Source: Falsiroseomonas sp.
Lineage (GTDB): Bacteria > Pseudomonadota > Alphaproteobacteria > Acetobacterales > Acetobacteraceae
Assembly (NCBI RefSeq): GCF_030695085.1
Contig: NZ_JAUYTS010000079.1
Coordinates: forward strand, 15,208-79,207
DNA: 64,000 nt
Direction of reading: 5' to 3'
Shown here: one piece after another, positions 1-64,000 of the stretch
Numbering within the stretch: position 1 is the first letter of the stretch
Layout: each line of letters begins with the position of its first letter
Notes under the pieces: generated by a model
What the model was told of the DNA's origin: nothing
What the model saw: only the letters and a program-made list of their open reading frames with translations
The model's database searches: none
Translations under genes and position numbers: made by a program

Positions 1-95
1 ACGAGCGCAACATCCGCGGCTGCGGTGATCAGCCCTGCGGTGGCATCCGCATCGAGTGGGCCGAGCGAAATCCTGGGGGTAGCGAACGATTTCAC
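1..95 (-). CDS. ppsR: Transcriptional regulator PpsR/CrtJ, 5' end only (runs off the window)
   Basis: Manual translation from GTG at 95 on the minus strand gives (M)KSFATPRISLGPLDADATAGLITAAADVALV, resembling the PpsR N-terminus (..LDA..AA.LI.AAADVALV). It lies directly downstream of aerR/ppaA, the usual order. Not in the ORF track because it is truncated. Confidence 0.8.
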   Translation of the reverse strand, partial: MKSFATPRISLGPLDADATAGLITAAADVAL

Positions 96-191
96 GAACC
101 ATTGCGTCCTTCATCCCGAGGGTCCCCTCCCCAGCCGAGCCTCCTGAGCATCCACACGTCTTCATTCACATCCTGCCGGGAAGCCCCCGGC

Positions 192-1151
192 TTAGGCCTC
201 ACGCATCAGCAGAGCCAGTAGCGTCTCCGCCTTCAGCGCTGCTTGTTGACCGTCTGCCGCCGTTGCATCCGCGCCCACCAGCGCGGCCAGCTCCGGCCGA
301 TCGACGAAGACCCGTCCGCCGACGAGCACCCCGATCTGCGGGTTGCGGGAGGCGCGTCGCACCGCCCGGATGGTGGTGGCCAGGACCTCAAGATGATCCT
401 CGCTGGCCATCGAGAAGCCGATGGCGGCGAACCATTGCCGCCGCACCACCGCCGACAACTCCTTGGCGGTGGTGCCGGTGCCGGAGGAAACCTCCCACCC
501 CTGGCGCCGGAAGAATTCGCCGACCATGACCAGGCCAAAGCTGTGCTGCTCACCCGGTACCGGGGCCAGCAGGATCCGGCGTTCCACATCGCCGCGGCCG
601 AGTCGCGGCTGGAAGGCGGGGCTGTTCTCCAGCACCACCTGCTGCAGGCAGCACAGGCCGATGGTGACCGCCGTGAAGTCGCAGCGGTCCTGTTCCCACA
701 TCTCGCCGAGATGCCGGGCGACCGGGGCCAGCAGGTACAGATAGATCCGCTCCAGCGGCATGCCGCGCCCGGTGAGGCCGCCGACATAGGCGAGTGCGCC
801 GCTGAGGTCGCCCTGCAGGGCCAGGCCGGCAACGACGGAGATATCCTCCGGCTGCGGCATGCTGGCGCCGGGGCTGTCGATATAGGCGGGCGTATTGGCT
901 TCGCGCCGCGAAAGCACCAGGCGGGGGATCACCTCCGTCTCCAGGGTGCGGGCCAGCAGGGCGACGCGCCGGCGCTCGGCGTTCGCAGGCCGGATGCGCG
1001 CGGGCGGCGCACGGGGGCTGGCAGGCGGCGACCACCTGTCGCTGCCGGCGGGGTCGCGGCCATGGCCGGAATGCGGGGCGGACCCTGCCTCCTGCGCCTG
1101 GCTGGCGGTTTCCGCCATGTGCTGTGCTGCCATCATCGGCTTCGCGGACAT
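192..1151 (-). CDS. ppaA: Cobalamin-binding antirepressor AerR/PpaA
   Basis: B12-binding motif EQHSFG (ExHxxG), WEQDRCDFTAVTIG helix bundle, GGAGG RBS upstream of ATG 1151, divergent from bchF and upstream of ppsR. Confidence 0.93.
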   Translation of the reverse strand: MSAKPMMAAQHMAETASQAQEAGSAPHSGHGRDPAGSDRWSPPASPRAPPARIRPANAERRRVALLARTLETEVIPRLVLSRREANTPAYIDSPGASMPQPEDISVVAGLALQGDLSGALAYVGGLTGRGMPLERIYLYLLAPVARHLGEMWEQDRCDFTAVTIGLCCLQQVVLENSPAFQPRLGRGDVERRILLAPVPGEQHSFGLVMVGEFFRRQGWEVSSGTGTTAKELSAVVRRQWFAAIGFSMASEDHLEVLATTIRAVRRASRNPQIGVLVGGRVFVDRPELAALVGADATAADGQQAALKAETLLALLMREA

Positions 1152-1194
1152 CGCCCCCTCCGGTGCTTCATACTTGAATGCCGACGCCCTCCCC

Positions 1195-1228
1195 TGTCAA
1201 CCGCGATTTACGTCAATCGTGCTTGACA
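1195..1228. promoter_or_regulatory. Two overlapping PpsR-like boxes in the ppaA/bchF divergent region
   Basis: TGTCAA-CCGCGA-TTTACG (1195-1212) and CGTCAA-TCGTGC-TTGACA (1211-1228); each has one mismatch to TGT-N12-ACA. Confidence 0.7.
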
Positions 1229-1418
1229 CTGTGAGCGCCGGGCCTCTAGCCTCCCTGAACAAGCACGGTGTGGGAGAGAAAAAGATGCGCAGGGAAGCGG
1301 CCAAGCCGGCCAACAAGCGCAGTCTTCTCGGACATTTCCCCCATCGCGGGCTGCCGGCCAGGGGCCACGGCAGCCGTCTGCGGACAGCGGACCGCCTTTG
1401 ACGGAGGGTTGTCAAGCC

Positions 1419-3277
<1,859 letters not shown>

Positions 3278-3281
3278 CACC

Positions 3282-4865
3282 ATGCAGCTCGCGCTCTGGA
3301 CCTATGAAGGCCCCCCCCATATCGGCGCGATGCGCGTCGCCACCGCGATGGAAGGCGTGCACTACGTGCTGCACGCCCCGCAGGGCGATACCTACGCCGA
3401 CCTGCTGTTCACCATGATCGAGCGCCGCGCCAAGCGCCCGCCCGTCACCTACACCACCTTCCAGGCGCGCGACCTCGGCGGCGATACGGCAAACCTGTTC
3501 CGTGAGGCTGTGCTGGATGCCTATGAGCGGTTTAAGCCGCAGGCAATGCTGGTGGGTGCAAGCTGCACGGCGGAGCTGATCCAGGATGATCCGGGCGGGC
3601 TGGCGAAGACGCTGGGTCTGCCGATTCCCGTGGTGCCGCTGGAACTGCCTGCCTATCAGCGCAAGGAAAACTGGGGCGCATCCGAGACCTTCTACCAGCT
3701 GGTGCGCGCCTGCGCCGGTCCGCATGTGCCGAAGCCCGGTACGGTGCGGCCGAAGAACGCCACGCCCCGCTGCAACATCCTCGGCCCCACCGCACTCGGC
3801 TTCCGTCACCGGGACGATGTTCCGGAAGTTGAGCGCCTGCTGGAGACGCTCGGGATCGAGACGCATGTGATCGCGCCGATGGGCGCGACGCCGGCCGATC
3901 TCGCGACGCTGGGTGATGCCGATTTCAATGTGGTGCTGTACCCGGAAGTCGCCGGACAGGCGGCCGCCTGGCTGCGCCGCAGCTTCGGCCAGCCTTGCAC
4001 CACGGTGGTGCCGATCGGTGTCGGCGCGACGCGGGATTTCGTGCAGGAAGTGGCGAAGCTGGCCGGTGTGCCGGCGACCACGGCCGAAGGCACGCTGCGG
4101 CTGCCGTGGTACTCGCGCTCCGTCGACAGCACCTACCTGACCGGCAAGCGTGTTTTCATCTTCGGCGATGCGACGCATGCGATCGCGGCGGCGCGGGTGG
4201 CGGAGAAGGAGCTTGGCTTCACCGTGGTGGGCCTCGGCAGTTATTCCCGTGAATTCGGCCGCGAGATCCGCGCCGCCGCCGCGCTGCATGGCGTGGAGCC
4301 GCTGATCACCGACGACTACCTGGAGGTCGAGGCGCAAATCACGGCGCTGCAGCCGGAGCTGGTGCTGGGTACGCAGATGGAACGCCATGTGGCCAAGCGC
4401 CTCGGCGTGCCGTGCGCGGTGATTTCGGCGCCAGTGCATGTGCAGGATTTCCCGGCGCGCAATTCGCCGCAGATGGGTCTCGAAGGCGCGAATGTGCTGT
4501 TCGACACCTGGGTCCACCCCCTGATGATGGGGCTGGAGGAACATCTTCTCGGCATGTTCCGCGAGGATTTCGAGTTCAACGACGTGCAGCCCAGCCATCT
4601 TGGCCATGGTGCGCCGTCACAGTCGGGCAAAGAGGCCGCGCCCGCCGCGCAGCCCATGCCCGTGCCCGCGGCGGAGACTCCCCACTCCGCCGCGGGCGCC
4701 CCTTTGCTCGCCTGGGGCCAGGATGCCGAGAAGGAGCTGAAGAAGATTCCCTTCTTCGTCCGTGGCAAGGCCCGGCGCAACACCGAACGATTCGCGCAGG
4801 AGCGTGGGATCGGGACCATCACGATCGAGACGCTTTACGACGCGAAAGCGCATTTTTCGCGGTGA
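3282..4865 (+). CDS. bchB: Dark-operative protochlorophyllide reductase subunit B
   Basis: [21 protein letters not shown]-terminus and C-terminal PCP_red domain ([18 protein letters not shown]). Confidence 0.98.
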
Positions 4866-4898
4866 GATATTTCTCTCACCGCCGCACCGGAGGGCCGG

Positions 4899-10126
<5,228 letters not shown>

Positions 10127-10130
<4 letters not shown>

Positions 10131-11557
10131 AGCGCCCCGGCAGGATCATCCGGATGTGGCAGGGCGTGGGGCCGCATCTGCTACCCTTCGCCAACGCCAC
10201 ATCCGAACGCCTGCCGATGTCGCGGCTGCTGCGGCTGTCGCTGTTCCAGATTTCCTGTGGCATGGCAGCGGTACTGCTGGTCGGCACGCTGAACCGCGTG
10301 ATGATCGTGGAGCTGAAGGTCTCCGCCTGGCTGGTCGCCACCATGGTGGCGCTGCCACTGGTTTTCGCGCCGCTGCGGGCGCTGATCGGATTCAAGTCCG
10401 ACACCTACAAATCCGTGCTCGGCTGGCGCCGCGTGCCCTATCTGTGGCTCGGCACGATCATCCAGTTCGGCGGCCTGGCGATGATGCCCTTTGCGCTGCT
10501 GGTCCTGGCCGGGGACACCTGGGCGGATCCCTGGACCGGACAATTGGCCGCGGCCATCGCCTTCCTGATGACCGGCTTCGGCATGCACATGGTGCAGACG
10601 GTGGGCCTCGCCCTGGCCGCGGACCTGACACCGCGCGACCAGCAGCCGAATGTTGTGGCGATGCTTTCGGCCATGCAACTCGTCGGCATGGTTCTGGCTG
10701 GTCTGGTCTTCGGTGCGTTGCTGGCGGATTTCTCGCAGCTGCGGCTGATCCAGGTGGTGCAGGGCGCGGCGGCGCTGACGCTGGTTCTGAACCTGGTCGC
10801 GGTCTGGCAGCAGGAAGCACGCGATCCGTCCCGCACCGCGCGGACCGCGGAACGTGAGCCGACCTTCCTCGAAGCGTTCCACGCATTGCGGCAATCCGGG
10901 CCGTGGAACCGCCGCCTGCTGGGTGCCGGGTTGGGCACGGCCGGCTTCGCCATGCAGGACGTGCTGCTTGAGCCCTATGGAGGACAGATTCTTGGCCTGT
11001 CCGTGGGCGCGACCACCGGCCTGTCCGCGTTGCTCGCGGGCGGTGCGGTCATCGGCTTCCTGCGCGCGGCACGCCGCCTGCGACACGGCGCGGACCCGCA
11101 CCAGGTCGCGGCAACCGGCGGGTTGTTCGGCATTGCCGGCTTCACCGTGATCATCTTCTCCGGCGCCATCGGCAGCGGTGGGCTCTTCGCGGGCGGTGTG
11201 GCGCTGATCGGCCTTGGTGCCGGTCTGTTTGGCCACGCAACGCTCACGGCCTGCATGCGCGCGGCGCCGCCGGAGCAGACGGGCCTGGCACTCGGCGTCT
11301 GGGGCGCGGTGACGGCGACCTCGGCGGGGGTTGCCATCGCGCTGGGCGGAGTGTTGCGGGATCTGATTTCCGCGCTGGCAGAGGCCGGCGCGCTCGGCGA
11401 AGGCCTGGCACAGGCGGCTACCGGCTATGTCAGCATCTACCTGATCGAGATCGTGCTGCTGTTCATCACACTCGCCGTTGTCGGACCGCTGGTCCGCAGC
11501 CGCGGTGCGTCTCAAGCTCGCCCCGCAGCCGGCCTCGCCGGCGCGGCACAAATCTGA
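10127..11557 (+). CDS. lhaA: PucC-family (BCD-family MFS) LH1 assembly protein LhaA
   Basis: LPFANATSERLPMSRLLRLSLFQ, GTLNRVMIVEL and MQDVLLEPYGG motifs; lies between bchM and puhA. Confidence 0.94.
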
Positions 11558-11580
11558 CCAACAGGAAGCGGAGGCCTACA

Positions 11581-12357
11581 ATGCCCGGCGCACACCAATT
11601 CGTTCAAATGGATCTGGCGGCAGGGCTGCTCTACGCCTTCTTCGCCTTCTTCTTCATCCTGGTTCTCTGGCTGCATCGCGAAGGCAAGCGGGAGGGTTAT
11701 CCGCTGATCTCGGACCGGCCGAGCCACCCGCTGCGCGTGCCGATCGAGGGTTTCCCCGGCGTGCCGCCGCTGAAGGTCTTCAAGCTGAAGCATGAGGACC
11801 ATCACGCGGCGACACGTACCGAGCGCGACCTGACCGGATTGGTGGTGCCGGCCGATGGCTATCCCGGCGCGCCGCTGATCCCGACGGGCGATGCGATGCG
11901 CGACGGTATTGGCCCGGCCGCCTATGCCGAGCGGGCCGACGTGCCGGACCTGGCCTTCGACGATGATCTGCCGAAAATCATTCCGCTGCGGGCGGCGCAC
12001 GGCTTCACCATCGGTGAAACGGACCCGGATCCGCGCGGCAAGCCGGTCATCACGCTGGATGGCAAGGTGGCCGGCGTGGTCGTGGACCTCTGGGTCGACC
12101 GGTCCGAGATGATCCTCCGCTATCTGGAGGTCGAGGCCACCGGCGCCGCGCGGCGCGTGCTGGTGCCGATGTTCCTGGCCACCATCAATTCCGCCGGCAC
12201 GGTACGCGTGATCTCCGTCACCGCCGCACAGCTGGCGGCTGCCCCGGCCATCGCGCAGCCGGAGCAAATCACGCTGCTGGAGGAAGACAAGGTCGCGGCG
12301 TATTTCGGCGGCGGGCATTTCTACGCGACGCCCGAGCGCAGCGAGGCACTGGTATGA
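11581..12357 (+). CDS. puhA: Reaction center H subunit
   Basis: N-terminal TM helix followed by KREGYPL; PRC-barrel (DPRGKPVITLDGKVAGVVVDLWVDRSE, RYLEVE); QITLLEEDKV; GGAGG RBS. Confidence 0.96.
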   Translation: MPGAHQFVQMDLAAGLLYAFFAFFFILVLWLHREGKREGYPLISDRPSHPLRVPIEGFPGVPPLKVFKLKHEDHHAATRTERDLTGLVVPADGYPGAPLIPTGDAMRDGIGPAAYAERADVPDLAFDDDLPKIIPLRAAHGFTIGETDPDPRGKPVITLDGKVAGVVVDLWVDRSEMILRYLEVEATGAARRVLVPMFLATINSAGTVRVISVTAAQLAAAPAIAQPEQITLLEEDKVAAYFGGGHFYATPERSEALV

Positions 12358-13019
12358 GCCGGCATCCCGAAGTCCAGGAGCATGACGGGGAAGACGTCCC
12401 CGGCCTGCCCGGTCCGCTGCCGAAGGGTGAAAACATCCTTTGGCAGGGTGCGCCCGAATGGCAGGGCATTGCACGGCGCGCGCTGTTCGTGCGCGGCATC
12501 GCGATCTATTTCATCCTGCTCGCGGTGCTGCGTGGCGGCGACCTGACCTCGCAGGGCGCGGGCGCGATGGAGGCGGTGGCCGAGGGGCTGCTGCTGGTGG
12601 TGATCGGCGCCGTGCCGGTGGCGCTGCTGCTGCTGTTCGCCGGACTATCGGCGCGCACCAGCCTGTACACCATCACGACGCGGCGGATCGTCATGCGCGT
12701 CGGCGTGGCACTGCCGATGACCATCAACATCCCCTTCGTGCTCATCGACAAGGCCGATGTGGCAAAGCATGCGGATGGCACCGGGGACGTGATGGTGACG
12801 CTGGCGAAGCCGCACCGGGTGTCCTGGCTGGCCCTATGGCCGCATATCCGGCCCTTCCGCATTTCGCATCCGCAACCCATGTTGCGGGCGTTGAAGGATG
12901 CGGATGTGGCGGCGCAGGTCCTGTCCCGCGCCCTGGCGGCCGCGGCCTCCGTGCCGGTGCCGGCAGTGGCGGCGAGCGGTGAGGCGCGCAAGCCGGGCCA
13001 CGCCGAAGCGATGGCCTGA
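12354..13019 (+). CDS. puhB: Photosynthetic complex assembly protein PuhB
   Basis: PGLPGPLPKGENILWQGAP, YTITTRRIVMRVGVALPMTINIPF and LWPHIRPFR motifs. Confidence 0.93.
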   Translation: MSRHPEVQEHDGEDVPGLPGPLPKGENILWQGAPEWQGIARRALFVRGIAIYFILLAVLRGGDLTSQGAGAMEAVAEGLLLVVIGAVPVALLLLFAGLSARTSLYTITTRRIVMRVGVALPMTINIPFVLIDKADVAKHADGTGDVMVTLAKPHRVSWLALWPHIRPFRISHPQPMLRALKDADVAAQVLSRALAAAASVPVPAVAASGEARKPGHAEAMA

Positions 13020-13036
13020 GAGAAGGAGGGAAGGTG

Positions 13037-13483
13037 ATGTCACAGACCATCGAGACCAACCCCATCCTGCGCCGCCCGGCCCTGGTCTGCGGCAGCATGA
13101 TCGCGGGCGTGCTGGCGCTGGTGCTGGCCTCACCCTTCCTGCCCAGCGCGCGGGATGGCGTGGTGCCGGTGGCGCTGGCGCAGCGCGACCTGTTCTTCTC
13201 CGATCGTGGCGATGGTGGTGTGGTGGTCAGCGATTCGCGTGATGGCCGGCAGGTGGCGGTGCTGGAGCCCGGCGAGGGTGGCTTCGTTCGCGGCACGGTG
13301 CGGGGCCTGGTGCGCGAAAGGAAGCGCGAGGATATCGGTTCCGCCATACCGTTCCGCCTCACGGCATGGCAGACTGGCCAGATCACGCTGGAGGACCAGG
13401 CTACGGGCCGCAAGCTGGACCTGACGGGCTTCGGTCAGACGAATGCAGGGGCCTTTGTGCGTTTCTTGTCAAACAGGGAGTAA
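13037..13483 (+). CDS. puhC: Photosynthetic complex assembly protein PuhC
   Basis: One TM helix, then GFVRGTVRGLVRERKR and LEDQATGRKLDLTGFGQTN. Confidence 0.92.
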   Translation: MSQTIETNPILRRPALVCGSMIAGVLALVLASPFLPSARDGVVPVALAQRDLFFSDRGDGGVVVSDSRDGRQVAVLEPGEGGFVRGTVRGLVRERKREDIGSAIPFRLTAWQTGQITLEDQATGRKLDLTGFGQTNAGAFVRFLSNRE

Positions 13484-13488
13484 CCAGG

Positions 13489-13818
13489 ATGAACGGCCGC
13501 TGGGGAGTGGGCCGGGCGATCTTCGGGGGTGAAACACTCGAAGTGCCCTGCACGGTGGATATCGAGAGAACGGCGGACAGCTTTCACGCCTATGCCGTGC
13601 CGGAGGGCGTTTTCCTGCGCCCCGGCGACCAGGTCATCGTGCATGGCACGCCGGGGCATGTGGCATTCGGCGAGCGCATGACCTTCGAGACGCGGGCAAC
13701 GGTGCTGCGCGCCGGGCCGCTGACGCGCTTCTGGACCCAGTGGGTCGCAATCTTCGAGCTGACCGAATTGTACCATTGCGGCTTCGAGCCGAAGGAGGCC
13801 ATCGCATGGAACGCCTGA
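13489..13818 (+). CDS. Conserved hypothetical PGC protein between puhC and acsF
   Basis: 109 aa ([31 protein letters not shown]); occupies the usual slot of a small conserved ORF upstream of acsF. Confidence 0.75.
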
Positions 13819-14930
13819 TCCTGGATGGGCCCGCCATTGTCGAGCCTTCGGTTGCCGCGGGTAACACGCCGGGTGGACGCCCGGATGCGGATGGTGTCGC
13901 AACCAAGATGGCGCTGACCGAGACGGTGCTCTCGCCGCGCTTCTACACCACCGATTTCGCGGCGATGGACCGCATCAGCATTGAGGCCGTGCGGCCGCAA
14001 TGGGATGCGATGATGGCAGAATTCCACGCCGACCCGAACAAGGGGCATTTTACCCGCACATCGGAATTCGACGAATACGACATCACGACGCTGCCGGAGC
14101 CACTGCAGAAGGAGCTGCTGGATTTCCTCGTCAGCTCCGTTACCGCCGAGTTCTCCGGCTGCGTGCTGTATGCGGAAATCAAGAAGCGCGTGACCAACCC
14201 GGACATGAAGGACATCTTCAGCGTCATGGCACGCGATGAAAGCCGGCATGCCGGCTTCATCAACGATGCGCTGAAGGATCTGGGCGTCGGCGTCGACCTC
14301 GGCTTCCTGACCAGGGCGAAGAAGTACCACTACTTCCAGCCGAAGTTCATCTTCTACGCCACCTACCTGTCCGAGAAGATCGGCTACGCACGCTACATCA
14401 CCATCTTCCGCCAGTTCGAGCGGCACCCGGAGCTGCGTTTTCACCCGATTTTCAAATGGTTCGAGAATTGGTGCAATGACGAGTTCCGCCATGGCGAAGC
14501 CTTCGCCCTGCTGATGCGCGCCAACCCGCATCTGCTGTCCGGCGGCAACGTCTATTGGGTGCGGTTTTTCCAGCTCGCGGTCTTCGCCACGATGTATGTG
14601 CGCGACCATGCGCGGCCGGAATTCCACAAGGCGCTTGGCATGACGCCGACCGAATACGACATGAAGGTCTTCCGCATCACGGAGGAGATTTGCCGGCAGG
14701 TCTTCCCCGCCACGCTCGACGTGGACAATCCCAGCTTCCTGCGGGGGCTGGAGCGGCTGCGGAAGATCGGTGACGGCATTGCCGCGGCCAAGGCCCGGGG
14801 CGGCATCGTGGGCGGTATCAAGCGCGCCGGGCTGACGGCGGCGGCGGCGGCGAGTTTCGCGCGGCTGTACTTCCTGCCGCCGCGGCGGCAGGCGCTGCCG
14901 GCCGATCCACGTCTCTCGCCGGCCTGGTAG
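13806..14930 (+). CDS. acsF: Aerobic Mg-protoporphyrin IX monomethyl ester cyclase
   Basis: [22 protein letters not shown] and di-iron motifs DESRHAGF and DEFRHGE. Confidence 0.97.
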
Positions 14931-14936
14931 AGCATC

Positions 14937-15773
14937 ATGGCCGAGCATGGGCTGCCCGCGCTGTTCACGCTGTTCATCTGGTGGTTCAGCACGGGCATCA
15001 TCCTGTACCTGGATGGGCTGCGGCGGGAGACCTATCGCTGGACCATGCTCGGCGCGACCATCCTGCTGGTGGCGGCCCTGGCCGGGCTGCATGCCTCGGC
15101 CTGGGACCTGACGACACGCGGCGCCTATCTCGGCTTCCTCGGCGGGCTTCTGGTGTGGGCCTGGATCGAAATGGCGTTCCTCACCGGCCTCGTCACCGGA
15201 CCGCGCCGCACCGCCTGCCCACCGGGTGCCACCGGCTGGCCGCGGCTGCGTGCGGCGCTGGCGGCGGTGCTATGGCATGAACTGGCGATCATCGCGGGGG
15301 CCGCCTGCATCGCGCTGGCCACCTGGGACGCGCCGAACCGTATCGGGCTTTGGACCTTCCTGGCCTTCTGGATCATGCGGCAATCCGCCAAGCTGAATGT
15401 CTATCTTGGCGTACGGAACCTGGCGGAGTCCTTCCTGCCGGATCACCTGCGCTACCTCGAGAGCTTCTTCCGCCGGCGCCGGATGAATGCATTGCTGCCG
15501 TTCTCCGTCGTTGCCGGCATCCTGGCCTGCGGTCTGCTTGTGCAGCAGGCCATCGCGCCGGACGCGTCACCGCATGAGGTGACGGGCTACACGCTACTCG
15601 CCACACTCGTCGCACTCGGCCTGATCGAGCACATCTTCATGGTGATGCCCGTGCCCGCCGATGCGCTGTGGCGCTGGGGCCTTGCCTCACGCAAGGAAAA
15701 GCCAGTTCGTGACAGGATAGGGTGCGAGCCAACGCACTGCAGACCAGTTCCGGCCACAGGGGGTCCGAGATGA
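14937..15773 (+). CDS. puhE: Photosynthetic complex assembly protein PuhE
   Basis: [29 protein letters not shown] and [10 protein letters not shown] motifs; follows acsF. Confidence 0.93.
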
Positions 15774-16981
15774 ACTACGAATCCTTCTTCCGTGCCCAGC
15801 TCGACGGCCTCCGGCGCGAGGGGCGCTATCGCGTCTTCGCCGATATCGAACGCCATGCCGGGCAGTTTCCGAAGGCCACGCGGCACCGCAACGGCAAGAC
15901 CTCCGAGGTCACCGTCTGGTGCTCGAACGACTATCTCGGCATGGGGCAGCACCCGAAGGTGCTGGCGGCGATGCACAAGGCGCTGGACCAGCATGGTGCG
16001 GGCGCCGGTGGCACGCGCAACATCTCCGGCACCAACCATGAACATGTTCTGCTGGAACGCGCGCTGGCGCGGCTGCATGGTACGGAAGACGCGCTGCTGT
16101 TCAATTCGGGCTACATGTCCAACTGGGCCTCGCTCTCCACCCTGGCGGCGCGGATGCCCGGCTGCGTGATCGTCTCCGATGAGATGAACCACGCCTCGAT
16201 GATCGAGGGCATGCGCCATTCCCGCGCCCAGCGCCGCATGTTCCGCCACAACGACCTGGTGGACCTGGAGCGCGTGCTGTCCGAGATCGACCCCTCCGCG
16301 CCGAAGCTGGTGGCGTTCGAGAGTGTCTATTCCATGGATGGCGACATCGCCCCGATCGCCGCCATCTGCGACCTGGCCGACAAATACGGCGCGATGACCT
16401 ATTGCGACGAGGTGCATGGCGTCGGCCTGTATGGTCCGAATGGCGGCGGCATCACGGATCGCGATGGCGTCTCGCATCGCCTGACGGTGATCGAGGGTAC
16501 GCTGGCCAAGGCGTTCGGCGTGATCGGCGGCTACATCGCCGGCTCCGCCGCCATGTGCGATTTCGTCCGCAGCTATGCCAGCGGCTTCATCTTCTCCACC
16601 GCGCTGCCGCCGGCGATCGCGGCCGGGGCACGCGCCTCCATCGAACACCTGATGGCCAGCGGCGTGGAGCGGGAACGGCTGCATGAACGGGCGGCGACGC
16701 TGCGCAAGCGGCTCGATGCCATCGGCGTGCCGCATCTCGACAACCCGAGCCACATCGTGCCGGTAATGGTGGGCGATCCCGTGGTGTGCAAGGCGATCAG
16801 TGACATCCTGCTGGATGATCACGGCGTCTATGTGCAGCCCATCAACTACCCCACCGTGCCGCGTGGCACCGAACGGCTGCGCATTACGCCCAGCCCGGTG
16901 CACAGCGATGCCGACATGGACCATCTGGTGGAGGCGCTGTCCGCCGTGTGGTCGCAATTCAGCCTGCAGCGGGCCGCCTGA
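15770..16981 (+). CDS. hemA: 5-aminolevulinate synthase
   Basis: [33 protein letters not shown] and GTLAKAFG (PLP lysine); ATGA overlap with puhE. Confidence 0.97.
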
Positions 16982-17019
16982 TGCATATTGGAACCAGTAC
17001 CTTGACCAGCCGCAAGACC

Positions 17020-18042
17020 ATGACAGCGCGGCCGGTCTTCCCGTTCGATGCCATTGTCGGGCAGGACGAGATGAAGCTCGCCCTGCTGATCGCGGCGGTG
17101 GATCCTTCCATCGGCGGCGTGCTGGTGTTCGGCGATCGCGGCACCGGCAAATCCACCGCGGTACGTGCGCTCGCGGCGCTGCTGCCGCCGATGCAGGCTG
17201 TTGCCGGCTGCCGCTTTTCCTGCGATCCGGCGCGGCCGGAGGGGCTGTGCGACGCCTGCCGTGACTCCACGGATCTGGTTGTTGCCACGGTGCCGGTGCC
17301 GGTGGTCGATCTGCCGCTGGGCGCGACCGAGGACCGGGTTGCAGGCGCGCTGGATATCGAGCGTGCACTTGCGCAGGGCGAGAAGGCCTTCGAGCCCGGG
17401 CTGCTGGCCCGCGCGCATCGTGGCTTCCTCTACATCGACGAAGTGAATCTTCTGGAAGACCATCTGGTCGACCTGCTGCTGGATGTCGCCGCCTCGGGCG
17501 AGAATGTGGTGGAGCGGGAGGGCATCAGCATCCGCCACCCGGCGCGCTTCGTGCTGGTCGGCAGCGGTAATCCGGAGGAGGGAGAGCTGCGGCCGCAATT
17601 GCTGGACCGCTTCGGCCTGTCCGTCGATGTCCGCACGCCGACTGACCTCGCGACCCGCGTCGAGGTCATCAAGCGGCGCGATGCGTTCGAGCGCGATGGC
17701 GCCACCTTCCTCGCCAACTGGGCGGAGGCCGCCGCAGCGACGCGGGAGAAGATCCTGGCGGCGCGTGCGCTGCTGCCGGCGGTCGCGGTGCCGGATGTGA
17801 CGCTGGAAAATGCGGCGCGGCTGTGCATGGCGCTCGGCACGGATGGGCTGCGCGGCGAACTCACGCTGATCCGCACGGCGCGTGCCCTAGCGGCGCTGGA
17901 GGGTGATGAGGTGGTGGGCGTGCCGCATCTGCGCCGCATCGCCGCCCCCGCCTTGCGCCACCGCCTGCGCCGCAACCCGCTGGATGAAGCGGTGGCCACC
18001 ACCCGCGTGGATCGCGCCGTCACCGAGTTGTTCGGCGCGTGA
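17020..18042 (+). CDS. bchI: Magnesium chelatase ATPase subunit I (alternative start 16981, coupled to the hemA stop)
   Basis: FPFDAIVGQDEMK, GDRGTGKST, LYIDEVNLLEDHLVD and LRPQLLDRFGL motifs. Confidence 0.97.
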   Translation: MTARPVFPFDAIVGQDEMKLALLIAAVDPSIGGVLVFGDRGTGKSTAVRALAALLPPMQAVAGCRFSCDPARPEGLCDACRDSTDLVVATVPVPVVDLPLGATEDRVAGALDIERALAQGEKAFEPGLLARAHRGFLYIDEVNLLEDHLVDLLLDVAASGENVVEREGISIRHPARFVLVGSGNPEEGELRPQLLDRFGLSVDVRTPTDLATRVEVIKRRDAFERDGATFLANWAEAAAATREKILAARALLPAVAVPDVTLENAARLCMALGTDGLRGELTLIRTARALAALEGDEVVGVPHLRRIAAPALRHRLRRNPLDEAVATTRVDRAVTELFGA

Positions 18043-19772
18043 CCGACACCGCGGCACCCGCTTCGGATGCCGTGCAGGCCGCGATGCTGCTGGCGGTCGA
18101 TCCCGCAGGTCTCGGCGGCGCCGTGCTGCGCGCGGCGCCGGGTCCGGCGCGGGAAGGGTGGCTTGCCGGGCTGCGTGCGGCGTTGCCCACGGGCACGCCC
18201 TGGCGGCGCCTGCCGCTCGGCATCCCCGATTCGCGGCTGCTCGGCGGGCTGGACCTGGCCGGGACACTGGCCGCCGGACGGCCTGTGCTGGAACGCGGCG
18301 TGCTGGCGGAAGCCGATGGCGGCATGGTCATCGCCCCCATGGCGGAACGGCTGGAGGCGAATACCGCGGCGAAGCTTGCCGCGGTGCTGGATGCCGGTCA
18401 CGTAGCGGTGCAGCGAGACGGGCTGGACCTGATGCTGCCGGCGCGCGTTGCGCTGATCGCGCTGGATGAGGGGCTGACGGAGGAGGAAACGCTGCCGCCG
18501 GCGCTGGCGGAACGTCTCGCCTTCAGGCTGGAGCCGGAGACTGTGCCGCTGGGTGCCGCCCCGCAGATCGCTGTGGCCCGTGCACGGCTGGATCAGGTTG
18601 CGGTGCCCGATGCGCTGCTGGCCGCGCTGTGCGGCGCCGCCATGCAGTTCGGCATCGCCTCCCTCCGCGCGCCCCTGTTCGCGCTGCGGGCCGCGCGGGC
18701 TGCCGCGGCGCTGGCCGGACATGAGGCTGTGACGGAGGCGGATGCGGCGCTCGCCGTGCGGCTGGTCTATGGGCCGCGGGCGACCCGCCTGCCCGAATCG
18801 GATCCCGACCAGGCGGAGCCACCGCCCTCGCCGGAGGAGAACCCGCAGGACAGCGACCAGCCCGAGCCGCAGCCCGGCCCGCAGGAATTGCAGGAGATGC
18901 TGCTGGAAGCGACGCGCGCGGCGCTGCCCGCTGGGCTGCTTGCTGCGCTCGGCGCCGGCGCGCGTGATGCGGCGCGGCAGGCGGGCGCGCAGGGTCGGGA
19001 AGGCCAGCGCCGCATGTCCGCACTGCGTGGCCGCCCAATCGGCACGCGCGCAGGTGCGCTGCGGGCCGGTGCCAGGCTGTCGCTGGTGGAGACGCTGCGC
19101 GCGGCCGCACCCTGGCAGGGCATTCGCCGGCGGGAACGTGGCGACCGGCCCGGCCCGCTGGTGCTGGTGAAACAGGATGACGTCCGCCTGCTGCGCTTCC
19201 AGCAGCATACCGAAACCACCGCGATCTTCGCCGTCGATGCTTCCGGCTCCGCCGCGCTCGCGCGGCTTGCCGAGGCGAAGGGCGCGGTGGAACTGCTGCT
19301 GGCCGATTGCTATGTGCGGCGCGACCGCGTCGCCGTGGTCGCCTTCCGCGGCCGCGCGGCGGAGCTGCTGTTGCCGCCGACCAATTCGCTTCTGCGTGCC
19401 AAGCGCAGCCTCGCTGGGCTTCCAGGTGGAGGCGCCACGCCGCTCGCCGCCGGCATCGATGCGGCCATGGCGCTGGCCGAGGAAGCGCGCCGCCGAGGCC
19501 GCACGCCGCTGCTGGTGCTGCTGACCGATGGCCGCGCCAATATCGCCCGCGACGGCACGGCGGGCCGCCCGCGCGCCGAGGCCGATGCGCTGGCTGCCGC
19601 AGCACCCTGCCGCGCCGCCGGGATTGCCACGCTGCTGGTCGATACCGCACCGCGCCCGCAACCCTTCGCGAAGCAGCTGGCCGAGGCGATGGGGGCCCGC
19701 TACCTGGCTTTGCCCAGCGTGGATTCGCAAAAGCTGTCGGCCGCGGTGGCGACGACACGGGAGGTGGCGTGA
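18039..19772 (+). CDS. bchD: Magnesium chelatase subunit D
   Basis: AAA-like N-terminus, Pro/acidic linker (EPPPSPEENPQDSDQPEPQP), vWA domain with VDASGS MIDAS and LLTDGRAN. Confidence 0.96.
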   Translation: MTDTAAPASDAVQAAMLLAVDPAGLGGAVLRAAPGPAREGWLAGLRAALPTGTPWRRLPLGIPDSRLLGGLDLAGTLAAGRPVLERGVLAEADGGMVIAPMAERLEANTAAKLAAVLDAGHVAVQRDGLDLMLPARVALIALDEGLTEEETLPPALAERLAFRLEPETVPLGAAPQIAVARARLDQVAVPDALLAALCGAAMQFGIASLRAPLFALRAARAAAALAGHEAVTEADAALAVRLVYGPRATRLPESDPDQAEPPPSPEENPQDSDQPEPQPGPQELQEMLLEATRAALPAGLLAALGAGARDAARQAGAQGREGQRRMSALRGRPIGTRAGALRAGARLSLVETLRAAAPWQGIRRRERGDRPGPLVLVKQDDVRLLRFQQHTETTAIFAVDASGSAALARLAEAKGAVELLLADCYVRRDRVAVVAFRGRAAELLLPPTNSLLRAKRSLAGLPGGGATPLAAGIDAAMALAEEARRRGRTPLLVLLTDGRANIARDGTAGRPRAEADALAAAAPCRAAGIATLLVDTAPRPQPFAKQLAEAMGARYLALPSVDSQKLSAAVATTREVA

Positions 19773-20653
19773 TGGCCGAACGCCCCAACTGGAACATCGA
19801 GGGTCGCGACTGGCCGAACCGGGCGGCGAGCCGATTCGTCACCGCTGCCGGGCTGCGCTGGCATGTGCAGGTGATGGGCCAGGGGCCTGTGCTGCTGCTG
19901 CTGCACGGCACCGCCGCGGCCACGCATTCCTGGCGCGACCTGATGCCGCTGCTGGCGCGCGACTTCACCGTGGTGGCGCCCGATCTGCCAGGCCATGGAT
20001 TCTCGGATGGCGTGCCGGCGGTGCGGCTTTCGCTGCCGCATATGGCGGCCTCCGTCGCAGCGTTGCTCGGCGTGCTCGGGATGCGGCCGGTGCTGGCGGC
20101 GGGTCATTCGGCGGGGGCGGCGATCCTGCTGCGCATGGCGCTCGATGGGCGCATCGCACCGGATTGCATCCTCAGCCTGAATGGCGCCCTGCAGCCGCTG
20201 GGGGATCGCCACGCCGCCTTCTTCACGCGCACGGCGCGGATGCTGGTGGGCCTGCCCTTCGTGCCGAGCCTGTTCGCCTGGCGGGCCGCGGATCGCGCGG
20301 TGGCGGAGCGGTTGTTGCGCGATACCGGCAGCCGGATCGAGGCGCGCGGCGTCGATCTCTACGCCCGGCTGTTCCGCCATTCCGGCCATCTGGCCGCGGC
20401 CTTGGGCATGATGGCGCATTGGGATCTGGTGCCGCTGCTGCGCGACCTGCCGAGGCTGGCGCCGCGCCTGGTGCTGGTGGTGGGAGCCGAGGATCGCGCG
20501 GTGCCACCGGTGCAGGCGGAGGCCGTGCGAAAGCGCCTGCCCACCGCGCGAATCGTCACGCTGCCAGGGCTTGGCCATCTGGCACATGAGGAACAGCCGG
20601 CGCAGGTTGCGACTCTCATTCAGCAGGAATGCGCGGGGGCGCTGGCGGCATGA
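19772..20653 (+). CDS. bchO: Alpha/beta hydrolase BchO
   Basis: EGRDWPNRAASRFV N-terminus, GHSAG nucleophile elbow, GHLAHEE; follows bchD. Confidence 0.93.
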   Translation: MAERPNWNIEGRDWPNRAASRFVTAAGLRWHVQVMGQGPVLLLLHGTAAATHSWRDLMPLLARDFTVVAPDLPGHGFSDGVPAVRLSLPHMAASVAALLGVLGMRPVLAAGHSAGAAILLRMALDGRIAPDCILSLNGALQPLGDRHAAFFTRTARMLVGLPFVPSLFAWRAADRAVAERLLRDTGSRIEARGVDLYARLFRHSGHLAAALGMMAHWDLVPLLRDLPRLAPRLVLVVGAEDRAVPPVQAEAVRKRLPTARIVTLPGLGHLAHEEQPAQVATLIQQECAGALAA

Positions 20654-21678
20654 ACAGGTTGCAGGGTCTAGCCGCCGAGGATCGTGCCGCCTGCCGCGCC
20701 ATGCTCGCCAGCGGGTCGAAATCCTTCCGGGCTGCTTCACTACTGCTGCCGGCGCGAATCGCGGAACCGGCGGCGGCGCTCTATGCCTTCTGCCGCGTCG
20801 CCGATGACGCGATCGATGAGGCGCCGGACCCCGTCGCGGCCCTGCCGCCGCTGCAGCGCAGGCTGGATGCGATCTATGCCGGGCGGCCGCAGGCGCATGC
20901 GGCGGATCGCGCCTTCGCCGTGGTGGTCCGGGATTTTGCCATCCCGCAGGTGCTGCCCGCCGCGCTGCTTGAGGGTTTCGCCTGGGATGGCGAGGGCCGG
21001 CGCTACGCCGATCTCGCAGCGCTGGAGGGCTATGCCGCGCGTGTTGCCGCCACGGTCGGCGCGATGATGACGCTGCTGATGGGGGTGCGCGATGCCGCCG
21101 CGCTCGCGCGTGCCTGTGACCTCGGCGTGGCCATGCAGTTCACCAACATCGCCCGCGATGTGGGAGAGGACGCGCGCAATGGCCGGCTCTATTTGCCGCT
21201 CGACTGGTTGGCGCAGGAAGCGATTTCGGCGGAGGAATTCCTCGCCCGGCCGGTCTTCACCCCGGCGCTCGGCCGTGTGGTGCAGCGGCTGCTGGATGCG
21301 GCGGATGTGCTGTATGCGCGGGCGGAGGATGGCTTCGCCCGGCTGCCCTGGGATTGCCGTGCGGGCATCGGCGCCGCGCGCCACGTCTATGCCGGGATCG
21401 GCCGCGCGGTGGAACGCCAGGGCGGCGATTCGGTCAGCCGGCGCGCCATGGTGCCGAACCGCAGCAAGGCGCTGCTGATGGCGCGTGGCGCCGCGGCGCT
21501 GACCGCCCGGCGCGCCGCCAATCCGGCACCACCCCTGCCGGCGACCCGCTTCCTGGTGGAAGCGGTGGCCGCGCAGGCGCCGCTGTCCAAAGATCGGCTG
21601 GCGGAGCGGATTGCCCGCGCTGTCGCCCTGTTCGATCGCCTGGCGGAAAGTGCGACTCTGGGTCCGATGGCGCGCTGA
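20650..21678 (+). CDS. crtB: Phytoene synthase
   Basis: GSKSFRAAS, YAFCRVADDAID, LGVAMQFTNIARDVGEDA and GRLYLP motifs. Confidence 0.95.
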   Translation: MNRLQGLAAEDRAACRAMLASGSKSFRAASLLLPARIAEPAAALYAFCRVADDAIDEAPDPVAALPPLQRRLDAIYAGRPQAHAADRAFAVVVRDFAIPQVLPAALLEGFAWDGEGRRYADLAALEGYAARVAATVGAMMTLLMGVRDAAALARACDLGVAMQFTNIARDVGEDARNGRLYLPLDWLAQEAISAEEFLARPVFTPALGRVVQRLLDAADVLYARAEDGFARLPWDCRAGIGAARHVYAGIGRAVERQGGDSVSRRAMVPNRSKALLMARGAAALTARRAANPAPPLPATRFLVEAVAAQAPLSKDRLAERIARAVALFDRLAESATLGPMAR

Positions 21679-21681
21679 GTC

Positions 21682-22491
21682 TCAGCGCACCACCGCCAGC
21701 CGGTACAGATGCCAGGTCGCATGCCCCAGCACCGGCAGCACGACGGCCAGCCCGATGAACAGCGGCAGCGAGCCGAGCAGCAGCAGCACCGCCACAATCA
21801 GCCCCCAGGCCGCCATCGGCAGTGGATTCTTCGCGACCACGCGCAGCGAGGTGCCGATGGCCTGCCCCAGCCCGGCCTGCGGCCGGTCCAGCAGCATGGG
21901 AAAGGACACCACCGTCAGCGCCAGCACCAGCGCGGCGAAGCCAAGTCCAACCACGTGGCCCAGCAGCAGCATGCGCTGCCCCTCCGACGTGCCGAAGACC
22001 TGTTCCAGCAGCGCCAGGCCGCCGCCGTTGAAGCGCGGGTCCTGCGCCAGCGTGCCGAGGGTGGCCGCATGGATCGCATCCGCCGCCCAAAGCCAGGCGA
22101 GGAACACAACCAGCAGCAGTACGCCGAGGCCGATGATGGCCGGCAGAGCCGGTGCACGCAGCACACCGAACACATCGGTCCAATGGGTCGGCTGCCCGGC
22201 CTCCCGCCGCCGGCTGATCTCATACAGGCCGAGCGCGGCAAGCGGGCCGACCAGGGCGAAGCCGGCGGCCATCGGGTAGAACAGGTGCATCACCTCGCCC
22301 CCCGCCGCCAGCGTGGCCGCCACCAGCCCGATGAGTGGATAGAGGACACAGAGGAACATCAACTGCGTCGGCGTGGCCAGGAAATCAGCCCAGCCCTCGC
22401 GCAGGGCGGCGCGCAGATCCCCCAGCCCGATGCGCCGCAGCGCCGGCGGGGAGAGATCGAGATGTCGCGTGGTGGTCATAGCCTCAGCCAT
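21682..22491 (-). CDS. DUF2189-like integral membrane protein
   Basis: About 6 TM helices; GFALVGPLAALGLYEISRRRE, VVSFPMLLDR and LPVLGHATWHLY motifs typical of DUF2189. Confidence 0.8.
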   Translation of the reverse strand: MAEAMTTTRHLDLSPPALRRIGLGDLRAALREGWADFLATPTQLMFLCVLYPLIGLVAATLAAGGEVMHLFYPMAAGFALVGPLAALGLYEISRRREAGQPTHWTDVFGVLRAPALPAIIGLGVLLLVVFLAWLWAADAIHAATLGTLAQDPRFNGGGLALLEQVFGTSEGQRMLLLGHVVGLGFAALVLALTVVSFPMLLDRPQAGLGQAIGTSLRVVAKNPLPMAAWGLIVAVLLLLGSLPLFIGLAVVLPVLGHATWHLYRLAVVR

Positions 22492-22560
22492 CGTTCGCTT
22501 CCCCCATTCAGGTTCCACGGACGGCCCGGTGCCGGCGATGGCCGGCAAGGACCCCGCGAC

Positions 22561-22672
22561 TGTCAAGTGGGGCGTACAGGGCCTCGCTGCGCCTCAAGCC
22601 CGCGTGACCGAATGACGGTTGACTTGACTGTCAAGAAAGTCTGACACTCCGGACTGACAAGCTGGACTTACA
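22561..22672. promoter_or_regulatory. Three PpsR boxes in the DUF2189/crtE divergent region
   Basis: TGTCAAGTGGGGCGTACA (22561-22578), TGTCAAGAAAGTCTGACA (22629-22646) and TGACAAGCTGGACTTACA (22655-22672, one mismatch). Confidence 0.85.
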
Positions 22673-22700
22673 TCAGGCCGGCGCGTTCGGGAGGTTGCCA

Positions 22701-23573
22701 ATGGATACGGTGTCGCGGATCGAAGCCAGCCTGGCGGATGCGGTGCTTTGCGCCGAAGCGGCCGGTGCACCGCCCCGGCTTGCGGCGGCCATGCGGCATG
22801 CGGTGTTTCCGAAGGGCGGGCGCATCCGCCCGCGGCTGACACTCGCGGTGGCCGCGGCCTGCGGCGATGACCGCCCGGCGCTGTCCTCCGCCGCCGCCGC
22901 GGCGATCGAACTGCTGCATTGCGCCAGCCTGGTGCATGACGACCTGCCCTGCTTCGACGATGCCGCCACCCGCCGCGGCAAGCCCAGCGTGCACCGCGCC
23001 TTCGGCGAGCCACTGGCCGTACTGGCCGGCGATGCGCTGATCGTGCTGGCCTTCCAGACCCTGGCGCGGGCCGCGCCGGCGGGGCCGGAACGGCTGGGCC
23101 CGTTGCTGTTGATCGTCGGCGATGGCGTCGGCGTGCCCTTCGGCATCGTCGCCGGCCAGGCCTGGGAGTGCGAGCCGCGCGCCGACCTTTCCGAATACCA
23201 GCGGCAGAAAACCGGCAGCCTGTTCGCCGCCGCGACCGTCGCCGGCGCCACTGCCGCGGGCCATGCGGAGCCGGAAGCCTGGCGCCTGCTCGGCGACCGG
23301 CTGGGCGAGGCCTACCAGGTGGCGGATGACCTGCGCGACGCGGTGGAGGATGAGGCCACCATCGGCAAGCCCGTGGGTGTGGACAAGGCGCTCGGGCGGC
23401 CGAGCGCGGTGGCCGAATTCGGCCTCGCCGGCGCGGTGGCACGGCTGCTGGCGCTGTCCGAACAGGCGGTGGCGGCGATTCCGGAATGCCGCGGCCAGGC
23501 GCTGCTGCGTGGCCTGATCCTGGCCGAGTCGAAGCGCCTGATGCCGGCGAAGCTGGCCGCCCAGGCGGCGTGA
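22701..23573 (+). CDS. crtE: Geranylgeranyl diphosphate synthase
   Basis: GGRIRP, HCASLVHDDLPCFDDAATRRG (FARM) and YQVADD (SARM); GGGAGG RBS. Confidence 0.96.
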   Translation: MDTVSRIEASLADAVLCAEAAGAPPRLAAAMRHAVFPKGGRIRPRLTLAVAAACGDDRPALSSAAAAAIELLHCASLVHDDLPCFDDAATRRGKPSVHRAFGEPLAVLAGDALIVLAFQTLARAAPAGPERLGPLLLIVGDGVGVPFGIVAGQAWECEPRADLSEYQRQKTGSLFAAATVAGATAAGHAEPEAWRLLGDRLGEAYQVADDLRDAVEDEATIGKPVGVDKALGRPSAVAEFGLAGAVARLLALSEQAVAAIPECRGQALLRGLILAESKRLMPAKLAAQAA

Positions 23574-23581
23574 AACCCGCC

Positions 23582-24724
23582 ATGCAGGCGCCCGCCATTC
23601 CCGCACCCGGCCTGATGGACCGCTTTCGCGCGTGGCGCGAAGGCGTCACGGCCAATCCGCGCTTCCGCGCCTGGGCCGCACGCTTTCCGCTGACCCGGCC
23701 GGTGGCGCGGCGCCGGGCGCGGCAGTTGTTCGATCTCTGCGCCGGCTTTGTCTATTCGCAGGTGCTGGCCGCCTGCGTGCGGCTGCGGCTGTTCGAGATG
23801 CTGCATGAATCGCCCGCCAGCGAGGCTGCTCTGGCGCTCCGCCTGGCGGTGCCGCCGGAGGCAATGGGCCGCCTGCTGGCCGCCGCCGCCGCGCTGGACC
23901 TGACCCGCCAACGCCAGGACGGCATGTGGGTGCTGGGGCCGCTCGGGGCGGCGATGATCGGCAATCCCGGCATCGCCGCCATGGTGGAGCACCACGCGCT
24001 GCTCTACGCCGATCTGGCCGATCCGGTGGCGCTGCTGCGGCGTGACCGCGGTGGCAATGCGCTGTCCAATTACTGGGCCTATGCCGGTGCCGATGCGCCC
24101 GAGGCGCTGGGGGCGGAGCGCGTTGCGGATTACTCCGCGCTGATGGCGGCCTCCCAGCCCATGGTCGCGGCGGAGGTGCTGGCCAGCTACGATTTCCGGC
24201 GCCACCGCGCGCTGCTCGATGTCGGCGGCGGGGAGGGGGCCTTCCTGGCGGAGGTCGCCCCGGCCGCGCCCGATCTGCGGCTGATGCTGTTCGACCTGCC
24301 CCAGGTGGCGGCGCGTGCCACGGCGCGTTTTGCTTCGCGCGGCCTGGCTGATCGTTCGCAGGTGTTCGGCGGCGATTTCAGCACCGATCCGCTGCCGCAG
24401 GGCGCCGACCTCATCAGCTTCGTCCGCGTGCTGCACGACCATGACGATGCCGTGGTGCTGGGCCTGCTGCGCGCTGCCCGCGCCGCGCTGCCACCCGGCG
24501 GCCGCCTGCTGATTGCCGAGCCGATGGCCGGCACCAGCGGCGCCGAGCCGATGGGGGAGGCGTATTTCGGCTTCTACCTGCTGGCCATGGGCCGCGGCCG
24601 TCCGCGCCGTGCGGAGGAGCTGCAAGCCATGCTCGCTGCCGCAGGATTCGCCCGCAGCCGAGCCCTGCCGACGCCGACGCCGCTGCTGACCCAGGTGCTT
24701 GTCGCCGATGTCAGCATTACCTGA
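23582..24724 (+). CDS. crtF: Carotenoid (hydroxyneurosporene) O-methyltransferase
   Basis: ARQLFDLCAGFVYSQVL, LLDVGGGEG SAM motif and EAYFGFYLLAMGRGRPR; follows crtE. Confidence 0.95.
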   Translation: MQAPAIPAPGLMDRFRAWREGVTANPRFRAWAARFPLTRPVARRRARQLFDLCAGFVYSQVLAACVRLRLFEMLHESPASEAALALRLAVPPEAMGRLLAAAAALDLTRQRQDGMWVLGPLGAAMIGNPGIAAMVEHHALLYADLADPVALLRRDRGGNALSNYWAYAGADAPEALGAERVADYSALMAASQPMVAAEVLASYDFRRHRALLDVGGGEGAFLAEVAPAAPDLRLMLFDLPQVAARATARFASRGLADRSQVFGGDFSTDPLPQGADLISFVRVLHDHDDAVVLGLLRAARAALPPGGRLLIAEPMAGTSGAEPMGEAYFGFYLLAMGRGRPRRAEELQAMLAAAGFARSRALPTPTPLLTQVLVADVSIT

Positions 24725-24776
24725 CGCTCGCATGTCAGTTTGTCTTGACATGTGCGACTGTCAGGGTAGGCTGACA
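24709..24776. promoter_or_regulatory. Three tandem PpsR boxes upstream of bchC
   Basis: TGTCAGCATTACCTGACG (24709-24726), TGTCAGTTTGTCTTGACA (24733-24750) and TGTCAGGGTAGGCTGACA (24759-24776). Confidence 0.88.
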
Positions 24777-24803
24777 CACAAGGAAAAGGGAGCAACCGTC
24801 CAG

Positions 24804-25733
24804 GTGGACACGGTGGCAGTCTTGCTGGAAGCGCCGGAACGTCTCGTTCTCAGCCGCCTCGACCTCACGCCTCCGGGCGAGGAGGACATCGTGGTGGATG
24901 TGGAATGGAGCGGGATCAGCACCGGCACCGAGCGTCTGCTGTGGTCCGGCCGGATGCCGCCCTTCCCGGGCATGGGCTACCCGCTGGTGCCTGGCTACGA
25001 ATCGGTGGGCCGCGTGGCCTCCGCTGGTGCCGCCTCGAAGCGTCGTGTGGGTGAGCGGGTCTTCGTGCCTGGTGCGAAGTGCTTCGGTCCGGTGCGTGGG
25101 CTTTTTGGTGGCGCCGCTTCGCGTCTGGTTGTGCCAGGTGCGCGGGCCGTGCCGATCGATGAGGCGCTGGGCGAAGATGGCGTGCTGATGGCCCTCGCCG
25201 GCACCGCGCAGCATGCCATCGCGGCGGAACTGCCGGAGCTGATCATCGGCCATGGCGTGCTCGGCCGGCTGGTGGCGCGGCTGGTGGTGGCGGCCGGTGG
25301 TGCGCCCACGGTGTGGGAGACCAACCCGGCGCGTGCCGATGGGGCCATGGGCTACCAGGTCGTGGCGCCTGAAAACGACGCGCGGCGTGATTATCGCAGC
25401 ATCTGCGATGTCAGTGGCGACAGTGGATTGCTCGACACGCTGGTGCAGCGCCTGGCGCCGGGCGGCGAGATCGTGCTGGCGGGCTTCTACAGCGCGCCGC
25501 TCAGCTTCTCTTTTCCACCCGCCTTCATGCGGGAGGCGCGGTTCCGTGTCGCCGCGGAATGGCGGGAGCCGGATCTGATTGCAGTGCGTGACTTGCTCGA
25601 TGCCGGGCGTCTGTCCTTCGAAGGCCTGATCACGCATCGGCGTGACGCGACGGCCGCACCGGACGCCTACCGTACCGCCTTCAATGACCCGGCGTGCCTC
25701 AAGATGATCCTCGATTGGAGAGCATGCTCATGA
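24804..25733 (+). CDS. bchC: Chlorophyllide/bacteriochlorophyllide 3-hydroxyethyl dehydrogenase
   Basis: GTG start (M)DTVAVLLEAPERL; WSGISTGTERLLWSG, YPLVPGYESVG and FNDPACLKMILDW motifs. Confidence 0.96.
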   Translation: MDTVAVLLEAPERLVLSRLDLTPPGEEDIVVDVEWSGISTGTERLLWSGRMPPFPGMGYPLVPGYESVGRVASAGAASKRRVGERVFVPGAKCFGPVRGLFGGAASRLVVPGARAVPIDEALGEDGVLMALAGTAQHAIAAELPELIIGHGVLGRLVARLVVAAGGAPTVWETNPARADGAMGYQVVAPENDARRDYRSICDVSGDSGLLDTLVQRLAPGGEIVLAGFYSAPLSFSFPPAFMREARFRVAAEWREPDLIAVRDLLDAGRLSFEGLITHRRDATAAPDAYRTAFNDPACLKMILDWRACS

Positions 25734-26749
25734 CCGCACAAACCGGTTCACAGCCCGCGCCGTCCGCACAGCAGAGCATGGCGGATGCGCTGCGGGCGGA
25801 AGCGGAGCAGGAGCCGGACGCGGTGGCGACGGGGCCTGTGAAGAAGGAAACGCAGATCATCGCCATCTACGGCAAGGGCGGCATCGGCAAGTCCTTCACC
25901 CTGGCGAACCTGTCCTACATGATGGCGCAGCAGGGCAAGCGCGTGCTGCTGATCGGCTGCGACCCGAAATCCGACACCACCAGCCTGCTGTTCGGCGGCC
26001 GTTCCGTGCCGACGATCATCGAAACGTCTTCGAAGAAGAAGGCGGCCGGTGAGGCGGTGAAGATCGGCGATGTCTGCTTCAAGCGCGACGGCGTCTTCGC
26101 CATGGAGCTCGGCGGCCCGGAAGTCGGCCGCGGCTGCGGCGGGCGCGGCATCATCCACGGCTTCGAATTGCTGGAGAAGCTCGGCTTTCACCAGTGGGAT
26201 TTCGACTACGTGCTGCTCGACTTCCTGGGCGACGTGGTCTGCGGCGGCTTCGGCCTGCCGATCGCACGCGACATGTGCCAGAAGGTGATCGTGGTCGGAT
26301 CGAACGACCTGCAGTCGCTGTATGTGGCGAACAACGTCTGCTCCGCGGTTGAGTACTTCAAGAAGCTCGGCGGCAATGTCGGCGTGGCCGGCATGGTCAT
26401 CAACAAGGATGACGGAACCGGGGAGGCGCAGGCCTTCGCGAAGGAAGTCGGCATCCCGGTGCTGGCCGCCATCCCGGCCGATGACGACATCCGGCGCAAG
26501 TCCGCCAATTACGAGATTGTCGGCGTGCCAGGTGGCCAATGGGCCAGCGTGTTCGAGGAACTCGCCCTGCAGGTCGCAGGCGCACCGCCGGTGCGGCCCT
26601 ACCCGCTGACGCATGAGAATCTGCTGAACCTGTTCAAGGGCGATGCGGTCGGCCGCGGCGTCGTGCTCGACCCGGCAACGATGGAAGACATGTGCGGCGC
26701 CGAGGTGCTGAACAAGCCGTCCCTCGAAGTCGTCTATGAGGGCGCCTGA
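25730..26749 (+). CDS. bchX: Chlorophyllide reductase iron protein subunit X
   Basis: [30 protein letters not shown] and [11 protein letters not shown] motifs. Confidence 0.98.
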   Translation: MTAQTGSQPAPSAQQSMADALRAEAEQEPDAVATGPVKKETQIIAIYGKGGIGKSFTLANLSYMMAQQGKRVLLIGCDPKSDTTSLLFGGRSVPTIIETSSKKKAAGEAVKIGDVCFKRDGVFAMELGGPEVGRGCGGRGIIHGFELLEKLGFHQWDFDYVLLDFLGDVVCGGFGLPIARDMCQKVIVVGSNDLQSLYVANNVCSAVEYFKKLGGNVGVAGMVINKDDGTGEAQAFAKEVGIPVLAAIPADDDIRRKSANYEIVGVPGGQWASVFEELALQVAGAPPVRPYPLTHENLLNLFKGDAVGRGVVLDPATMEDMCGAEVLNKPSLEVVYEGA

Positions 26750-26752
26750 ATC

Positions 26753-28234
26753 ATGACCGAGACCGCAGGCTGCCACGGAGGCCGTGAGACGTTGGAGGCC
26801 GCCGCGCGCGCCGCCGGCAAGTCTCTGGTGATGGACGAGCTGACCAAGAACTACCCGCGCGGTCCGCATGACCAGCCACAGAGCATGTGCCCGGCTTTCG
26901 GATCCTTGCGCGTCGGGCTGCGGATGCGGCGCACGGCGACGATTTTGTCGGGCAGCGCCTGCTGCGTGTACGGGTTGACCTTCACCAGCCATTTCTACGG
27001 TGCGCGGCGCACGGTGGGCTATGTGCCCTTCAATTCCGAGACGCTGGTGACCGGCAAGCTGTTCGAGGATATCCGCGATGCGGTGACGGAGACCGCGAAG
27101 CCGGAAGACTACGACGCTGTTGTCATCATCAACCTGTGTGTGCCCACCGCCTCCGGCGTGCCGCTCGACCTGCTGCCGAAGCAGATCAACGGCGTCCGCA
27201 TCATCGGTATCGACGTGCCGGGCTTTGGTGTGCCGACGCATGCGGAAGCCAAGGATGTGCTGGCCGGCGCCATGCTGCGCTACGCCCGTGGCGAGGCCGA
27301 GGCCGGTCCCGTGGCGCGACCGCGGCAGATGGTGGATGGCGCGCGCAGTGTCGCGCTGATTGGCGAGCTGTTTCCAGCGGACCCGATGGGTGTCGGCGCG
27401 ATGCTTGCGCCGATGGGCCTGACCGTCGCACCGCAGACACCGGCACGCGAATGGCGTGACCTCTATGCCGCGCTGGACTGCGAAGTCGCCGCCGCGGTGC
27501 ACCCCTTCTACACCGCCAGCATCCGCGAATTCCGTGCCGCCGGCCGACCTGTGGTCGGCTCCGGCCCTGTCGGGCATGACGGCACGGCGGCTTGGTTGGA
27601 GGCCATCGCACGCGCCACCGGCACCAGCGCCGCGCAGCTCGATGCCGCCAAGGCGCGCGCGCTGCCGGCGATCAAGGCGGCACTGGAAGCCGCCCCGATC
27701 AACGCGCGTATCACCGTCTCCGGCTACGAGGGTTCCGAATTGCTGGTGGCACGGCTGCTGTCGGAAGCCGGCGCGGAGGTGCCCTATGTCGGCACCGCAT
27801 GCCCGCGCACCGAGTGGTCCGACGCCGACCGTGAATGGCTGGAGGCGCGCGGCACGCATGTGCAGTTCCGTGCCAGCCTGGAGCAGGACATGGCGGCGAT
27901 GCGGGAGGTGAAGCCGGACCTGGCGCTCGGCACCACGCCGCTGGTGCAGAAGGCCAAGGAGCTCGGCATCCCCGCGCTGTACTTCACGAACATGGTCTCC
28001 GCCCGGCCGCTGTTCGGCGCGCCTGGTGCCGGTTCCATGGCCGGGATCGTCGCGGCGCAGACCAAGGGGCGGGAGCGCTTCGGCCGCATGGTCAGCTTCT
28101 TCGAAGGTGTCGGCACGCCGGATGGCGCGGGCTACGGCTTCCGCGAGAAGCCGGTGGACCCGCCGGGCTTCCGGGAGCGTCAACGCAAGATCCAGGCCGC
28201 CAAGGCGAAAGCCGAAGAATCGGTGGGGACCTGA
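26753..28234 (+). CDS. bchY: Chlorophyllide reductase subunit Y
   Basis: HDQPQSMCPAFGSLRVGLRMRR, LSGSACCVYG and YFTNMVSARPL motifs. Confidence 0.97.
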   Translation: MTETAGCHGGRETLEAAARAAGKSLVMDELTKNYPRGPHDQPQSMCPAFGSLRVGLRMRRTATILSGSACCVYGLTFTSHFYGARRTVGYVPFNSETLVTGKLFEDIRDAVTETAKPEDYDAVVIINLCVPTASGVPLDLLPKQINGVRIIGIDVPGFGVPTHAEAKDVLAGAMLRYARGEAEAGPVARPRQMVDGARSVALIGELFPADPMGVGAMLAPMGLTVAPQTPAREWRDLYAALDCEVAAAVHPFYTASIREFRAAGRPVVGSGPVGHDGTAAWLEAIARATGTSAAQLDAAKARALPAIKAALEAAPINARITVSGYEGSELLVARLLSEAGAEVPYVGTACPRTEWSDADREWLEARGTHVQFRASLEQDMAAMREVKPDLALGTTPLVQKAKELGIPALYFTNMVSARPLFGAPGAGSMAGIVAAQTKGRERFGRMVSFFEGVGTPDGAGYGFREKPVDPPGFRERQRKIQAAKAKAEESVGT

Positions 28235-28237
28235 CGC

Positions 28238-29698
28238 ATGCTCGTCCTCGATCACGATCGGGCTGGTGGCTATTGGGGCGCGATCTACGCCTTCTCCGCC
28301 GTGCGCGGATTGCGCGTGGTGATCGACGGCCCGGTGGGCTGCGAGAATCTGCCCGTCACCGCCGTGCTGCACTACACGGATGCGCTGCCACCGCATGAGT
28401 TGCCGGTGGTCGTCACCGGCCTCGACGAAGACAGCCTGTCCAAGAACGGCACCGAGGATTCCATGCGCCGCGCCGCCGGCACGCAGGACCGGGAATTGCC
28501 GGCCGTGGTCGTCACCGGCTCGATCGCAGAGATGATCGGTGGTGGCGTGACGCCACAGGGCAGCAACCTGCAGCGCTTCATCTGCCGCACCATCGACGAG
28601 GATCAGTGGCAGGCCGCGGATCGCGCCATCATGTGGCTGTGGACCGAATTCGGCGCCCGCGGCCGCAAGATGCGCGCGCGCAACCCAAAGCTCGGCACCA
28701 CGCCGCGCGTGAACATCATCGGCCCGATCTACGGCACCTTCAACATGCCGTCCGACCTGGCCGAGATCCGCCGCCTGGTCGAAGGCATCGGTTGCGAAGT
28801 GAACCTGGTGTTCCCGCTCGGCAGCCATGTCGAGGATATCGCCAAGCTGCCGGATGCGGATGTCAACGTCTGCATGTATCGCGAATTCGGCCAGAAGCTG
28901 TGCGAGGAGCTGGAACGCCCCTGGCTGCGCGCACCGATGGGCCTGTTCGCCACCACCAATTTCCTCCGCAAGCTCGGCGAGATGACGGGCCTCGACCCCG
29001 AGCCGTTCATCGAGCGGGAGAAGCACACCACGATCAAGCCGATCTGGGATCTGTGGCGCAGCGTCACGCAGGATTTCTTCGCCTCCGCCAGCTTCGCGGT
29101 CGTCGCCACCGATACCTACACGCGCGGCCTGCAGCGCTTCCTCGGCGAGGAAATGGGCGTGCCCTGTGCCTTCGCCTTCAGCCGCATGGCCGGCGAGAAG
29201 CCGGATAATGCGGCGGTGCGCCAGGCGATGAAGAACTCGCCGCCGCTGGTGCTGTTCGGCAGCTACAATGAACGCATGTATGCGGCGGAGCTGAAGTCCC
29301 GCGCCATGTACATCCCGGCCAGCTTCCCGGGTGCGATCATCCGCCGTGCCACAGGCACGCCCTTCATGGGCTACGCCGGCGCGACCTACATCGTGCAGGA
29401 ATACTGCAACGCGCTGTTCGACGCGCTGTTCCACATCCTGCCGCTCGGCACCGACCTCGACCGCGTGGATCCCACGCCGGCGCGTGCGGCGGAGCCGTGG
29501 GACGATGATGCCGTCGCGTTGCTCGATGCGCATGTGGAGGCCGAGCCCTTCCTGCTTCGGATCTCGGCGGCCAAGCGGCTGCGCGAGTCGGTGGAGCAGG
29601 CAGCGCGCGCGGCTGGCGAGCCACGAATTTCCCGCGAACGCGTCCGGCACACGCTGGGCGATGTGGTCGCGCACCCCGTTGCAGAGGGCGTCGCATGA
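28238..29698 (+). CDS. bchZ: Chlorophyllide reductase subunit Z
   Basis: [25 protein letters not shown] and [11 protein letters not shown] motifs. Confidence 0.97.
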
Positions 29699-29837
29699 TG
29701 CGGCCCCTGCATCCTTCCGTTCCAGCGTGCTGCCACAAGCGGTTCGCGGTACGGCCTTGGCGGTTTCCCGCCGATTCCATCCCAGCCGCGCGGGATCAGC
29801 GCGGTGGCGGCCGAAAGGCAAAATGGAGGTCATCATC

Positions 29838-30017
29838 ATGGCCGAAAGCTCAAAGACCGGCCTGACCGAAGGCGAGGCACGCGAGATCCACTCCCTGCTG
29901 ATCCAGGGTTGGGCGTTCTCCGTGTTCGCTTCGATGGGCGCGCATATCCTGGTGTGGCTGTGGCGCCCGCTGGTCTACGGCAACCAGATCGTCCCGCCGG
30001 ACTGGCGCTTCTTCTGA
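29838..30017 (+). CDS. pufB: LH1 beta subunit (divergent, 59 aa)
   Basis: TGLTEGEAREIH (His-18), TM helix with His0 (GAH) and VWLWRP; GGAGG RBS; first puf gene after bchZ. This is the 3' end of ORF 29331..30017. Confidence 0.92.
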   Translation: MAESSKTGLTEGEAREIHSLLIQGWAFSVFASMGAHILVWLWRPLVYGNQIVPPDWRFF

Positions 30018-30053
30018 GGCGCGGTGTTCGACGAGAGATAGGAGATACAAGCA

Positions 30054-30239
30054 ATGCATAAGATCTGGATGGTAGTCGACCCGCGCCGTTCGCTGTTCCT
30101 GGCGATGGTCGGCGTGATCGCCGTGTCGGGGTTGCTGCACGTCGTCGTGCTCGCATCCCCCCGCTACTGCGACCATTGGGGCTGGTGCGCGACGCCTGCG
30201 ACCTTCACGCCGGGGCAACCGGTCGGAGCCCTGCGTTAA
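30054..30239 (+). CDS. pufA: LH1 alpha subunit (divergent, 61 aa)
   Basis: MHKIWMVVDPRR N-terminus and TM helix with His0 (LLH); GGAG RBS; lies between pufB and pufL. Confidence 0.92.
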   Translation: MHKIWMVVDPRRSLFLAMVGVIAVSGLLHVVVLASPRYCDHWGWCATPATFTPGQPVGALR

Positions 30240-30253
30240 AGCAGGGCGAAGGC

Positions 30254-30328
30254 GCCGGTGTCGCTCCGCGGCAGCGGGCGAGGCCAGTACAGCGGCCCTC
30301 GTCCGCTGCCCGGGACGACGACACAGGC
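30254..30328 (+). other. pufA-pufL intercistronic stem-loop (probable mRNA stability element or partial terminator)
   Basis: Inner stem GGCAGCGGGCGAGGCC (30270-30285) pairs with GGCCCTCGTCCGCTGCC (30294-30310), extended by outer pairing; analogous to the known pufBA stabilising hairpin. Confidence 0.7.
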
Positions 30329-30368
30329 AGGCGGGCACTAGGCCCCGCCCATAAGGGAGCGTCATGCG

Positions 30369-31196
30369 ATGGCGATAATGACTTTCGAGCGGAAATATCG
30401 CGTCCGCGGGGGCACCCTGGTGGGCGGCGACCTGTTCGATTTCTGGATAGGCCCGTTCTGGATCGGGTTCTTTGGGGTCACCACGGCCTTCTTCACCTTC
30501 CTCGGTGTGGGCCTGATCCTGATGGGCGCGGCGATGGGTGGCACCTTCAACCCCTGGCTCATCAACATCGCACCGCCGGACCTCAGCTATGGTCTGCGCC
30601 TGGCGCCGATGGCCGAGGGTGGGCTCTGGCAGGCGATCACGGTGTGCGCGATTGGCGCCTTCGTGTCGTGGACACTTCGCCAGGCCGAGATCTCCCGCAA
30701 GCTGGGCATGGGCTATCACATCCCCATCGCCTACAGCGTTGCGGTCTTCGCCTACATCACGCTGGTGGTCATCCGCCCCGTGCTGATGGGCGCCTGGGGA
30801 CACGGTTTCCCCTACGGCATTTTCAGCCACCTCGATTGGGTTTCCAACGTCGGCTACCAGCACCTGCACTTCCACTATAACCCGGCGCACATGCTGGCGG
30901 TGACGTTCTTCTTCACCACCACGCTCGCGCTGTCGATGCATGGTGGCCTGGTGCTGTCCGCGCTGAATCCGGCCAAGGGCGAAGTGGTGAAGACGGCCGA
31001 ACATGAGAACACCTACTTCCGCGACCTGATCGGCTACTCGATCGGCACGCTCGGCATCCATCGCCTCGGTCTGTTCCTGGCGCTGTCGGCGGGGTTCTGG
31101 AGCGCGGTGTGCATTGTCATCAGCGGGCCGTTCTGGACCCAGGGCTGGCCGGAATGGTGGGGCTGGTGGCTCAACCTGCCGATCTGGAACAAGTGA
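30369..31196 (+). CDS. pufL: Reaction center L subunit
   Basis: [29 protein letters not shown] (His L168/L173), SMHG and GTLGIHRLG motifs. Confidence 0.99.
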
Positions 31197-31217
31197 CGGG
31201 AAGGGGGGATCACGCAG

Positions 31218-32222
31218 ATGCCTGAATATCAGAACCTCTTTACCCGGGTGCAGGTCCGGGGGCCGGTGCCCTATCCGGGTACGCCGATGGGCACCGCCCA
31301 GCTGCTCGCGGGCAACTCCGAACGCGAGACGCCTGGCACCTTTGTCAGCCTGTTCGGCAAGATCGGAGATGCCCAGGTCGGGCCCGTCTATCTCGGCACG
31401 CTCGGCGTGCTCTCGATCATCTTCGGCTTCATCGCCTTCGAGATCATCGGCCTCAACATGCTGGCCTCCGTGAACTGGGACGTCGTCCAGTTCATCCGTC
31501 AGCTTTTCTGGCTGGCGCTGGAGCCGCCTTCGGCTGAATACGGGCTTCGCATTCCGCCGCTGCGCGAAGGCGGCTGGTGGATCGCCGCCGGCTTCTGCCT
31601 GACGGTGTCCATCCTGCTGTGGTGGGCGCGGACCTACCGCCGCGCACGTGCACTCGGCATGGGCACGCATGTGGCCTGGGCCTTCGCCGCCGCGATCTGG
31701 CTGTATCTGGTTCTGGGCTTCATCCGCCCCGTGCTGATGGGGTCCTGGAGCGAGGCGGTGCCCTTCGGCATCTTCCCGCATCTCGACTGGACCGCGGCAT
31801 TCTCCATTCGCTACGGCAACCTGTTCTACAACCCGTTCCATGCGCTTTCGATCGTGTTCCTGTACGGCTCCACCCTGCTGTTCGCCATGCATGGTGCGAC
31901 CATCCTGGCACTGGGCCGCTACGGCGGTGAGCGTGAGATCGAGCTGGTGCTGGATCGTGGCACGGCGGCTGAACGTGGTGCGTTGTTCTGGCGCTGGTGC
32001 ATGGGCTTCAATGCCAGCTTCGAGAGCATCCATCGCTGGGCCTGGTGGTTCGCCGTGCTCTGCCCGCTGACAGGCGGCATCGGCATCCTGCTGACCGGCA
32101 CGGTGGTGGACAACTGGTACCTTTGGGCCGTCGATCGCCACTTCGCCCCGGCCTATCCGCAGATCTGGGAACCGGTCATCGACCCGGCCCTCGCTGCCCC
32201 GATGCAAGGAGCGCCTCGATGA
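31218..32222 (+). CDS. pufM: Reaction center M subunit
   Basis: [22 protein letters not shown] (His M202), FAMHG and [10 protein letters not shown] motifs. Confidence 0.99.
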
Positions 32223-33292
32223 GCCTCACCGCACGCGTCGGCCTGGTCTTCGCCGCAGCCCTTTGCGTCGTGATCGTGCTGATGACCTTCGAACGGCCAC
32301 CGGTGACCACAAGCCAGCAAGGCTTCCGTGGCGTCGCGATGGAGCAGGTGGTCAACCCGCGCACCCAGGCGGTGCGCCTCGCGGCCAACCGTGTTCCGGA
32401 GGCGCTTGAAGCCGCCGATACGGATGGCGAGAGGGCGCGCGAAATCTACGAGAACGTCCAGGTGCTGGGCGAACTGAGCGTCGCGCAGTTCGGCCGCATC
32501 ATGCAGGCGATGACGGAGTGGATCGCCCCGGAGCAGGGCTGCGCCTATTGCCACAATGTCGAGAACATGGCGTCCGACGAAGTCTACACCAAGGTGGTGT
32601 CGCGCCGGATGCTGCAGATGACGCGCACCATCAATGTGGACTGGACGCCGCATGTCGGCGCAGCCGGTGTCACCTGCTACACCTGCCACCGGGGCCGCCC
32701 GGTGCCGGCGGAGGTCTGGGCCTCCACCATCCTGCCGCATAACGGCCTGCAGGCCTCGCGTGGTCAGAACCACCCCGCGCCGGTCGCCAATCTCAGTTCG
32801 CTGCCCGGCGAGCCCTTCACGCCCTTCCTCCTGCAGGATCAGGAGATCCGCGTGATCAGCACGGCGGCGCACCCGAACGGCAACCCGGTGGGCACCATGC
32901 AGACCGAGTGGACCTATGCGCTGATGATGCACATGTCCGAGGGTCTCGGCGTGAACTGCACCTTCTGCCACAACAGCCGGTCCTTCGCGAACTGGTCCAC
33001 CAGTCCGCCGTCGCGGCTGACGGCCTGGCACGGCATCCGCATGGTGCGGGACATCAACAACGACTATGTAGTGCCGCTGACGCCGCTGTGGGCCGCCAAT
33101 CCGCGCGGCCCGGCGGAAGGCCCGCACATGCCGCGGCTCGGTCCGGCCGGGGATGCGTTGAAGGTGAACTGCGCTACCTGCCACCAGGGCGCCAACCGGC
33201 CCTTCTACGGTGCGCCGATGCTGCAGGACTATCCGGAGCTCAACCTGGTCTCCGACGGCCCGCTGCGCGCAGCCTCGGCTGCCGCGCAGTGA
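32219..33292 (+). CDS. pufC: RC-bound tetraheme cytochrome c subunit with N-terminal TM helix
   Basis: Four CxxCH motifs (CAYCH, CYTCH, CTFCH, CATCH) and FERPP..QQGFRG; ATGA overlap with pufM. Confidence 0.97.
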
Positions 33293-33298
33293 CCTGCC

Positions 33299-33331
33299 AC
33301 GGCGCCAGGCCCGCGCGGCCTGGCTGCCGTG
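33299..33331 (+). terminator. GC-rich hairpin after pufC (probable terminator)
   Basis: ACGGC-GCCAGGCC / GGCCTGGC-T-GCCGT inverted repeat followed by GTTT. Confidence 0.5.
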
Positions 33332-33361
33332 TTTGCATCCAGCGCGTAATCGGGCATAGCC

Positions 33362-33805
33362 ATGTCCGTGGCTGGCATGCTGGAACTTCTCGGGTTGTTT
33401 GCGGTGGCGCTCGGCGCCGCCAGCCTGCTTCCCATGGCATCGGAACCGCTGCTGGTCGGGCTGCTGCTTTTGGGCGGGCAGCCCGTTTGGCTGTTGGTGG
33501 CGGTGGCGAGCCTGGGCAACACGCTGGGCTCCGTCATCAACTGGGCGCTGGGCCTGCAGTTGCTGCGCTGGCAGGACCGGCGCTGGTTTCCCGTGAAGCC
33601 CTCGGCGCTGGAACGGGCGAGCGGCTGGTACCGTCGCTGGGGCTATTGGTCGCTGCTGCTGAGCTGGGCGCCGGTCATCGGCGATCCGCTGACACTGGCC
33701 GCCGGCGTGATGCGCGAACCGTTCTGGCGCTTCCTTCTGCTGGTCGCCGTTGCGAAGACGGGACGCTATGTGGTGCTTGCGCTGGTGACGCTCGGCCTCA
33801 CCTGA
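33362..33805 (+). CDS. yqaA: YqaA/DedA (VTT-domain) membrane protein
   Basis: AASLLPMASEPLL, GNTLGSVINW, LLLSWAPVIGDPLT and KTGRY motifs. Confidence 0.85.
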   Translation: MSVAGMLELLGLFAVALGAASLLPMASEPLLVGLLLLGGQPVWLLVAVASLGNTLGSVINWALGLQLLRWQDRRWFPVKPSALERASGWYRRWGYWSLLLSWAPVIGDPLTLAAGVMREPFWRFLLLVAVAKTGRYVVLALVTLGLT

Positions 33806-33824
33806 GCGGAAGGGAGGACGCAGC

Positions 33825-35351
33825 ATGATGGACGGCACGGATCTGCATCGGGACACCCGCCCACATGCCGTGGTCATCGGTGCCGGGTTTGGCGGACTGG
33901 CCGCCGCCATCCGCCTCGGCGCCCGCGGTTGGCGCGTGACGGTGGTGGAGAAGCTGGATGCGCCCGGCGGCCGCGCCTATGTCTACCGGCAGGATGGCTT
34001 CACCTTCGACGCCGGCCCCACCATCATCACCGCGCCCTATCTGCTGGAAGAGTTATGGACGCTGGCCGGGCGCCGCATGGCGGATGACCTCGACCTGCGG
34101 GCGATGAACCCCTTCTACCAGATACGCTTCGACGACGGCACGGTGATGAATTGCAGCGCCGACCTGGTGGCGACGCGGACCGAGATTGCGCGCATCGCGC
34201 CGGAGGATCTGCCGGGCTTCGACCGCTTCATCGCCGATAGCGAGAAAATCTTCGAGGTCGCCTTCGCGAAGCTCGCCGACCAGCCCTTCCACCAGCTCGG
34301 CACGCTGCTGCGTGCGGTGCCGGACATGCTGCGGCTGCAGGGCTACCGCACCGTCTACAGCAAGGTCAGCGACTATTTCACCAATGACAAGCTGCGTATC
34401 GCGTTCAGCTTCCATCCGCTGCTGATCGGCGGCAACCCGCTGAACACCACCGCCTATTACTGCCTGATCGCGCATCTGGAGCGGCTGCATGGCGTGCATT
34501 ATGCCATGGGCGGCATGGGCGCGGTGGTCGACGGTCTGGTGGGCCTGATCCAGCATTTCGGCGGCACGCTGCGGACCGGGACCGAGGTGCAGCAGATCAC
34601 GGTGCAGAATGGCCGTGCCAGCGGCGTGCGTCTGGCCGGCGGCGAAACACTCGCCGCCGACATCGTCATCTCGAACGCCGATGTGGGCTGGACCTATACC
34701 AAGTTGCTCTCGGAGCATAAGCGCCGGCGCTGGACGGATGCGAAAGTCGCGCGCGCCAATTATTCGATGAGTCTTTTCGTCTGGTATTTCGGCACGAACC
34801 GGCGCTTCGAGGATGTGTATCACCACACCATGGTGCTCGGCCCGCGCTACAAGGAATTGCTGACGGACATCTTCAAGCGGAAGGTGCTGTCGGAAGATTT
34901 CTCGCTGTACCTGCATCGGCCGACCGCGACCGACCCCTCCCTCGCCCCGCCTGGCTGCGACAGTTTCTACGTGCTGTCACCGGTGCCACATCTCGGCAGC
35001 GGCACGGATTGGGCGCAGCACGCCGAACCCTACCGCGCCGCCATCGAAAAGCGCCTGGAGGAAACGGTGCTGCCCGGCCTCGGCGCAAGCCTCGTCACCT
35101 CCCGGGTCCTGACACCGCAGGATTTCCGCGACCGGCTGCTTTCCGTGCAGGGTGCCGCCTTCTCGCTGGAACCCCAGCTTTTCCAATCCGCCTGGTTCCG
35201 TCCTCACAATGTCAGCGAGGACTTACCCGGCCTCTACCTTGTCGGCGCCGGCACCCACCCTGGCGCGGGGGTCCCTGGCGTCGTTTCCTCGGCGCGTATT
35301 CTCGACCAGGTCGTGCCGCATGGCAGCGCGGTGGTGCGCGCGCCGGCCTGA
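33825..35351 (+). CDS. crtI: Phytoene desaturase
   Basis: AVVIGAGFGGLA FAD motif, GFTFDAGPTIITAP, NYSMSLFVWYFG and VGAGTHPGAGVPGV. Confidence 0.96.
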   Translation: MMDGTDLHRDTRPHAVVIGAGFGGLAAAIRLGARGWRVTVVEKLDAPGGRAYVYRQDGFTFDAGPTIITAPYLLEELWTLAGRRMADDLDLRAMNPFYQIRFDDGTVMNCSADLVATRTEIARIAPEDLPGFDRFIADSEKIFEVAFAKLADQPFHQLGTLLRAVPDMLRLQGYRTVYSKVSDYFTNDKLRIAFSFHPLLIGGNPLNTTAYYCLIAHLERLHGVHYAMGGMGAVVDGLVGLIQHFGGTLRTGTEVQQITVQNGRASGVRLAGGETLAADIVISNADVGWTYTKLLSEHKRRRWTDAKVARANYSMSLFVWYFGTNRRFEDVYHHTMVLGPRYKELLTDIFKRKVLSEDFSLYLHRPTATDPSLAPPGCDSFYVLSPVPHLGSGTDWAQHAEPYRAAIEKRLEETVLPGLGASLVTSRVLTPQDFRDRLLSVQGAAFSLEPQLFQSAWFRPHNVSEDLPGLYLVGAGTHPGAGVPGVVSSARILDQVVPHGSAVVRAPA

Positions 35352-35635
35352 CTTCGGGGCTGCTCCGCGCACAGCCGCGGCGCCCCTGCCATCACCGATT
35401 TGCACGCGAGTTTGATCGCAGATTGCCCAACCGGCGGATTCCAGGCCGCACGGTTCGCCTTTGCGTGCGCCATGATCGCAACGGCTGCAACGACGCTCCC
35501 CAATGCATCTGAAGGCGTCGTAAAGAGACGAAAGTCTAAAAAAGATACGAAAGATGCCAGGGTTGTTAACTCCGTGCGCCCGACACTCCCGTATAACACC
35601 CGTGTTGCATGTCTTTTTACGGGAAGGGTCGCAAA

Positions 35636-36322
35636 ATGAAGTCTATCCTGCTCGTCTGCAGCGATGGTCGCCTTCGTGCCAGTCTGGCTGACGGTCTCGC
35701 CGCGTCCTTCGCGGTGCAGGAGGCGGAAGACGCCGCCGCAGCCGAAGCCTTCCTCATGGCGGCCGGCGCGGGCTGCGATGCGGTGCTGATCGATACCGGC
35801 CTGCGCGCGGCGGATGGCCCGGAGCTTTGCCGCAGCCTGCGGTCGAAGGGCATCGACATGCCGATCCTGTTGCTCAGTGAGGCAAGAGGCGAGGCGGATG
35901 TGGTGGCCGGCCTCGACGGCGGCGCCAATGACTACGTGCTGAAACCCTTCAGCATGGAGGAATTGCGGGCCCGCCTCCGCGCCCACCTGCGGATATCGGC
36001 GACGGCGGAATCGGCGGTGCGAACCATCGGGCCCTATGCGTTCCGCCCCTCCGCGAAACAGCTGTTCGAGCGCACCCGCAACCGCACCATCCGGCTGACC
36101 AGCAAGGAGGTCGCGGTGCTGAAATACCTCCACGCCGCCGATGGGCGGCCGGTGGCGAAGCACACGCTGCTGATGGATGTGTGGGGCTACAACAACGCCG
36201 TCAGCAGCCACACGCTGGAGACCCATATCTGGCGCCTGCGCCAGAAGATGGAGGACAACCCAGCCAATGCCCGGCTGCTGCTGACCAATCGCGATGGCTA
36301 TCGCCTGAACCACGCGGTCTGA
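35636..36322 (+). CDS. OmpR-family response regulator (receiver plus winged helix), orphan
   Basis: AVLID phospho-Asp, DYVLKPF, LTSKE, VWGY, HTLETHIWRLRQKME; no kinase gene nearby. Confidence 0.88.
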   Translation: MKSILLVCSDGRLRASLADGLAASFAVQEAEDAAAAEAFLMAAGAGCDAVLIDTGLRAADGPELCRSLRSKGIDMPILLLSEARGEADVVAGLDGGANDYVLKPFSMEELRARLRAHLRISATAESAVRTIGPYAFRPSAKQLFERTRNRTIRLTSKEVAVLKYLHAADGRPVAKHTLLMDVWGYNNAVSSHTLETHIWRLRQKMEDNPANARLLLTNRDGYRLNHAV

Positions 36323-36560
36323 CGATGACGGGTTTTCTGCAACCCCGTTTCGTCGGCGGCCGGGTCGCCGATGAGGCCGTGCGATGAGTGTGCTGGAGGC
36401 CGCACAGGCCATCTGCCGGCTCGTCCGGCGGCCGCGCCCGCCGGGCCAGGGTGGTGCGGGTGGCGGCTCCGGCACCGCGCCATCCGCCGTCTCACCGACG
36501 GAATTCGTCGATGGCCGGTGGCAGGTTCTCGGCGGCAGCCGCAGCCATGCGGTGGAGACG

Positions 36561-37112
36561 ATGGCGAGGCCCGCCCGGCGGATCGCCCAGGCCTCGCTCC
36601 CGCTGGCCACGGGGGCCGCGGTCACCGGGGGCACGATCCTGGTCTGCCAGGCGCTCGGCCTGCCCGGCGCGCTGATGGAGGCCGGGCGCGGGCTGCTGGC
36701 CGATGGCGGTGACGCCGCGGATGGCGGTGACGCAGAGACCGGCAATGTGGCGGGGTCCGTGGGCGTGGTGGCAGGTTCGGCGATCGGCGGCGGCGCGGGT
36801 GCCGTGGCTGGTGCGACACCCTCCCCGAGCGATGCATCGCCTGCAGCGATCCCGCCTGGCGACGGGATTCAGCTTCTCATGGCGGCTCCCAGCCTCTTCC
36901 CCAACGGCAGTCTGCCGCAGGATGGGGTGCGGCTCGTGGATGGTCCGCGCCAGGTGGTCCAGCCGGAGCCCACGCCTGTGTCCGAGCCCGGCTCGCTCGC
37001 GTTGTTTGGCGTGTCGCTCGCACTGGTGGGCGGCATCCTGCTCACCACCGCGGCCAGGCGCCGCCGGGTTGTGCGTTCGGCGCACCCTCGCCGCATGGAT
37101 GGTGCGGCCTGA
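36561..37112 (+). CDS. PEP-CTERM-like sorting-domain protein (start 36561; ORF is open from 36384)
   Basis: C-terminal PTPVSEPGSLALFGVSLALVGGILLTTAARRRR (VPEP-like motif, TM helix, basic cluster); Gly/Ala/Asp low-complexity body; GGAG RBS before ATG 36561. Confidence 0.65.
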   Translation: MARPARRIAQASLPLATGAAVTGGTILVCQALGLPGALMEAGRGLLADGGDAADGGDAETGNVAGSVGVVAGSAIGGGAGAVAGATPSPSDASPAAIPPGDGIQLLMAAPSLFPNGSLPQDGVRLVDGPRQVVQPEPTPVSEPGSLALFGVSLALVGGILLTTAARRRRVVRSAHPRRMDGAA

Positions 37113-37133
37113 ACAGGCCTGCGGCGCCGCGGT

Positions 37134-38612
37134 CTACCGGCGCCAGCCGCGCTCCAGCACCCGCGCCGCCGCCAGCCGGCCCGACATGGCGGCCATCGGG
37201 ATGCCCGGACCTGGGTGGACGGAGCCGCCAGCGAGGAACAGGCCGGGCAGGCGTGACCCGGCGCCGGGACGGGCGAAGGTGCCGGTGGCCCCGTGGCTGG
37301 CGCGGCCGTACAGCGCGCCGCCGGTGCCGGGGAACAGGCCGTGGAAGCCGGCCGGCGTGGTGGTCGTGGTGTTGCCGGGGGTCGCCTCGATCTCCAGGCC
37401 GCAGCGGCGCAGCAGGGCCAGGCTGCGGTGCTGCAACTGCTCCAGCGCATCGGGCGGCAGCTCGGCCAGGTCGCCATCGGCGGGGGCGTTGACCAGCAGC
37501 AGCAGGCGCTCGGGCGTGCCGGACGGCACCTCGGCATGGCCGCGATCCTGGGCGCAGATGTAGACGGTGGGTGCTTCCGTGATCTGGCGAGCGCGGAAGA
37601 TCGCAGCGAATTCGGCGGCGTAGTCCTCGGCGAAGAAGACGTTGTGGTGGGTCAGCGGAAAGCCATGCGTCACCGCGTTCATGCACCAGGTAACGGCGGA
37701 GAGGGACCGCGCGGCGCGCGGCGTATCGCGCGCCGCGCGGCGGGCGCCGCCGCCGAGCAACCCCTGGCCGAGCGCCGCGACATCACCGTTGAACACCACC
37801 GCATCGGCGGCCAGCGTTTCGCCGCCGGCCAGGCGCACGCCGGCGGCGCGGCCGTTCTGCACCAGGATCTCCCGCACCTCCGCATTGAAGCGGAAGCTGG
37901 TGCCCTGGCTTTCGGCGAGGTCGCGGATGGCATCCGCCACCCGTCGCATGCCGCCCTCCACCAGCCAGACGCCATCCTGTTCGACATGCGCCACCAGCAT
38001 CAGCGTGGCGGGGGCGAGGAAGGGGGAGCAGCCGCAATAGGTGGCGTAGCGCCCGAATAGTTGCCGCAGCCGCGGATCGGTGAAATGTGTCCCGAGTGCC
38101 TGCCACATCGTCGCCCAGGGCGCCGTGCGCCACAGCGCATCCAGCCGCCCGACCCGGCGCACCAGATCGAGCGGGGAGGGCCGCTGCGCGGCGATGAAGC
38201 TGTGCTGCAAGGTGCGGAAGATATCCGCGCTGCGGGCGGTGAAATCGCGAAACCCCTGCGCGTCCCGCGCGCCCGCGAAATCGCCAATGGCCTCGGCGGA
38301 TCGGTCGAGATCCGCGAACAGGTCGAGCCGCCCGCCCGCGCGCCAGGCATGTCGCGCCAGGATGTCGGCGCGGCGCAGCACCAGCGCATCCTCCAGCCTC
38401 CGCCCCGCATCCTCGAAAAGCCCCGCAAAAATCCAGCGCATGGTGAAGACGGTGGGGCCGCCATCGATCGCCGCGCCGCCGGCCTGCACATGGCGCATCT
38501 TGCCGCCCGGTGTCGCCGCGCGTTCCAGCACGGTGACGCGCACGCCCTGGCGGGCCAGATCCGCCGCGGCCGACAGGCCACCCATGCCGGCGCCGATGAC
38601 CACCACATGCAT
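37134..38612 (-). CDS. crtD: 1-hydroxycarotenoid 3,4-desaturase
   Basis: VVIGAGMGGLSAA, IDGGPTVFTMRWIF, LFGRYATYCGCSP, FPGTGGALYGRASHG and SVHPGPGIPMAAMSG motifs. Confidence 0.94.
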   Translation of the reverse strand: MHVVVIGAGMGGLSAAADLARQGVRVTVLERAATPGGKMRHVQAGGAAIDGGPTVFTMRWIFAGLFEDAGRRLEDALVLRRADILARHAWRAGGRLDLFADLDRSAEAIGDFAGARDAQGFRDFTARSADIFRTLQHSFIAAQRPSPLDLVRRVGRLDALWRTAPWATMWQALGTHFTDPRLRQLFGRYATYCGCSPFLAPATLMLVAHVEQDGVWLVEGGMRRVADAIRDLAESQGTSFRFNAEVREILVQNGRAAGVRLAGGETLAADAVVFNGDVAALGQGLLGGGARRAARDTPRAARSLSAVTWCMNAVTHGFPLTHHNVFFAEDYAAEFAAIFRARQITEAPTVYICAQDRGHAEVPSGTPERLLLLVNAPADGDLAELPPDALEQLQHRSLALLRRCGLEIEATPGNTTTTTPAGFHGLFPGTGGALYGRASHGATGTFARPGAGSRLPGLFLAGGSVHPGPGIPMAAMSGRLAAARVLERGWRR

Positions 38613-38616
38613 GGCG

Positions 38617-39348
38617 TCAGGCGACCGCGCGCTGCCGCTGCCGGTTGCGCGCCTGGCGCTCCACCTCCAGCCGGTGCCAGATGATCAGCGCGAGGCCGAT
38701 GATCAGCGGAATGCTCCACATGCCCGGATGCAGCGCCAGTTCCGGAAAGATGCGGACGGAGCCGAAGGCCATGAAGGCGGTGTAGACCGAGATTCCGGCG
38801 CCGACGAAGGCCTTGATATGCTCCTTCAGCCAGTCCTCCCGCCTCACGCGCGGCTTGTGCAGGAACCACAGATTGGTCAGCCCGGTGGCAACCCCGACCA
38901 CGGCGATGCCGATCATCAGATTCTGCCCGATGATCCAGCCCTGCACCGCGCAGACCAGCGCGGCGGCGATCACGGCGTATTGCAGCGCCAGGTTCAAGGG
39001 CGTGCGGTTGGCGGCATGGCGCTGCTTGCTGGTGATGCAGAGCCAGCCATACCAGGCGAGGTTGATGGTCAGGATGCCGGTGTGCAGCATCATCCAGCCG
39101 AACATGCCGCGCAGGAACGGCGCATCGTAATCCGCGGCCAAATGCGGATGCGTGCCGAAGGGATCGGCCAGCGTCAGCAGGCTCATCGCCACCGCGAAGC
39201 TCCCCGTCGCAAGCATGGCGAAGGTGAAAATGCGCCCCCAGCGGCGATGATTCGCGCCGCCCTTGCGCCCGATCACCGGCACCCAGAAGGCGATGGCGCC
39301 GGTCACGCCGGTCAGGATATGCGCGATGACCAGGCTGTGGAACAGCAT
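38617..39348 (-). CDS. Uncharacterised multi-TM membrane protein (DUF2306-like), directly upstream of crtD
   Basis: About 7 hydrophobic segments; HILTG..FWVPVIGRKGGANHRRWGR N-terminus and EHIKAFVGAGISVYTAF near the C-terminus; its stop is 4 nt before the crtD ATG. Start could be GTG 39357. Confidence 0.7.
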   Translation of the reverse strand: MLFHSLVIAHILTGVTGAIAFWVPVIGRKGGANHRRWGRIFTFAMLATGSFAVAMSLLTLADPFGTHPHLAADYDAPFLRGMFGWMMLHTGILTINLAWYGWLCITSKQRHAANRTPLNLALQYAVIAAALVCAVQGWIIGQNLMIGIAVVGVATGLTNLWFLHKPRVRREDWLKEHIKAFVGAGISVYTAFMAFGSVRIFPELALHPGMWSIPLIIGLALIIWHRLEVERQARNRQRQRAVA

Positions 39349-39361
39349 CAACGCCACCTGC

Positions 39362-39402
39362 TGTTCTCCTCCCTTGACAGAAAGTGACAATGCCACTTGA
39401 CA
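39362..39402. promoter_or_regulatory. Tandem PpsR boxes in the divergent membrane-protein/P450 intergenic region
   Basis: TGTTCTCCTCCCTTGACA (39362-39379, perfect TGT-N12-ACA) and TGACAATGCCACTTGACA (39385-39402, one mismatch; same half-sites as the crtE-region boxes). Confidence 0.8.
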
Positions 39403-39424
39403 GTTCCCGCTGCAAGGCGAGGAA

Positions 39425-40819
39425 ATGACGGCGATGGAAGGCTTTGGCGCCAGCGTGGCGCGAGAATTCGTGCCGCCGCACCCCACGCCGCGCTCCCCCG
39501 TGGTGGCGCTGTTCCGCGCGCTGCTGGAGGGGGAGGGAGATCTGCTCGGCCTGCTGCCGGCGGAAGCCTACACCATGCCGATCGGGCCGCTGGGCTATTC
39601 GCGGCGGTCCATCGTGGTGGTGAACGAGCCGAAGCTGGTGCGCCACGTGCTGGTGGACCCGGACGGCATCTTCCCGAAATCGGACCTGATGGTGAATGCG
39701 CTGGAGCCGCTGATCGGCGACAGCATTTTTGTCAGTTCCGGCGCCACCTGGAAGCGCCAGCGCCAGATGATGGACCCGGCGCTGACCCTGATGCGGGTGA
39801 ACCGCGCCTTCCCCTGCATGGAGGCCGGGATCGAGGCCGCGGAAGCGACGTTGGACCAGGCGGTGGCGTCGCGGGAGGCCTTCTCGCTGGACCTGGCGAT
39901 GAGCCATCTGACGGCGGATATCATCTGCCGTTCCGTCTTCTCCACCAGCCTGCAATCGCGCGTGGCGCATGAGGTGTTCGACGCCTTCACCTTCTTCGAA
40001 CGCAGCGTGGCCCAGGTGGAAATCCGCCGCCTGATCATGGACCGTGCCTGGACGCGCATCCCCCAGACCCAGGCGGTGCAGGACAGTTGCGCGCTGATCC
40101 GCCGCAGCCTCGGCGAACTGCTCGACAGCCACCTCGATGCCGGCCAGAGCTTCGACGACATCGCCAGCGCCGTCGTTGCCGCGCGGGATGGGGAAGGCCG
40201 CGCCTTCACGCGGGAGGAGTTGATCGACCAGCTCGGCGTGCTGTTCCTGGCCGGGCATGAAACCAGCGCCAGCGCGCTGACCTGGGTGTTCTACCTGTTG
40301 GCCTCGCGGCCCGACTACGTGGCGCGGCTGCGCGCGGAAATTACGGCGGTGTGCGGTGACGGGCCGATCGGCTTCGAACACACCAAGCGCCTGGTCTTCA
40401 CCCGAAACGTGTTCCGCGAAACGCTGCGCCTGTACCCGCCCATCACCTTCCTGCCGCGCATCGCCAATGAGGCGACGCGCATCGGAGACTACAAGGTGAA
40501 GCGCGGCGCGCTGATCATGATCGCCCCCTGGCTGATCCACCGGCACCGCCGCTACTGGACCAACCCCAACACCTTCGACCCGGATCGCTTCCTGCCGGAA
40601 CGCGAGGCGGAGATGACCTCCGGCGCCTACATCCCCTTCGGCATCGGCCCGCGCATCTGCGCCGGCGCCGCCTTCGCGACGGTGGAGGCGGTGCTGCTGA
40701 TCGCCCGCCTGTTCCGCCGCTTCGACTTTGCGCTGGTGGAGCCGCAGGATATCCGCCCGGCCGCGCGGCTGACCACGCGGCCGGCGCGGCAGATCCAGAT
40801 GCGGGTGACGGCGGCCTGA
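39425..40819 (+). CDS. Cytochrome P450
   Basis: I-helix FLAGHETSA, K-helix ETLR, FDPDRF and heme motif PFGIGPRICAG. Confidence 0.95.
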   Translation: MTAMEGFGASVAREFVPPHPTPRSPVVALFRALLEGEGDLLGLLPAEAYTMPIGPLGYSRRSIVVVNEPKLVRHVLVDPDGIFPKSDLMVNALEPLIGDSIFVSSGATWKRQRQMMDPALTLMRVNRAFPCMEAGIEAAEATLDQAVASREAFSLDLAMSHLTADIICRSVFSTSLQSRVAHEVFDAFTFFERSVAQVEIRRLIMDRAWTRIPQTQAVQDSCALIRRSLGELLDSHLDAGQSFDDIASAVVAARDGEGRAFTREELIDQLGVLFLAGHETSASALTWVFYLLASRPDYVARLRAEITAVCGDGPIGFEHTKRLVFTRNVFRETLRLYPPITFLPRIANEATRIGDYKVKRGALIMIAPWLIHRHRRYWTNPNTFDPDRFLPEREAEMTSGAYIPFGIGPRICAGAAFATVEAVLLIARLFRRFDFALVEPQDIRPAARLTTRPARQIQMRVTAA

Positions 40820-41937
40820 TGCCGACCGTGCTTCTGACGCTCGGCCGGTTGCCCAAGGCGCTCGACCTCGCGCGCGGTTTTTCCGGGATCGGTTGGCGCG
40901 TCGTCGTCGCTGAGCCCTTTGCGCGGCACCTCTGCGGATCCTCCCGCGCCGTTGCGAAATCCATCCGCGTACCGGCACCGGCGGATGGCAAGCCGGCCTA
41001 TCTGGCGGCGCTCGCCAAGGTGGTGCGGGATGAGGCGGTGGAGCTTGTGCTGCCGGTGTCGGAGGAGACGATGCATGTCGCCCACCTGCCGCCGCTGCTG
41101 CCGGACGGCGTGCGCGTGCTGACCATGCCGCCCGAGGTGCTGCTGCCGCTGCACCACAAGGGCGGCTTCGTCGCCTTTGCCCGCGCACACGGGTTGGACG
41201 TGCCGGATTCGGCGCCGCTCGGTGACGTGCGGGCGGAGGCGCTGGTGGCCACGGGCCGGGTGGTGGTGAAGCCGGTGCATGGTTGCTCCGGCCGCGGCGT
41301 GCTGATGTTGCCGCAGGGCGCGGCGCTGACGCCGGCGGAAGTGCCCTGCCTGGTGCAACGCTTCGTCGCCGGGGCGGAGTTCAGCACCTGTTCCCTCGCG
41401 CATCAGGGACGCGTGCTGGCCACTACGGTCTATCGCGGACTGCAGATGTCCGGCTCCGTTGCCGTGGCGTTCGAGCGTGTGGCGCATCCCGCCATCGAGG
41501 ATTGGGTGCGCCGTTTCGCCGCCGCCGCCAACTGGTCCGGCTTCATCGCCTTCGACCTGATCGTGGATGAAGCGGGCCGCCCCTGGGGGCTGGAATGCAA
41601 CCCTCGCACCACCAGCGGCCTGCATTTCTTCGAGCCCGCCGATCTGGCCCGCGCCGTGCTGGACCCGGCCGCCCCAACGCCGCGCCACCGGCCGGAAACG
41701 CGCTTGCAGCAATTCTGGTCCTGCCTGACGGAGACACAGCTTTCGCTGTTTCGCGGCGGCCCCTTCCGGCGCAATCTGCGCCAGTTGCTGACCACGCGCG
41801 ATGTCTGCTGGCAGGCGCGGGACCCGATGCCGCTGCTGGCGATGCCCTGGACCACCTGGCCCATCATTCGCATGGCGACGCAGAAGCGCGTTCCCTTCGG
41901 GGAGGTCGCGACGCTGGATGTAGGGTGGTACGCCTAG
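40819..41937 (+). CDS. ATP-grasp domain protein, uncharacterised
   Basis: VVKPVHGCSGRGV, LVQRFVAGAEFS, GFIAFDLIVD..PWGLECNPRTTSG (ATP-grasp ExN motif); TGATG overlap with the P450 stop. Confidence 0.85.
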   Translation: MPTVLLTLGRLPKALDLARGFSGIGWRVVVAEPFARHLCGSSRAVAKSIRVPAPADGKPAYLAALAKVVRDEAVELVLPVSEETMHVAHLPPLLPDGVRVLTMPPEVLLPLHHKGGFVAFARAHGLDVPDSAPLGDVRAEALVATGRVVVKPVHGCSGRGVLMLPQGAALTPAEVPCLVQRFVAGAEFSTCSLAHQGRVLATTVYRGLQMSGSVAVAFERVAHPAIEDWVRRFAAAANWSGFIAFDLIVDEAGRPWGLECNPRTTSGLHFFEPADLARAVLDPAAPTPRHRPETRLQQFWSCLTETQLSLFRGGPFRRNLRQLLTTRDVCWQARDPMPLLAMPWTTWPIIRMATQKRVPFGEVATLDVGWYA

Positions 41938-42092
41938 CCCGGCCTCAACCGAACACCTCGTCCGCGCCTGCGGCCAGGACACGCGGTTCCGGTTCACCGG
42001 CAGCGTCGCGATGCCCCTCTCGCCCAAGGTACGGCAGAATGGCGCCGGGTCGGTCCCCGCCTGTTTGTCATGCTGCGATCGACCAGCCCGGC

Positions 42093-42830
42093 TCAGCCGG
42101 TCGCCTCGAGGTCCGCCAGCACCGCCTCGACCGGGCCATCGGCCACGACGGTGCCGCCCTCGAGCCGGATCGCGCGGTTGCACCAGCGGCGCACCACGTC
42201 ATAGTCATGCGTCGCGACCACCATGATGTCGGCGCCACCGACCAGCCGGGCCAGCCGTTCCTCCGCCCTGGCCATGAAGGCCGCATCGCCGGCGAGGAAC
42301 CATTCATCCATCAGCAGCACCTGCGGCTGCAGGGCGGTGGCCATGGCGAAGGCCAGGCGCACGCTCATGCCGGCGGAAAAGGTCCGGATCGGCACGTCGA
42401 AGAAATCGCCCAGCGCGGCGAATTCCGCCACCTCCTCCGCCAGCAGGTCGCATTCGGCATCGGTCAGGCCGCGATACAGGCCGCGCAGGCGGACATTTTC
42501 CCGCCCCGTGGAATCCAGGTCCATGCCGGCGGCCACGTCGATCAGCGCGCCGATCTGGCCGGTGACGGTCAGGCTGCCGGCGACCGGTTCATAAACCCCG
42601 GCGAAGGTCCGCAGCAGGGTGGTCTTGCCCGCGCCATTGGGGCCGACCAGCGCCACGCGTTCACCGGTGCCGATGCGGAAATTCAGGTCCCGCAGCGCGG
42701 TGACGACAATGCGGTTGGAGGGGTCCTTGTGCAGCCGGGACCTGCCCATCAGCCGCTTCTTCAGCGACCGCGCGCCGATATGGTAGTACGGGAAATCCAG
42801 GCTGAGCCCGCGGGCTTCGATCACGGCCAT
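42093..42830 (-). CDS. Polysaccharide export ABC transporter ATP-binding protein (Wzt/RfbB-like)
   Basis: GPNGAGKTT Walker A, FSAGMSVRLAFA signature, LLMDEW Walker B and ATHD H-loop. Confidence 0.9.
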   Translation of the reverse strand: MAVIEARGLSLDFPYYHIGARSLKKRLMGRSRLHKDPSNRIVVTALRDLNFRIGTGERVALVGPNGAGKTTLLRTFAGVYEPVAGSLTVTGQIGALIDVAAGMDLDSTGRENVRLRGLYRGLTDAECDLLAEEVAEFAALGDFFDVPIRTFSAGMSVRLAFAMATALQPQVLLMDEWFLAGDAAFMARAEERLARLVGGADIMVVATHDYDVVRRWCNRAIRLEGGTVVADGPVEAVLADLEATG

Positions 42831-42841
42831 GCTTGCCTGCC

Positions 42842-43696
42842 CTAGACCCAGAAGGCCACGCGGCTGCGGAAGCGCACGAAGAACGCCGCCGCCATCGCCA
42901 CGGTCGCCAGCGTGTAGAGAATGGCCGCGAGCCAGGCCAAGGGTGGGCCGCCACCCTCCACCAGCGGGCCGCGCACCGTCTCCAGCAACGCATAGAACGG
43001 GTTCAGCGGCATCCAGACCTCCCACCCACCGAGCAGCTTCGGCTTCCACAGGATGGGGGTCAGGAAGAAGGCAAGCTGCATGATGCTGCCGACGATCGGG
43101 GCGATGTCGCGGAACCGGGCGCAGAGCATGCCAAGAAACAGCGCGGCGGCGACCGCGTTGATGGCGATCAGGATGAAGCCCGGGATGGCCAGCAGCGCCT
43201 CCGGCCCCGGCAGATGACCGCAGAGCAGGAAGACCAGCAGGATCAGCGGCAGGTTGTGCGCGGCGATGATGCCGTTGCGCATCGCACAGCGCAGCGCATG
43301 CACGGTATAGGGCAGCGGCAATTGCCGGATGATGGCCTCGGAGGAGGTCAGGCTGGTGGTGGCGTCATTCACCATCTGGCTGATGGCGTTCCAGATCACC
43401 AGGCTGACTGCCAGATGCGGCAGGTATTCCCGCAGCGGCAGGTCGAACAGCCGCGCATACAGCAGGCCGAGACCGGCCAGCATCACGCCGGTGGACAGGG
43501 TCAGCCAGAACGGGCCGAGGACGGAGCCGCGGTAGCGGTTGCGGATATCGAGCCAGGCGAGGGTAAGGGCCAGGCGCCAGCGGCTGGTGCCCAGCCGCAC
43601 ATCCTCGATCGCCTTGCGCAACCGCTGAGGGTCTGCCGAGTCGACATGATAAGCCGGCATCGTCGCGGCGGTCTGGTCCAGCATGCGGCGGCTCAT
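42842..43696 (-). CDS. Polysaccharide export ABC-2 permease (Wzm/RfbA-like)
   Basis: DIRNRYRGSVLGPFWLTL, RFRDIAPIV, FFLTPILW and NPFYALLETVRGPL motifs. Confidence 0.9.
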   Translation of the reverse strand: MSRRMLDQTAATMPAYHVDSADPQRLRKAIEDVRLGTSRWRLALTLAWLDIRNRYRGSVLGPFWLTLSTGVMLAGLGLLYARLFDLPLREYLPHLAVSLVIWNAISQMVNDATTSLTSSEAIIRQLPLPYTVHALRCAMRNGIIAAHNLPLILLVFLLCGHLPGPEALLAIPGFILIAINAVAAALFLGMLCARFRDIAPIVGSIMQLAFFLTPILWKPKLLGGWEVWMPLNPFYALLETVRGPLVEGGGPPLAWLAAILYTLATVAMAAAFFVRFRSRVAFWV

Positions 43697-43745
43697 AGCC
43701 CGGCGGATTACGCCGGGCCAGGGCTTCATGCCGGGTTGGCGACGA

Positions 43746-44363
43746 CTACTTCACGGCGCCGCGATTGCCCTGCGGCGAGGCATAGGGGCTGGAGACCTGC
43801 GCCCCGGTCCCGGCACCCGGCGCATAGCTCTGCGGGGGCAGGTAGGCCGGCGGCGGCGGGCCGCCCGCGGCGCGGGACAGGCGCACGCGGTCGCCGCGCG
43901 TGATCACCACGCGATCGCCGGCCTGAAGCCCTTCCTCATTCGTCTGCACCACGGCGATGTCGCCGCCACGATCCTCCCGCACCACGAATTCAATGGCGGT
44001 GCCGCGGGTCATGCCGCCTTCCACCGCGCTGCCGGCCAGGCCGCCGAGCAGCGCGCCACCGAGTCCGGCCAGCAGGTTGGAGCGGGTGTCGCCGCCGATG
44101 AAGCTGCCGGCGATGCCGCCCGCCACCGCGCCGCCCACCGTGCCGACGCCGGTGCTGCCGCCCGCGACCTGCACCGGCCGGCTGCCGACGATGGTGCCGT
44201 AGGAGACGGAGGCAGCGCTGCCCAGCGTGCCCGCGCGGACCGTGCTGCCGGTCTGCTGCGGCGCGCAGGCCGGAAGAGTGGCCACCAGGGCCAGCGCGGC
44301 GACGGCGGGGATCAGCCCCCGGGTCAGGCGCCCGTTGGTCAGACGCAGGGGTGTCAGGCGCAT
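43746..44363 (-). CDS. Glycine-zipper 2TM outer-membrane lipoprotein (SlyB-like)
   Basis: Signal peptide ending LPAC; glycine zipper GAVAGGIAGSFIG..GALLGGLAG; C-terminal IAVVQ..LQAGDRV. Confidence 0.85.
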   Translation of the reverse strand: MRLTPLRLTNGRLTRGLIPAVAALALVATLPACAPQQTGSTVRAGTLGSAASVSYGTIVGSRPVQVAGGSTGVGTVGGAVAGGIAGSFIGGDTRSNLLAGLGGALLGGLAGSAVEGGMTRGTAIEFVVREDRGGDIAVVQTNEEGLQAGDRVVITRGDRVRLSRAAGGPPPPAYLPPQSYAPGAGTGAQVSSPYASPQGNRGAVK

Positions 44364-44675
44364 GGTCACGTTACCTCTCAGCAAGATGTGCGGCAGGATC
44401 GGGTGCCGGAATGGTCGCGTCGGAGCCTTAGAAATAGGGCCTGCCCGCAATGTGTTCCACCATCAAGGCGCGATCCGGGCATCTTCTGCCATGATCTCGT
44501 CCTTGCTTCGGCCGGTCGCAATGGGTTAGGCAATTCGCTTAGATACTTGCGAGCGGACTTGAACGACGGGACGGAAGTCGGGGTTGGCCTGGGCTGGTGC
44601 ATCGCTAGGGGGCGATGTGGCGGCCGGGGGGGCAGGCCTCGGGATCGACACCCGCAACCGACGGAGATCCTGGGC

Positions 44676-46283
44676 ATGAACCGGTTCAGCGCTGCGGGCC
44701 CGAGGGGCCTTATGGGGCGCCCCCTGGCGACCTGCCTGATTCTGGGGATGCTGGCCGCCTGCGGCCAGACCTCGCAACAGGCTGTTACCCAATCGCCGGC
44801 GGCCGCCTCGCAATGGGCACGGCCGCATACCTACGACCCGCCCGGCCCGGCGCATGACCCCTGGGGCCCCTACATCACCCAGGCCTCGCAGCGCTTCGAC
44901 ATTCCGGAACGCTGGATCCGGGAGGTGATGCGCCAGGAATCCGGCGGCCGCGTCTCCGCCACCTCCCGCGTCGGCGCCATGGGGCTGATGCAGGTGATGC
45001 CCGGCACCTATCGTGAGTTGCGGGCGAAATACGGCCTCGGCACCGATCCCTACCATCCCTGGGACAGCCTGATGGCCGGCACCGCCTATCTGCGGGAGAT
45101 GTATGAGCTGTATGGCGCGCCGGGCTTCCTGGCGGCCTACAATGCCGGCCCGCGGCGGCTGGAGGATTACCTCTGGGGTGGCCGTGGCCTGCCGGCGGAG
45201 ACGCGCAACTACGTCGCCCGCATCGGGCCGCGCATCCAGGGCACCAATCCGGGCCGCCGTGCGGCGCCGGAGGTCTATGCCGCCGCCGAAATTCCACTGA
45301 GCATCCCGGCCGGCCCGCGCCGCGGCGATACCGCCACCATGCTGGCGCTGCGCGACCAGCGCCGCGCGGTGGATCCGGGCATTCAGATGGCCAGCCTGCC
45401 GCCGGGCCCGGTGGTGCGGATGGACCCGATCCCGGATGGCTCGACGCAAAGCTATTCCGCGCCGACGCAGATCGCCTCGGCCGGTGGGTTCATGGTGTCC
45501 CAGGCCGCGGCCCAGGGGACCTCGCCCAGCGCCATGCCGGGCACGGTGGTGGCGATGGCCCCGGTGGCGAGCCTGGGCGATTTCCAGACCCGCATGGAAC
45601 CGATCGCCAGCCCCGGCGACCACGCGGCCACCCCGCCACCGGCCAGCAGCTTCGCCAGCTTCCAGCAGGCGTCCTCGCAGGTAACGCGCATGGAGCCGGT
45701 GATCAGCCCCGGCGATCCGGGCAGCTTCGGCAACCCGGGCAGCGTCATCAGCTCCGGCAGCTTCAGCAACTTCGGGGGCGTCGCCGCGGAGCAACTCTCG
45801 CCAATGGCGCCGCCGCCGGCCGCGCCGCGTGTGGCCATGGCCTCCGCACCGCGGCCGGAGCCGCGCCCGCTCGCGCCTTCCGTCACGTCGCTGCAGCCGC
45901 AATCGCTGCCCTTCGTGCGGGTCGATCCGCCGGGCGTGGCCGCCTCGGCGCCCGCCTCGCGCGGCTTCGGCCTGATCCCGCAGGCGCAGGCGAGCACGTT
46001 GCCGGCGCGCCGCGCGGTTGCCACCGCCCCTGCGGGCGGCGGCAATTGGGGCATCCAGGTCGGTGCCTTCGCCTCCACCAACCTGGCGCGTGATGCGGCG
46101 GGCCAGGCGCGCAGCCGGGTTGGCGCCGCCGGCACCCAGGCGCAGGTGCAGCCGGTGCCGCAGGGGCGTTCCACCCTGTACCGGGCGCGCGTGACCGGGC
46201 TGGCCGACCGCGCCGCCGCCGAGCAGGCCTGTGAGCGTCTGCGCGGCCAGGGCGCCTGCATGGTGGTGGCGCCCGGCGTCTGA
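44676..46283 (+). CDS. Lytic transglycosylase (SLT) lipoprotein with C-terminal SPOR domain
   Basis: Lipobox LAAC; IREVMRQESGG, GAMGLMQVMPGTY and AAYNAGP; C-terminal WGIQVGAFAS..YRARVTG SPOR domain. Start 44676 or 44712. Confidence 0.9.
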   Translation: MNRFSAAGPRGLMGRPLATCLILGMLAACGQTSQQAVTQSPAAASQWARPHTYDPPGPAHDPWGPYITQASQRFDIPERWIREVMRQESGGRVSATSRVGAMGLMQVMPGTYRELRAKYGLGTDPYHPWDSLMAGTAYLREMYELYGAPGFLAAYNAGPRRLEDYLWGGRGLPAETRNYVARIGPRIQGTNPGRRAAPEVYAAAEIPLSIPAGPRRGDTATMLALRDQRRAVDPGIQMASLPPGPVVRMDPIPDGSTQSYSAPTQIASAGGFMVSQAAAQGTSPSAMPGTVVAMAPVASLGDFQTRMEPIASPGDHAATPPPASSFASFQQASSQVTRMEPVISPGDPGSFGNPGSVISSGSFSNFGGVAAEQLSPMAPPPAAPRVAMASAPRPEPRPLAPSVTSLQPQSLPFVRVDPPGVAASAPASRGFGLIPQAQASTLPARRAVATAPAGGGNWGIQVGAFASTNLARDAAGQARSRVGAAGTQAQVQPVPQGRSTLYRARVTGLADRAAAEQACERLRGQGACMVVAPGV

Positions 46284-46284
46284 C

Positions 46285-46971
46285 ATGGCGCCCGTGCTGA
46301 TCATCGGCGCGGGCGGCCACTCACTTGTGGTGATCGAGGCGCTGCGCGCCTGCGGCCGGCCCATCGCGGGGCTGCTGGATGATGCGCCGGGCCGCGAATC
46401 GGGCGCCGGGCCGCTGCTCGGCTGCGCGATTCTCGGCGCCACCGCGCTGCTTCCCCGCCTGCGCGCGGAGGGCGTGGCCGAGGCGGTCATCGCCATCGGT
46501 GACAATGCCACCCGCGAGACCCTCGGCGCGCGCTGCGAGGCCGCTGGCTTCACCCTGCCGCCGCTGATCCACCCCGCGGCGCTGGTCTCGCCTTCCGCCA
46601 GCCTGGGCGCAGGCAGCCAGGTGATGGCGCGCGCGCTGCTCGGGCCCCTGGCACGGCTGGGGCGGCTGGTCCTGGTCAATACCGGCGCCATCGTGGAGCA
46701 TGAATGCCAGCTGGACGACGCCGCCCATCTCGGCCCCGGCGCCGTGCTGTGCGGCGGTGTGACGCTGGGCCGGCGTGCGCTGGTGGCCGCCAGCGCCGTG
46801 GTGCGCCCTGCGGTGCTGATCGGTGCCGATGCCCTGGTGGCGCCGGGCGCGGCGGTGGCAGGGCCGGTTCCGGATGGCGCATGTCTGGGCGGCGTACCGG
46901 CGCGGCCGATCGCGCGCGCGGCGACCGCGCAAGGGGCGCCGTCTGGCGCGCGGGCCGCGCGAGGGGATTGA
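46285..46971 (+). CDS. NeuD/PglD/VioB-family sugar acetyltransferase
   Basis: VLIIGAGGHS, IAIGDNATR, LIHPAALVSPSA, NTGAIVEHEC and hexapeptide repeats. Confidence 0.88.
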   Translation: MAPVLIIGAGGHSLVVIEALRACGRPIAGLLDDAPGRESGAGPLLGCAILGATALLPRLRAEGVAEAVIAIGDNATRETLGARCEAAGFTLPPLIHPAALVSPSASLGAGSQVMARALLGPLARLGRLVLVNTGAIVEHECQLDDAAHLGPGAVLCGGVTLGRRALVAASAVVRPAVLIGADALVAPGAAVAGPVPDGACLGGVPARPIARAATAQGAPSGARAARGD

Positions 46972-47101
46972 AAAGACACGTCCCAGGGCGCGTCCTGGTT
47001 GTGCGCTGCCCCCGGCGCGCCGTTTCCTGCATCACAAAAAACGCGCGTCTGTAACCACCGAGTGGTGGAATTTCCTTGCGAAGTGGAAATACTCTCCCGC
47101 C

Positions 47102-47380
47102 ATGGAAACAGCTTCCAAACCTGCCCAGGGTCAGCGCGACCTGCTTGGACTGCGGCCACCCACGCAACTCGTGGGGACCGGCCCTGTGCCGGCCGCCCGA
47201 ACCGACCGCGCGACCGCGCCGGAGCCGACCCCCGCACGCCCCGACTACCCCGTCATCTCCTCCGGCTGGGCGGATGAGGATACCGGCCCGGCCAGCAAGA
47301 CCAGCGACATGATGACCGCGGTGCGGGCGGCGCTGATGCTGCTGGCGGTGATGGTTGGAATCGGCCTGCTGATCGGCTGA
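47102..47380 (+). CDS. Small hypothetical protein with C-terminal TM anchor
   Basis: 92 aa; Pro/Thr-rich hydrophilic body and C-terminal AVRAALMLLAVMVGIGLLIG; AT-richer upstream region. Confidence 0.5.
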   Translation: METASKPAQGQRDLLGLRPPTQLVGTGPVPAARTDRATAPEPTPARPDYPVISSGWADEDTGPASKTSDMMTAVRAALMLLAVMVGIGLLIG

Positions 47381-47644
47381 AGCGCCGTCAGGGCCGCACC
47401 ACGCGCGCCACACAGGCCGCCGCCGCCCGGATATCGGTTGGCGCGACAACGCAGCGGTGCCGCCTGGTGGCGGGTCCGCGGTGATCCCGGCCAGCAGCCA
47501 TCCGCACGCTGCGGCGCGCGGATTTCCGCCGACTGGCCCAACCCGGCGCGGCCGGGCGATGACCGCCGCGGCCTGATCACGATGCTGCGCGGCGCGCCGG
47601 GACTTGCCCCGCCCTCGCCACTCCCGCAATTTGCCGGCGACTTG

Positions 47645-49765
47645 ATGGGGGAGGCGTCGCTGGCATTCCGGGATCTCGATCGGCTGTTGCGGCCGCGCTC
47701 CGTCGCCGTGGTCGGTGCCTCCGACGACGCCACCCGCATCGGCGGGCGGCCACTGGCCTATATGCTCTCCCAGGGTTTCAGCGGCGCATTGATGCCGGTG
47801 AACCCGAATCGCGCCACGGTGCAGGGCGTGCCGGCCTTCGCCAGCGTCAGCGACCTGCCGGAGGCGCCGGATGCCGCGATCGTCGCCATCCCCGGGGAGG
47901 CCGCGATCCAGGCGGTGGCCGATCTCGGCGCGCGGGGCTGCGGGGCCGCCATCGTCTTCACCGCCGGCTTCGCCGAAACGGGGGAGGCCGGTGCGGCCAT
48001 GCAGGCCCGGCTGCTGGAGGCGGCGCGGCCTTCCGGCATGCGGCTGCTCGGGCCCAACTGCCTCGGCCTGTTCAACGCAACGCTCGGCTACTACCCGATC
48101 TTCTCCGCCAGCTTCGAGAATGGCTGGCCCCGCCAGGCGCGGACCGGCATGGGCGGCGTCGGAATCGCCAGCCAATCCGGCGCCTATGGCAGCCACCTGT
48201 TCGCCGCCGCACGCGACCGCGGCATCGCCACGCCGGTGCTGGTGACCACGGGGAACGAGGCCGATCTCGGCCTGTCCGATATCATCGGCTGGATGGCGGA
48301 AAGCGAGGAGGTGCAGGTCATCGCGGCTTACGCCGAGGGCATCCAGAACGGCCCGCGCTTCATCGCGGCGCTGGAGGCGGCGCGGGCGGCCAGGAAGCCG
48401 GTGGTGATGATGAAGGTCGGGCGCAGCAAGCTCGGCCAGGCGGCGGCGCAATCCCACACCGCCTCCATCGCCGGCGATGACCGGGTGATGGATGCGGTGC
48501 TGGCCGAGTTCGGCGTGCATCGCGCGCGGACCACCGAAGAATTGCTGGATGTCTGCTACGTCGCCCAGCGCGGCATTTTCCCGGCGCGCAACTCACTCGG
48601 CGTAGTGACGATCTCGGGCGGCGCCGGCGTGCTGATGTCGGATGCGGCGGAGGCGGTGGGGCTGCCCATGCCGCCGATGCCGGAGGATGCACAGGCGAAG
48701 CTGAAGGCGCTGGTGCCTTTCTCCTCGCCCCTGAACCCCGTGGACTGCACGGCCCAGGCCTTCAACGACATGAGCGTGATCGGCGCCTTCGCCGAATCCA
48801 TGGTCACCGATGGCGGCTATGCCAGCGTCATCGCCTTCTTCACCCAATGGGGGGCCAGCCCCTCCATGGCGCCGCGTCTGCGGGCCGAATTGAAGAAGGT
48901 GCTGGATGCGCACCCGGACCGCATCTTCCTGCTGTCCATCCTGGCGCCGGTGGAACGGGTGCGGGAGTGGGAGGCGGATGGCTTCCTGTGCATGGAGGAC
49001 CCCTCCCGCGCCGTGGTGGCGCTGGCCGCCATGGGCCGTTTTGGTGAAGCCTTCGCCCAGCCGGCCAATCCACCCGAAACCCTGCCCGCCATCCCGCTGC
49101 CTGCCCGCGCGCCGAATGAGTCGGACGCCAAGCGCATCCTGGACGCCGCCGGCATCCCGATGGTGCCCGAAGCCGCCTGCCAGAGCGCCGAGGATGCGGT
49201 GAATGCCGCGGATGCCATCGGCTACCCGGTGGTCGCCAAGATCCTGTCACCCGACATCCTGCACAAATCCGAGATCGGCGGCGTGCTGCTGAACCTGGCC
49301 GATGCCGGCGCGGTGCGGGACGGCTTCGCCCTGTTGCAGCAGCGCGCCTGTGCCCATGCGCCGGGCGCGCGGCTCGATGGCGTGCTGATTGCCAGGCAGG
49401 TGGTGGGCGGCACCGAAATCGCGCTCGGCGTGGTGCGGGACCCGGTGTTCGGCCCGATGGCGATGGTGGGCCTCGGCGGCGTCTTCATCGAGATTTTCGC
49501 CGATGTCGCCTTCCGCCGCTGCCCGGTGGATGCGACGCAGGCGGAGGCGATGATCCGCTCGCTGCGCGGCTTTCCCCTGCTGGATGGTGCGCGCGGCAAA
49601 CCGAAGGCGGATGTGGCGGCGCTGGTGCAGGCGCTGGTGGCGCTGTCCCGCTTCGGTGCCGCGGCCGGGCCGCGCCTCGCCTCGGCGGAGATCAACCCGC
49701 TGCTGGTACTGCCCGCCGGCCAGGGCGCCTTTGCCGCCGATGCCGTGCTCGAACTGACGGACTGA
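47645..49765 (+). CDS. Acetate-CoA ligase (ADP-forming) family acyl-CoA synthetase
   Basis: PRSVAVVGASDD CoA-binding domain, RLLGPNCLG, SQSGAYG, HTASIAG (phospho-His), LNPVD and VVAKILSPDILHKSEIGGV ATP-grasp; exact start uncertain. Confidence 0.9.
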   Translation: MGEASLAFRDLDRLLRPRSVAVVGASDDATRIGGRPLAYMLSQGFSGALMPVNPNRATVQGVPAFASVSDLPEAPDAAIVAIPGEAAIQAVADLGARGCGAAIVFTAGFAETGEAGAAMQARLLEAARPSGMRLLGPNCLGLFNATLGYYPIFSASFENGWPRQARTGMGGVGIASQSGAYGSHLFAAARDRGIATPVLVTTGNEADLGLSDIIGWMAESEEVQVIAAYAEGIQNGPRFIAALEAARAARKPVVMMKVGRSKLGQAAAQSHTASIAGDDRVMDAVLAEFGVHRARTTEELLDVCYVAQRGIFPARNSLGVVTISGGAGVLMSDAAEAVGLPMPPMPEDAQAKLKALVPFSSPLNPVDCTAQAFNDMSVIGAFAESMVTDGGYASVIAFFTQWGASPSMAPRLRAELKKVLDAHPDRIFLLSILAPVERVREWEADGFLCMEDPSRAVVALAAMGRFGEAFAQPANPPETLPAIPLPARAPNESDAKRILDAAGIPMVPEAACQSAEDAVNAADAIGYPVVAKILSPDILHKSEIGGVLLNLADAGAVRDGFALLQQRACAHAPGARLDGVLIARQVVGGTEIALGVVRDPVFGPMAMVGLGGVFIEIFADVAFRRCPVDATQAEAMIRSLRGFPLLDGARGKPKADVAALVQALVALSRFGAAAGPRLASAEINPLLVLPAGQGAFAADAVLELTD

Positions 49766-49767
49766 CC

Positions 49768-50628
49768 ATGCCGATCGACTATCAGACCCTTCTGAACTTC
49801 CCGATCCCGGAGATCCGCCAGCATCTCCGCTGGCAGGATTCGTCGCTGTATGCCCTGTCGCTCGGTGTCGGGCAGGACCCGATGGACAGTGCGGCGCTGC
49901 GCTATGTGACGGAGGGCGCGGCAATGCGCGCGCTGCCGACCATGGCGGTGGTGCTGGGCTATCCCGGCTTCTGGCTGGCAGACCCGGCGACGGGTGTGGA
50001 TGCCGTGAAGCTGGTGGCCGGCGAACAGGCTGTGGAACTGTTCGCCCCGCTGCCAACCAGCGGCACGGTGGTCGGCAAATCCCGCGTCACCGGCCTGGTG
50101 GATCGCGGCGCCGGCAAGGGCGCCTTGCTCTACACGGCGCGTGACATCCTGGACGAGGCGACGGGTGCGAAACTCGCCACGGTGGAGAACACCACCTTCC
50201 TGCGCGGCGATGGCGGTTTTGGCGGGCCGGATGGGCCGGTGAAGCGGCTGGCCGCGGAACCGGACACCGCGCCGGAGATCACGCTGGACCTGCCGACGCG
50301 CCCCGAAATGGCGCTGATCTACCGCCTGAACGGCGACCACAACCCGCTGCACAGCGACCCGGCCTTGGCCGCCAAGGCTGGCTTCCCACGGCCGATCCTG
50401 CATGGCCTTGGCACCTTCGGCGTGGTCAGCCGCGCGCTGCTGGCGGCCATCTGCGCGCATGACCCGGATCGCTTCGGCCGCATGGAATGCCGCTTCTCCG
50501 CCCCCGTCTTCCCGGGCGAGACCATCCGCACCGAAATCTGGCGCACCCCCGGCGGCGCGGCCTTCCGCGCCAAGGTGGTGGAGCGCGACCTGACCGTCAT
50601 CAGCCACGGCGCCTTCCGCACCCGCTGA
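49768..50628 (+). CDS. MaoC/MFE-2-like double hot-dog enoyl-CoA hydratase
   Basis: LYALSLGVG and YRLNGDHNPLHSDP..AGFPRPILHGLGTFG hydratase-2 motif. Confidence 0.88.
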   Translation: MPIDYQTLLNFPIPEIRQHLRWQDSSLYALSLGVGQDPMDSAALRYVTEGAAMRALPTMAVVLGYPGFWLADPATGVDAVKLVAGEQAVELFAPLPTSGTVVGKSRVTGLVDRGAGKGALLYTARDILDEATGAKLATVENTTFLRGDGGFGGPDGPVKRLAAEPDTAPEITLDLPTRPEMALIYRLNGDHNPLHSDPALAAKAGFPRPILHGLGTFGVVSRALLAAICAHDPDRFGRMECRFSAPVFPGETIRTEIWRTPGGAAFRAKVVERDLTVISHGAFRTR

Positions 50629-50667
50629 ATCACCCCGCTAGCTGAACCACAGGAATTGAGGGCGGAT

Positions 50668-51348
50668 ATGATCAACAAGATCGTCCAGTCGATCGCGGAA
50701 TCGCTGGAAGGCGTGCAGCACGGCGCCACGGTGCTGATGGGCGGCTTTGGCGCCGTCGGCCAGCCGGATGAACTGATCGAGGGCCTGCTGGAACAGGGCG
50801 CGCGCGACCTGGTGGTGGTCGCCAACAATGCCGGCGCCGGCAAGGTCGGCCTGGCGCGGCTGATGATGGAAGGCCGCGTGCGGAAAATCATCTGCTCCTT
50901 CCCCCGCTCCGCCGGATCGACGGTGTTCGAGGAGCTGTACCGCGCCGGCAAGCTGGAGCTGGAGATCGTGCCGCAGGGCACGCTGGCCGAGCGCATGCGC
51001 GCCGCCGGCGCCGGCATCCCGGCCTTCTTCACGCCGACGGGCGCCGGCACGAAGCTCGCCCAGGGCAAGGAAAGCCGCGTCTTCAACGGCCGCGAGCATA
51101 TTCTGGAGCACGCCCTGCCCGGCGATGTCGCGCTGGTCGAGGCCTGGCAGGCGGATCGCTGGGGCAACCTGACCTACCGGGAATCGGGTCGGAACTTCAA
51201 TCCGGTGATGGCCATGGCCGCGACCCTGACCGTGGCGCAGACCCATCATGTCGTGGAACTCGGCGAGATCGCGCCGGACCATGTCCACACGCCGGGCATC
51301 TTCGTCCAGCGCGTCATCGAGGTCCGGCGCGGCGCGCCCTGGGTCTGA
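50668..51348 (+). CDS. Family I CoA transferase subunit A (PcaI-like)
   Basis: MGGFG, NNAG, PQGTLAERMRAAGAGIPAF, NFNPVMAMAA and TPGIFVQR motifs. Confidence 0.92.
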   Translation: MINKIVQSIAESLEGVQHGATVLMGGFGAVGQPDELIEGLLEQGARDLVVVANNAGAGKVGLARLMMEGRVRKIICSFPRSAGSTVFEELYRAGKLELEIVPQGTLAERMRAAGAGIPAFFTPTGAGTKLAQGKESRVFNGREHILEHALPGDVALVEAWQADRWGNLTYRESGRNFNPVMAMAATLTVAQTHHVVELGEIAPDHVHTPGIFVQRVIEVRRGAPWV

Positions 51349-51351
51349 CGT

Positions 51352-51756
51352 TCAGTTGGCGGTGACGGTCGCCTCGACATCCTTCATCGAATGGCCGGTG
51401 AGGTCCTTGGCGATTTCGCCGAGCAGCTTCGCCGAGAGGGTCTTGTGATAGTGCTTGCGCAGCTCGCCCAGCGTGCGCGGCGCGGCGATGATGACCAGGT
51501 TCTCGATATGGCCGGCCATCACCTGCTGGTTCAGCATCGCGGCGACGCCGGCCGCGAAGCCATCCTCGTCCTGCTGGCTGTCGCTAGGGTTGGCGGAACT
51601 GCTGGCATGGCGGCCACCGCTGCCCTTGTTGTCGGAATCGACCGCAGGCGGCTGCATCGCGGCGAGATTCATCGCGCCGGCGTCGCCATCATTGCGGAAA
51701 AGCTGGAGCTTCTCGCCATCGACGACGGCGACGTAGGCATTGTTGGGAAGCTGCAT
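51352..51756 (-). CDS. Host-attachment/AtsE-like protein (baeRF12 release-factor-like family)
   Basis: VAVVDGEK..FRNDGD, EDGFAAGVA..L and IIAAPRTLGELRKH..EIAKDLT motifs. Confidence 0.8.
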   Translation of the reverse strand: MQLPNNAYVAVVDGEKLQLFRNDGDAGAMNLAAMQPPAVDSDNKGSGGRHASSSANPSDSQQDEDGFAAGVAAMLNQQVMAGHIENLVIIAAPRTLGELRKHYHKTLSAKLLGEIAKDLTGHSMKDVEATVTAN

Positions 51757-51919
51757 GGGAAACTCCTGGGAAAGGCGCCGCGCGAAGACCAGCCGGCCAG
51801 ATGCCGGCGGAAGGGGCGCCCCCGCATCTCCAACGCCCGGGCGGCGCGTTGGCTCCCTGGCACCACCCCGGCAGGGGCGATAAACTGACCGCAAAGCGGA
51901 CCGGCAGGAGAACGACGCG

Positions 51920-52567
51920 ATGGCGGGTGTGACGCGGCAGGGGATGGCGGCGCGGGTGGCGCAGGACATTCCGGAGGGGTGGTTCGTCAATCTCGGGATC
52001 GGCATCCCCACCATGGTGGCGGATCATGTGCCGGTGGAGCGGGAGGTGATCCTGCATTCCGAGAACGGCATCCTGGGCATGGGCCCGGCGCCGGAACCGG
52101 GGAAGGGCAATGCCTGGCTGGTCAATGCCGGCAAGCAGCAGGTCACGCTGCGTCCGGGCGGCAGCTTCTTCCACCATGCCGACAGCTTCGGGATGATCCG
52201 CGGCGGGCATATCGATCTGTGCGTGCTCGGCGCCTTCGAGGTCGCGGAGAATGGCGACATCGCCAATTGGGCAACCAGCGAGAACGACACGGCGCCGGCC
52301 GTGGGCGGCGCGATGGATCTGGCCGCCGGTGCCAAGCGGCTGTGGGTGGTGATGGACCACACCACCAAGGATGGCCGCCCCAAGCTGGTGGAGAATTGCG
52401 GCTACCCGCTGACGGCGCCCGGCGCGGTGCAGCGCATTTACACCAATCTGGCCGTGATCGATGTGGTGCAGGGCCGCGGCTTCGTGCTGCGGGAGATTCT
52501 GGCGGAAGGCATGTCGCTCGCCGATCTGCAGGCGCAGACCGGCGCCGCGCTGCACACCGACTCATGA
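51920..52567 (+). CDS. Family I CoA transferase subunit B (PcaJ-like)
   Basis: VNLGIGIPT, LHSENG (catalytic Glu), RGGHIDLCVLGAFEV and VGGAMDLAAGA motifs. Confidence 0.92.
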   Translation: MAGVTRQGMAARVAQDIPEGWFVNLGIGIPTMVADHVPVEREVILHSENGILGMGPAPEPGKGNAWLVNAGKQQVTLRPGGSFFHHADSFGMIRGGHIDLCVLGAFEVAENGDIANWATSENDTAPAVGGAMDLAAGAKRLWVVMDHTTKDGRPKLVENCGYPLTAPGAVQRIYTNLAVIDVVQGRGFVLREILAEGMSLADLQAQTGAALHTDS

Positions 52568-53340
52568 GTGAGGCCCCGACGATGCGCGTCGCGCAGGAAC
52601 GCGCGGGCGGCGTGCTGACGCTGACGCTGGACTACCCGGCCCGGCGCAACGCCCTGTCCGTGCCGCTGCGCGAACAGTTGTTCGAGGCGCTGGAGGCCGC
52701 GCAGGGCGATACGGCCGTGCGCGCCGTGGTGATCACCGGCGCGGGCGGCACCTTCTGCTCGGGCGGCGACATTTCCGGCATGGATGTGCGGGATGCGGAG
52801 CAGGGGCGGGAGAGGATGCGGCGCACGCACCGCATCATCCGCCTGATGGTCGGCGGACGCCTGCCGATCGTGGCGGCCGTGGAGGGCTGGTGCGTCGGCG
52901 CCGGCCTGTCCGTGGCCTGTGCCAGCGACACCATCGTGGCCTCGGCCGAGGCGCGCTTCATGGCGGGCTTCAACAAGGTGGGGCTGATGGCCGATCTCGG
53001 CCTGCCCTTCACCCTGCCGGCGCGGATCGGCGTGGCCCGCGCGCGCCAGGTGCTGTTCTACGCGGAGCCGATAGGGGCGGAGGCGGCGGAGCGCATCGGG
53101 CTGGTCGATCGCCTGGTGCCGAAGGGCACGGCGCTGGCGGCCGCGCAGCTCGTGGCGCAGGGCCTCGCCGCCCAGGCCGCCCTGCCGATCGCGCTGACCA
53201 AACGCATGCTGGCCGAGGGGCTGGATGCGGCGCTGGAACGGGAACGCGACTGGCAGACCATGTGCTTCCTCTCGGCCGACCACGCCGAAGGCCGCGAAGC
53301 CTTCATGGCGAAGCGGGAGCCGGTGTTCGGCGGCGGTTGA
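52564..53340 (+). CDS. Enoyl-CoA hydratase/isomerase (crotonase) family protein
   Basis: RRNALS, FCSGGDI, VAAVEGWCVGAG, GLMADLG and DHAEGREAF motifs. Confidence 0.9.
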   Translation: MSEAPTMRVAQERAGGVLTLTLDYPARRNALSVPLREQLFEALEAAQGDTAVRAVVITGAGGTFCSGGDISGMDVRDAEQGRERMRRTHRIIRLMVGGRLPIVAAVEGWCVGAGLSVACASDTIVASAEARFMAGFNKVGLMADLGLPFTLPARIGVARARQVLFYAEPIGAEAAERIGLVDRLVPKGTALAAAQLVAQGLAAQAALPIALTKRMLAEGLDAALERERDWQTMCFLSADHAEGREAFMAKREPVFGGG

Positions 53341-53392
53341 CCATCCCGCCCTTGCGACGCAGCCTGATGGCGACGCAAGGGGAAGCCGCGAC

Positions 53393-54787
53393 ATGACCGA
53401 GTATTGGCGCCTGCCAGCCACCGAGATCGCCGCCCTCGTGCGAAGCCGCGCGGTGAGCGCGGTGGAGGTGGCGCGCGATGCGTTGGCCCGGCTGGATGCG
53501 GCGAACCCGGCCATCAACGCGGTGGTGGACCATCGGCCGGAGGATGTGCTGGCGCAGGCCGCCGTGATCGATGCCGCGATCGGCCGCGGCGAGGACCCCG
53601 GCCCGATGGCTGGCGTGCCGGTGACCATCAAGGTCAATGTGGACCAGACCGGCTACGCCACCACCAATGGCCTGCGCCTGCAGAAGGACCTGGTGGCCAC
53701 CCAGGACAATCCGGTGGTGGCGAATTTCCGCCGTGCCGGCGCGGTGCTGCTGGGGCGGACCAATACGCCCGCCTTCTCGCTGCGCTGGTTCTGCCGCAAC
53801 GGAATCCACGGCCACACGAAGAATCCGCGCGATGCGTCCATCACGCCCGGCGGGTCCTCCGGCGGTGCGGCGGCGGGCGTCGCGGCGGGCATTGGCGCGG
53901 TGGGGCATGGCACGGATATCGGCGGCTCCATCCGCTACCCGGCCTATGCCTGCGGCGTGCATGGGCTGCGGCCGACGCTCGGGCGGATTCCGGCCTGGAA
54001 CGCCTCGGGGGCGGAACGCCATGTCGGCGGGCAGTTGATGGCCGTCTCCGGCCCCATCGCGCGCACCATCGGCGATCTGCGCCTGGGCTTCGCGGCAATG
54101 AGCGCGCGGGACATTCGCGACCCCTGGTGGGTCGATGCCGCGGAGGTCGGCCCTCCCGTCGAAAAGCGTGCCGCGCTGTGCATCCGCCCCGAAGGCATGC
54201 CCACGGCACCGGAGGTGGAGGCCGCCTTGCGCGATGCCGCCCGCCGGCTGGAGGCCGATGGCTGGGTGGTGGAGGAGGTGGAATGCCCGCCGCTGCGCGA
54301 GCCGGCCGCGATCCAGGCCATGCTGTGGCTGGCCGAAAGCCGCCGCGGCCTGAATTCGGCCCTGCACCAGGAAGCCGACCCGGATGCCAGCTTCGTGTTC
54401 GCCCAGATGGAGGCGCTGTGCCCGGAGCCCGACCTCAACGCCTTCATGGACGGCCTGCAGAAGCGCGCCTTCTTCGTCCGCGCCTGGATGACCTTCTTCG
54501 AGCGCTATCCGCTGGCCATCACCCCGGTCTCCGCCGAACTGCCCTTCCCGGACCAGGACGACGTGACCAGCCCGGCGCGGTTCCGCCAGATCATGGACGC
54601 CCAGCTCACCCAGGTCGGCCTGCCGCTGATGGGCCTGCCCGGGCTGGTGGTGACCACGGGCCTCGTCGGCCGCGTGCCGGTGGGCGCGCAGCTTCTGGCC
54701 GGGCGGTACCGGGAGGATGTGCTGTTCGCCGCGGCGGAGGTGATCGAGGCCGCCGGCGTGCCGGCAAGCCCGGTGGACCCGCGCTGA
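53393..54787 (+). CDS. Amidase signature family protein
   Basis: GVPVTIKVN (Lys), PGGSSGGAAA and GTDIGGSIRYPA (Ser-cisSer-Lys triad). Confidence 0.93.
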   Translation: MTEYWRLPATEIAALVRSRAVSAVEVARDALARLDAANPAINAVVDHRPEDVLAQAAVIDAAIGRGEDPGPMAGVPVTIKVNVDQTGYATTNGLRLQKDLVATQDNPVVANFRRAGAVLLGRTNTPAFSLRWFCRNGIHGHTKNPRDASITPGGSSGGAAAGVAAGIGAVGHGTDIGGSIRYPAYACGVHGLRPTLGRIPAWNASGAERHVGGQLMAVSGPIARTIGDLRLGFAAMSARDIRDPWWVDAAEVGPPVEKRAALCIRPEGMPTAPEVEAALRDAARRLEADGWVVEEVECPPLREPAAIQAMLWLAESRRGLNSALHQEADPDASFVFAQMEALCPEPDLNAFMDGLQKRAFFVRAWMTFFERYPLAITPVSAELPFPDQDDVTSPARFRQIMDAQLTQVGLPLMGLPGLVVTTGLVGRVPVGAQLLAGRYREDVLFAAAEVIEAAGVPASPVDPR

Positions 54788-54860
54788 CCGGGTGGGTTGT
54801 TCCGGGCCTGCGCCCCGCGCCATGATGCGGCCGGAGCAACGTCCAAAGAAAGAACAAGCC

Positions 54861-55838
54861 ATGCCGCAACGTCGCACGCTGCTGGCCGCCGCACTCGCGG
54901 CGCCCTTTGCCGCCCGTACCGCCCAGGCGCAAACCTGGCCGACGCGGCCGGTCCGGATCGTGGAGCCGGGCGCGCCCGGTGGCGGCAACGACACCACCAT
55001 CCGGCTGTTCGCGCCCTATCTGGACCAGGCGCTCGGCCAGCCCTTCGTCATCGACAACCGCCCGGGTGCCGGTGGGCGCGTCGGCGTGGAGCATGCCTTC
55101 CGCGCGGCGCCGGACGGGTCCACGCTGCTGCTCGGCAATGCCGGGTCCAACGGCATCAATGCCGCGATCTACCCGGACCTGCCCTATAACCTCGAGACGG
55201 ACTTCGTGCCGATCTCCCTGCTGGTGACCGGGCCGAACGTGCTGGTGGTCAACCCGCGCGTCTTTCCGGTGGATAGCGTCGCGGCGCTGATCGCCGCGAT
55301 CAAGGCGCAGCCGGCGGGGCATTTCAACTATGGCAGCGGCGGCGTCGGATCTTCCGCGCATCTGTCGGCGGAGCTGTTCTGCATGATGGCCGGCGTGCGG
55401 ATGGAGCACATCCCCTATCGCGGCGCCTCGCAGATGGGCCAGGGCGTGATCAGCGGCGACACGCCGTTCCTCATCGCCAATATGGTCAACATCCTGCCCT
55501 TCGTCCGCCGCGGCGATGTGAAGATGCTGGCCGTCACCAGCCTGGAACGCTGGCCGGATACGCCGGAGGTGCCGACGCTGCATGAATCCGGCCTGCCGGG
55601 CTTCGAGACCATCGCCTGTAACGCACTGTTCGGCCCGCCCGGCCTGCCGCGGCCGATCGCGGATCGGCTGGTGCCGGAATTGCAGCGTATCGGCCGCATG
55701 CCGGAAGTGGTGGACCGCGTGAAGCTGATCGGCGGGCAGGTCATCGCCAGCGGGCCGGATGTGCTGGCCGCCCGGGTGCGAAGCGATATCGCCAAGTGGA
55801 AGGACCTGGCGGCCCGCGCGAATATCCGCGTCACATGA
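54861..55838 (+). CDS. Tripartite tricarboxylate transporter substrate-binding protein (Bug/TctC family)
   Basis: Tat-like RR leader; WPTRPVRIV, NRPGAGG, YGSGGVGSSAHL and IPYRG motifs. Confidence 0.92.
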   Translation: MPQRRTLLAAALAAPFAARTAQAQTWPTRPVRIVEPGAPGGGNDTTIRLFAPYLDQALGQPFVIDNRPGAGGRVGVEHAFRAAPDGSTLLLGNAGSNGINAAIYPDLPYNLETDFVPISLLVTGPNVLVVNPRVFPVDSVAALIAAIKAQPAGHFNYGSGGVGSSAHLSAELFCMMAGVRMEHIPYRGASQMGQGVISGDTPFLIANMVNILPFVRRGDVKMLAVTSLERWPDTPEVPTLHESGLPGFETIACNALFGPPGLPRPIADRLVPELQRIGRMPEVVDRVKLIGGQVIASGPDVLAARVRSDIAKWKDLAARANIRVT

Positions 55839-56980
55839 AGATCGAGGGCATCGCCTTCCGGGGCTTCAACGTCACGCCGAAGACCAACTGGTGCTTCGTC
55901 GAGGTGCGGACCGAGGATGGTCTGTTGGGAATCGGCGAATGCACGCTGGCCAACCATGAACCGCTGATGGCGGCGGAAGTCTCGCGGCTGGAGGCGAATT
56001 GGCGCGGCGCCGATGCGCGCGACCGCAACCGCATCGCCCGCCTGCTGCCGCATGCACCGGGCGGGCTGGTGACGGCGACCGCGCTCTCCGCGCTGGACCA
56101 GGCGCTGTGCGATCTGGCGGCGCAGCGGAACGGCGAGCCGCTGTATCGCCTGCTGGGCGGTGCGGTGCAGGAAACGGTGCGGCTCTATGCCAACATCAAT
56201 CGCGGCGCCAATCCGCGCACGCCGGAAGGCTTCGCCGCCGCCGCCCGCCGCGCGGTGGCGGAGGGGTTCGGCGGCGTGAAGCTGGCGCCCTTCGAGCCGA
56301 TGGTGTGGGAGGATGGCCGCACACCCGCCAACCGCGCCGCCTATGCCGAGGGACTTTCACGAATTGCCGCCGTGCGCGCAGCCATCGGCCCGGATATCGA
56401 CCTGATGGTGGATGCGCATTGGCGCTTCTCGCCGGGCGGCGCCGCGCAACTCATCTGCGATGTCGCCGATGCGGGGCTTTTCTGGCTCGAATGCCCGGTG
56501 GCCGAGGCGAACCACCGCGAGATCACCCGCCTGCGCGGCATGGCCAATGCGCGCGGCATGCGGCTGGCCGGCGCCGAGAGCCTGTCCGGCCTCGCCGCCT
56601 ATCGCCCGCTGGTGGAGGCCGGCTGCTACGATGTGCTGATGCCCGATGCGAAGCATGCGGGGGGCCTGGAGGAGATTCGCCGCATCGCCGCCCTGGCGCA
56701 GACGGCGGGGGTGGAGATTGCGCCGCACAACCCCACCGGCCCGGTCTGCCACGCCCATTCCGTGCATCTCTGCGCCACGATCCCGAACTTCATGGTGCTG
56801 GAGGTGCAGTATGGGGAGACGGAGGCGTTCTTCGACATCGTGCAGGGTGAGAGCCTGCGCTTCATCCATGGCACCGCGCCGCTTCCGCGGTCCGCGGGGC
56901 TGGGCATCACGCTGAACCCGGGCGAGATTCCGCCCTGGAAACGCATGGACCGCCCTTGGCTGGACCCGCGGCTGGGCTGA
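55835..56980 (+). CDS. Mandelate racemase/muconate lactonizing (enolase superfamily) enzyme, galactonate-dehydratase-like
   Basis: GIGECT, ALDQALCDLAA..PLYRLLGG; metal ligands in VDAH, LECP and GAES; APHNP. Confidence 0.88.
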   Translation: MKIEGIAFRGFNVTPKTNWCFVEVRTEDGLLGIGECTLANHEPLMAAEVSRLEANWRGADARDRNRIARLLPHAPGGLVTATALSALDQALCDLAAQRNGEPLYRLLGGAVQETVRLYANINRGANPRTPEGFAAAARRAVAEGFGGVKLAPFEPMVWEDGRTPANRAAYAEGLSRIAAVRAAIGPDIDLMVDAHWRFSPGGAAQLICDVADAGLFWLECPVAEANHREITRLRGMANARGMRLAGAESLSGLAAYRPLVEAGCYDVLMPDAKHAGGLEEIRRIAALAQTAGVEIAPHNPTGPVCHAHSVHLCATIPNFMVLEVQYGETEAFFDIVQGESLRFIHGTAPLPRSAGLGITLNPGEIPPWKRMDRPWLDPRLG

Positions 56981-57019
56981 TAAGCGATGGATGCACGCAA
57001 CGGCCCACGAGTACGACTT

Positions 57020-57283
57020 GCGCCCGCGACAGGCGGGCGAGGCCGCGAAGGCGGCCCGCCGGCAGTCCGGCGAGCCAAGGCCCCGGAGGGGCCGCCCGGC
57101 GCTTGAGGATCGGCGCCCGCGACAGGCGGGCGAGGCCGCGAAGGCGGCCCGCCGGCAGTCCGGCGAGCCAAGGCGCCGGAGGGGCCGCCCGGCGCTTGAG
57201 GATGGGCGCCCGCGACAGGCGGGCGAGGCCGCGAAGGCGGCCCGCCGGCAATCCGGCGAGCCAAGGCGCCGGAGGGGCCGCCC
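57020..57283. repeat. Tandem array of three palindromic 78-bp units with 93-bp period (REP/RIME-like)
   Basis: Cores at 57020-57097, 57113-57190 and 57206-57283 are nearly identical; linkers GGCGCTTGAGGATCG and GGCGCTTGAGGATGG; internal hairpin GGCCGC-GAAG-GCGGCC. Confidence 0.95.
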
Positions 57284-57325
57284 GTCACGCCGCTGGCGTG
57301 CCTGCGGCCCGACTGAGGGCAAGGA

Positions 57326-58237
57326 ATGATCCCCGGCTGGATCGGCTTCACCGTCTCCGCGGCGCTGTTCCAGTGCTGGCGCACCGCGCAGCAGCAGAAG
57401 CTGCGCGGGCAGCTTTCGGTCAATGGTGCCGGGGTGGTGCGGTACCTGTACGGCGTGCCGGTCGGGCTGCTGATCTTCGGCCTCTACGCCGCCATCTTCG
57501 GCGGCACGCTACCGCCGCTGGGCTGGACGGTGCTGGCGCTGTGCGCCGTCGGCGGCTTCGGGCAGATCCTCGGCACCAACCTGCTCATCATGGCCTTCGG
57601 CTATCGCAACTTCGCCGTCGGCACCGCCTATTCCAAGACCGAGGCGATGCAGGCCGCCATCGTCGCGACGCTGCTGCTGAACGAGCATCTGTCGCTGTTC
57701 TCCTGGTTCGGCATCGCGGTCGGCGTCGGCGGCGTGCTGTATTTGTCGCTGGCCGGGCGCGGCACCAGCCCAGCGGAACTGCTGCGCGGCGTGACACAGC
57801 CGGCGGCGCTGTGTGGCATCGGCGCCGGCTTCTGCTTCGGCGTGACCGGCGTGCTGATCAAGATGGCCAACCAGGAGATGCCGGGCTCCGACGTCATCTT
57901 CAAGGCGCTGCTGATCCTGGTCATCACCAATGCGCTGCAGACGCTGATGCAAGGCAGCTACCTGGCGTGGAAGGAGCCCACGCAGTTCCGCGCGGTCTTC
58001 GCCACCTGGCGAGACAGCGCGCAGGTCGGCGCGCTGTCCGCCATGGGGTCGGCCTGCTGGTTCTCCGCCTTCGCCCTGGCGCCGGTCGCGCTGGTGCGCG
58101 CGGTGGGGCAGGTGGAGATCCTGTTCACCCTGGCCTTCAGCCGCTTCTATCTGCGGGAGAAGGCGACTCGTGCCGATGTCATCGGCGCGTTGATCGTCGT
58201 AGCCGGCGTGGTGCTGGTGCTGTGGGGAAGCCGCTGA
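57326..58237 (+). CDS. EamA/DMT-family transporter
   Basis: About 10 TM helices with two internal repeats; RNFAVGTAYSKTE and VRAVGQVEILF motifs. Confidence 0.88.
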   Translation: MIPGWIGFTVSAALFQCWRTAQQQKLRGQLSVNGAGVVRYLYGVPVGLLIFGLYAAIFGGTLPPLGWTVLALCAVGGFGQILGTNLLIMAFGYRNFAVGTAYSKTEAMQAAIVATLLLNEHLSLFSWFGIAVGVGGVLYLSLAGRGTSPAELLRGVTQPAALCGIGAGFCFGVTGVLIKMANQEMPGSDVIFKALLILVITNALQTLMQGSYLAWKEPTQFRAVFATWRDSAQVGALSAMGSACWFSAFALAPVALVRAVGQVEILFTLAFSRFYLREKATRADVIGALIVVAGVVLVLWGSR

Positions 58238-59790
58238 TGACCAATCTGGACCAGGTTCTTCGCGATCTGCCGCGCCGCTACCCAGGCCCGGGTGGCGCCA
58301 TCGCGGTGCTGCAAAAAGGGCAGGTGCTGGCGCGCCACGCCTGGGGCTATGCGAATGCCGAACGCCGCATCCCCTTCACGCCGCGCACGCTGTTCCGCAT
58401 GTGCTCCATCACCAAGCAATTCACCTGCGGCGCCATGCTGGAGGCGGTGGGAGAGCCGGAGGCGCTGGATGCCGCGATCCGCGCCCGCCTGCCCAAGCTG
58501 GGGAAGGCTGCGCCCGCCGCGCGGCTGCTGGCGCACAACCAATCCGGCCTGCGCGACTATTGGGCCGTCGCCATGCTGCACGGCGCGCCGGCGGAATCCG
58601 CTTTCGGCGATGTCGAAGCCGCGCGCGTCATCGCCGGCACCGCCAGCCTGCACTTCGCGCCGGGCACCCGCTATGCCTATTGCAACCAGAATTTCCGGCT
58701 GATCTCCGACGCTTTGCAGGAGGTCACGGGCGAGAGCTTCGCCGACCTGCTGCGCACCCGCATCTTCGACCGCGCCGGCATGGAAACCGCCATCCTGGCG
58801 GCCGATACGCGCGCCATGCCGGATGGCACCGAGGGTTATGAGGGCAGCCAGGCCACCGGCTTCCGCGCCGCGGAGAACCAGGTGATCTGGACCGGCGATG
58901 CCGGCCTGGGCGCCAGCCTGGACGACATGATCGCCTGGGAACGCCATATCGACGGCACGCGCGACGATACCGGCAGCCTGCACGCGCGCCTTTCCGCGCC
59001 GGTCACCTTCGCCGATGGCTCTGCCGCGCCCTATGGCTTCGGCCTCGGCCGTGGCGAGGCGTTCGGGACGCCGGTTCTCGGCCATGGCGGCGCGCTGCGC
59101 GGCTGGCGCAGCCACCGGCTTTATGCGCCGGCGCATCGCATTTCCGTGGTGGTGATGTTCAACCATCTCTCGGACGCCCATGCCGCGGCGCAGGAGGCGC
59201 TGGCCGCGCTGCTCGGCGCGCAGTTGCCGCAGCCGGAGGCCGTTCTGGCCGCGCCGGGTTGGCTCGGCGCCTACCGCGAACCCGAAACCGGCCTGGCGGT
59301 GCGGATCGACCACGCCGCCCCTGGCGTGGTGCGGCTGCGCTTCGGCCATGGCGCGGAGCGGCTCGACCTGCGCACCGACGGCAGCGCCGATAATGGCCGC
59401 ACAAGGCTACGCCCGACGCCCCAGGGTCTGTGGATGGACCGGCCGCAGGAGAACCAGGCCAGCCTTCTCACACCCAGCCCCGGCGAGGCGCCGACCGACA
59501 TCGCCGGCCGCTATCGCTGCGCGGAACTCGACGCCGATCTGCTGGTGAGCGATTCCGGCGGCCCGCCCTATGGCGGCTTTTCCGGCTTCCTCGGCCAGGG
59601 GCGGATGGAACTGCTGGACCCGATCGGCCCGGACCTCTGGGCGCTGCCCTGCTGGCGTGCCCTGGACCACACGCCGCCCGGCGACTGGACGCTGGCTTTC
59701 CGCCGCGATGCCACAGGCCGCGTCACGGGCGTCACCGTGGGGTGCTGGCTGGCGCGCAGCCTGGATTATGCGCGGATCGGCGACCGGTAG
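58237..59790 (+). CDS. dap: D-aminopeptidase (beta-lactamase fold with DAP B/C domains)
   Basis: CSITKQF (SxxK), YAYCNQNF (YxN), HGGALRGW and C-terminal RALDHTPPGDW, as in the Ochrobactrum-type enzyme; start coupled to the EamA stop. Confidence 0.85.
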   Translation: MTNLDQVLRDLPRRYPGPGGAIAVLQKGQVLARHAWGYANAERRIPFTPRTLFRMCSITKQFTCGAMLEAVGEPEALDAAIRARLPKLGKAAPAARLLAHNQSGLRDYWAVAMLHGAPAESAFGDVEAARVIAGTASLHFAPGTRYAYCNQNFRLISDALQEVTGESFADLLRTRIFDRAGMETAILAADTRAMPDGTEGYEGSQATGFRAAENQVIWTGDAGLGASLDDMIAWERHIDGTRDDTGSLHARLSAPVTFADGSAAPYGFGLGRGEAFGTPVLGHGGALRGWRSHRLYAPAHRISVVVMFNHLSDAHAAAQEALAALLGAQLPQPEAVLAAPGWLGAYREPETGLAVRIDHAAPGVVRLRFGHGAERLDLRTDGSADNGRTRLRPTPQGLWMDRPQENQASLLTPSPGEAPTDIAGRYRCAELDADLLVSDSGGPPYGGFSGFLGQGRMELLDPIGPDLWALPCWRALDHTPPGDWTLAFRRDATGRVTGVTVGCWLARSLDYARIGDR

Positions 59791-59798
59791 ACCCAAGT

Positions 59799-59838
59799 AT
59801 TTTCAGGTCAGGCGACTTCGCCTGACAACTCGGAAAAT
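59799..59838. terminator. Bidirectional terminator between convergent dap and recR
   Basis: GTCAGGCGA-CT-TCGCCTGAC stem flanked by ATTTTC and GAAAAT. Confidence 0.7.
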
Positions 59839-59850
59839 GCGCCGAACAGA

Positions 59851-60447
59851 CTACGCCGGGCGGCGGGACCGCAAAGCCGCGGCCAGCGTGCCTTCATCCA
59901 GCACATCCAGCGCGCCGCCCATCGGCACGCCCTGCGCCAGCCGCGTCACCGCCACGCCGGCGGGCCGCAGCCGGTCCGTCACGTAATGCGCCGTCGCGGT
60001 GCCATCCACCGTGGCGGGCAGGGCGAGGATCACCTCCTCCACCCCCTCCTGCGCGATGCGGGCCAGCAGGGGGGCGATGGACAGATCCTCCGGCCCCACC
60101 CCGCCGAGCGGCGACAGCACGCCGCCGAGCACATGGTACAACCCCTGATGCGCATGGGCGCGTTCCAGCGCCCAGAGATCGGCCACGCCTTCCACCACGC
60201 AGACCAGGTGCCGGTCGCGCCGGGGATCGCGGCAGATGCCGCAGGGGGATTGGGCGTCGAGGTTGCCGCAGCTTTCGCAGGGCCGCACCGCCTTGGCAGC
60301 GGCTTCCAGCGCCTGCGCCAGCGGCAGCATCGTCTCCTGCGGCCGCATCAGCATGCGCAGCGCCGCCCGCCTGGCGCTGCGCCGGCCGAGGCCGGGGATG
60401 CGCGAGAGCAGGGAGATCAGGTGCTCGATCGGGTCGCGGTCAGACAT
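59851..60447 (-). CDS. recR: Recombination mediator RecR
   Basis: [11 protein letters not shown] HhH, C4 zinc finger (CESC..CGIC) and Toprim EEVILA..DGTATA. Confidence 0.97.
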
Positions 60448-60506
60448 GCCTGGGACCCATCATCCGGGTGCACGCGTCAGGGCTGCCGTGCTCATCGCGG
60501 CTGCCG

Positions 60507-60535
60507 AAAACCTGCCGTGGCTTTGCCACGGCAGG
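60507..60535 (-). terminator. Intrinsic terminator-like hairpin between ybaB and recR
   Basis: Perfect 11-bp stem CCTGCCGTGGC-AAA-GCCACGGCAGG followed by TTTT on the minus strand. Confidence 0.6.
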
Positions 60536-60606
60536 GCGACCAACTTCAGAGGATCAACACCATTCCGGGGTCCCCGCCGCGTTGCGCAGCAACGTGGTGG
60601 GGATTG

Positions 60607-60948
60607 TCAGAACGGCAGCTTGAGGCCACCCAGCCCCCCGAGCCCACCCGGAAGGTCCAGCCCGGCGGTCGCCTTCTGCATTTCCTCGGCCATCGTCGCC
60701 TCCACCTTCTGCTTGGCGTCGGCATGGGCGGCGACCAGCAGATCCTCCAGCACCTCCCGGTCATCGGCCACCATCAGGGAGGGGTCGATGGAGACGCGGC
60801 GCAGGTCGCCCTTGCCGGAGAGCAGCACCTTCACCATGCCGCCGCCAGCGCCACCCTCGACTTCCGTCTGTTCCAGCCGCGCCTGCATTTCCTGCATGCG
60901 GGTCTGCATCTGCTGGGCCTGCTTCAGCATGTTGCCGAGATTCTTCAT
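60607..60948 (-). CDS. ybaB: Nucleoid-associated protein YbaB/EbfC
   Basis: MKNLGNMLKQAQQMQ, GGGMVKV, LEDLLVAAHADA and C-terminal KLPF. Confidence 0.96.
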   Translation of the reverse strand: MKNLGNMLKQAQQMQTRMQEMQARLEQTEVEGGAGGGMVKVLLSGKGDLRRVSIDPSLMVADDREVLEDLLVAAHADAKQKVEATMAEEMQKATAGLDLPGGLGGLGGLKLPF

Positions 60949-60954
60949 CGCGTC

Positions 60955-62865
60955 TCAATCCTCCTGCGAAAGGTCATCATCCAGCCCGGCGGCTTCCGCG
61001 TCGGGTGGGGCGAAGTCGCGGCCCCCCTCGGCCATTTCCGCGGCCATCGCCGGCGCCAGGCCATAGGCATCCAGCGAGGCATCGCGCACCGCCTCGATCT
61101 TCGCGCCCGGAAAGGCGGCGAGCACCGCCTGCACCAGCGGGTGGGTCTGCGCCAGGGCCAGGCGGTCGGCTTCCGCCGTCTTGCCCTGCTCGGCGAGCGT
61201 CGGCTCGCCGCCCTCATTCACCAGGGAGACGGTCCAGCGCGTGCCGGTGGCGTCCTGCATCAGGGCGGTGATCTGCTGCGCCAGGTCGCGCGGCGCTTCC
61301 GGGCGGGGGCGGATCTCGATGCGGCCGGGGCTGATCCGCACCGGATGCACATTGAGCCGCAGATGCGCGTGCAGGCTGGGCTTCCGGCCGGAAGCGAGGG
61401 CCACGATCTCCCGGAAGCTGGAGGGCATCGGCGCGGGGGCCGCGACGGGTGCCGCAGCCGGGGCGGGCGCGGCCATGGCCAGCGCAGCGCCGCCGCCGCC
61501 CGCCATGGCGCGCAGCCCGCCACCACCTCCGCTGGGGGCGGGGCTGGGCGTGGCGGTGGCGGTGGCGGTGGCGGGACCGGCTTCGGTCAGGCGGCGCACC
61601 AGGTCGCCGGGGGTCGGCAGATCCGCCACATGGGCCAGGCGGATCAGCACCATCTCGGCGGCGGCGCGGCGGTTCACGCCATCCTGCGCCACCTCCGCCA
61701 GCCCCTTCAGCAGCATCTGCCAGGCCCGCGCGAGGACCGGAATCGCCAGCTTGCCGGCCAGCGCCGCGCCGCGGGTGCGCTCAGCCTCCGGCAGCGCCGG
61801 GTCGTCCTTCAGCGTCGGCACGGTCTTCATGCGGGACAGCAGGTGAACCAGCTCCAGCAGGTCGGACAGCACCACGGAGGGGTCGGTGCCGCGGGCATGC
61901 GCGCCCTCGGACAGCGCCAGCGCCGCGGCGGTGTCGCCCGCCATCAGCGCTTCCATCAGCTCGATCGCCAGGCCGCGATCGGCAAGCCCCAGCATTTCCG
62001 TCACCAGCCCGGCAGTGACGGCCTCGCCACCCGCCAGCGCCATCGCCTGGTCCAGGATGGAAAGCCCATCGCGAACCGAACCATCCGCCGCGCGGGCGAC
62101 CATGGCCAGCGCTTCCGCCTCGGCGGGGACCGCTTCCAGGTCGCAGATGCGCGAAAAATGCGCCCTGAGGGTTTCCTGCGGCACGCGGGCCAGGCGAAAG
62201 GTCTGGCAGCGGGACAGGATGGTGGTGGGCACCTTCCGAAGTTCGGTTGTCGCCAGCATGAACTTCACGTCCGGTGGCGGTTCCTCCAGCGTCGTCAGCA
62301 GCGCGTTGAAGGCGGCGTTGGACATCATGTGGACCTCGTCCAGGATGATGACCTTGAAGCGCCCCTGGGCCGGGCGGAAGCGCAGGCGTTCGCGCAGCTC
62401 CCGCACATCGTCGATGCCGTTGTTGCTGGCGGCGTCCAGCTCCTGCACGTCCGGGTGGCGGTCGGCCAGGATGGCGCGGCATTCGGAGCAGACGCCGCAG
62501 GGCTCCGGCGTCGGCCCGCCCTTCCCGTCCACGCCGATGCAGTTCAGCGCGCGGGCGATGATGCGGGCGGTGGTGGTCTTGCCGACGCCGCGGACGCCGG
62601 TGAGCATGAAGGCGTGATGCACCCGCCCTTGGGCGAAGGCATTTTTCAGCGTGCGGACCAGGGCTTCCTGGCCGATCAGGTCGGCGAAGGTGGCGGGGCG
62701 GTATTTGCGGGCCAGCACGCGGTAGGGTGTGGCGGCCTGGGCTGGTGTGGGTGCAGGGGTCAGGGCCGGTGCGGCGGGCGCCGGGTCACCGAACAGGCCC
62801 GGCCCGTCCTGCGGCGGCTCGGGAATCTCGTGTTCCAGGGGGTCGCCAAAGATGTCGCTGTTCAT
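60955..62865 (-). CDS. dnaX: DNA polymerase III subunit gamma/tau
   Basis: YRVLARKYRPATF, GVRGVGKTT, CGVCSEC, DEVHMMS and ILSRCQ motifs; start set at ATG 62865, since the longer ORF runs through ffs. Confidence 0.97.
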   Translation of the reverse strand: MNSDIFGDPLEHEIPEPPQDGPGLFGDPAPAAPALTPAPTPAQAATPYRVLARKYRPATFADLIGQEALVRTLKNAFAQGRVHHAFMLTGVRGVGKTTTARIIARALNCIGVDGKGGPTPEPCGVCSECRAILADRHPDVQELDAASNNGIDDVRELRERLRFRPAQGRFKVIILDEVHMMSNAAFNALLTTLEEPPPDVKFMLATTELRKVPTTILSRCQTFRLARVPQETLRAHFSRICDLEAVPAEAEALAMVARAADGSVRDGLSILDQAMALAGGEAVTAGLVTEMLGLADRGLAIELMEALMAGDTAAALALSEGAHARGTDPSVVLSDLLELVHLLSRMKTVPTLKDDPALPEAERTRGAALAGKLAIPVLARAWQMLLKGLAEVAQDGVNRRAAAEMVLIRLAHVADLPTPGDLVRRLTEAGPATATATATPSPAPSGGGGGLRAMAGGGGAALAMAAPAPAAAPVAAPAPMPSSFREIVALASGRKPSLHAHLRLNVHPVRISPGRIEIRPRPEAPRDLAQQITALMQDATGTRWTVSLVNEGGEPTLAEQGKTAEADRLALAQTHPLVQAVLAAFPGAKIEAVRDASLDAYGLAPAMAAEMAEGGRDFAPPDAEAAGLDDDLSQED

Positions 62866-62914
62866 CGGGGCGCTGTCCGGGAAGCGGGGGCCCGGATGCC
62901 AGGGCCGCGGGAAA

Positions 62915-63016
62915 GGTGGAAGATCGGCGGGCGACCCGCGCGAGAACTCGTTACGGCTGCTTCCTTCCGGACCTGACCGGGTTGGCGAGGAGCACGTCCG
63001 TCGCCGACCTTCCACC
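62915..63016 (-). ncRNA. ffs: Signal recognition particle RNA (4.5S)
   Basis: Minus strand has the domain IV hallmark CCGGTCAGGTCCGGAAGGAAGCAGCC, closed by terminal stem GGTGGAAG..TCGGCG / CGCCGA..CTTCCACC; upstream of dnaX, a conserved location. Confidence 0.93.
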
Positions 63017-63175
63017 CCCAATATCGGGCCTCGGACGCCTCGGGGCAATGCCCCCCACCCCGGACCAATTCCCAAAAATAGATGAGGGGTCCGGGGAGAA
63101 TACCTTCTCCCCGGCCTTGCCTGCCCCGGCGCCCTCAGTTGCCCCCGTCACAGCCGCGTGGCAGGGTCCGCGGCG

Positions 63176-64000
63176 ATGCTCTCCGTCCCCGCCAGCCGCC
63201 CCAATGCCTATACAGGCAGCCCGATCGACCGTGCGGGCACCCGCCGGGACGATGCCGACTGGATCGCCCAGGCGATCGCCGACCCCGAAACCCTGTTCGC
63301 CCCCGTCTGGCGCAGCCGCAGCCTGATGAAGGGGGTCGAGGATGGCCACCCCGAGGCCGTGCTGCTGACCGGCGGCGCGGCGGAGGCCGTGCGCATGGCC
63401 GGCGGGCCGTGGGCCTTCCTCGGCATCTGGGAACAGCGCCCGGTCTTCGCCGTGGATTGCTCCGCCGCCGAGGACCCGCTGCCGCTGTTGCCCGAAGGCA
63501 TGGGCGACTTCACCGACCTCCGCCAGGTGGCCGGCCTGCTGCCGCCAGGGGAGGCTTCGGTGCTGGCCCATGCGCGCGGGCTGATGCATTGGCGCACCCG
63601 GCACCGCTTCTGCGGCGTCTGCGGCCATGAATGCGCGCCGCGCAGCGCCGGCAACGCCATGCAATGCACCAATTGCGGTGCCCAGCATTTCCCGCGCACC
63701 GACCCGGCGGTGATCATGCTGGTGGTCCGCAACGGCCGCTGCCTGCTGGGCCATTCGCACCGATTCCCCAATGTGGCGATGTATTCCACCCTCGCGGGCT
63801 TCGTGGAGCCGGGCGAAAGCCTGGAGGAAGCGGTACGGCGGGAGGTGATGGAGGAAGCGTCCATCGCGGTGGGGGATGTGCTGTACCATTCCTCCCAGCC
63901 CTGGCCCTTCCCCGCCAGCATCATGCTGGGCTTCCATGCCGAGGGCCTGTCGGACGAAATCCGTATCGACCCGGAGGAATTGAAGGACGCCCGCTGGTTC
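63176..64000 (+). CDS. nudC: NAD(H) diphosphatase / NAD-cap decapping enzyme NudC (3' truncated)
   Basis: Manual translation from ATG 63176: MLSVPASRPNAYTGSPIDRA.., CGVCG..CTNCG zinc finger, FPRTDPAVIMLV, Nudix box GFVEPGESLEEAVRREVMEE and SQPWPFP. Not in the ORF track because it is truncated. Confidence 0.93.
   Translation, partial: MLSVPASRPNAYTGSPIDRAGTRRDDADWIAQAIADPETLFAPVWRSRSLMKGVEDGHPEAVLLTGGAAEAVRMAGGPWAFLGIWEQRPVFAVDCSAAEDPLPLLPEGMGDFTDLRQVAGLLPPGEASVLAHARGLMHWRTRHRFCGVCGHECAPRSAGNAMQCTNCGAQHFPRTDPAVIMLVVRNGRCLLGHSHRFPNVAMYSTLAGFVEPGESLEEAVRREVMEEASIAVGDVLYHSSQPWPFPASIMLGFHAEGLSDEIRIDPEELKDARWF

Follow-up and report, generated by a model that had tools for sequence, protein, structure and literature searches.

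The pufB and pufA genes in the 64-kb stretch of DNA analyzed here (the window) probably specify a working LH1 core antenna of a type particular to the Roseomonas group, in which displaced Trp residues of the α chain would act as hydrogen-bond donors and position α+13, counted from the BChl-ligating His, would act as a color switch; we favor this reading with modest confidence. Two conserved Trp hydrogen bonds are a textbook part of LH1 color tuning, a classic problem. In the window, α His+11 is Asp40 and β His+9 is Leu45, as the first-pass annotation had claimed, with coordinates and residue counts that are exact. Judged by their conservation, the Asp and Leu states are a constrained trait of a clade and not a chance or one-off event. 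A whole family of aerobic phototrophs has a core antenna without Trp at either canonical position, yet this antenna assembles. The proteins are already in public databases; the conserved redesign of LH1 in the Roseomonas group is undescribed.

The window (~69% GC) holds most of a photosynthesis gene cluster, in the order bchF-N-B-H-L-M, lhaA, puhA-B-C, acsF, puhE, hemA, bchI-D, crtB, an O-methyltransferase (crtF-like), bchC-X-Y-Z, pufB-A-L-M-C, a VTT-domain ORF and crtI. A response regulator follows crtI, and crtD, on the minus strand, comes after it. The features used below are:

192–1151, minus strand: B12-binding regulator-like gene, before bchF
1398–2003, plus strand: bchF, 3-vinyl bacteriochlorophyllide hydratase, first step to the C3-acetyl group (TIGR02020, 194.5 bits; cut-off 101)
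24699–25733, plus strand: bchC, dehydrogenase for the final step to the C3-acetyl group (TIGR01202, 444.8 bits; cut-off 291)
28238–29698, plus strand: bchZ, directly 5′ of pufB (orthologues carry Pfam Oxidored_nitro and PCP_red)
29838–30017, plus strand: pufB, LH1 β polypeptide, 59 aa (ATG at 29838, GGAGG 8 nt upstream)
29973–30014, plus strand: clade-specific β C-terminal tail of 14 residues, VYGNQIVPPDWRFF, with a near-invariant Trp56 and ending in DWRFF
30054–30239, plus strand: pufA, LH1 α polypeptide, 61 aa (BChl ligand His29 at 30138–40)
30168–30188, plus strand: Cys-bracketed α loop C39-D40-H41-W42-G43-W44-C45, with D40 at the canonical Trp+11 position
30258–30324, plus strand: strong intercistronic RNA hairpin in the pufA-pufL gap (−74.9 kcal/mol for 30236–30372, z = −4.1)
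30369–31196, plus strand: pufL, reaction-center L subunit (97% identical to Falsiroseomonas frigidaquae PufL)
31218–32222, plus strand: pufM, reaction-center M subunit
within 31997–33292: pufC, after pufM

Gene order places this pair with LH1. As in canonical LH1 (Rhodospirillum rubrum, Rhodobacter sphaeroides, the inner ring of Gemmatimonas phototrophica), the operon runs bchZ-pufB-pufA-pufL-pufM-pufC, with pufB-pufA directly 5′ of pufL-pufM. Each chain has a single membrane helix and a His ligand, the best matches are solved LH1 chains, and the familiar motifs are present (MHKIWxxxDPRR at the α N-terminus; LTExEAxExH and AHxLVWxWRP in β). The usual donors, α Trp+11 and β Trp+9, are missing, but these are a usual and not a strict feature of LH1, so the assignment stands. 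The window's chains also differ from canonical LH1 in an α insertion with two Cys, the β tail, membrane helices rich in small residues and a β Ser at His−4. The pair is not an LH2 (PucA/PucB), as pufB and pufA are located in the puf operon. When the 64-kb window was searched in six frames by phmmer, seven queries, drawn from clade LH1, canonical LH1, LH2 and a Burkholderiales extra β-like ORF, returned no second antenna pair and no LH2; the Rba. sphaeroides LH2 α and β queries gave only weak matches, to the pufB and pufA ORFs themselves (E = 0.004 and 0.04).

Both ORFs are intact and preceded by ribosome-binding sites, and pufBA is transcribed: an RNA-seq contig covers 29745–30258 and ends at the foot of the intercistronic hairpin, which likely stabilizes the 3′ end of the pufBA transcript. 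Identical DNA is present in a groundwater metagenome. Because bchF and bchC are both present and intact, the expected pigment is normal BChl a bearing a C3-acetyl group; 3-vinyl BChl, which would offer no acetyl to bond, is ruled out as the pigment on the same grounds.

PufB (MAESSKTGLTEGEAREIHSLLIQGWAFSVFASMGAHILVWLWRPLVYGNQIVPPDWRFF) ligates BChl through His36 (codon 29943–45), and Leu45 is encoded by CTG at 29970–72. PufB matches solved LH1 β chains at E = 2.5e-9 and scores 19 bits against Pfam LHC (PF00556), just under the 23-bit cut-off. PufA (MHKIWMVVDPRRSLFLAMVGVIAVSGLLHVVVLASPRYCDHWGWCATPATFTPGQPVGALR) matches solved LH1 chains at E = 6e-7 and scores 31.9 bits against the same profile. 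Asp40 is encoded at 30171–73, and the nearest α Trp is indeed W42 at His+13, as first noted, with W44 at His+15 besides. AF2 monomer models place helices at residues 11–47 of PufB and 10–33 of PufA and render the tails as coil (pLDDT 55–77), with a short helix in the β tail at low-to-moderate confidence; pigment contacts lie outside the scope of these models. No solved structure of this LH1 type was present in the copy of the PDB that was searched. Relative to canonical RFNW, the stretch after the α helix has gained 2–4 residues, and the HMMER alignment pairs W44 with the canonical Trp by opening a gap of four residues.

We collected 80 genomic loci via PufL, added the window, and extracted the antenna genes upstream. 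In this sample, α+11 was Trp 62 times and Asp 14 times; the counts at β+9 were 64 Trp, 13 Leu and one Met. The states other than Trp were confined to 14 sequences, those of the window and of 13 loci (L001–L013) from Falsiroseomonas spp., several ‘Roseomonas’ spp., Neoroseomonas alkaliterrae and Dankookia rubra; sequences from other lineages kept the canonical Trp throughout (62/62 α, 64/64 β). All 14 clade α chains carry SPRY-C-D-H-x-G-[W/F]-C, and all 14 β chains carry WRP[L/M] followed by the conserved 14-residue tail ending in DWRFF. Protein searches added 32 α and 32 β clusters (33 of each in all), with Plastoroseomonas arctica, Roseomonas fluvialis, R. nitratireducens, Paracraurococcus ruber, Roseicella aquatilis, Sediminicoccus rosea and Sediminicoccus sp. 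KRV36 among the named members. A strain labeled Roseococcus sp. SDR also carries this LH1 type. These genera form the Roseomonas clade, or Roseomonadaceae (PMC10715153). In every clade member, pufBA is the sole antenna pair of the puf operon.

The change was abrupt and confined to LH1, as seen when antenna sequences are compared at matched reaction-center divergence. At ~84–85% PufL identity, canonical lineages are 70–82% identical in PufA and 59–75% in PufB; at the same PufL identity, clade and canonical sequences are only 27–46% identical in PufA and 38–60% in PufB. The conserved parts also differ. Within the clade, mean pairwise identity is 0.81 in the α tail versus 0.69 in the α helix, and 0.85 in the β tail; the canonical values are 0.43 for the α tail and 0.38 for the β tail. 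The clade's periplasmic tails equal or exceed its helices in conservation, the reverse of canonical LH1, where variation is concentrated in the tails.

Across the 33 clusters, the invariant α residues are His29, Ser35, Pro36, Arg37, Tyr38, Asp40, His41, Gly43, Cys45, Pro53 and Gly54, and Cys39 is found in all but one sequence, which is of poor quality. In β, AH..WLWRP and His36 are invariant, and near-invariance extends to Leu45, Ser32 (His−4) and the tail V-Y-G-x-Q-x-V-P-P-D-W-R-F-F; Tyr47 is replaced by Ala, Arg or His in several clusters. The loop Trp residues vary more, with W42 (+13) found as Trp, Leu or Val and W44 (+15) as Trp or Phe; the +13/+15 states are WW in 16 clusters, LW in 11, VW in two and LF in four. 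With Phe in place of W44 in 4 of 33 clusters and no W42 in about half, neither Trp is strictly required for assembly. W44 is the better conserved of the two and also occurs in sister lineages that lack the Cys, where +13 is Leu; by this comparison W44 is the older Trp of the loop. An α Ser at His−4 was considered as a further clade feature and dropped, since it is limited to KRV36 and the closest relatives of the window, with Ala elsewhere.

We also searched 1.84 billion representative sequences, among which 40 of 46 real β-type matches have Trp at +9. (The best match of this search, P0093, with 663 aa and 12 stretches, was set aside together with P0122, as both are translated tandem repeats and not antenna proteins.) Sister lineages likewise lack β Trp+9: P0094 has WRPL and a DWRFF tail, and L090 and L091 have WRPFY and no tail. 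The α insertion and the loss of β Trp+9 thus go together. A Craurococcus MAG has a canonical LH1, and Craurococcus roseus absorbs at 872 nm (PMC12654162). We found no publication that describes the motif, and the paper on KRV36 does not discuss its antenna sequences (PMC10949492).

The Cys pair follows the same boundary. None of the 62 canonical α or 64 canonical β sequences contains Cys, whereas every clade α chain has one pair, spaced i, i+6, on either side of D-H-x-G-W/F, and no other Cys. In the sister lineages the same α core lacks Cys (SSPRY[S/A/G]DHLGWG, with S/A/G...G in place of C...C), and a single Cys never occurs alone, so the pair is all-or-none and a disulfide is likely. The α C-terminus of LH1 is periplasmic and the hosts are aerobic; an intramolecular Cys39-Cys45 disulfide is therefore the simplest reading, and probably the correct one. 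Cys is otherwise rare in antenna polypeptides (PMC11659472). Another of the few LH1s that have it, that of Roseospirillum parvum, carries a single Cys near the His in the helix (α-Cys36, β-Cys36; Qy red-shifted to 908 nm; PMC11659472), unlike the periplasmic pair spaced i, i+6 here.

For three members of the clade, an antenna sequence can be set beside a published in vivo spectrum; the spectra were recorded in different laboratories, on whole or on sonicated cells. In P. ruber, the α loop is CDHLGWC, with Leu at +13, and β+9 is Leu. In R. fluvialis, the loop is CDHWGWC, with Trp at +13, and β+9 is again Leu. We take strain S08 to be the type strain of R. fluvialis; this identity is very probable from a shared first author and the source, a ‘river epilithic biofilm’. 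S08, the only Roseomonas-like isolate of the Tama River study, absorbs at 798 and 866 nm in vivo (PMC5017807, Table S1). LH1 of P. ruber has its Qy at 856 nm (PMC12654162, Table 2). Finally, Sediminicoccus sp. KRV36 absorbs at 871 nm in vivo and emits at 883 nm (PMC10949492). Its α motif is SPRYCDHWGWCAT, with the loop CDHWGWC and β+9 Leu; its pufA is WP_248707549.1, which the paper gives in its own table, and its RC-LH1 has been purified, with both α and β bands present, and imaged at low resolution (PMC10949492).

Two characterized members thus absorb at ordinary wavelengths despite the absent canonical Trp, and the absence of both is not by itself a cause of a blue shift. Among the three spectra, only that of P. 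ruber, where Trp is missing from α+13 as well, is blue-shifted. Since the window shares Trp at both +13 and +15 with KRV36 and R. fluvialis, we expect its LH1 Qy at ~866–871 nm. The prediction of the first-pass annotation that the window's LH1 absorbs well below 870–880 nm therefore probably does not hold. Its link to Paracraurococcus is correct, as P. ruber has the same LH1 type and an LH1 at 856 nm; of the two substitutions, which it proposed as a possible basis of an 855–860-nm phenotype, P. ruber has both, but the 866–871-nm members, with Trp at α+13, have them too.

We infer from these comparisons that α+13 may be a natural color-tuning site, on a link that is correlative only. The residue switches between close relatives, with Trp in KRV36 versus Leu in S. 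rosea R-30 at 99.2% 16S identity; within Falsiroseomonas it is Trp in F. frigidaquae and F. algicola and Val in F. stagni and F. selenitidurans. P. ruber also differs on the C-terminal side of the loop, where it reads CAPTVNAQPG versus CATxPTFxPGQ in the other two. The clade includes long-known and unexplained LH1s at 854–856 nm, that of Paracraurococcus and probably that of Roseomonas sp. CK155 (854 nm; 16S 98.1% identical to Neoroseomonas sediminicola). How sequence gives rise to these shifts has yet to be established, according to a 2025 review of aerobic phototrophs, which calls for sequence analysis (PMC12654162). The α+13/+15 states (WW, LW, VW and LF, the last with the Trp-free loop CDHLGFC) provide ready natural variants, including near-identical species pairs.

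How might such a ring keep its color? In the reading that we favor, α has Asp at the old Trp position and its Trp displaced to His+13 and His+15, inside a seven-residue, Cys-closed loop that would probably be sealed by a disulfide in the oxidizing periplasm of these aerobes, while β has exchanged Trp+9 for Leu and carries the conserved 14-residue tail. The displaced α Trp would still hydrogen-bond the C3-acetyl groups of BChl a. W44 would be the old donor, keeping the bond to the α-BChl acetyl, and W42 would be a variable second donor, possibly to the β-BChl of the neighboring subunit, replacing the lost β Trp+9. In LH2 of Rhodoblastus acidophilus, the acetyl donors are α Tyr44 and Trp45 (His+13 and His+14), and their natural replacement by Phe and Leu blue-shifts the ring. 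The role suggested for W42 is modeled on α Tyr44 in acidophila-type LH2, where both donors lie on α. W42 had been named from the start as a possible substitute donor; that idea fits the window better than a ring without hydrogen bonds does, but W42 is Trp, Leu or Val across the clade, so we dropped it as a conserved substitute and kept it as a variable tuning residue. With Trp at α+13 the ring would absorb at ~866–871 nm, and with Leu or Val at ~855 nm.

The comparison with engineered Rba. sphaeroides LH1 is close at the same two counted positions, αTrp43 and βTrp48. There, as the first-pass annotation noted, removing Trp blue-shifts LH1: the αW43 mutant absorbs at 853 nm, the βW48 mutant is shifted by ~5 nm, and the double mutant is too unstable to assemble (PMC10214105). 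That double mutant contrasts with the natural complexes of the clade, which do assemble; those with the same motif as the window have their Qy at 866–871 nm. The disulfide-closed loop and the β tail may supply the inter-subunit stability without which the double mutant fails.

In a stronger form that we offer only tentatively, the loop would be stapled by the disulfide, both donors would lie on α, making this an LH2-like arrangement within a core antenna, and changes of a single codon at α+13 (TGG to CTN or GTN) would retune the ring by 10–15 nm between sister species. The association of α+13 Trp versus Leu with 866–871 versus 856 nm resembles the change from LH2 to LH3 (B800-850 to B800-820). 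However, LH2 and LH3 are peripheral antennas with several puc copies, switched by light and temperature over ~30 nm; the present case involves one core-antenna gene that varies from species to species, the shift is ~10–15 nm, and the link is correlative only. Since disulfides are redox-responsive, the loop could couple antenna stability or color to oxygen in these obligately aerobic phototrophs. Another remodeled α C-terminal loop, with Asp or His beside the donor Trp, is that of the Ca2+-binding LH1s (Thermochromatium tepidum, Thiorhodovibrio strain 970), in which it sets color and stability (PMC10214105). The Ca2+-binding WxxDxI/V motif (PMC11659472) is absent from the window's α loop, which reads CDHWGWCAT; unlike the Ca2+-binding LH1s, this type has no red shift, and Cys flank its loop instead.

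Other invariant residues could be the donors. It is rather unlikely, in our judgment, that α Tyr38 (+9), His41 (+12) or Cys39, or β Trp56 folding back, bonds the acetyl groups while α+13 is near-neutral, so that the 856–871 nm spread would come from ring geometry, carotenoid, post-loop sequence or measurement. Conservation speaks for these residues, as Y38, D40, H41, G43 and C45 are invariant and β W56 nearly so, while W42 varies, and P. ruber departs from the 866–871-nm members after C45 as well as at α+13. There are also precedents, with a His beside the donor Trp taking part in the acetyl hydrogen-bond network of Thiorhodovibrio strain 970 (PMC10214105) and a Cys thiol that hydrogen-bonds BChl in Rss. 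parvum (PMC11659472). However, all three available spectra track α+13, and β Tyr47, another candidate, is not conserved. Moreover, nature is known to turn B850 into B820 (LH2 into LH3) by exchanging an α Trp near this position for Leu.

We consider it unlikely that both C3-acetyl groups lack hydrogen bonds altogether and that the window's LH1 lies near 855–860 nm, like the αW43 mutant at 853 nm. The canonical donor positions are indeed occupied by Asp and Leu, P. ruber has the same LH1 type at 856 nm, and CK155, probably with this LH1 type too, absorbs at 854 nm. But P. ruber is unlike the window at α+13, where it has Leu, and KRV36 and R. fluvialis/S08 share both SPRYCDHWGWC and β Leu+9 with the window at 871 and 866 nm. 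In addition, the failure of the Rba. sphaeroides double mutant to assemble implies that compensating contacts are needed here. That pufBA is decaying or is not the working antenna, the core ring being built from another α/β pair, is very improbable: β falls under the Pfam LHC cut-off and an additional, distant puc operon is mentioned for KRV36 (PMC10949492; the supplementary tables show only pucC homologues), but the window's ORFs are intact and transcribed, strong conservation extends over 33 or more clusters and peaks in the tails, every member's puf operon has this pair alone, the window contains no other LH-like ORF, and purified KRV36 RC-LH1 has α and β bands.

In public databases, the clade's α chain is annotated as LH1 α subunit, and its β chain often as ‘hypothetical protein’. 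With β also below the Pfam LHC threshold, automated surveys will undercount the PufB of this clade.

In the sister lineages, the LH1 alpha chain reads SSPRY[S/A/G]DHLGWG, without the Cys of the Roseomonas-group clade to which the window belongs (loci L088, L090 and L091; proteins P0228-P0235, P0094 and P0105). The accompanying beta chain takes two forms, either WRPL...VPPDWRFF or WRPFY, the latter with Phe at +9 from the BChl-ligating His and with the tail absent. In PufL, L090 and L091 share only 77-79% identity with the window, but 85% with L051 (from the MAG of an uncultured gammaproteobacterium) and L016 (from a MAG of the Hyphomicrobiales). This closer kinship of the reaction-center subunit argues that the Cys-less alpha type either predates the Roseomonas group or has been transferred among lineages.

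L090 and L091 also carry a conserved ORF of 66-86 aa between pufB and pufA, which was also found in eight Burkholderiales loci (L021, L029, L059, L069, L071, L072, L077 and L080):

L090, 1229-1489, beta-like ORF between pufB and pufA
L091, 1283-1483, beta-like ORF between pufB and pufA

Its product resembles a beta chain in which Gln replaces the His that ligates BChl (e.g. ...GQLLGWHWRSWLPGAEGVKS...YTFMSHLL), and appears to be a genuine third small protein of the puf operon.

Residue alpha+13, which is Trp in the window and is hypothesized to tune LH1 Qy, is Leu in Sediminicoccus rosea vs. Trp in Sediminicoccus sp. KRV36 (P0219, P0220). With 99.2% 16S identity and a few further differences in the helix, these strains form a natural pair suited to testing this hypothesis.

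PufB of the clade (window 29838-30017 and its orthologues) scores 19 bits on Pfam LHC, below the cut-off of 23, and is labeled 'hypothetical protein' in many NCBI and JGI records; automated antenna-gene surveys will therefore overlook it. One beta chain, P0063, from a 591-bp ENA contig, joins a canonical membrane helix, FIVFTVIAIVAH, to a clade-type end, WLWRPLVYGNQIVPPDWRFF, a junction that reflects either natural recombination or chimeric assembly. Two apparent multi-domain antenna proteins, P0093 (663 aa; the best match in the representative search) and P0122 (828 aa; also matched), were rejected as translated tandem DNA repeats, whose high scores arise because numerous weak repeat matches sum up.

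Elsewhere in the 64-kb window, bchG, bchP and ppsR were absent, and presumably lie past its left end. The gene cluster contains several accessory ORFs, of which the one at the left edge encodes a product resembling AerR/PpaA:

192-1151, minus strand, B12-binding-domain protein
19528-20589, ORF without family match
21682-22566, minus strand, DUF2189 membrane protein
33362-33805, VTT/DedA-domain membrane protein in the pufC-crtI interval
36384-37112, ORF without family match

RNA folding of the interval between pufA and pufL (30236-30372) gave a highly stable hairpin (-74.9 kcal/mol, z = -4.1):

30258-30324, core stem of the pufA-pufL hairpin

In RNA-seq data of a related organism, one contig matches 29745-30258 with one mismatch and ends at the hairpin foot. 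Classically, puf operons yield a stable pufBA message that is more abundant than pufLM, and both the hairpin and the contig end are consistent with this pattern.

Follow-up and report, generated by a model that had tools for sequence, protein, structure and literature searches.

The present study identifies a pair of cysteines, Cys39 and Cys45, that brackets a four-residue insertion on the predicted periplasmic side of the LH1 α-polypeptide of a Falsiroseomonas-like bacterium. From comparisons of sequence we predict, with moderate confidence, that the two residues form an intrachain disulfide that staples a clade-specific DHxG loop; the bond itself, its stabilizing role and its link to the 856-nm phenotype of cultured relatives are what we infer from the data below. 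The kind of protein is known, and what is new is the combination of Cys pair and loop in an LH1 α, a statement whose scope is the PDB and the literature searched: the motif is absent from all PDB chains in a sequence search of the PDB, and no description of the Cys pair or the loop was found in the literature searched (LH1 disulfide/cysteine, Roseococcus/Roseomonas photocomplexes, and the motif letters).

The window, that is, the whole stretch of DNA that was analyzed, is 64,000 nucleotides long and contains a pufBALM block at positions 29838-32222, immediately 3′ of bchZ (28238-29698). On the + strand the block comprises pufB (29838..30017; LH1 β, 59 residues plus a stop codon, from the ORF list and its translation, with His36 as the ligand), pufA (30054..30239; LH1 α, 61 residues plus a stop codon, from the ORF list and a match to the Pfam LHC family PF00556), pufL (30369-31196) and pufM (31218-32222). 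The order bchZ-pufB-pufA-pufL-pufM, established from the ORF list and Pfam, is as expected for an LH1 α gene. The pufA product, MHKIWMVVDPRRSLFLAMVGVIAVSGLLHVVVLASPRYCDHWGWCATPATFTPGQPVGALR, scores 31.9 bits against PF00556 (cut-off 23), with residues 1-35 covered, and the pufB product scores 19 bits against Pfam LHC, under the cut-off. By its sequence pufA is an LH1 α gene, and the displaced Trp described below is a variant trait and no argument against membership. The 5.1-Mb genome carries only one pufBA pair and only one α, and no LH2 was found in it. The α shares 98% identity with its counterparts in Falsiroseomonas frigidaquae, Roseomonas oleicola and a number of Falsiroseomonas strains, and such matches place the host among the Acetobacteraceae/Roseomonadaceae, as an aerobic anoxygenic phototroph resembling Falsiroseomonas. 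The 129-bp spacer between pufA and pufL (30240-30368) is GC-rich and has inverted-repeat-like stretches, for example gcggcagcgggcga...cgtccgctgcccg; this spacer is the usual site of an mRNA-stabilizing hairpin in puf operons.

Residues 29-45 of the α read H29VVVLASPRY-C39-DHWG-W44-C45. His29 (CAC, 30138..30140, + strand), the BChl Mg ligand in the TM helix, is assigned by alignment: it is invariant in 81 of 81 aligned α sequences and aligns with the ligand α-His29 of Gemmatimonas phototrophica LH1, where α-His29 coordinates BChl and α-Trp40 hydrogen bonds to the BChl C3-acetyl group (PMC8849296). The motif Y38-C39-D40-H41-W42-G43-W44-C45, read directly from the sequence, occupies 30165..30188 on the + strand, with Y38 encoded at 30165-30167 and A46 at 30189-30191. 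The proximal Cys39 (TGC, 30168..30170) sits at the canonical +10 position and directly precedes the insertion D40-H41-W42-G43 (30171..30182), which is defined against canonical RY/F-N-W α sequences by a HMMER gap in which RY-C-[DHWG]-W-C aligns to RY-S-[----]-W-I of the Gemmatimonas-type chains 9h19 and 7o0u. The insertion therefore falls between canonical +10 and +11. Trp44 (30183..30185) aligns with W40 of Gemmatimonas LH1 α and is the putative homologue of the canonical α-Trp+11, moved by the insertion to +15, so that the residue at His+11 in the window α is Asp40, not Trp; among the 171 distinct insertion-type sequences described below, position 44 is Trp in 162 and Phe in 9. The distal Cys45 (TGC, 30186..30188) follows directly after this Trp. 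Beyond it lies the predicted periplasmic tail A46...TFTPGQPV...R61 (30189..30236), recognized by its conservation, in which T50, F51, P53, G54 and Q55 each reach 90% conservation or more in close homologues.

In an AlphaFold2 model of the monomer, computed without pigments from the 81-sequence alignment, residues 10-34 are helical and residues 35-61 form a non-helical coil (pLDDT ~72-78). The motif thus lies just beyond the end of the TM helix at residue 34, with both Cys C-terminal to it, and the first-pass annotation, whose span 30165-30191 covers Y38 to A46, was right to place YCDHWGWC immediately after the helix. A periplasmic location of both Cys is predicted from the topology, N-terminus in and C-terminus out, taken from solved LH1 structures; in every solved LH1 complex the α C-terminus faces the periplasm (PMC10214105). 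The α has exactly two Cys, C39 and C45, and the β has none, so no thiol needs a partner from another chain.

These features set the window α apart from two groups of structurally characterized chains with which it was compared. Its closest relatives in the PDB are 9h19, 7o0u and 7vrj_A (E ~1e-6; ...SSQRYSWIENG), that is, α-polypeptides of the Gemmatimonas/gamma/betaproteobacterial type (9h19/9h22 and 7o0u, with Allochromatium tepidum α2, 7vrj_A), which share with it the MH[K/R]IW start, DPRR, His29 and SS[P/Q]RY. Unlike the window α, however, they continue as RYSW, with Trp at +11, no insertion and no Cys, and LH1 of this type absorbs at 863-868 nm, compared with ~856 nm for two cultured motif carriers (PMC12654162). 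The second group is represented by Rhodopila globiformis (7xxf), a member of the same bacterial family with the α at the same operon position, and occurs in 20 family genomes, some of them in carrier genera. Its α, MWRxWLLFDPRR...HFILLSTDRFNWL[E/D]GP, has Trp at +11 and no Cys, and is accompanied by a β with WRPW and Trp at +9. Rhodopila 7xxf_A matches the window α with an E value of only 0.016, and the Rhodopila LH1 absorbs at 879 nm. The earlier expectation that an ordinary LH1 α reads FNWL at this point agrees with the 20 same-family α sequences that read ...STDRFNWLEG, and with 7xxf_A, which reads likewise. That LH1 α chains usually have no cysteines there also proved correct: a Cys after the His ligand was found in 0 of 40 canonical α sequences, and Cys is described as rare in purple-bacterial LH proteins (PMC11659472).

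The motif is strongly conserved within its clade. A word-based homologue search gave 32 α sequences at 59-97% identity, with C45 in all 32, C39 in 31, and S35, P36, R37, Y38, D40, H41 and G43 invariant. A genome scan, using one genome per species and the peptide pattern RYCDH[WL]G[WF], matched at least 93 species, of which 80 loci were kept; C39 is part of this pattern, so that its count is biased, but C45 lies outside it and was present in 80 of 80 loci. Both Cys are thus clearly retained in homologues, beyond what chance would give; a lack of conservation was among the conditions that the earlier proposal had named as refuting it. At least 93 Roseomonas- and Roseococcus-type species of the Acetobacteraceae carry the motif in the form RYCDH[W/L/V]G[W/F]C, and 133 distinct sequences of the enlarged set described below show it. 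Carriers belong to Falsiroseomonas, Roseomonas, Neoroseomonas, Plastoroseomonas, Paeniroseomonas and Roseococcus (including R. thiosulfatophilus RB-3), and further to Rubritepida flocculans, Paracraurococcus, Dankookia, Roseicella and Sediminicoccus; the named carriers are aerobic phototrophs. Two MAGs, one under the label Bosea thiooxidans and the other under Asaia bogorensis, are the only carriers whose genus-level name lies outside the Roseomonas and Roseococcus types. Among 401 genomes sampled from the same GTDB family, LHC genes were present in 154 and the motif in 23 (9 of 143 genera). An exhaustive phmmer search with the 61-residue α against 1.8 billion representatives returned only two true relatives (P0034 and P0035), both with the motif. 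Two other matches, P0033 (1307 residues) and P0036 (542 residues), were rejected as tandem-repeat low-complexity artefacts with many matches to α residues 27-59, unrelated to LH1.

Codon usage across the loci indicates that this conservation extends to the protein rather than to the DNA. Ser35, Pro36 and Arg37 are each encoded by four codons and Gly43 by three, Asp40 is divided between GAC and GAT (44:26) and His41 between CAT and CAC (32:38). Residues 35-45 remain fixed despite these synonymous changes, and residues 46-52 vary freely. The retention of residues 35-45 while the codons change points to purifying selection on the whole segment. Rare departures within the loop (P0045, P0050, P0063 and P0054; RYCYHLGWC, RYCDYHGWC and RYCDFLGWC) retain both Cys, and these forms show that neither D40 nor H41 is strictly invariant.

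When the alignment was used for a profile search, the set grew to 120 α sequences, which fall into three classes after ...LSSPRY. The first, C-DH[W/L/V]G-[W/F]-C, has the insertion and both Cys; the second, [A/S/G]-DHLG-W-G, has the insertion and no Cys; the third, N-W-[L/I], is canonical, with neither insertion nor Cys. Profile-search α sequences, cluster members and genome loci together comprise 171 distinct insertion-type sequences, of which 133 have both Cys, 34 have neither, four have C45 only and none has C39 only. The Cys-less sisters (RY[A/S/G]DHLGWG; for example, P0082, P0086 and P0092-P0099) share the insertion and keep D, H, G and W, but both Cys are jointly replaced, in each case by a small residue, A/S/G at 39 and G at 45. 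Since D40 and H41 are kept without the Cys, they appear to have a role independent of them. The nearest Cys-less forms are P0082 and P0086, with loci L108-L110 (GC 0.68-0.70), and they have the same β, ending ...PDWRFF. A more distant Cys-less subgroup has a different β set and an extra LHC gene, unlike the window locus. In loci L104-L107 (positions 2583-3183), with an α ending ...RYSDHLGWG, the order is bchZ, a 49-residue canonical β, a 66-residue β-like protein, α, pufL, pufM and pufC; the 66-residue protein (...HLSWRTWFPG...) has no Pfam match, and two β-like genes therefore precede one α.

A tree of 135 distinct α sequences was built from 37 N-terminal and TM columns, with the motif columns omitted, and is poorly resolved. 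In it the Cys-less forms are a basal grade and the Cys forms make up approximately one clade, with a possible second origin (P0146/P0088 beside P0086). An independent-pairs sign test on this 37-column tree was not significant and cannot reach significance. The paired switch represents one or two events only, so the association of the two Cys is not statistically independent and is largely one inherited event. The four C45-only sequences, RYYDHLGWC (P0059 and P0142), RYGDHLGWC (P0144) and RYSDHLGFC (P0030), are all terminal leaves. P0059 was found on four contigs and RYYDHLGWC in two sources; P0030 looks error-ridden. P0059, P0142 and P0144 come from Paracraurococcus-like metagenome contigs and have a C39 site one base change from TGC. 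Either these are genuine lineages in which C39 was lost, or the short contigs contain sequencing errors. An unpaired C45 seems to be tolerated, unless the C45-only sequences are sequencing errors.

The β-polypeptide of the same operon is also unusual. Its canonical Trp+9 position is occupied by Leu45, after which comes a 14-residue tail, VYGNQIVPPDWRFF, so that the C terminus reads L45-VYGNQIVPPDWRFF59 (29970..30014, + strand). The tail co-occurs with the α loop: it ends ...VPPDWR[F/M/L]F in 80 of 80 motif loci and is found also in the Cys-less sister loci L108-L110. Its presence in Cys-less loci suggests that the tail co-evolved with the α loop and not with the Cys pair, and that both loop and tail are older than the pair. 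The canonical α of the family, MWRIWLLFDPRR...HFILLSTDRFNWLEGP, has Trp at His+11 and is accompanied by a β ending ...WRPWLPG with Trp at His+9. This Rhodopila type of LH1 and the very different Roseococcus type (RYCDHxGWC, β ...PDWRFF) are found side by side in a single GTDB family and, in g6, g7, g32 and g51, in the same genus (loci L084-L103), a distribution that suggests, on these sequences, that members of the family have exchanged the puf operon or the entire photosynthesis gene cluster.

Collectively, these observations lead us to propose a model in which the loop arose first, as the Cys-less sisters would attest, and was only afterwards braced covalently by the Cys pair. A bond between C39 and C45 would close a C-x5-C ring of seven residues at the periplasmic face of the LH1 α and so staple the base of a D-H-x-G loop inserted just before the equivalent of Trp+11. 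In an α-helix, residues i and i+6 are too far apart for a disulfide, and small secreted peptides often contain cyclic C-x5-C heptapeptide rings; such a ring needs a turn, and G43 is invariant within the segment. The joint gain of the Cys, the insertion that they bracket and the small residues in the Cys-less forms favor a contact pair, as expected of an intrachain disulfide. Oxidizing machinery is encoded in the same genome, with four to five DsbA-family proteins (94-140 bits, four of them >90) and one DsbB (86.7 bits). The staple would hold W44, perhaps along with H41 and Y38, in place with respect to the α-bound BChl and the β tail, and the braced α loop and the β tail (...PPDWRFF) may together rebuild a periplasmic pigment-binding collar.

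This model may bear on the spectroscopy of the clade. Both canonical positions for hydrogen bonds to the BChl C3-acetyl groups would be vacated here, with Asp at α+11 and Leu at β+9. In Rba. sphaeroides LH1, loss of the α-Trp hydrogen bond moves the absorption to 853 nm and loss of the β bond causes a shift of ~5 nm, and the instability of the double α/β Trp mutant prevents its assembly (PMC10214105). Given that both positions are non-Trp in the window proteins and that the double mutant is unstable, a need for extra stabilization is plausible. The LH1 complexes of Roseococcus thiosulfatophilus and Paracraurococcus ruber absorb at 856 nm and that of a Roseomonas strain (sp. CK155) at 854 nm; no LH1 of other aerobic phototrophs lies further to the blue, and a 2025 review gives no sequence explanation for these values (PMC12654162). 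For Craurococcus roseus the value is 872 nm. The motif is present in R. thiosulfatophilus (L047) and P. ruber (P0141), the two cultured 856-nm carriers. The predicted outcome of the model is thus a blue-shifted core antenna (~854-856 nm) in which ring stability is rescued by the staple; the loop and the tail would cause the blue shift, and the disulfide would compensate for the stability that is lost.

Of the three options originally put forward for the Cys pair, the intrachain disulfide gained ground from the paired Cys and the bracketed insertion, the metal site lost ground because D and H are kept without Cys, and the interchain ring is a less probable candidate. The earlier proposal had not recognized the motif as an insertion that moves the canonical Trp+11, nor that this insertion predates the Cys pair. 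In an interchain ring C45 would bond to the C39 (or C45) of the neighboring α, covalently linking the inner LH1 ring on its periplasmic face. Two Cys per α and none in the β is indeed the stoichiometry needed for a head-to-tail chain, the paired gain and loss fits it as well as it fits the intrachain model, C45-only variants could still form C45-C45 dimers, and the periplasmic C-termini of neighboring α-polypeptides lie side by side in solved LH1 rings (PMC10214105). We nevertheless regard interchain bonds as unlikely: the Cys are six residues apart around Gly43 in a non-helical segment, the small A/S/G and G residues of the sisters suggest a contact inside one chain, and covalent links between subunits of solved LH1 complexes were not found in the literature searched. 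It is also established of Dsb biology that DsbA joins consecutive Cys on the emerging chain, which would be before ring assembly. A related proposal, to which we assign only a slim chance, is that the pair is not a passive staple but a redox-responsive element with a reversible disulfide, or the means by which the LH1 ring is covalently closed head to tail. In its redox version, formation of the disulfide in an oxidizing periplasm would gate how the core antenna assembles, how stable it is or how it transfers energy, and so couple light harvesting to oxygen in obligately aerobic phototrophs. A redox-responsive element or a closed ring, if true, would be the first for bacterial antennas.

A metal site, in which C39, H41 and C45, with or without D40, would chelate a soft metal (Zn2+, Cu+ or similar) at each α, would have its model in the Ca2+ ring of Thermochromatium tepidum LH1. 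Within the clade C, D, H and C show little or no variation, and metal ions at the α and β C-termini are known to tune and stabilize LH1 (PMC10214105 and PMC11659472). The ligand set is not, however, conserved as a unit: D40 and H41 are kept equally in the 34 Cys-less sisters, so that their conservation is not explained by a Cys2-His-Asp site, which weakens the option. Furthermore, free periplasmic thiols are expected to be oxidized in an obligate aerobe with DsbA and DsbB, and a core complex with ~16 soft-metal sites would be a costly arrangement with no known precedent. The likeness to the Ca2+-binding LH1 complexes of T. tepidum and Thiorhodovibrio strain 970 lies in the presence of stabilizing and color-tuning elements at the periplasmic C-termini of α and β, as proposed here; in strain 970 a His beside the Trp belongs to a hydrogen-bond network with BChl (PMC10214105). 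Those complexes, in contrast, use oxygen ligands and the motif WxxDxI/V and are red-shifted (PMC11659472), whereas the window α has Cys residues, the cultured carriers are blue-shifted, and WxxDxI/V is absent from the post-helix sequence SPRYCDHWGWCATPATF of the window α. A metal site is, then, quite improbable.

We hold it to be similarly improbable that one or both Cys persist as free thiols, serving as hydrogen-bond partners or polar tuners of BChl, as with β-Cys36 of Roseospirillum parvum, or as sacrificial scavengers of ROS beside the pigments. Thiol-BChl hydrogen bonds are seen in R. parvum LH1 (PMC11659472), aerobic phototrophs are exposed to singlet oxygen (PMC12654162), and the retention of C45 after loss of C39 in four sequences hints at a value of its own. 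This reading, however, leaves the joint gain and the symmetric placement around the insertion unexplained, and an oxidizing periplasm with Dsb enzymes argues against stable thiols. The precedent is also of another kind: the rare LH1 Cys residues that affect pigment tuning in R. parvum and Halorhodospira halochloris (α-Cys36 and β-Cys36) are single thiols within the membrane near the His ligand (PMC11659472), whereas the window α has a C-x5-C pair that is predicted to be periplasmic. That the pair is a neutral, hitch-hiking marker of its lineage is very unlikely, even though it was gained only once or twice and Cys-less sisters with the same loop and β tail evidently work, because it is retained in 133 distinct sequences from at least nine genera at ~40% divergence elsewhere, with positions 42 and 46-52 varying, and because an unpaired or useless periplasmic Cys is normally selected against. 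Heme-c (CxxCH), lipobox and CuA-type motifs do not fit in spacing or context.

The intrachain disulfide that we favor has parallels in neighboring components of the photosynthetic apparatus. The periplasmic disulfide Cys170-Cys172 of Rhodopila globiformis RC-M has been resolved, but it lies in the RC and not in a repeated antenna polypeptide; likewise, the Cys10-Cys59 disulfide of Dinoroseobacter shibae protein-O has been resolved, but in an accessory subunit. In the literature searched, a disulfide in an antenna polypeptide was not found.

LH1 is among the best-studied of membrane pigment-protein complexes, with dozens of solved structures, and to our knowledge none of these has a disulfide or a Cys pair in its repeated antenna polypeptides. 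The finding leaves known principles of light harvesting unchanged. It does define a clade with three departures from the canonical complex, namely, a DHxG loop that displaces the α-Trp+11, the loss of the β-Trp+9 together with a new tail, and a Cys pair predicted to brace the loop, with the Cys-less sister forms serving as a natural control. This clade includes classic aerobic phototrophs such as Roseococcus thiosulfatophilus and Paracraurococcus ruber, as well as many Roseomonas and Falsiroseomonas, and for these organisms the model gives a testable structural hypothesis for the 856-nm phenotype. Furthermore, it suggests how their LH1 ring may remain stable while lacking both of the hydrogen bonds that, when removed together, leave Rhodobacter LH1 unable to assemble.

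What the first reader, a model, noticed from the sequence alone, without database searches (positions are those of the whole stretch)
38617..41937. PpsR-boxed divergent module (membrane protein-crtD <> cytochrome P450-ATP-grasp ligase): candidate undescribed pigment-tailoring pathway
Seen: the intergenic gap of only about 70 bp (39349-39424) carries two tandem PpsR-type boxes (39362-39379 and 39385-39402) of the kind found at crtE and bchC. Leftward is a multi-TM DUF2306-like gene, 4 nt upstream of crtD. Rightward is an intact P450 translationally coupled (TGATG) to an ATP-grasp protein. Established: PpsR/CrtJ binds paired TGT-N12-ACA sites at bch/crt/puc promoters; neither a P450 nor a stand-alone ATP-grasp gene belongs to the standard PGC gene set; ATP-grasp enzymes activate carboxylates for amide or ester formation. 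Inference: the module is co-regulated with photopigment synthesis and modifies a carotenoid, for example P450 oxidation of a methyl group to a carboxylic acid followed by ATP-grasp ligation to an amine or alcohol. As I recall, polar 'carotenoic acids' have been reported from aerobic phototrophic Acetobacteraceae; their genes are not known to me.
Basis: partly seen in the sequence, partly recalled or inferred. Interest (0 to 1): 0.9.

Follow-up and report, generated by a model that had tools for sequence, protein, structure and literature searches.

The report
Conserved P450–ATP-grasp module among carotenoid genes
Three unnamed genes (a histidine-rich membrane protein, a cytochrome P450 and an ATP-grasp ligase) sit among the carotenoid genes of the photosynthesis gene cluster in at least 75 bacterial species, which points to an undescribed carotenoid-modifying pathway whose product is still unknown.

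Summary
CrtD, a 7-helix membrane protein, a 67-76 bp gap, an intact P450 and a stop/start-overlapping ATP-grasp gene lie at the edge of a Falsiroseomonas photosynthesis gene cluster (PGC).

The "two PpsR boxes" are only half right:
- Box 1 is an exact TGT-N12-ACA. It overlaps the membrane gene's ribosome-binding site and recurs in only 3 of the 77 related loci checked.
- Box 2 is not a palindrome. It belongs to a conserved three-half-site array (71 of 78 sequences). Elsewhere that architecture occurs almost only at bchC, crtE and ppsR promoters.

In the 80 best related species genomes, the membrane<>P450-ATP-grasp triad is complete in 75. The other five are cut by contig ends. Its neighbours are almost always crtD, crtI, crtC or crtB, also in several Hyphomicrobiales.

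The P450's closest solved relative is the plant carotenoid hydroxylase CYP97A3 (30% identity). The ATP-grasp folds as a generic carboxylate ligase. The membrane protein matches no solved fold.

No paper found links these enzymes to PGCs. A PGC-co-regulated carotenoid-tailoring role is well supported by context. The specific chemistry (methyl to acid, then ligation) is untested inference.

The parts
37134..38612 (-). crtD, 1-hydroxycarotenoid 3,4-desaturase. It lies downstream of the membrane gene in this lineage only.
   Evidence: NF045637 681.9 bits against cutoff 580. The membrane-adjacent CrtDs form one derived clade.
38617..39357 (-). Histidine-rich membrane protein with 7 predicted helices (246 aa from GTG 39357, or 243 aa from ATG 39348). 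It is the first gene of the leftward transcription unit.
   Evidence: Translation. Shine-Dalgarno GGGAGGAG lies 8 nt before the GTG. Invariant H10, H34, H67, H69 and H177. AF2 pLDDT 87 with 7 helices. No PDB fold match. DUF2306 is sub-threshold.
39362..39379 (.). Box 1: an exact TGT-N12-ACA that overlaps the membrane gene's ribosome-binding site. It is lineage-specific.
39385..39415 (+). Conserved array of three half-sites at 13-bp phase: TGACA 39385-89, TGACA 39398-402, TGCAA 39411-15 (TGTAA in most relatives).
   Evidence: Conserved in 71 of 78 sequences. In the window, the array type occurs only here and at the crtE and bchC promoters. Across 1.43 Mb of window plus loci, 68 of 82 occurrences are at this gap and nearly all others at bchC, crtE, ppsR, crtI or crtB promoters.
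39425..40819 (+). Cytochrome P450, soluble and E-class-like. An alternative start is ATG 39434.
   Evidence: Pfam p450 250 bits. Cys-ligand, ExxR and I-helix motifs present. Best PDB relative CYP97A3, E=1.6e-49, 29.7% identity. Sub-threshold similarity to CYP170A1 and PtlI.
40819..41937 (+). Stand-alone ATP-grasp enzyme (COG3919/PRK06849-like), translationally coupled to the P450 (TGATG).
   Evidence: Pfam ATP-grasp_3 33.7 bits against cutoff 23.2. PRK06849 241.8 bits, below cutoff 406. AF2 pLDDT 91. Foldseek finds generic ATP-grasp ligases and carboxylases. K151 and E259-x-N261 are invariant. The stop/start overlap is conserved in relatives.
22629..22672 (.). Comparator: half-site array at the DUF2189<>crtE divergent promoter.
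24733..24776 (.). Comparator: two canonical TGT-N12-ACA palindromes 8 bp apart at the bchC promoter.

Best explanation
The core unit is a three-gene module. A histidine-rich 7-helix membrane protein is transcribed leftward. A cytochrome P450 and a translationally coupled ATP-grasp enzyme are transcribed rightward. They share one compact divergent promoter.

Shown here:
- The module is an integral, vertically conserved part of the carotenoid block of photosynthesis gene clusters in the Roseomonas/Falsiroseomonas/Paracraurococcus/Dankookia group of Acetobacteraceae. It also occurs in several Hyphomicrobiales.
- Its promoter carries a 13-bp-phased array of TGACA/TGTCA half-sites. The same architecture is found at the bchC and crtE promoters.

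Inferred:
- The array is bound by PpsR/CrtJ, so the module is switched together with pigment synthesis.
- The enzymes tailor the acyclic (lycopene/rhodopin/spirilloxanthin-type) carotenoid. The P450 introduces oxygen, for example by stepwise oxidation of a methyl group to alcohol, aldehyde and acid.
- The ATP-grasp enzyme activates a carboxylate as an acyl phosphate and joins it to an amine or hydroxyl group, giving a polar carotenoid conjugate.
- The membrane protein either presents the membrane-embedded substrate, docks the two soluble enzymes, or uses its conserved histidines to bind a metal or haem and carry out or support a redox step.
For: - Synteny: the triad is complete in 75 of the 80 best species genomes. 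The other five are truncated by contig ends.
- Neighbours change, but they are crt genes. Left of the membrane gene: crtD 55, crtI 12, crtB 1 of 71 evaluable loci. Right of the ATP-grasp gene: crtC 40, crtB 4, crtI 4.
- In Hyphomicrobiales the triad sits between crtI and crtB.
- The P450-ATP-grasp stop/start overlap is conserved.
- Operator: the block is conserved in 71 of 78 sequences. The triple half-site array gives 9 matches against 0.02 expected in the window, all at crtE, bchC and this gap. In window plus loci, 68 of 82 occurrences are at this gap and nearly all the rest at bchC, crtE, ppsR, crtI or crtB promoters.
- P450: among solved structures it is closest to the carotenoid hydroxylase CYP97A3 (family profile E=2.3e-60, 35 bits above the next hit). 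CYP97C1 is also matched. It shows sub-threshold likeness to the terpene oxidases CYP170A1 and PtlI.
- ATP-grasp: catalytic residues are intact. The fold resembles L-amino-acid ligases, PylC, PurK and CPS-like proteins.
- Literature: no P450 or ATP-grasp is in the described purple-bacterial carotenoid pathways. The genes for methyl-to-aldehyde or methyl-to-acid oxidation of acyclic carotenoids (rhodopinal, gemmatoxanthin) are unknown (PMC10604819; PMC8342508).
Against: - There is no expression, binding or chemical evidence.
- The only canonical PpsR palindrome in the gap is not conserved and overlaps a ribosome-binding site.
- The conserved block can also be read as two crossed sigma-70 promoters: -35 TTGACA rightward, and -35 TTTACA with -10 CATTGT leftward. 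That reading needs no repressor.
- Similarity to CYP97A3 is only 29.7% identity. It may reflect a general eukaryote-like P450 type rather than shared substrate.
- ATP-grasp enzymes also act as carboxylases and kinases, so ligation of a carotenoic acid is one of several chemistries.
- A 39%-identical paralogue of the membrane protein lies after acsF, next to puh genes, in another PGC without a P450. This hints at a photosystem role rather than a carotenoid role for that protein.
- No ferredoxin or reductase partner is in the cluster.
- The remaining roughly 214 genome hits were not inspected.
Confidence: 0.55

Rival explanations
1. The module serves the photosynthetic apparatus but not carotenoid tailoring. 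It might modify another membrane cofactor or lipid (bacteriochlorophyll tail, quinone, hopanoid or aminolipid), or act in photosystem assembly with the membrane protein as the key player.
For: - A 39%-identical paralogue of the membrane protein sits directly after acsF, among puh genes, in another PGC that has no P450 or ATP-grasp nearby.
- The wider membrane family (1091 representative clusters) also occurs in non-pigment contexts.
- The ATP-grasp fold gives no substrate clue.
Against: - Immediate neighbours are crt genes, not bch or puh genes, in nearly all loci and through several rearrangements.
- The P450's best solved relative is a carotenoid hydroxylase.
Confidence: 0.2
2. The conserved intergenic block is promoter architecture (two crossed sigma-70 promoters), or the site of a regulator other than PpsR. 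The module is then not under PpsR control.
For: - TTGACA (39397-39402) and, in most relatives, TTTACA on the other strand are near-perfect -35 hexamers 8 bp apart. CATTGT lies 18 nt from the leftward -35 (and direct reading).
- Box 2 is a direct repeat, not a palindrome.
- Box 1 is not conserved.
Against: - The same three-half-site, 13-bp-phased architecture is otherwise found almost only at bchC, crtE, ppsR and crtI promoters. These are established PpsR/CrtJ targets in other purple bacteria (my own knowledge of the field).
- PpsR sites classically overlap -35 and -10 elements, so the two readings are compatible.
- The tool's strict sigma-70 scan finds no promoter in the window's version.
Confidence: 0.3
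3. The P450 and ATP-grasp genes are passengers at the PGC border, for example a small secondary-metabolite or detoxification pair, with no role in pigments.
For: - In the window they are the last genes before an unrelated, convergent Wzm/Wzt polysaccharide exporter.
- In 22 loci, no crt gene was recognised within 1.5 kb downstream of the ATP-grasp gene.
Against: - In most other genomes the pair lies inside the crt block, followed by crtC, crtB or crtI.
- The pair keeps 59-96% identity and translational coupling across genera and two orders.
- It shares its promoter with the membrane gene throughout.
Confidence: 0.05

Closest known systems
CYP97A3/CYP97C1 (plant carotenoid ring hydroxylases LUT5 and LUT1)
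   Same: They are the best-scoring solved structures for the P450: E=1.6e-49 for the single sequence and 2.3e-60 for the family profile. Alignment is full length, and the Cys-ligand, ExxR and I-helix motifs are the same. Their substrate is a C40 carotenoid.
   Different: Identity is only 29.7%, below the 40% family convention. The plant enzymes are plastid enzymes acting on beta and epsilon rings, whereas the carotenoids here are expected to be acyclic. No function has been tested.
Bacterial carotenoid P450s CYP175A1 (Thermus) and CYP287A1 (Deinococcus); terpene oxidases CYP170A1 and PtlI
   Same: They set a precedent for soluble bacterial P450s that oxygenate carotenoids or terpenes, including stepwise methyl oxidation (PtlI). 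NCBIfam gives sub-threshold hits to CYP170A1 (205 bits) and PtlI (187 bits).
   Different: Neither hit reaches the equivalog cutoffs (700 and 800 bits). None of these enzymes is PGC-encoded or paired with an ATP-grasp enzyme. CYP175A1 and CYP287A1 were not compared here and are cited from my own knowledge.
ATP-grasp carboxylate-amine ligases (L-amino-acid ligases BL00235 and RizA, PylC, MysC-type)
   Same: The three-domain ATP-grasp fold is shared (Foldseek E about 1e-16, TM about 0.6). The ATP-binding Lys and the E-x-N Mg2+ site are conserved. Like them it is a stand-alone tailoring enzyme in a biosynthetic cluster.
   Different: There is no detectable sequence match to any solved chain. A conserved C-terminal helical extension of about 70 residues rich in aromatic residues is present. 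The substrate is unknown, and no ATP-grasp is known in any carotenoid pathway.
PpsR/CrtJ operators at bchC, crtE and puc promoters
   Same: The half-site is the same (TGTCA/TGACA), the spacing is the same 8 bp (13-bp phase), the site overlaps a TTGACA -35 hexamer, and it lies in a PGC promoter. Canonical examples in the same window are at 24733-24776 and 22629-22672.
   Different: The conserved core here is TGACA-N8-TGACA-N8-TGTAA (direct plus inverted), not a pair of TGT-N12-ACA palindromes. Binding has not been tested.
Pfam DUF2306 (uncharacterised membrane proteins)
   Same: There is weak N-terminal similarity (E=0.0018). Some distant family members also give weak DUF2306 hits.
   Different: All scores (17-27 bits) are below the gathering threshold of 31.6. 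The fold matches nothing in the PDB. A distinctive invariant histidine set (H10, H34, THPH at 66-69, EH at 176-177) is present.

Membership tests
Cytochrome P450 superfamily (PF00067) | Profile match above the gathering score | tested here: met
   250.2 bits against 22.8.
Cytochrome P450 superfamily (PF00067) | Cys-ligand loop FxxGxRxCxG, ExxR and I-helix [AG]Gx[DE]T[TS] | tested here: met
   FGIGPRICAG at 405, ETLR at 332, AGHETS at 276. All are invariant in 13 orthologues.
CYP97 family (carotenoid hydroxylases) | At least 40% amino-acid identity to family members (P450 nomenclature convention) | tested here: not met
   29.7% over 401 residues to CYP97A3.
CYP97 family (carotenoid hydroxylases) | Carotenoid hydroxylase activity | not testable with these tools
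   Needs an enzyme assay or a knockout.
ATP-grasp superfamily | ATP-grasp domain profile and fold | tested here: met
   PF02655 33.7 bits against 23.2. Foldseek probability 1.00 to many ATP-grasp enzymes.
ATP-grasp superfamily | Conserved ATP-binding Lys and the E-x-N Mg2+ site | tested here: met
   K151, E259 and N261 are invariant in 24 sequences.
NCBIfam PRK06849 (NF005315) equivalog | Score above the curated cutoff | tested here: not met
   241.8 bits against 406, although the alignment is full length.
Pfam DUF2306 | Score above the gathering threshold | tested here: not met
   18.9 bits against 31.6. Distant relatives score 17-27 bits.
PpsR/CrtJ-regulated promoter | Paired TGT-N12-ACA palindromes | tested here: not met
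   There is one exact palindrome (box 1) and it is not conserved. Box 2 is TGA-N12-ACA.
PpsR/CrtJ-regulated promoter | Half-site architecture shared with bona fide targets (bchC, crtE) in the same genomes | tested here: met
   The triple half-site array occurs only at crtE, bchC and this gap in the window. The same pattern holds across 80 loci.
PpsR/CrtJ-regulated promoter | PpsR binding and O2/light-dependent repression | not testable with these tools
   The public 'RNA' runs that hold this DNA cover all genes and intergenic DNA evenly, so they are uninformative.
CrtD (1-hydroxycarotenoid 3,4-desaturase) | NCBIfam equivalog score above cutoff | tested here: met
   NF045637 681.9 bits against 580.
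PuhE (DUF3623), considered for the membrane protein | Profile-profile homology | tested here: not met
   hhalign probability 0.3% against the window's own PuhE.

The most novel reading that the evidence does not exclude
The triad encodes the first P450-dependent and first ATP-grasp-dependent steps known in any bacterial phototroph's carotenoid pathway. It would make a carotenoic acid that is then ligated to an amine or alcohol, a new class of polar carotenoid conjugates in widespread freshwater and soil aerobic phototrophs. The histidine-rich membrane protein would be a new kind of membrane-embedded metallo- or haem partner for a soluble P450.
Probability: 0.3. Interest if true: 0.85.

Novelty: new variant of a known kind. 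Interest (0 to 1): 0.72.

Why it matters
Carotenoid pathways of purple and aerobic anoxygenic phototrophs are treated as essentially solved (CrtE, B, I, C, D, F, A). The genes for oxidising methyl groups of acyclic carotenoids to aldehydes or acids (rhodopinal, gemmatoxanthin, bacteriorubixanthinal) are still unknown (PMC10604819, PMC8342508, PMC12696874).

Here, three unnamed genes are as firmly embedded in the crt block as crtC or crtD. They occur in at least 75 species-level genomes, and the scan reported 294 genomes with a relative. Many of these are lake and soil metagenome-assembled genomes.

If the inference holds, it would:
- give a testable candidate for such oxidations;
- add two enzyme classes to bacterial carotenogenesis;
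- define a new membrane-protein family;
- extend the PpsR regulon.

It would also warn that carotenoid predictions made from the standard crt gene list alone are incomplete for these abundant aerobic phototrophs.

Tried and rejected
- **Membrane protein as a replacement for the missing CrtC hydratase.** Rejected. crtC is absent from the window and from +-10 kb of the 12 closest relatives, but it lies directly beside the triad in 40 other loci.
- **Membrane protein as a PuhE relative.** Rejected (hhalign probability 0.3%).
- **Fold assignment of the membrane protein.** No PDB match: best E=0.085, TM below 0.3, spurious GPCR hits. No PDB sequence hit either.
- **Sequence match of the ATP-grasp to solved structures.** None at E<=0.01.
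- **Expression evidence.** Four runs labelled RNA hold the locus, but they cover coding and intergenic DNA on both sides evenly, with contigs spanning the divergent promoter. This suggests DNA carry-over.
- **Strict sigma-70 and terminator scan.** No promoter. One weak terminator-like site after the ATP-grasp gene, no more than chance.
- **Literature.** Ten full-text searches found no paper connecting a P450 or an ATP-grasp enzyme to a photosynthesis gene cluster.
- **Treating the membrane gene-crtD pair as the conserved unit.** Rejected by the CrtD tree and by the neighbour counts.


Full report
**Where the window comes from and what surrounds the finding.**
The window (69% G+C) is a photosynthesis gene cluster (PGC) of a Falsiroseomonas (Acetobacteraceae). 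The closest genome is Falsiroseomonas sp. E2-1-a4, with 96% P450 identity.

Pfam and NCBIfam scans give this order:
- an aerR-like B12-binding gene (192-1151, -);
- bchFNBHLM, lhaA, puhABC, acsF, puhE, hemA, bchIDO;
- crtB (20629-21678), a DUF2189 membrane gene (-), crtE, crtF;
- bchCXYZ, pufBALMC, a DedA/VTT gene;
- crtI (33825-35351), an OmpR-type response regulator, a low-complexity ORF;
- crtD (37134-38612, -), the membrane gene (-), the P450 (+) and the ATP-grasp gene (+).

Next come a convergent Wzt/Wzm polysaccharide exporter and housekeeping genes. The module is therefore at the right-hand border of this PGC. No crtC and no ppsR are in the 64 kb. ppsR presumably lies left of the aerR-like gene, off the window.

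**Check of the observation.**
The gene claims hold.
- crtD passes the NCBIfam CrtD equivalog (681.9 bits against 580).
- The membrane ORF ends 4 nt before crtD.
- The P450 has all signature motifs.
- The ATP-grasp ATG overlaps the P450 stop (TGATG).
- The membrane gene probably starts at GTG 39357. That codon lies 8 nt after GGGAGGAG and matches the orthologue P0241, which begins MALMLFH. The gap is then 67 bp.

The box claims hold only in part.
- Box 1 (39362-39379) is one of nine exact TGT-N12-ACA matches in the window, against 3.65 expected.
- Box 1 spans that Shine-Dalgarno sequence, and the same box recurs only in the three closest loci.
- Box 2 is TGACAATGCCACTTGACA, a direct repeat of TGACA with 8-bp spacing.

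**What is really conserved in the gap.**
Aligning the gap from the window and 77 related loci shows a block tGACAAT-N5-CTTGACA-N8-TGTAAAG in 71 of the 78 sequences. The window and its nearest relatives have TGCAAG in the last element.

The block is three TGACA/TGTCA-type half-sites at 13-bp phase.
- In the window, TGACA-N8-TGACA (up to 1 mismatch) gives 11 matches against 1.44 expected. The three-half-site pattern gives 9 matches against 0.02 expected. Both sets fall only at the DUF2189<>crtE promoter, the bchC promoter and this gap.
- Over the 1.43 Mb of window plus 80 loci, the three-half-site pattern occurs 82 times. Sixty-eight are at the membrane<>P450 gap. Nearly all others lie at bchC, crtE, crtD2<>ppsR, crtI or crtB promoters.

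bchC and crtE promoters are classical PpsR/CrtJ targets (established knowledge). A shared regulator is therefore a reasonable inference, although the site is not a canonical pair of palindromes.

The block can also be read as two crossed sigma-70 promoters: TTGACA rightward, and TTTACA-N18-CATTGT leftward. The two readings are compatible, because PpsR sites typically overlap promoter hexamers. Binding and regulation remain untested. The only 'RNA' runs that hold this DNA look like DNA carry-over.

**Synteny.**
A scan of one genome per species with a P450 family alignment found 294 genomes with a relative. The best 80 were returned.
- In all 80, the P450 is flanked as in the window. The membrane(-)<>P450(+)-ATP-grasp(+) triad is complete in 75, and the other five are cut by contig ends.
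- The P450/ATP-grasp stop/start overlap (ATGA, GTGA, TGATG) is widespread.
- The neighbours vary, but they are carotenoid genes. Left of the membrane gene: crtD in 55 loci, crtI in 12, crtB in 1, of 71 evaluable. Right of the ATP-grasp gene: crtC in 40, crtB in 4, crtI in 4.
- Carriers include Falsiroseomonas, Roseomonas sensu lato, Neoroseomonas, Paeniroseomonas, Dankookia, Paracraurococcus, Roseicella, Plastoroseomonas, Rubritepida, Roseococcus and Rhodovarius.
- Outside the family, carriers include MAGs labelled Hyphomicrobium, Aestuariivirgaceae, Beijerinckiaceae and 'Rhizobium sp. Q54'. In the Beijerinckiaceae and 'Rhizobium sp. Q54' MAGs the triad sits between crtI and crtB.
- A neighbour-joining tree of CrtD shows that the membrane-adjacent CrtDs form one derived clade. 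Genomes with crtI at that position keep a single crtD in the canonical crtD-crtC pair. Some genomes carry both a membrane-adjacent crtD and a second, basal crtD2 next to ppsR.

The conserved unit is therefore the triad, not the membrane gene-crtD operon.

**The three proteins.**

*P450.* Homologues of at least 70% identity are abundant, but all are named only 'cytochrome P450'.
- Its best solved relatives are the plant carotenoid hydroxylases CYP97A3 (E=1.6e-49; family profile 2.3e-60, 35 bits above the next entry) and CYP97C1.
- Identity to CYP97A3 is 29.7%, so it is not a CYP97 member.
- NCBIfam shows sub-threshold likeness to the terpene oxidases CYP170A1 and PtlI.

*ATP-grasp.* Homologues are all unnamed.
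- No solved structure is detectable by sequence.
- A confident model (pLDDT 91) matches many ATP-grasp ligases and carboxylases equally: a CPS-like protein, PurK, the L-amino-acid ligases BL00235 and RizA, PylC and GAR synthetase, at TM about 0.6.
- The ATP-binding Lys and the E-x-N motif are invariant.
- A conserved, aromatic-rich C-terminal helical extension lies outside the common core.

*Membrane protein.* The model has 7 helices (pLDDT 87).
- Histidines H10, H34, H67, H69 and H177 are invariant.
- No fold or sequence match exists in the PDB.
- The DUF2306 hit is sub-threshold.
- Its wider family has 1091 representative clusters.
- One paralogue, 39% identical, lies directly after acsF in a different PGC without a P450. 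More distant members are in unrelated contexts.

**Mechanism.**
*Shown:* the three genes share a conserved divergent promoter and are embedded in crt genes across two orders. The enzymes are intact.

*Inferred:* the module acts on the acyclic carotenoid made by CrtI, CrtC, CrtD and CrtF. The P450 oxygenates it. The ATP-grasp enzyme activates a carboxylate and ligates it. The membrane protein gives access to the membrane-bound substrate, or is a metal or haem redox partner.

It fits the fact that the genes for methyl oxidation of acyclic carotenoids are unknown (PMC10604819; PMC8342508). Nothing here tests it. ATP-grasp enzymes can also carboxylate or phosphorylate. No redox partner gene is present.

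**Novelty and verdict.**
Ten full-text searches found no description of this module. The 2023 review of purple-bacterial carotenoid genes lists no P450 or ATP-grasp.

I rate it a new variant of a known kind: a carotenoid-tailoring gene set with unprecedented enzyme classes. My estimates are:
- about 0.55 that it is a PGC-co-regulated carotenoid-tailoring module;
- about 0.3 for the specific acid-ligation chemistry.

The finding deserves experimental follow-up.

Noticed in passing
window 35609-37112: An OmpR-family response regulator (35609-36322) and a Gly/Ala-rich low-complexity ORF (36384-37112) are inserted between crtI and crtD. They occur only in the window and its closest relative L001. 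In L002-L012, crtI and crtD are adjacent.
   Followed up: partly
whole window; L001-L012: No crtC (carotenoid 1,2-hydratase) is in the 64-kb window or within 10 kb of the triad in the 12 closest genomes, although crtD and crtF, which need a 1-hydroxy substrate, are present. In 40 other loci crtC lies directly downstream of the ATP-grasp gene. Whether crtC is elsewhere in these genomes could not be checked.
   Followed up: partly
L083 7001-7801: A 39%-identical paralogue of the membrane protein sits right after acsF, where puhE usually lies, in another organism's PGC. It is followed by a SHOCT-like gene and a polysaccharide deacetylase gene, with no P450 or ATP-grasp nearby. It has THLTL in place of the THPHL motif.
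   Followed up: partly
L017, L028, L030, L033, L051, L053, L057, L066 (e.g. L051 12494-16541): Some genomes carry two CrtD paralogues. One is next to the membrane gene. A basal second one lies in a crtD2-crtC pair, divergent from ppsR, with a half-site array in the crtD2<>ppsR gap.
   Followed up: partly
window 33362-33805: A small DedA/VTT-domain membrane gene lies between pufC and crtI. It is conserved at that position next to crtI in many of the related loci. Its role in the PGC is unknown.
   Followed up: no
window 21682-22566 and 22561-22672: A DUF2189 (BPSS1780-like) membrane gene is divergent from crtE and shares the boxed promoter region (boxes at 22561 and 22629, plus a four-half-site array). 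The pairing recurs in L020.
   Followed up: no
window 33000-44000, runs X4, X5, X6, X9: Wastewater runs labelled oligo-dT RNA-Seq hold a strain about 97% identical to the window. Coverage is even over genes and intergenic DNA, and contigs cross the divergent promoter. The signal is probably genomic DNA, not transcripts.
   Followed up: yes
window 192-1151: An aerR/ppaA-like B12-binding protein gene at the left edge gives a weak hit to CarH in its B12-binding part (28.5 bits) and no hit to any DNA-binding domain. PpsR-type sites lie at 1195-1228 and 1410-1455, between this gene and bchF. ppsR itself is not in the window.
   Followed up: no
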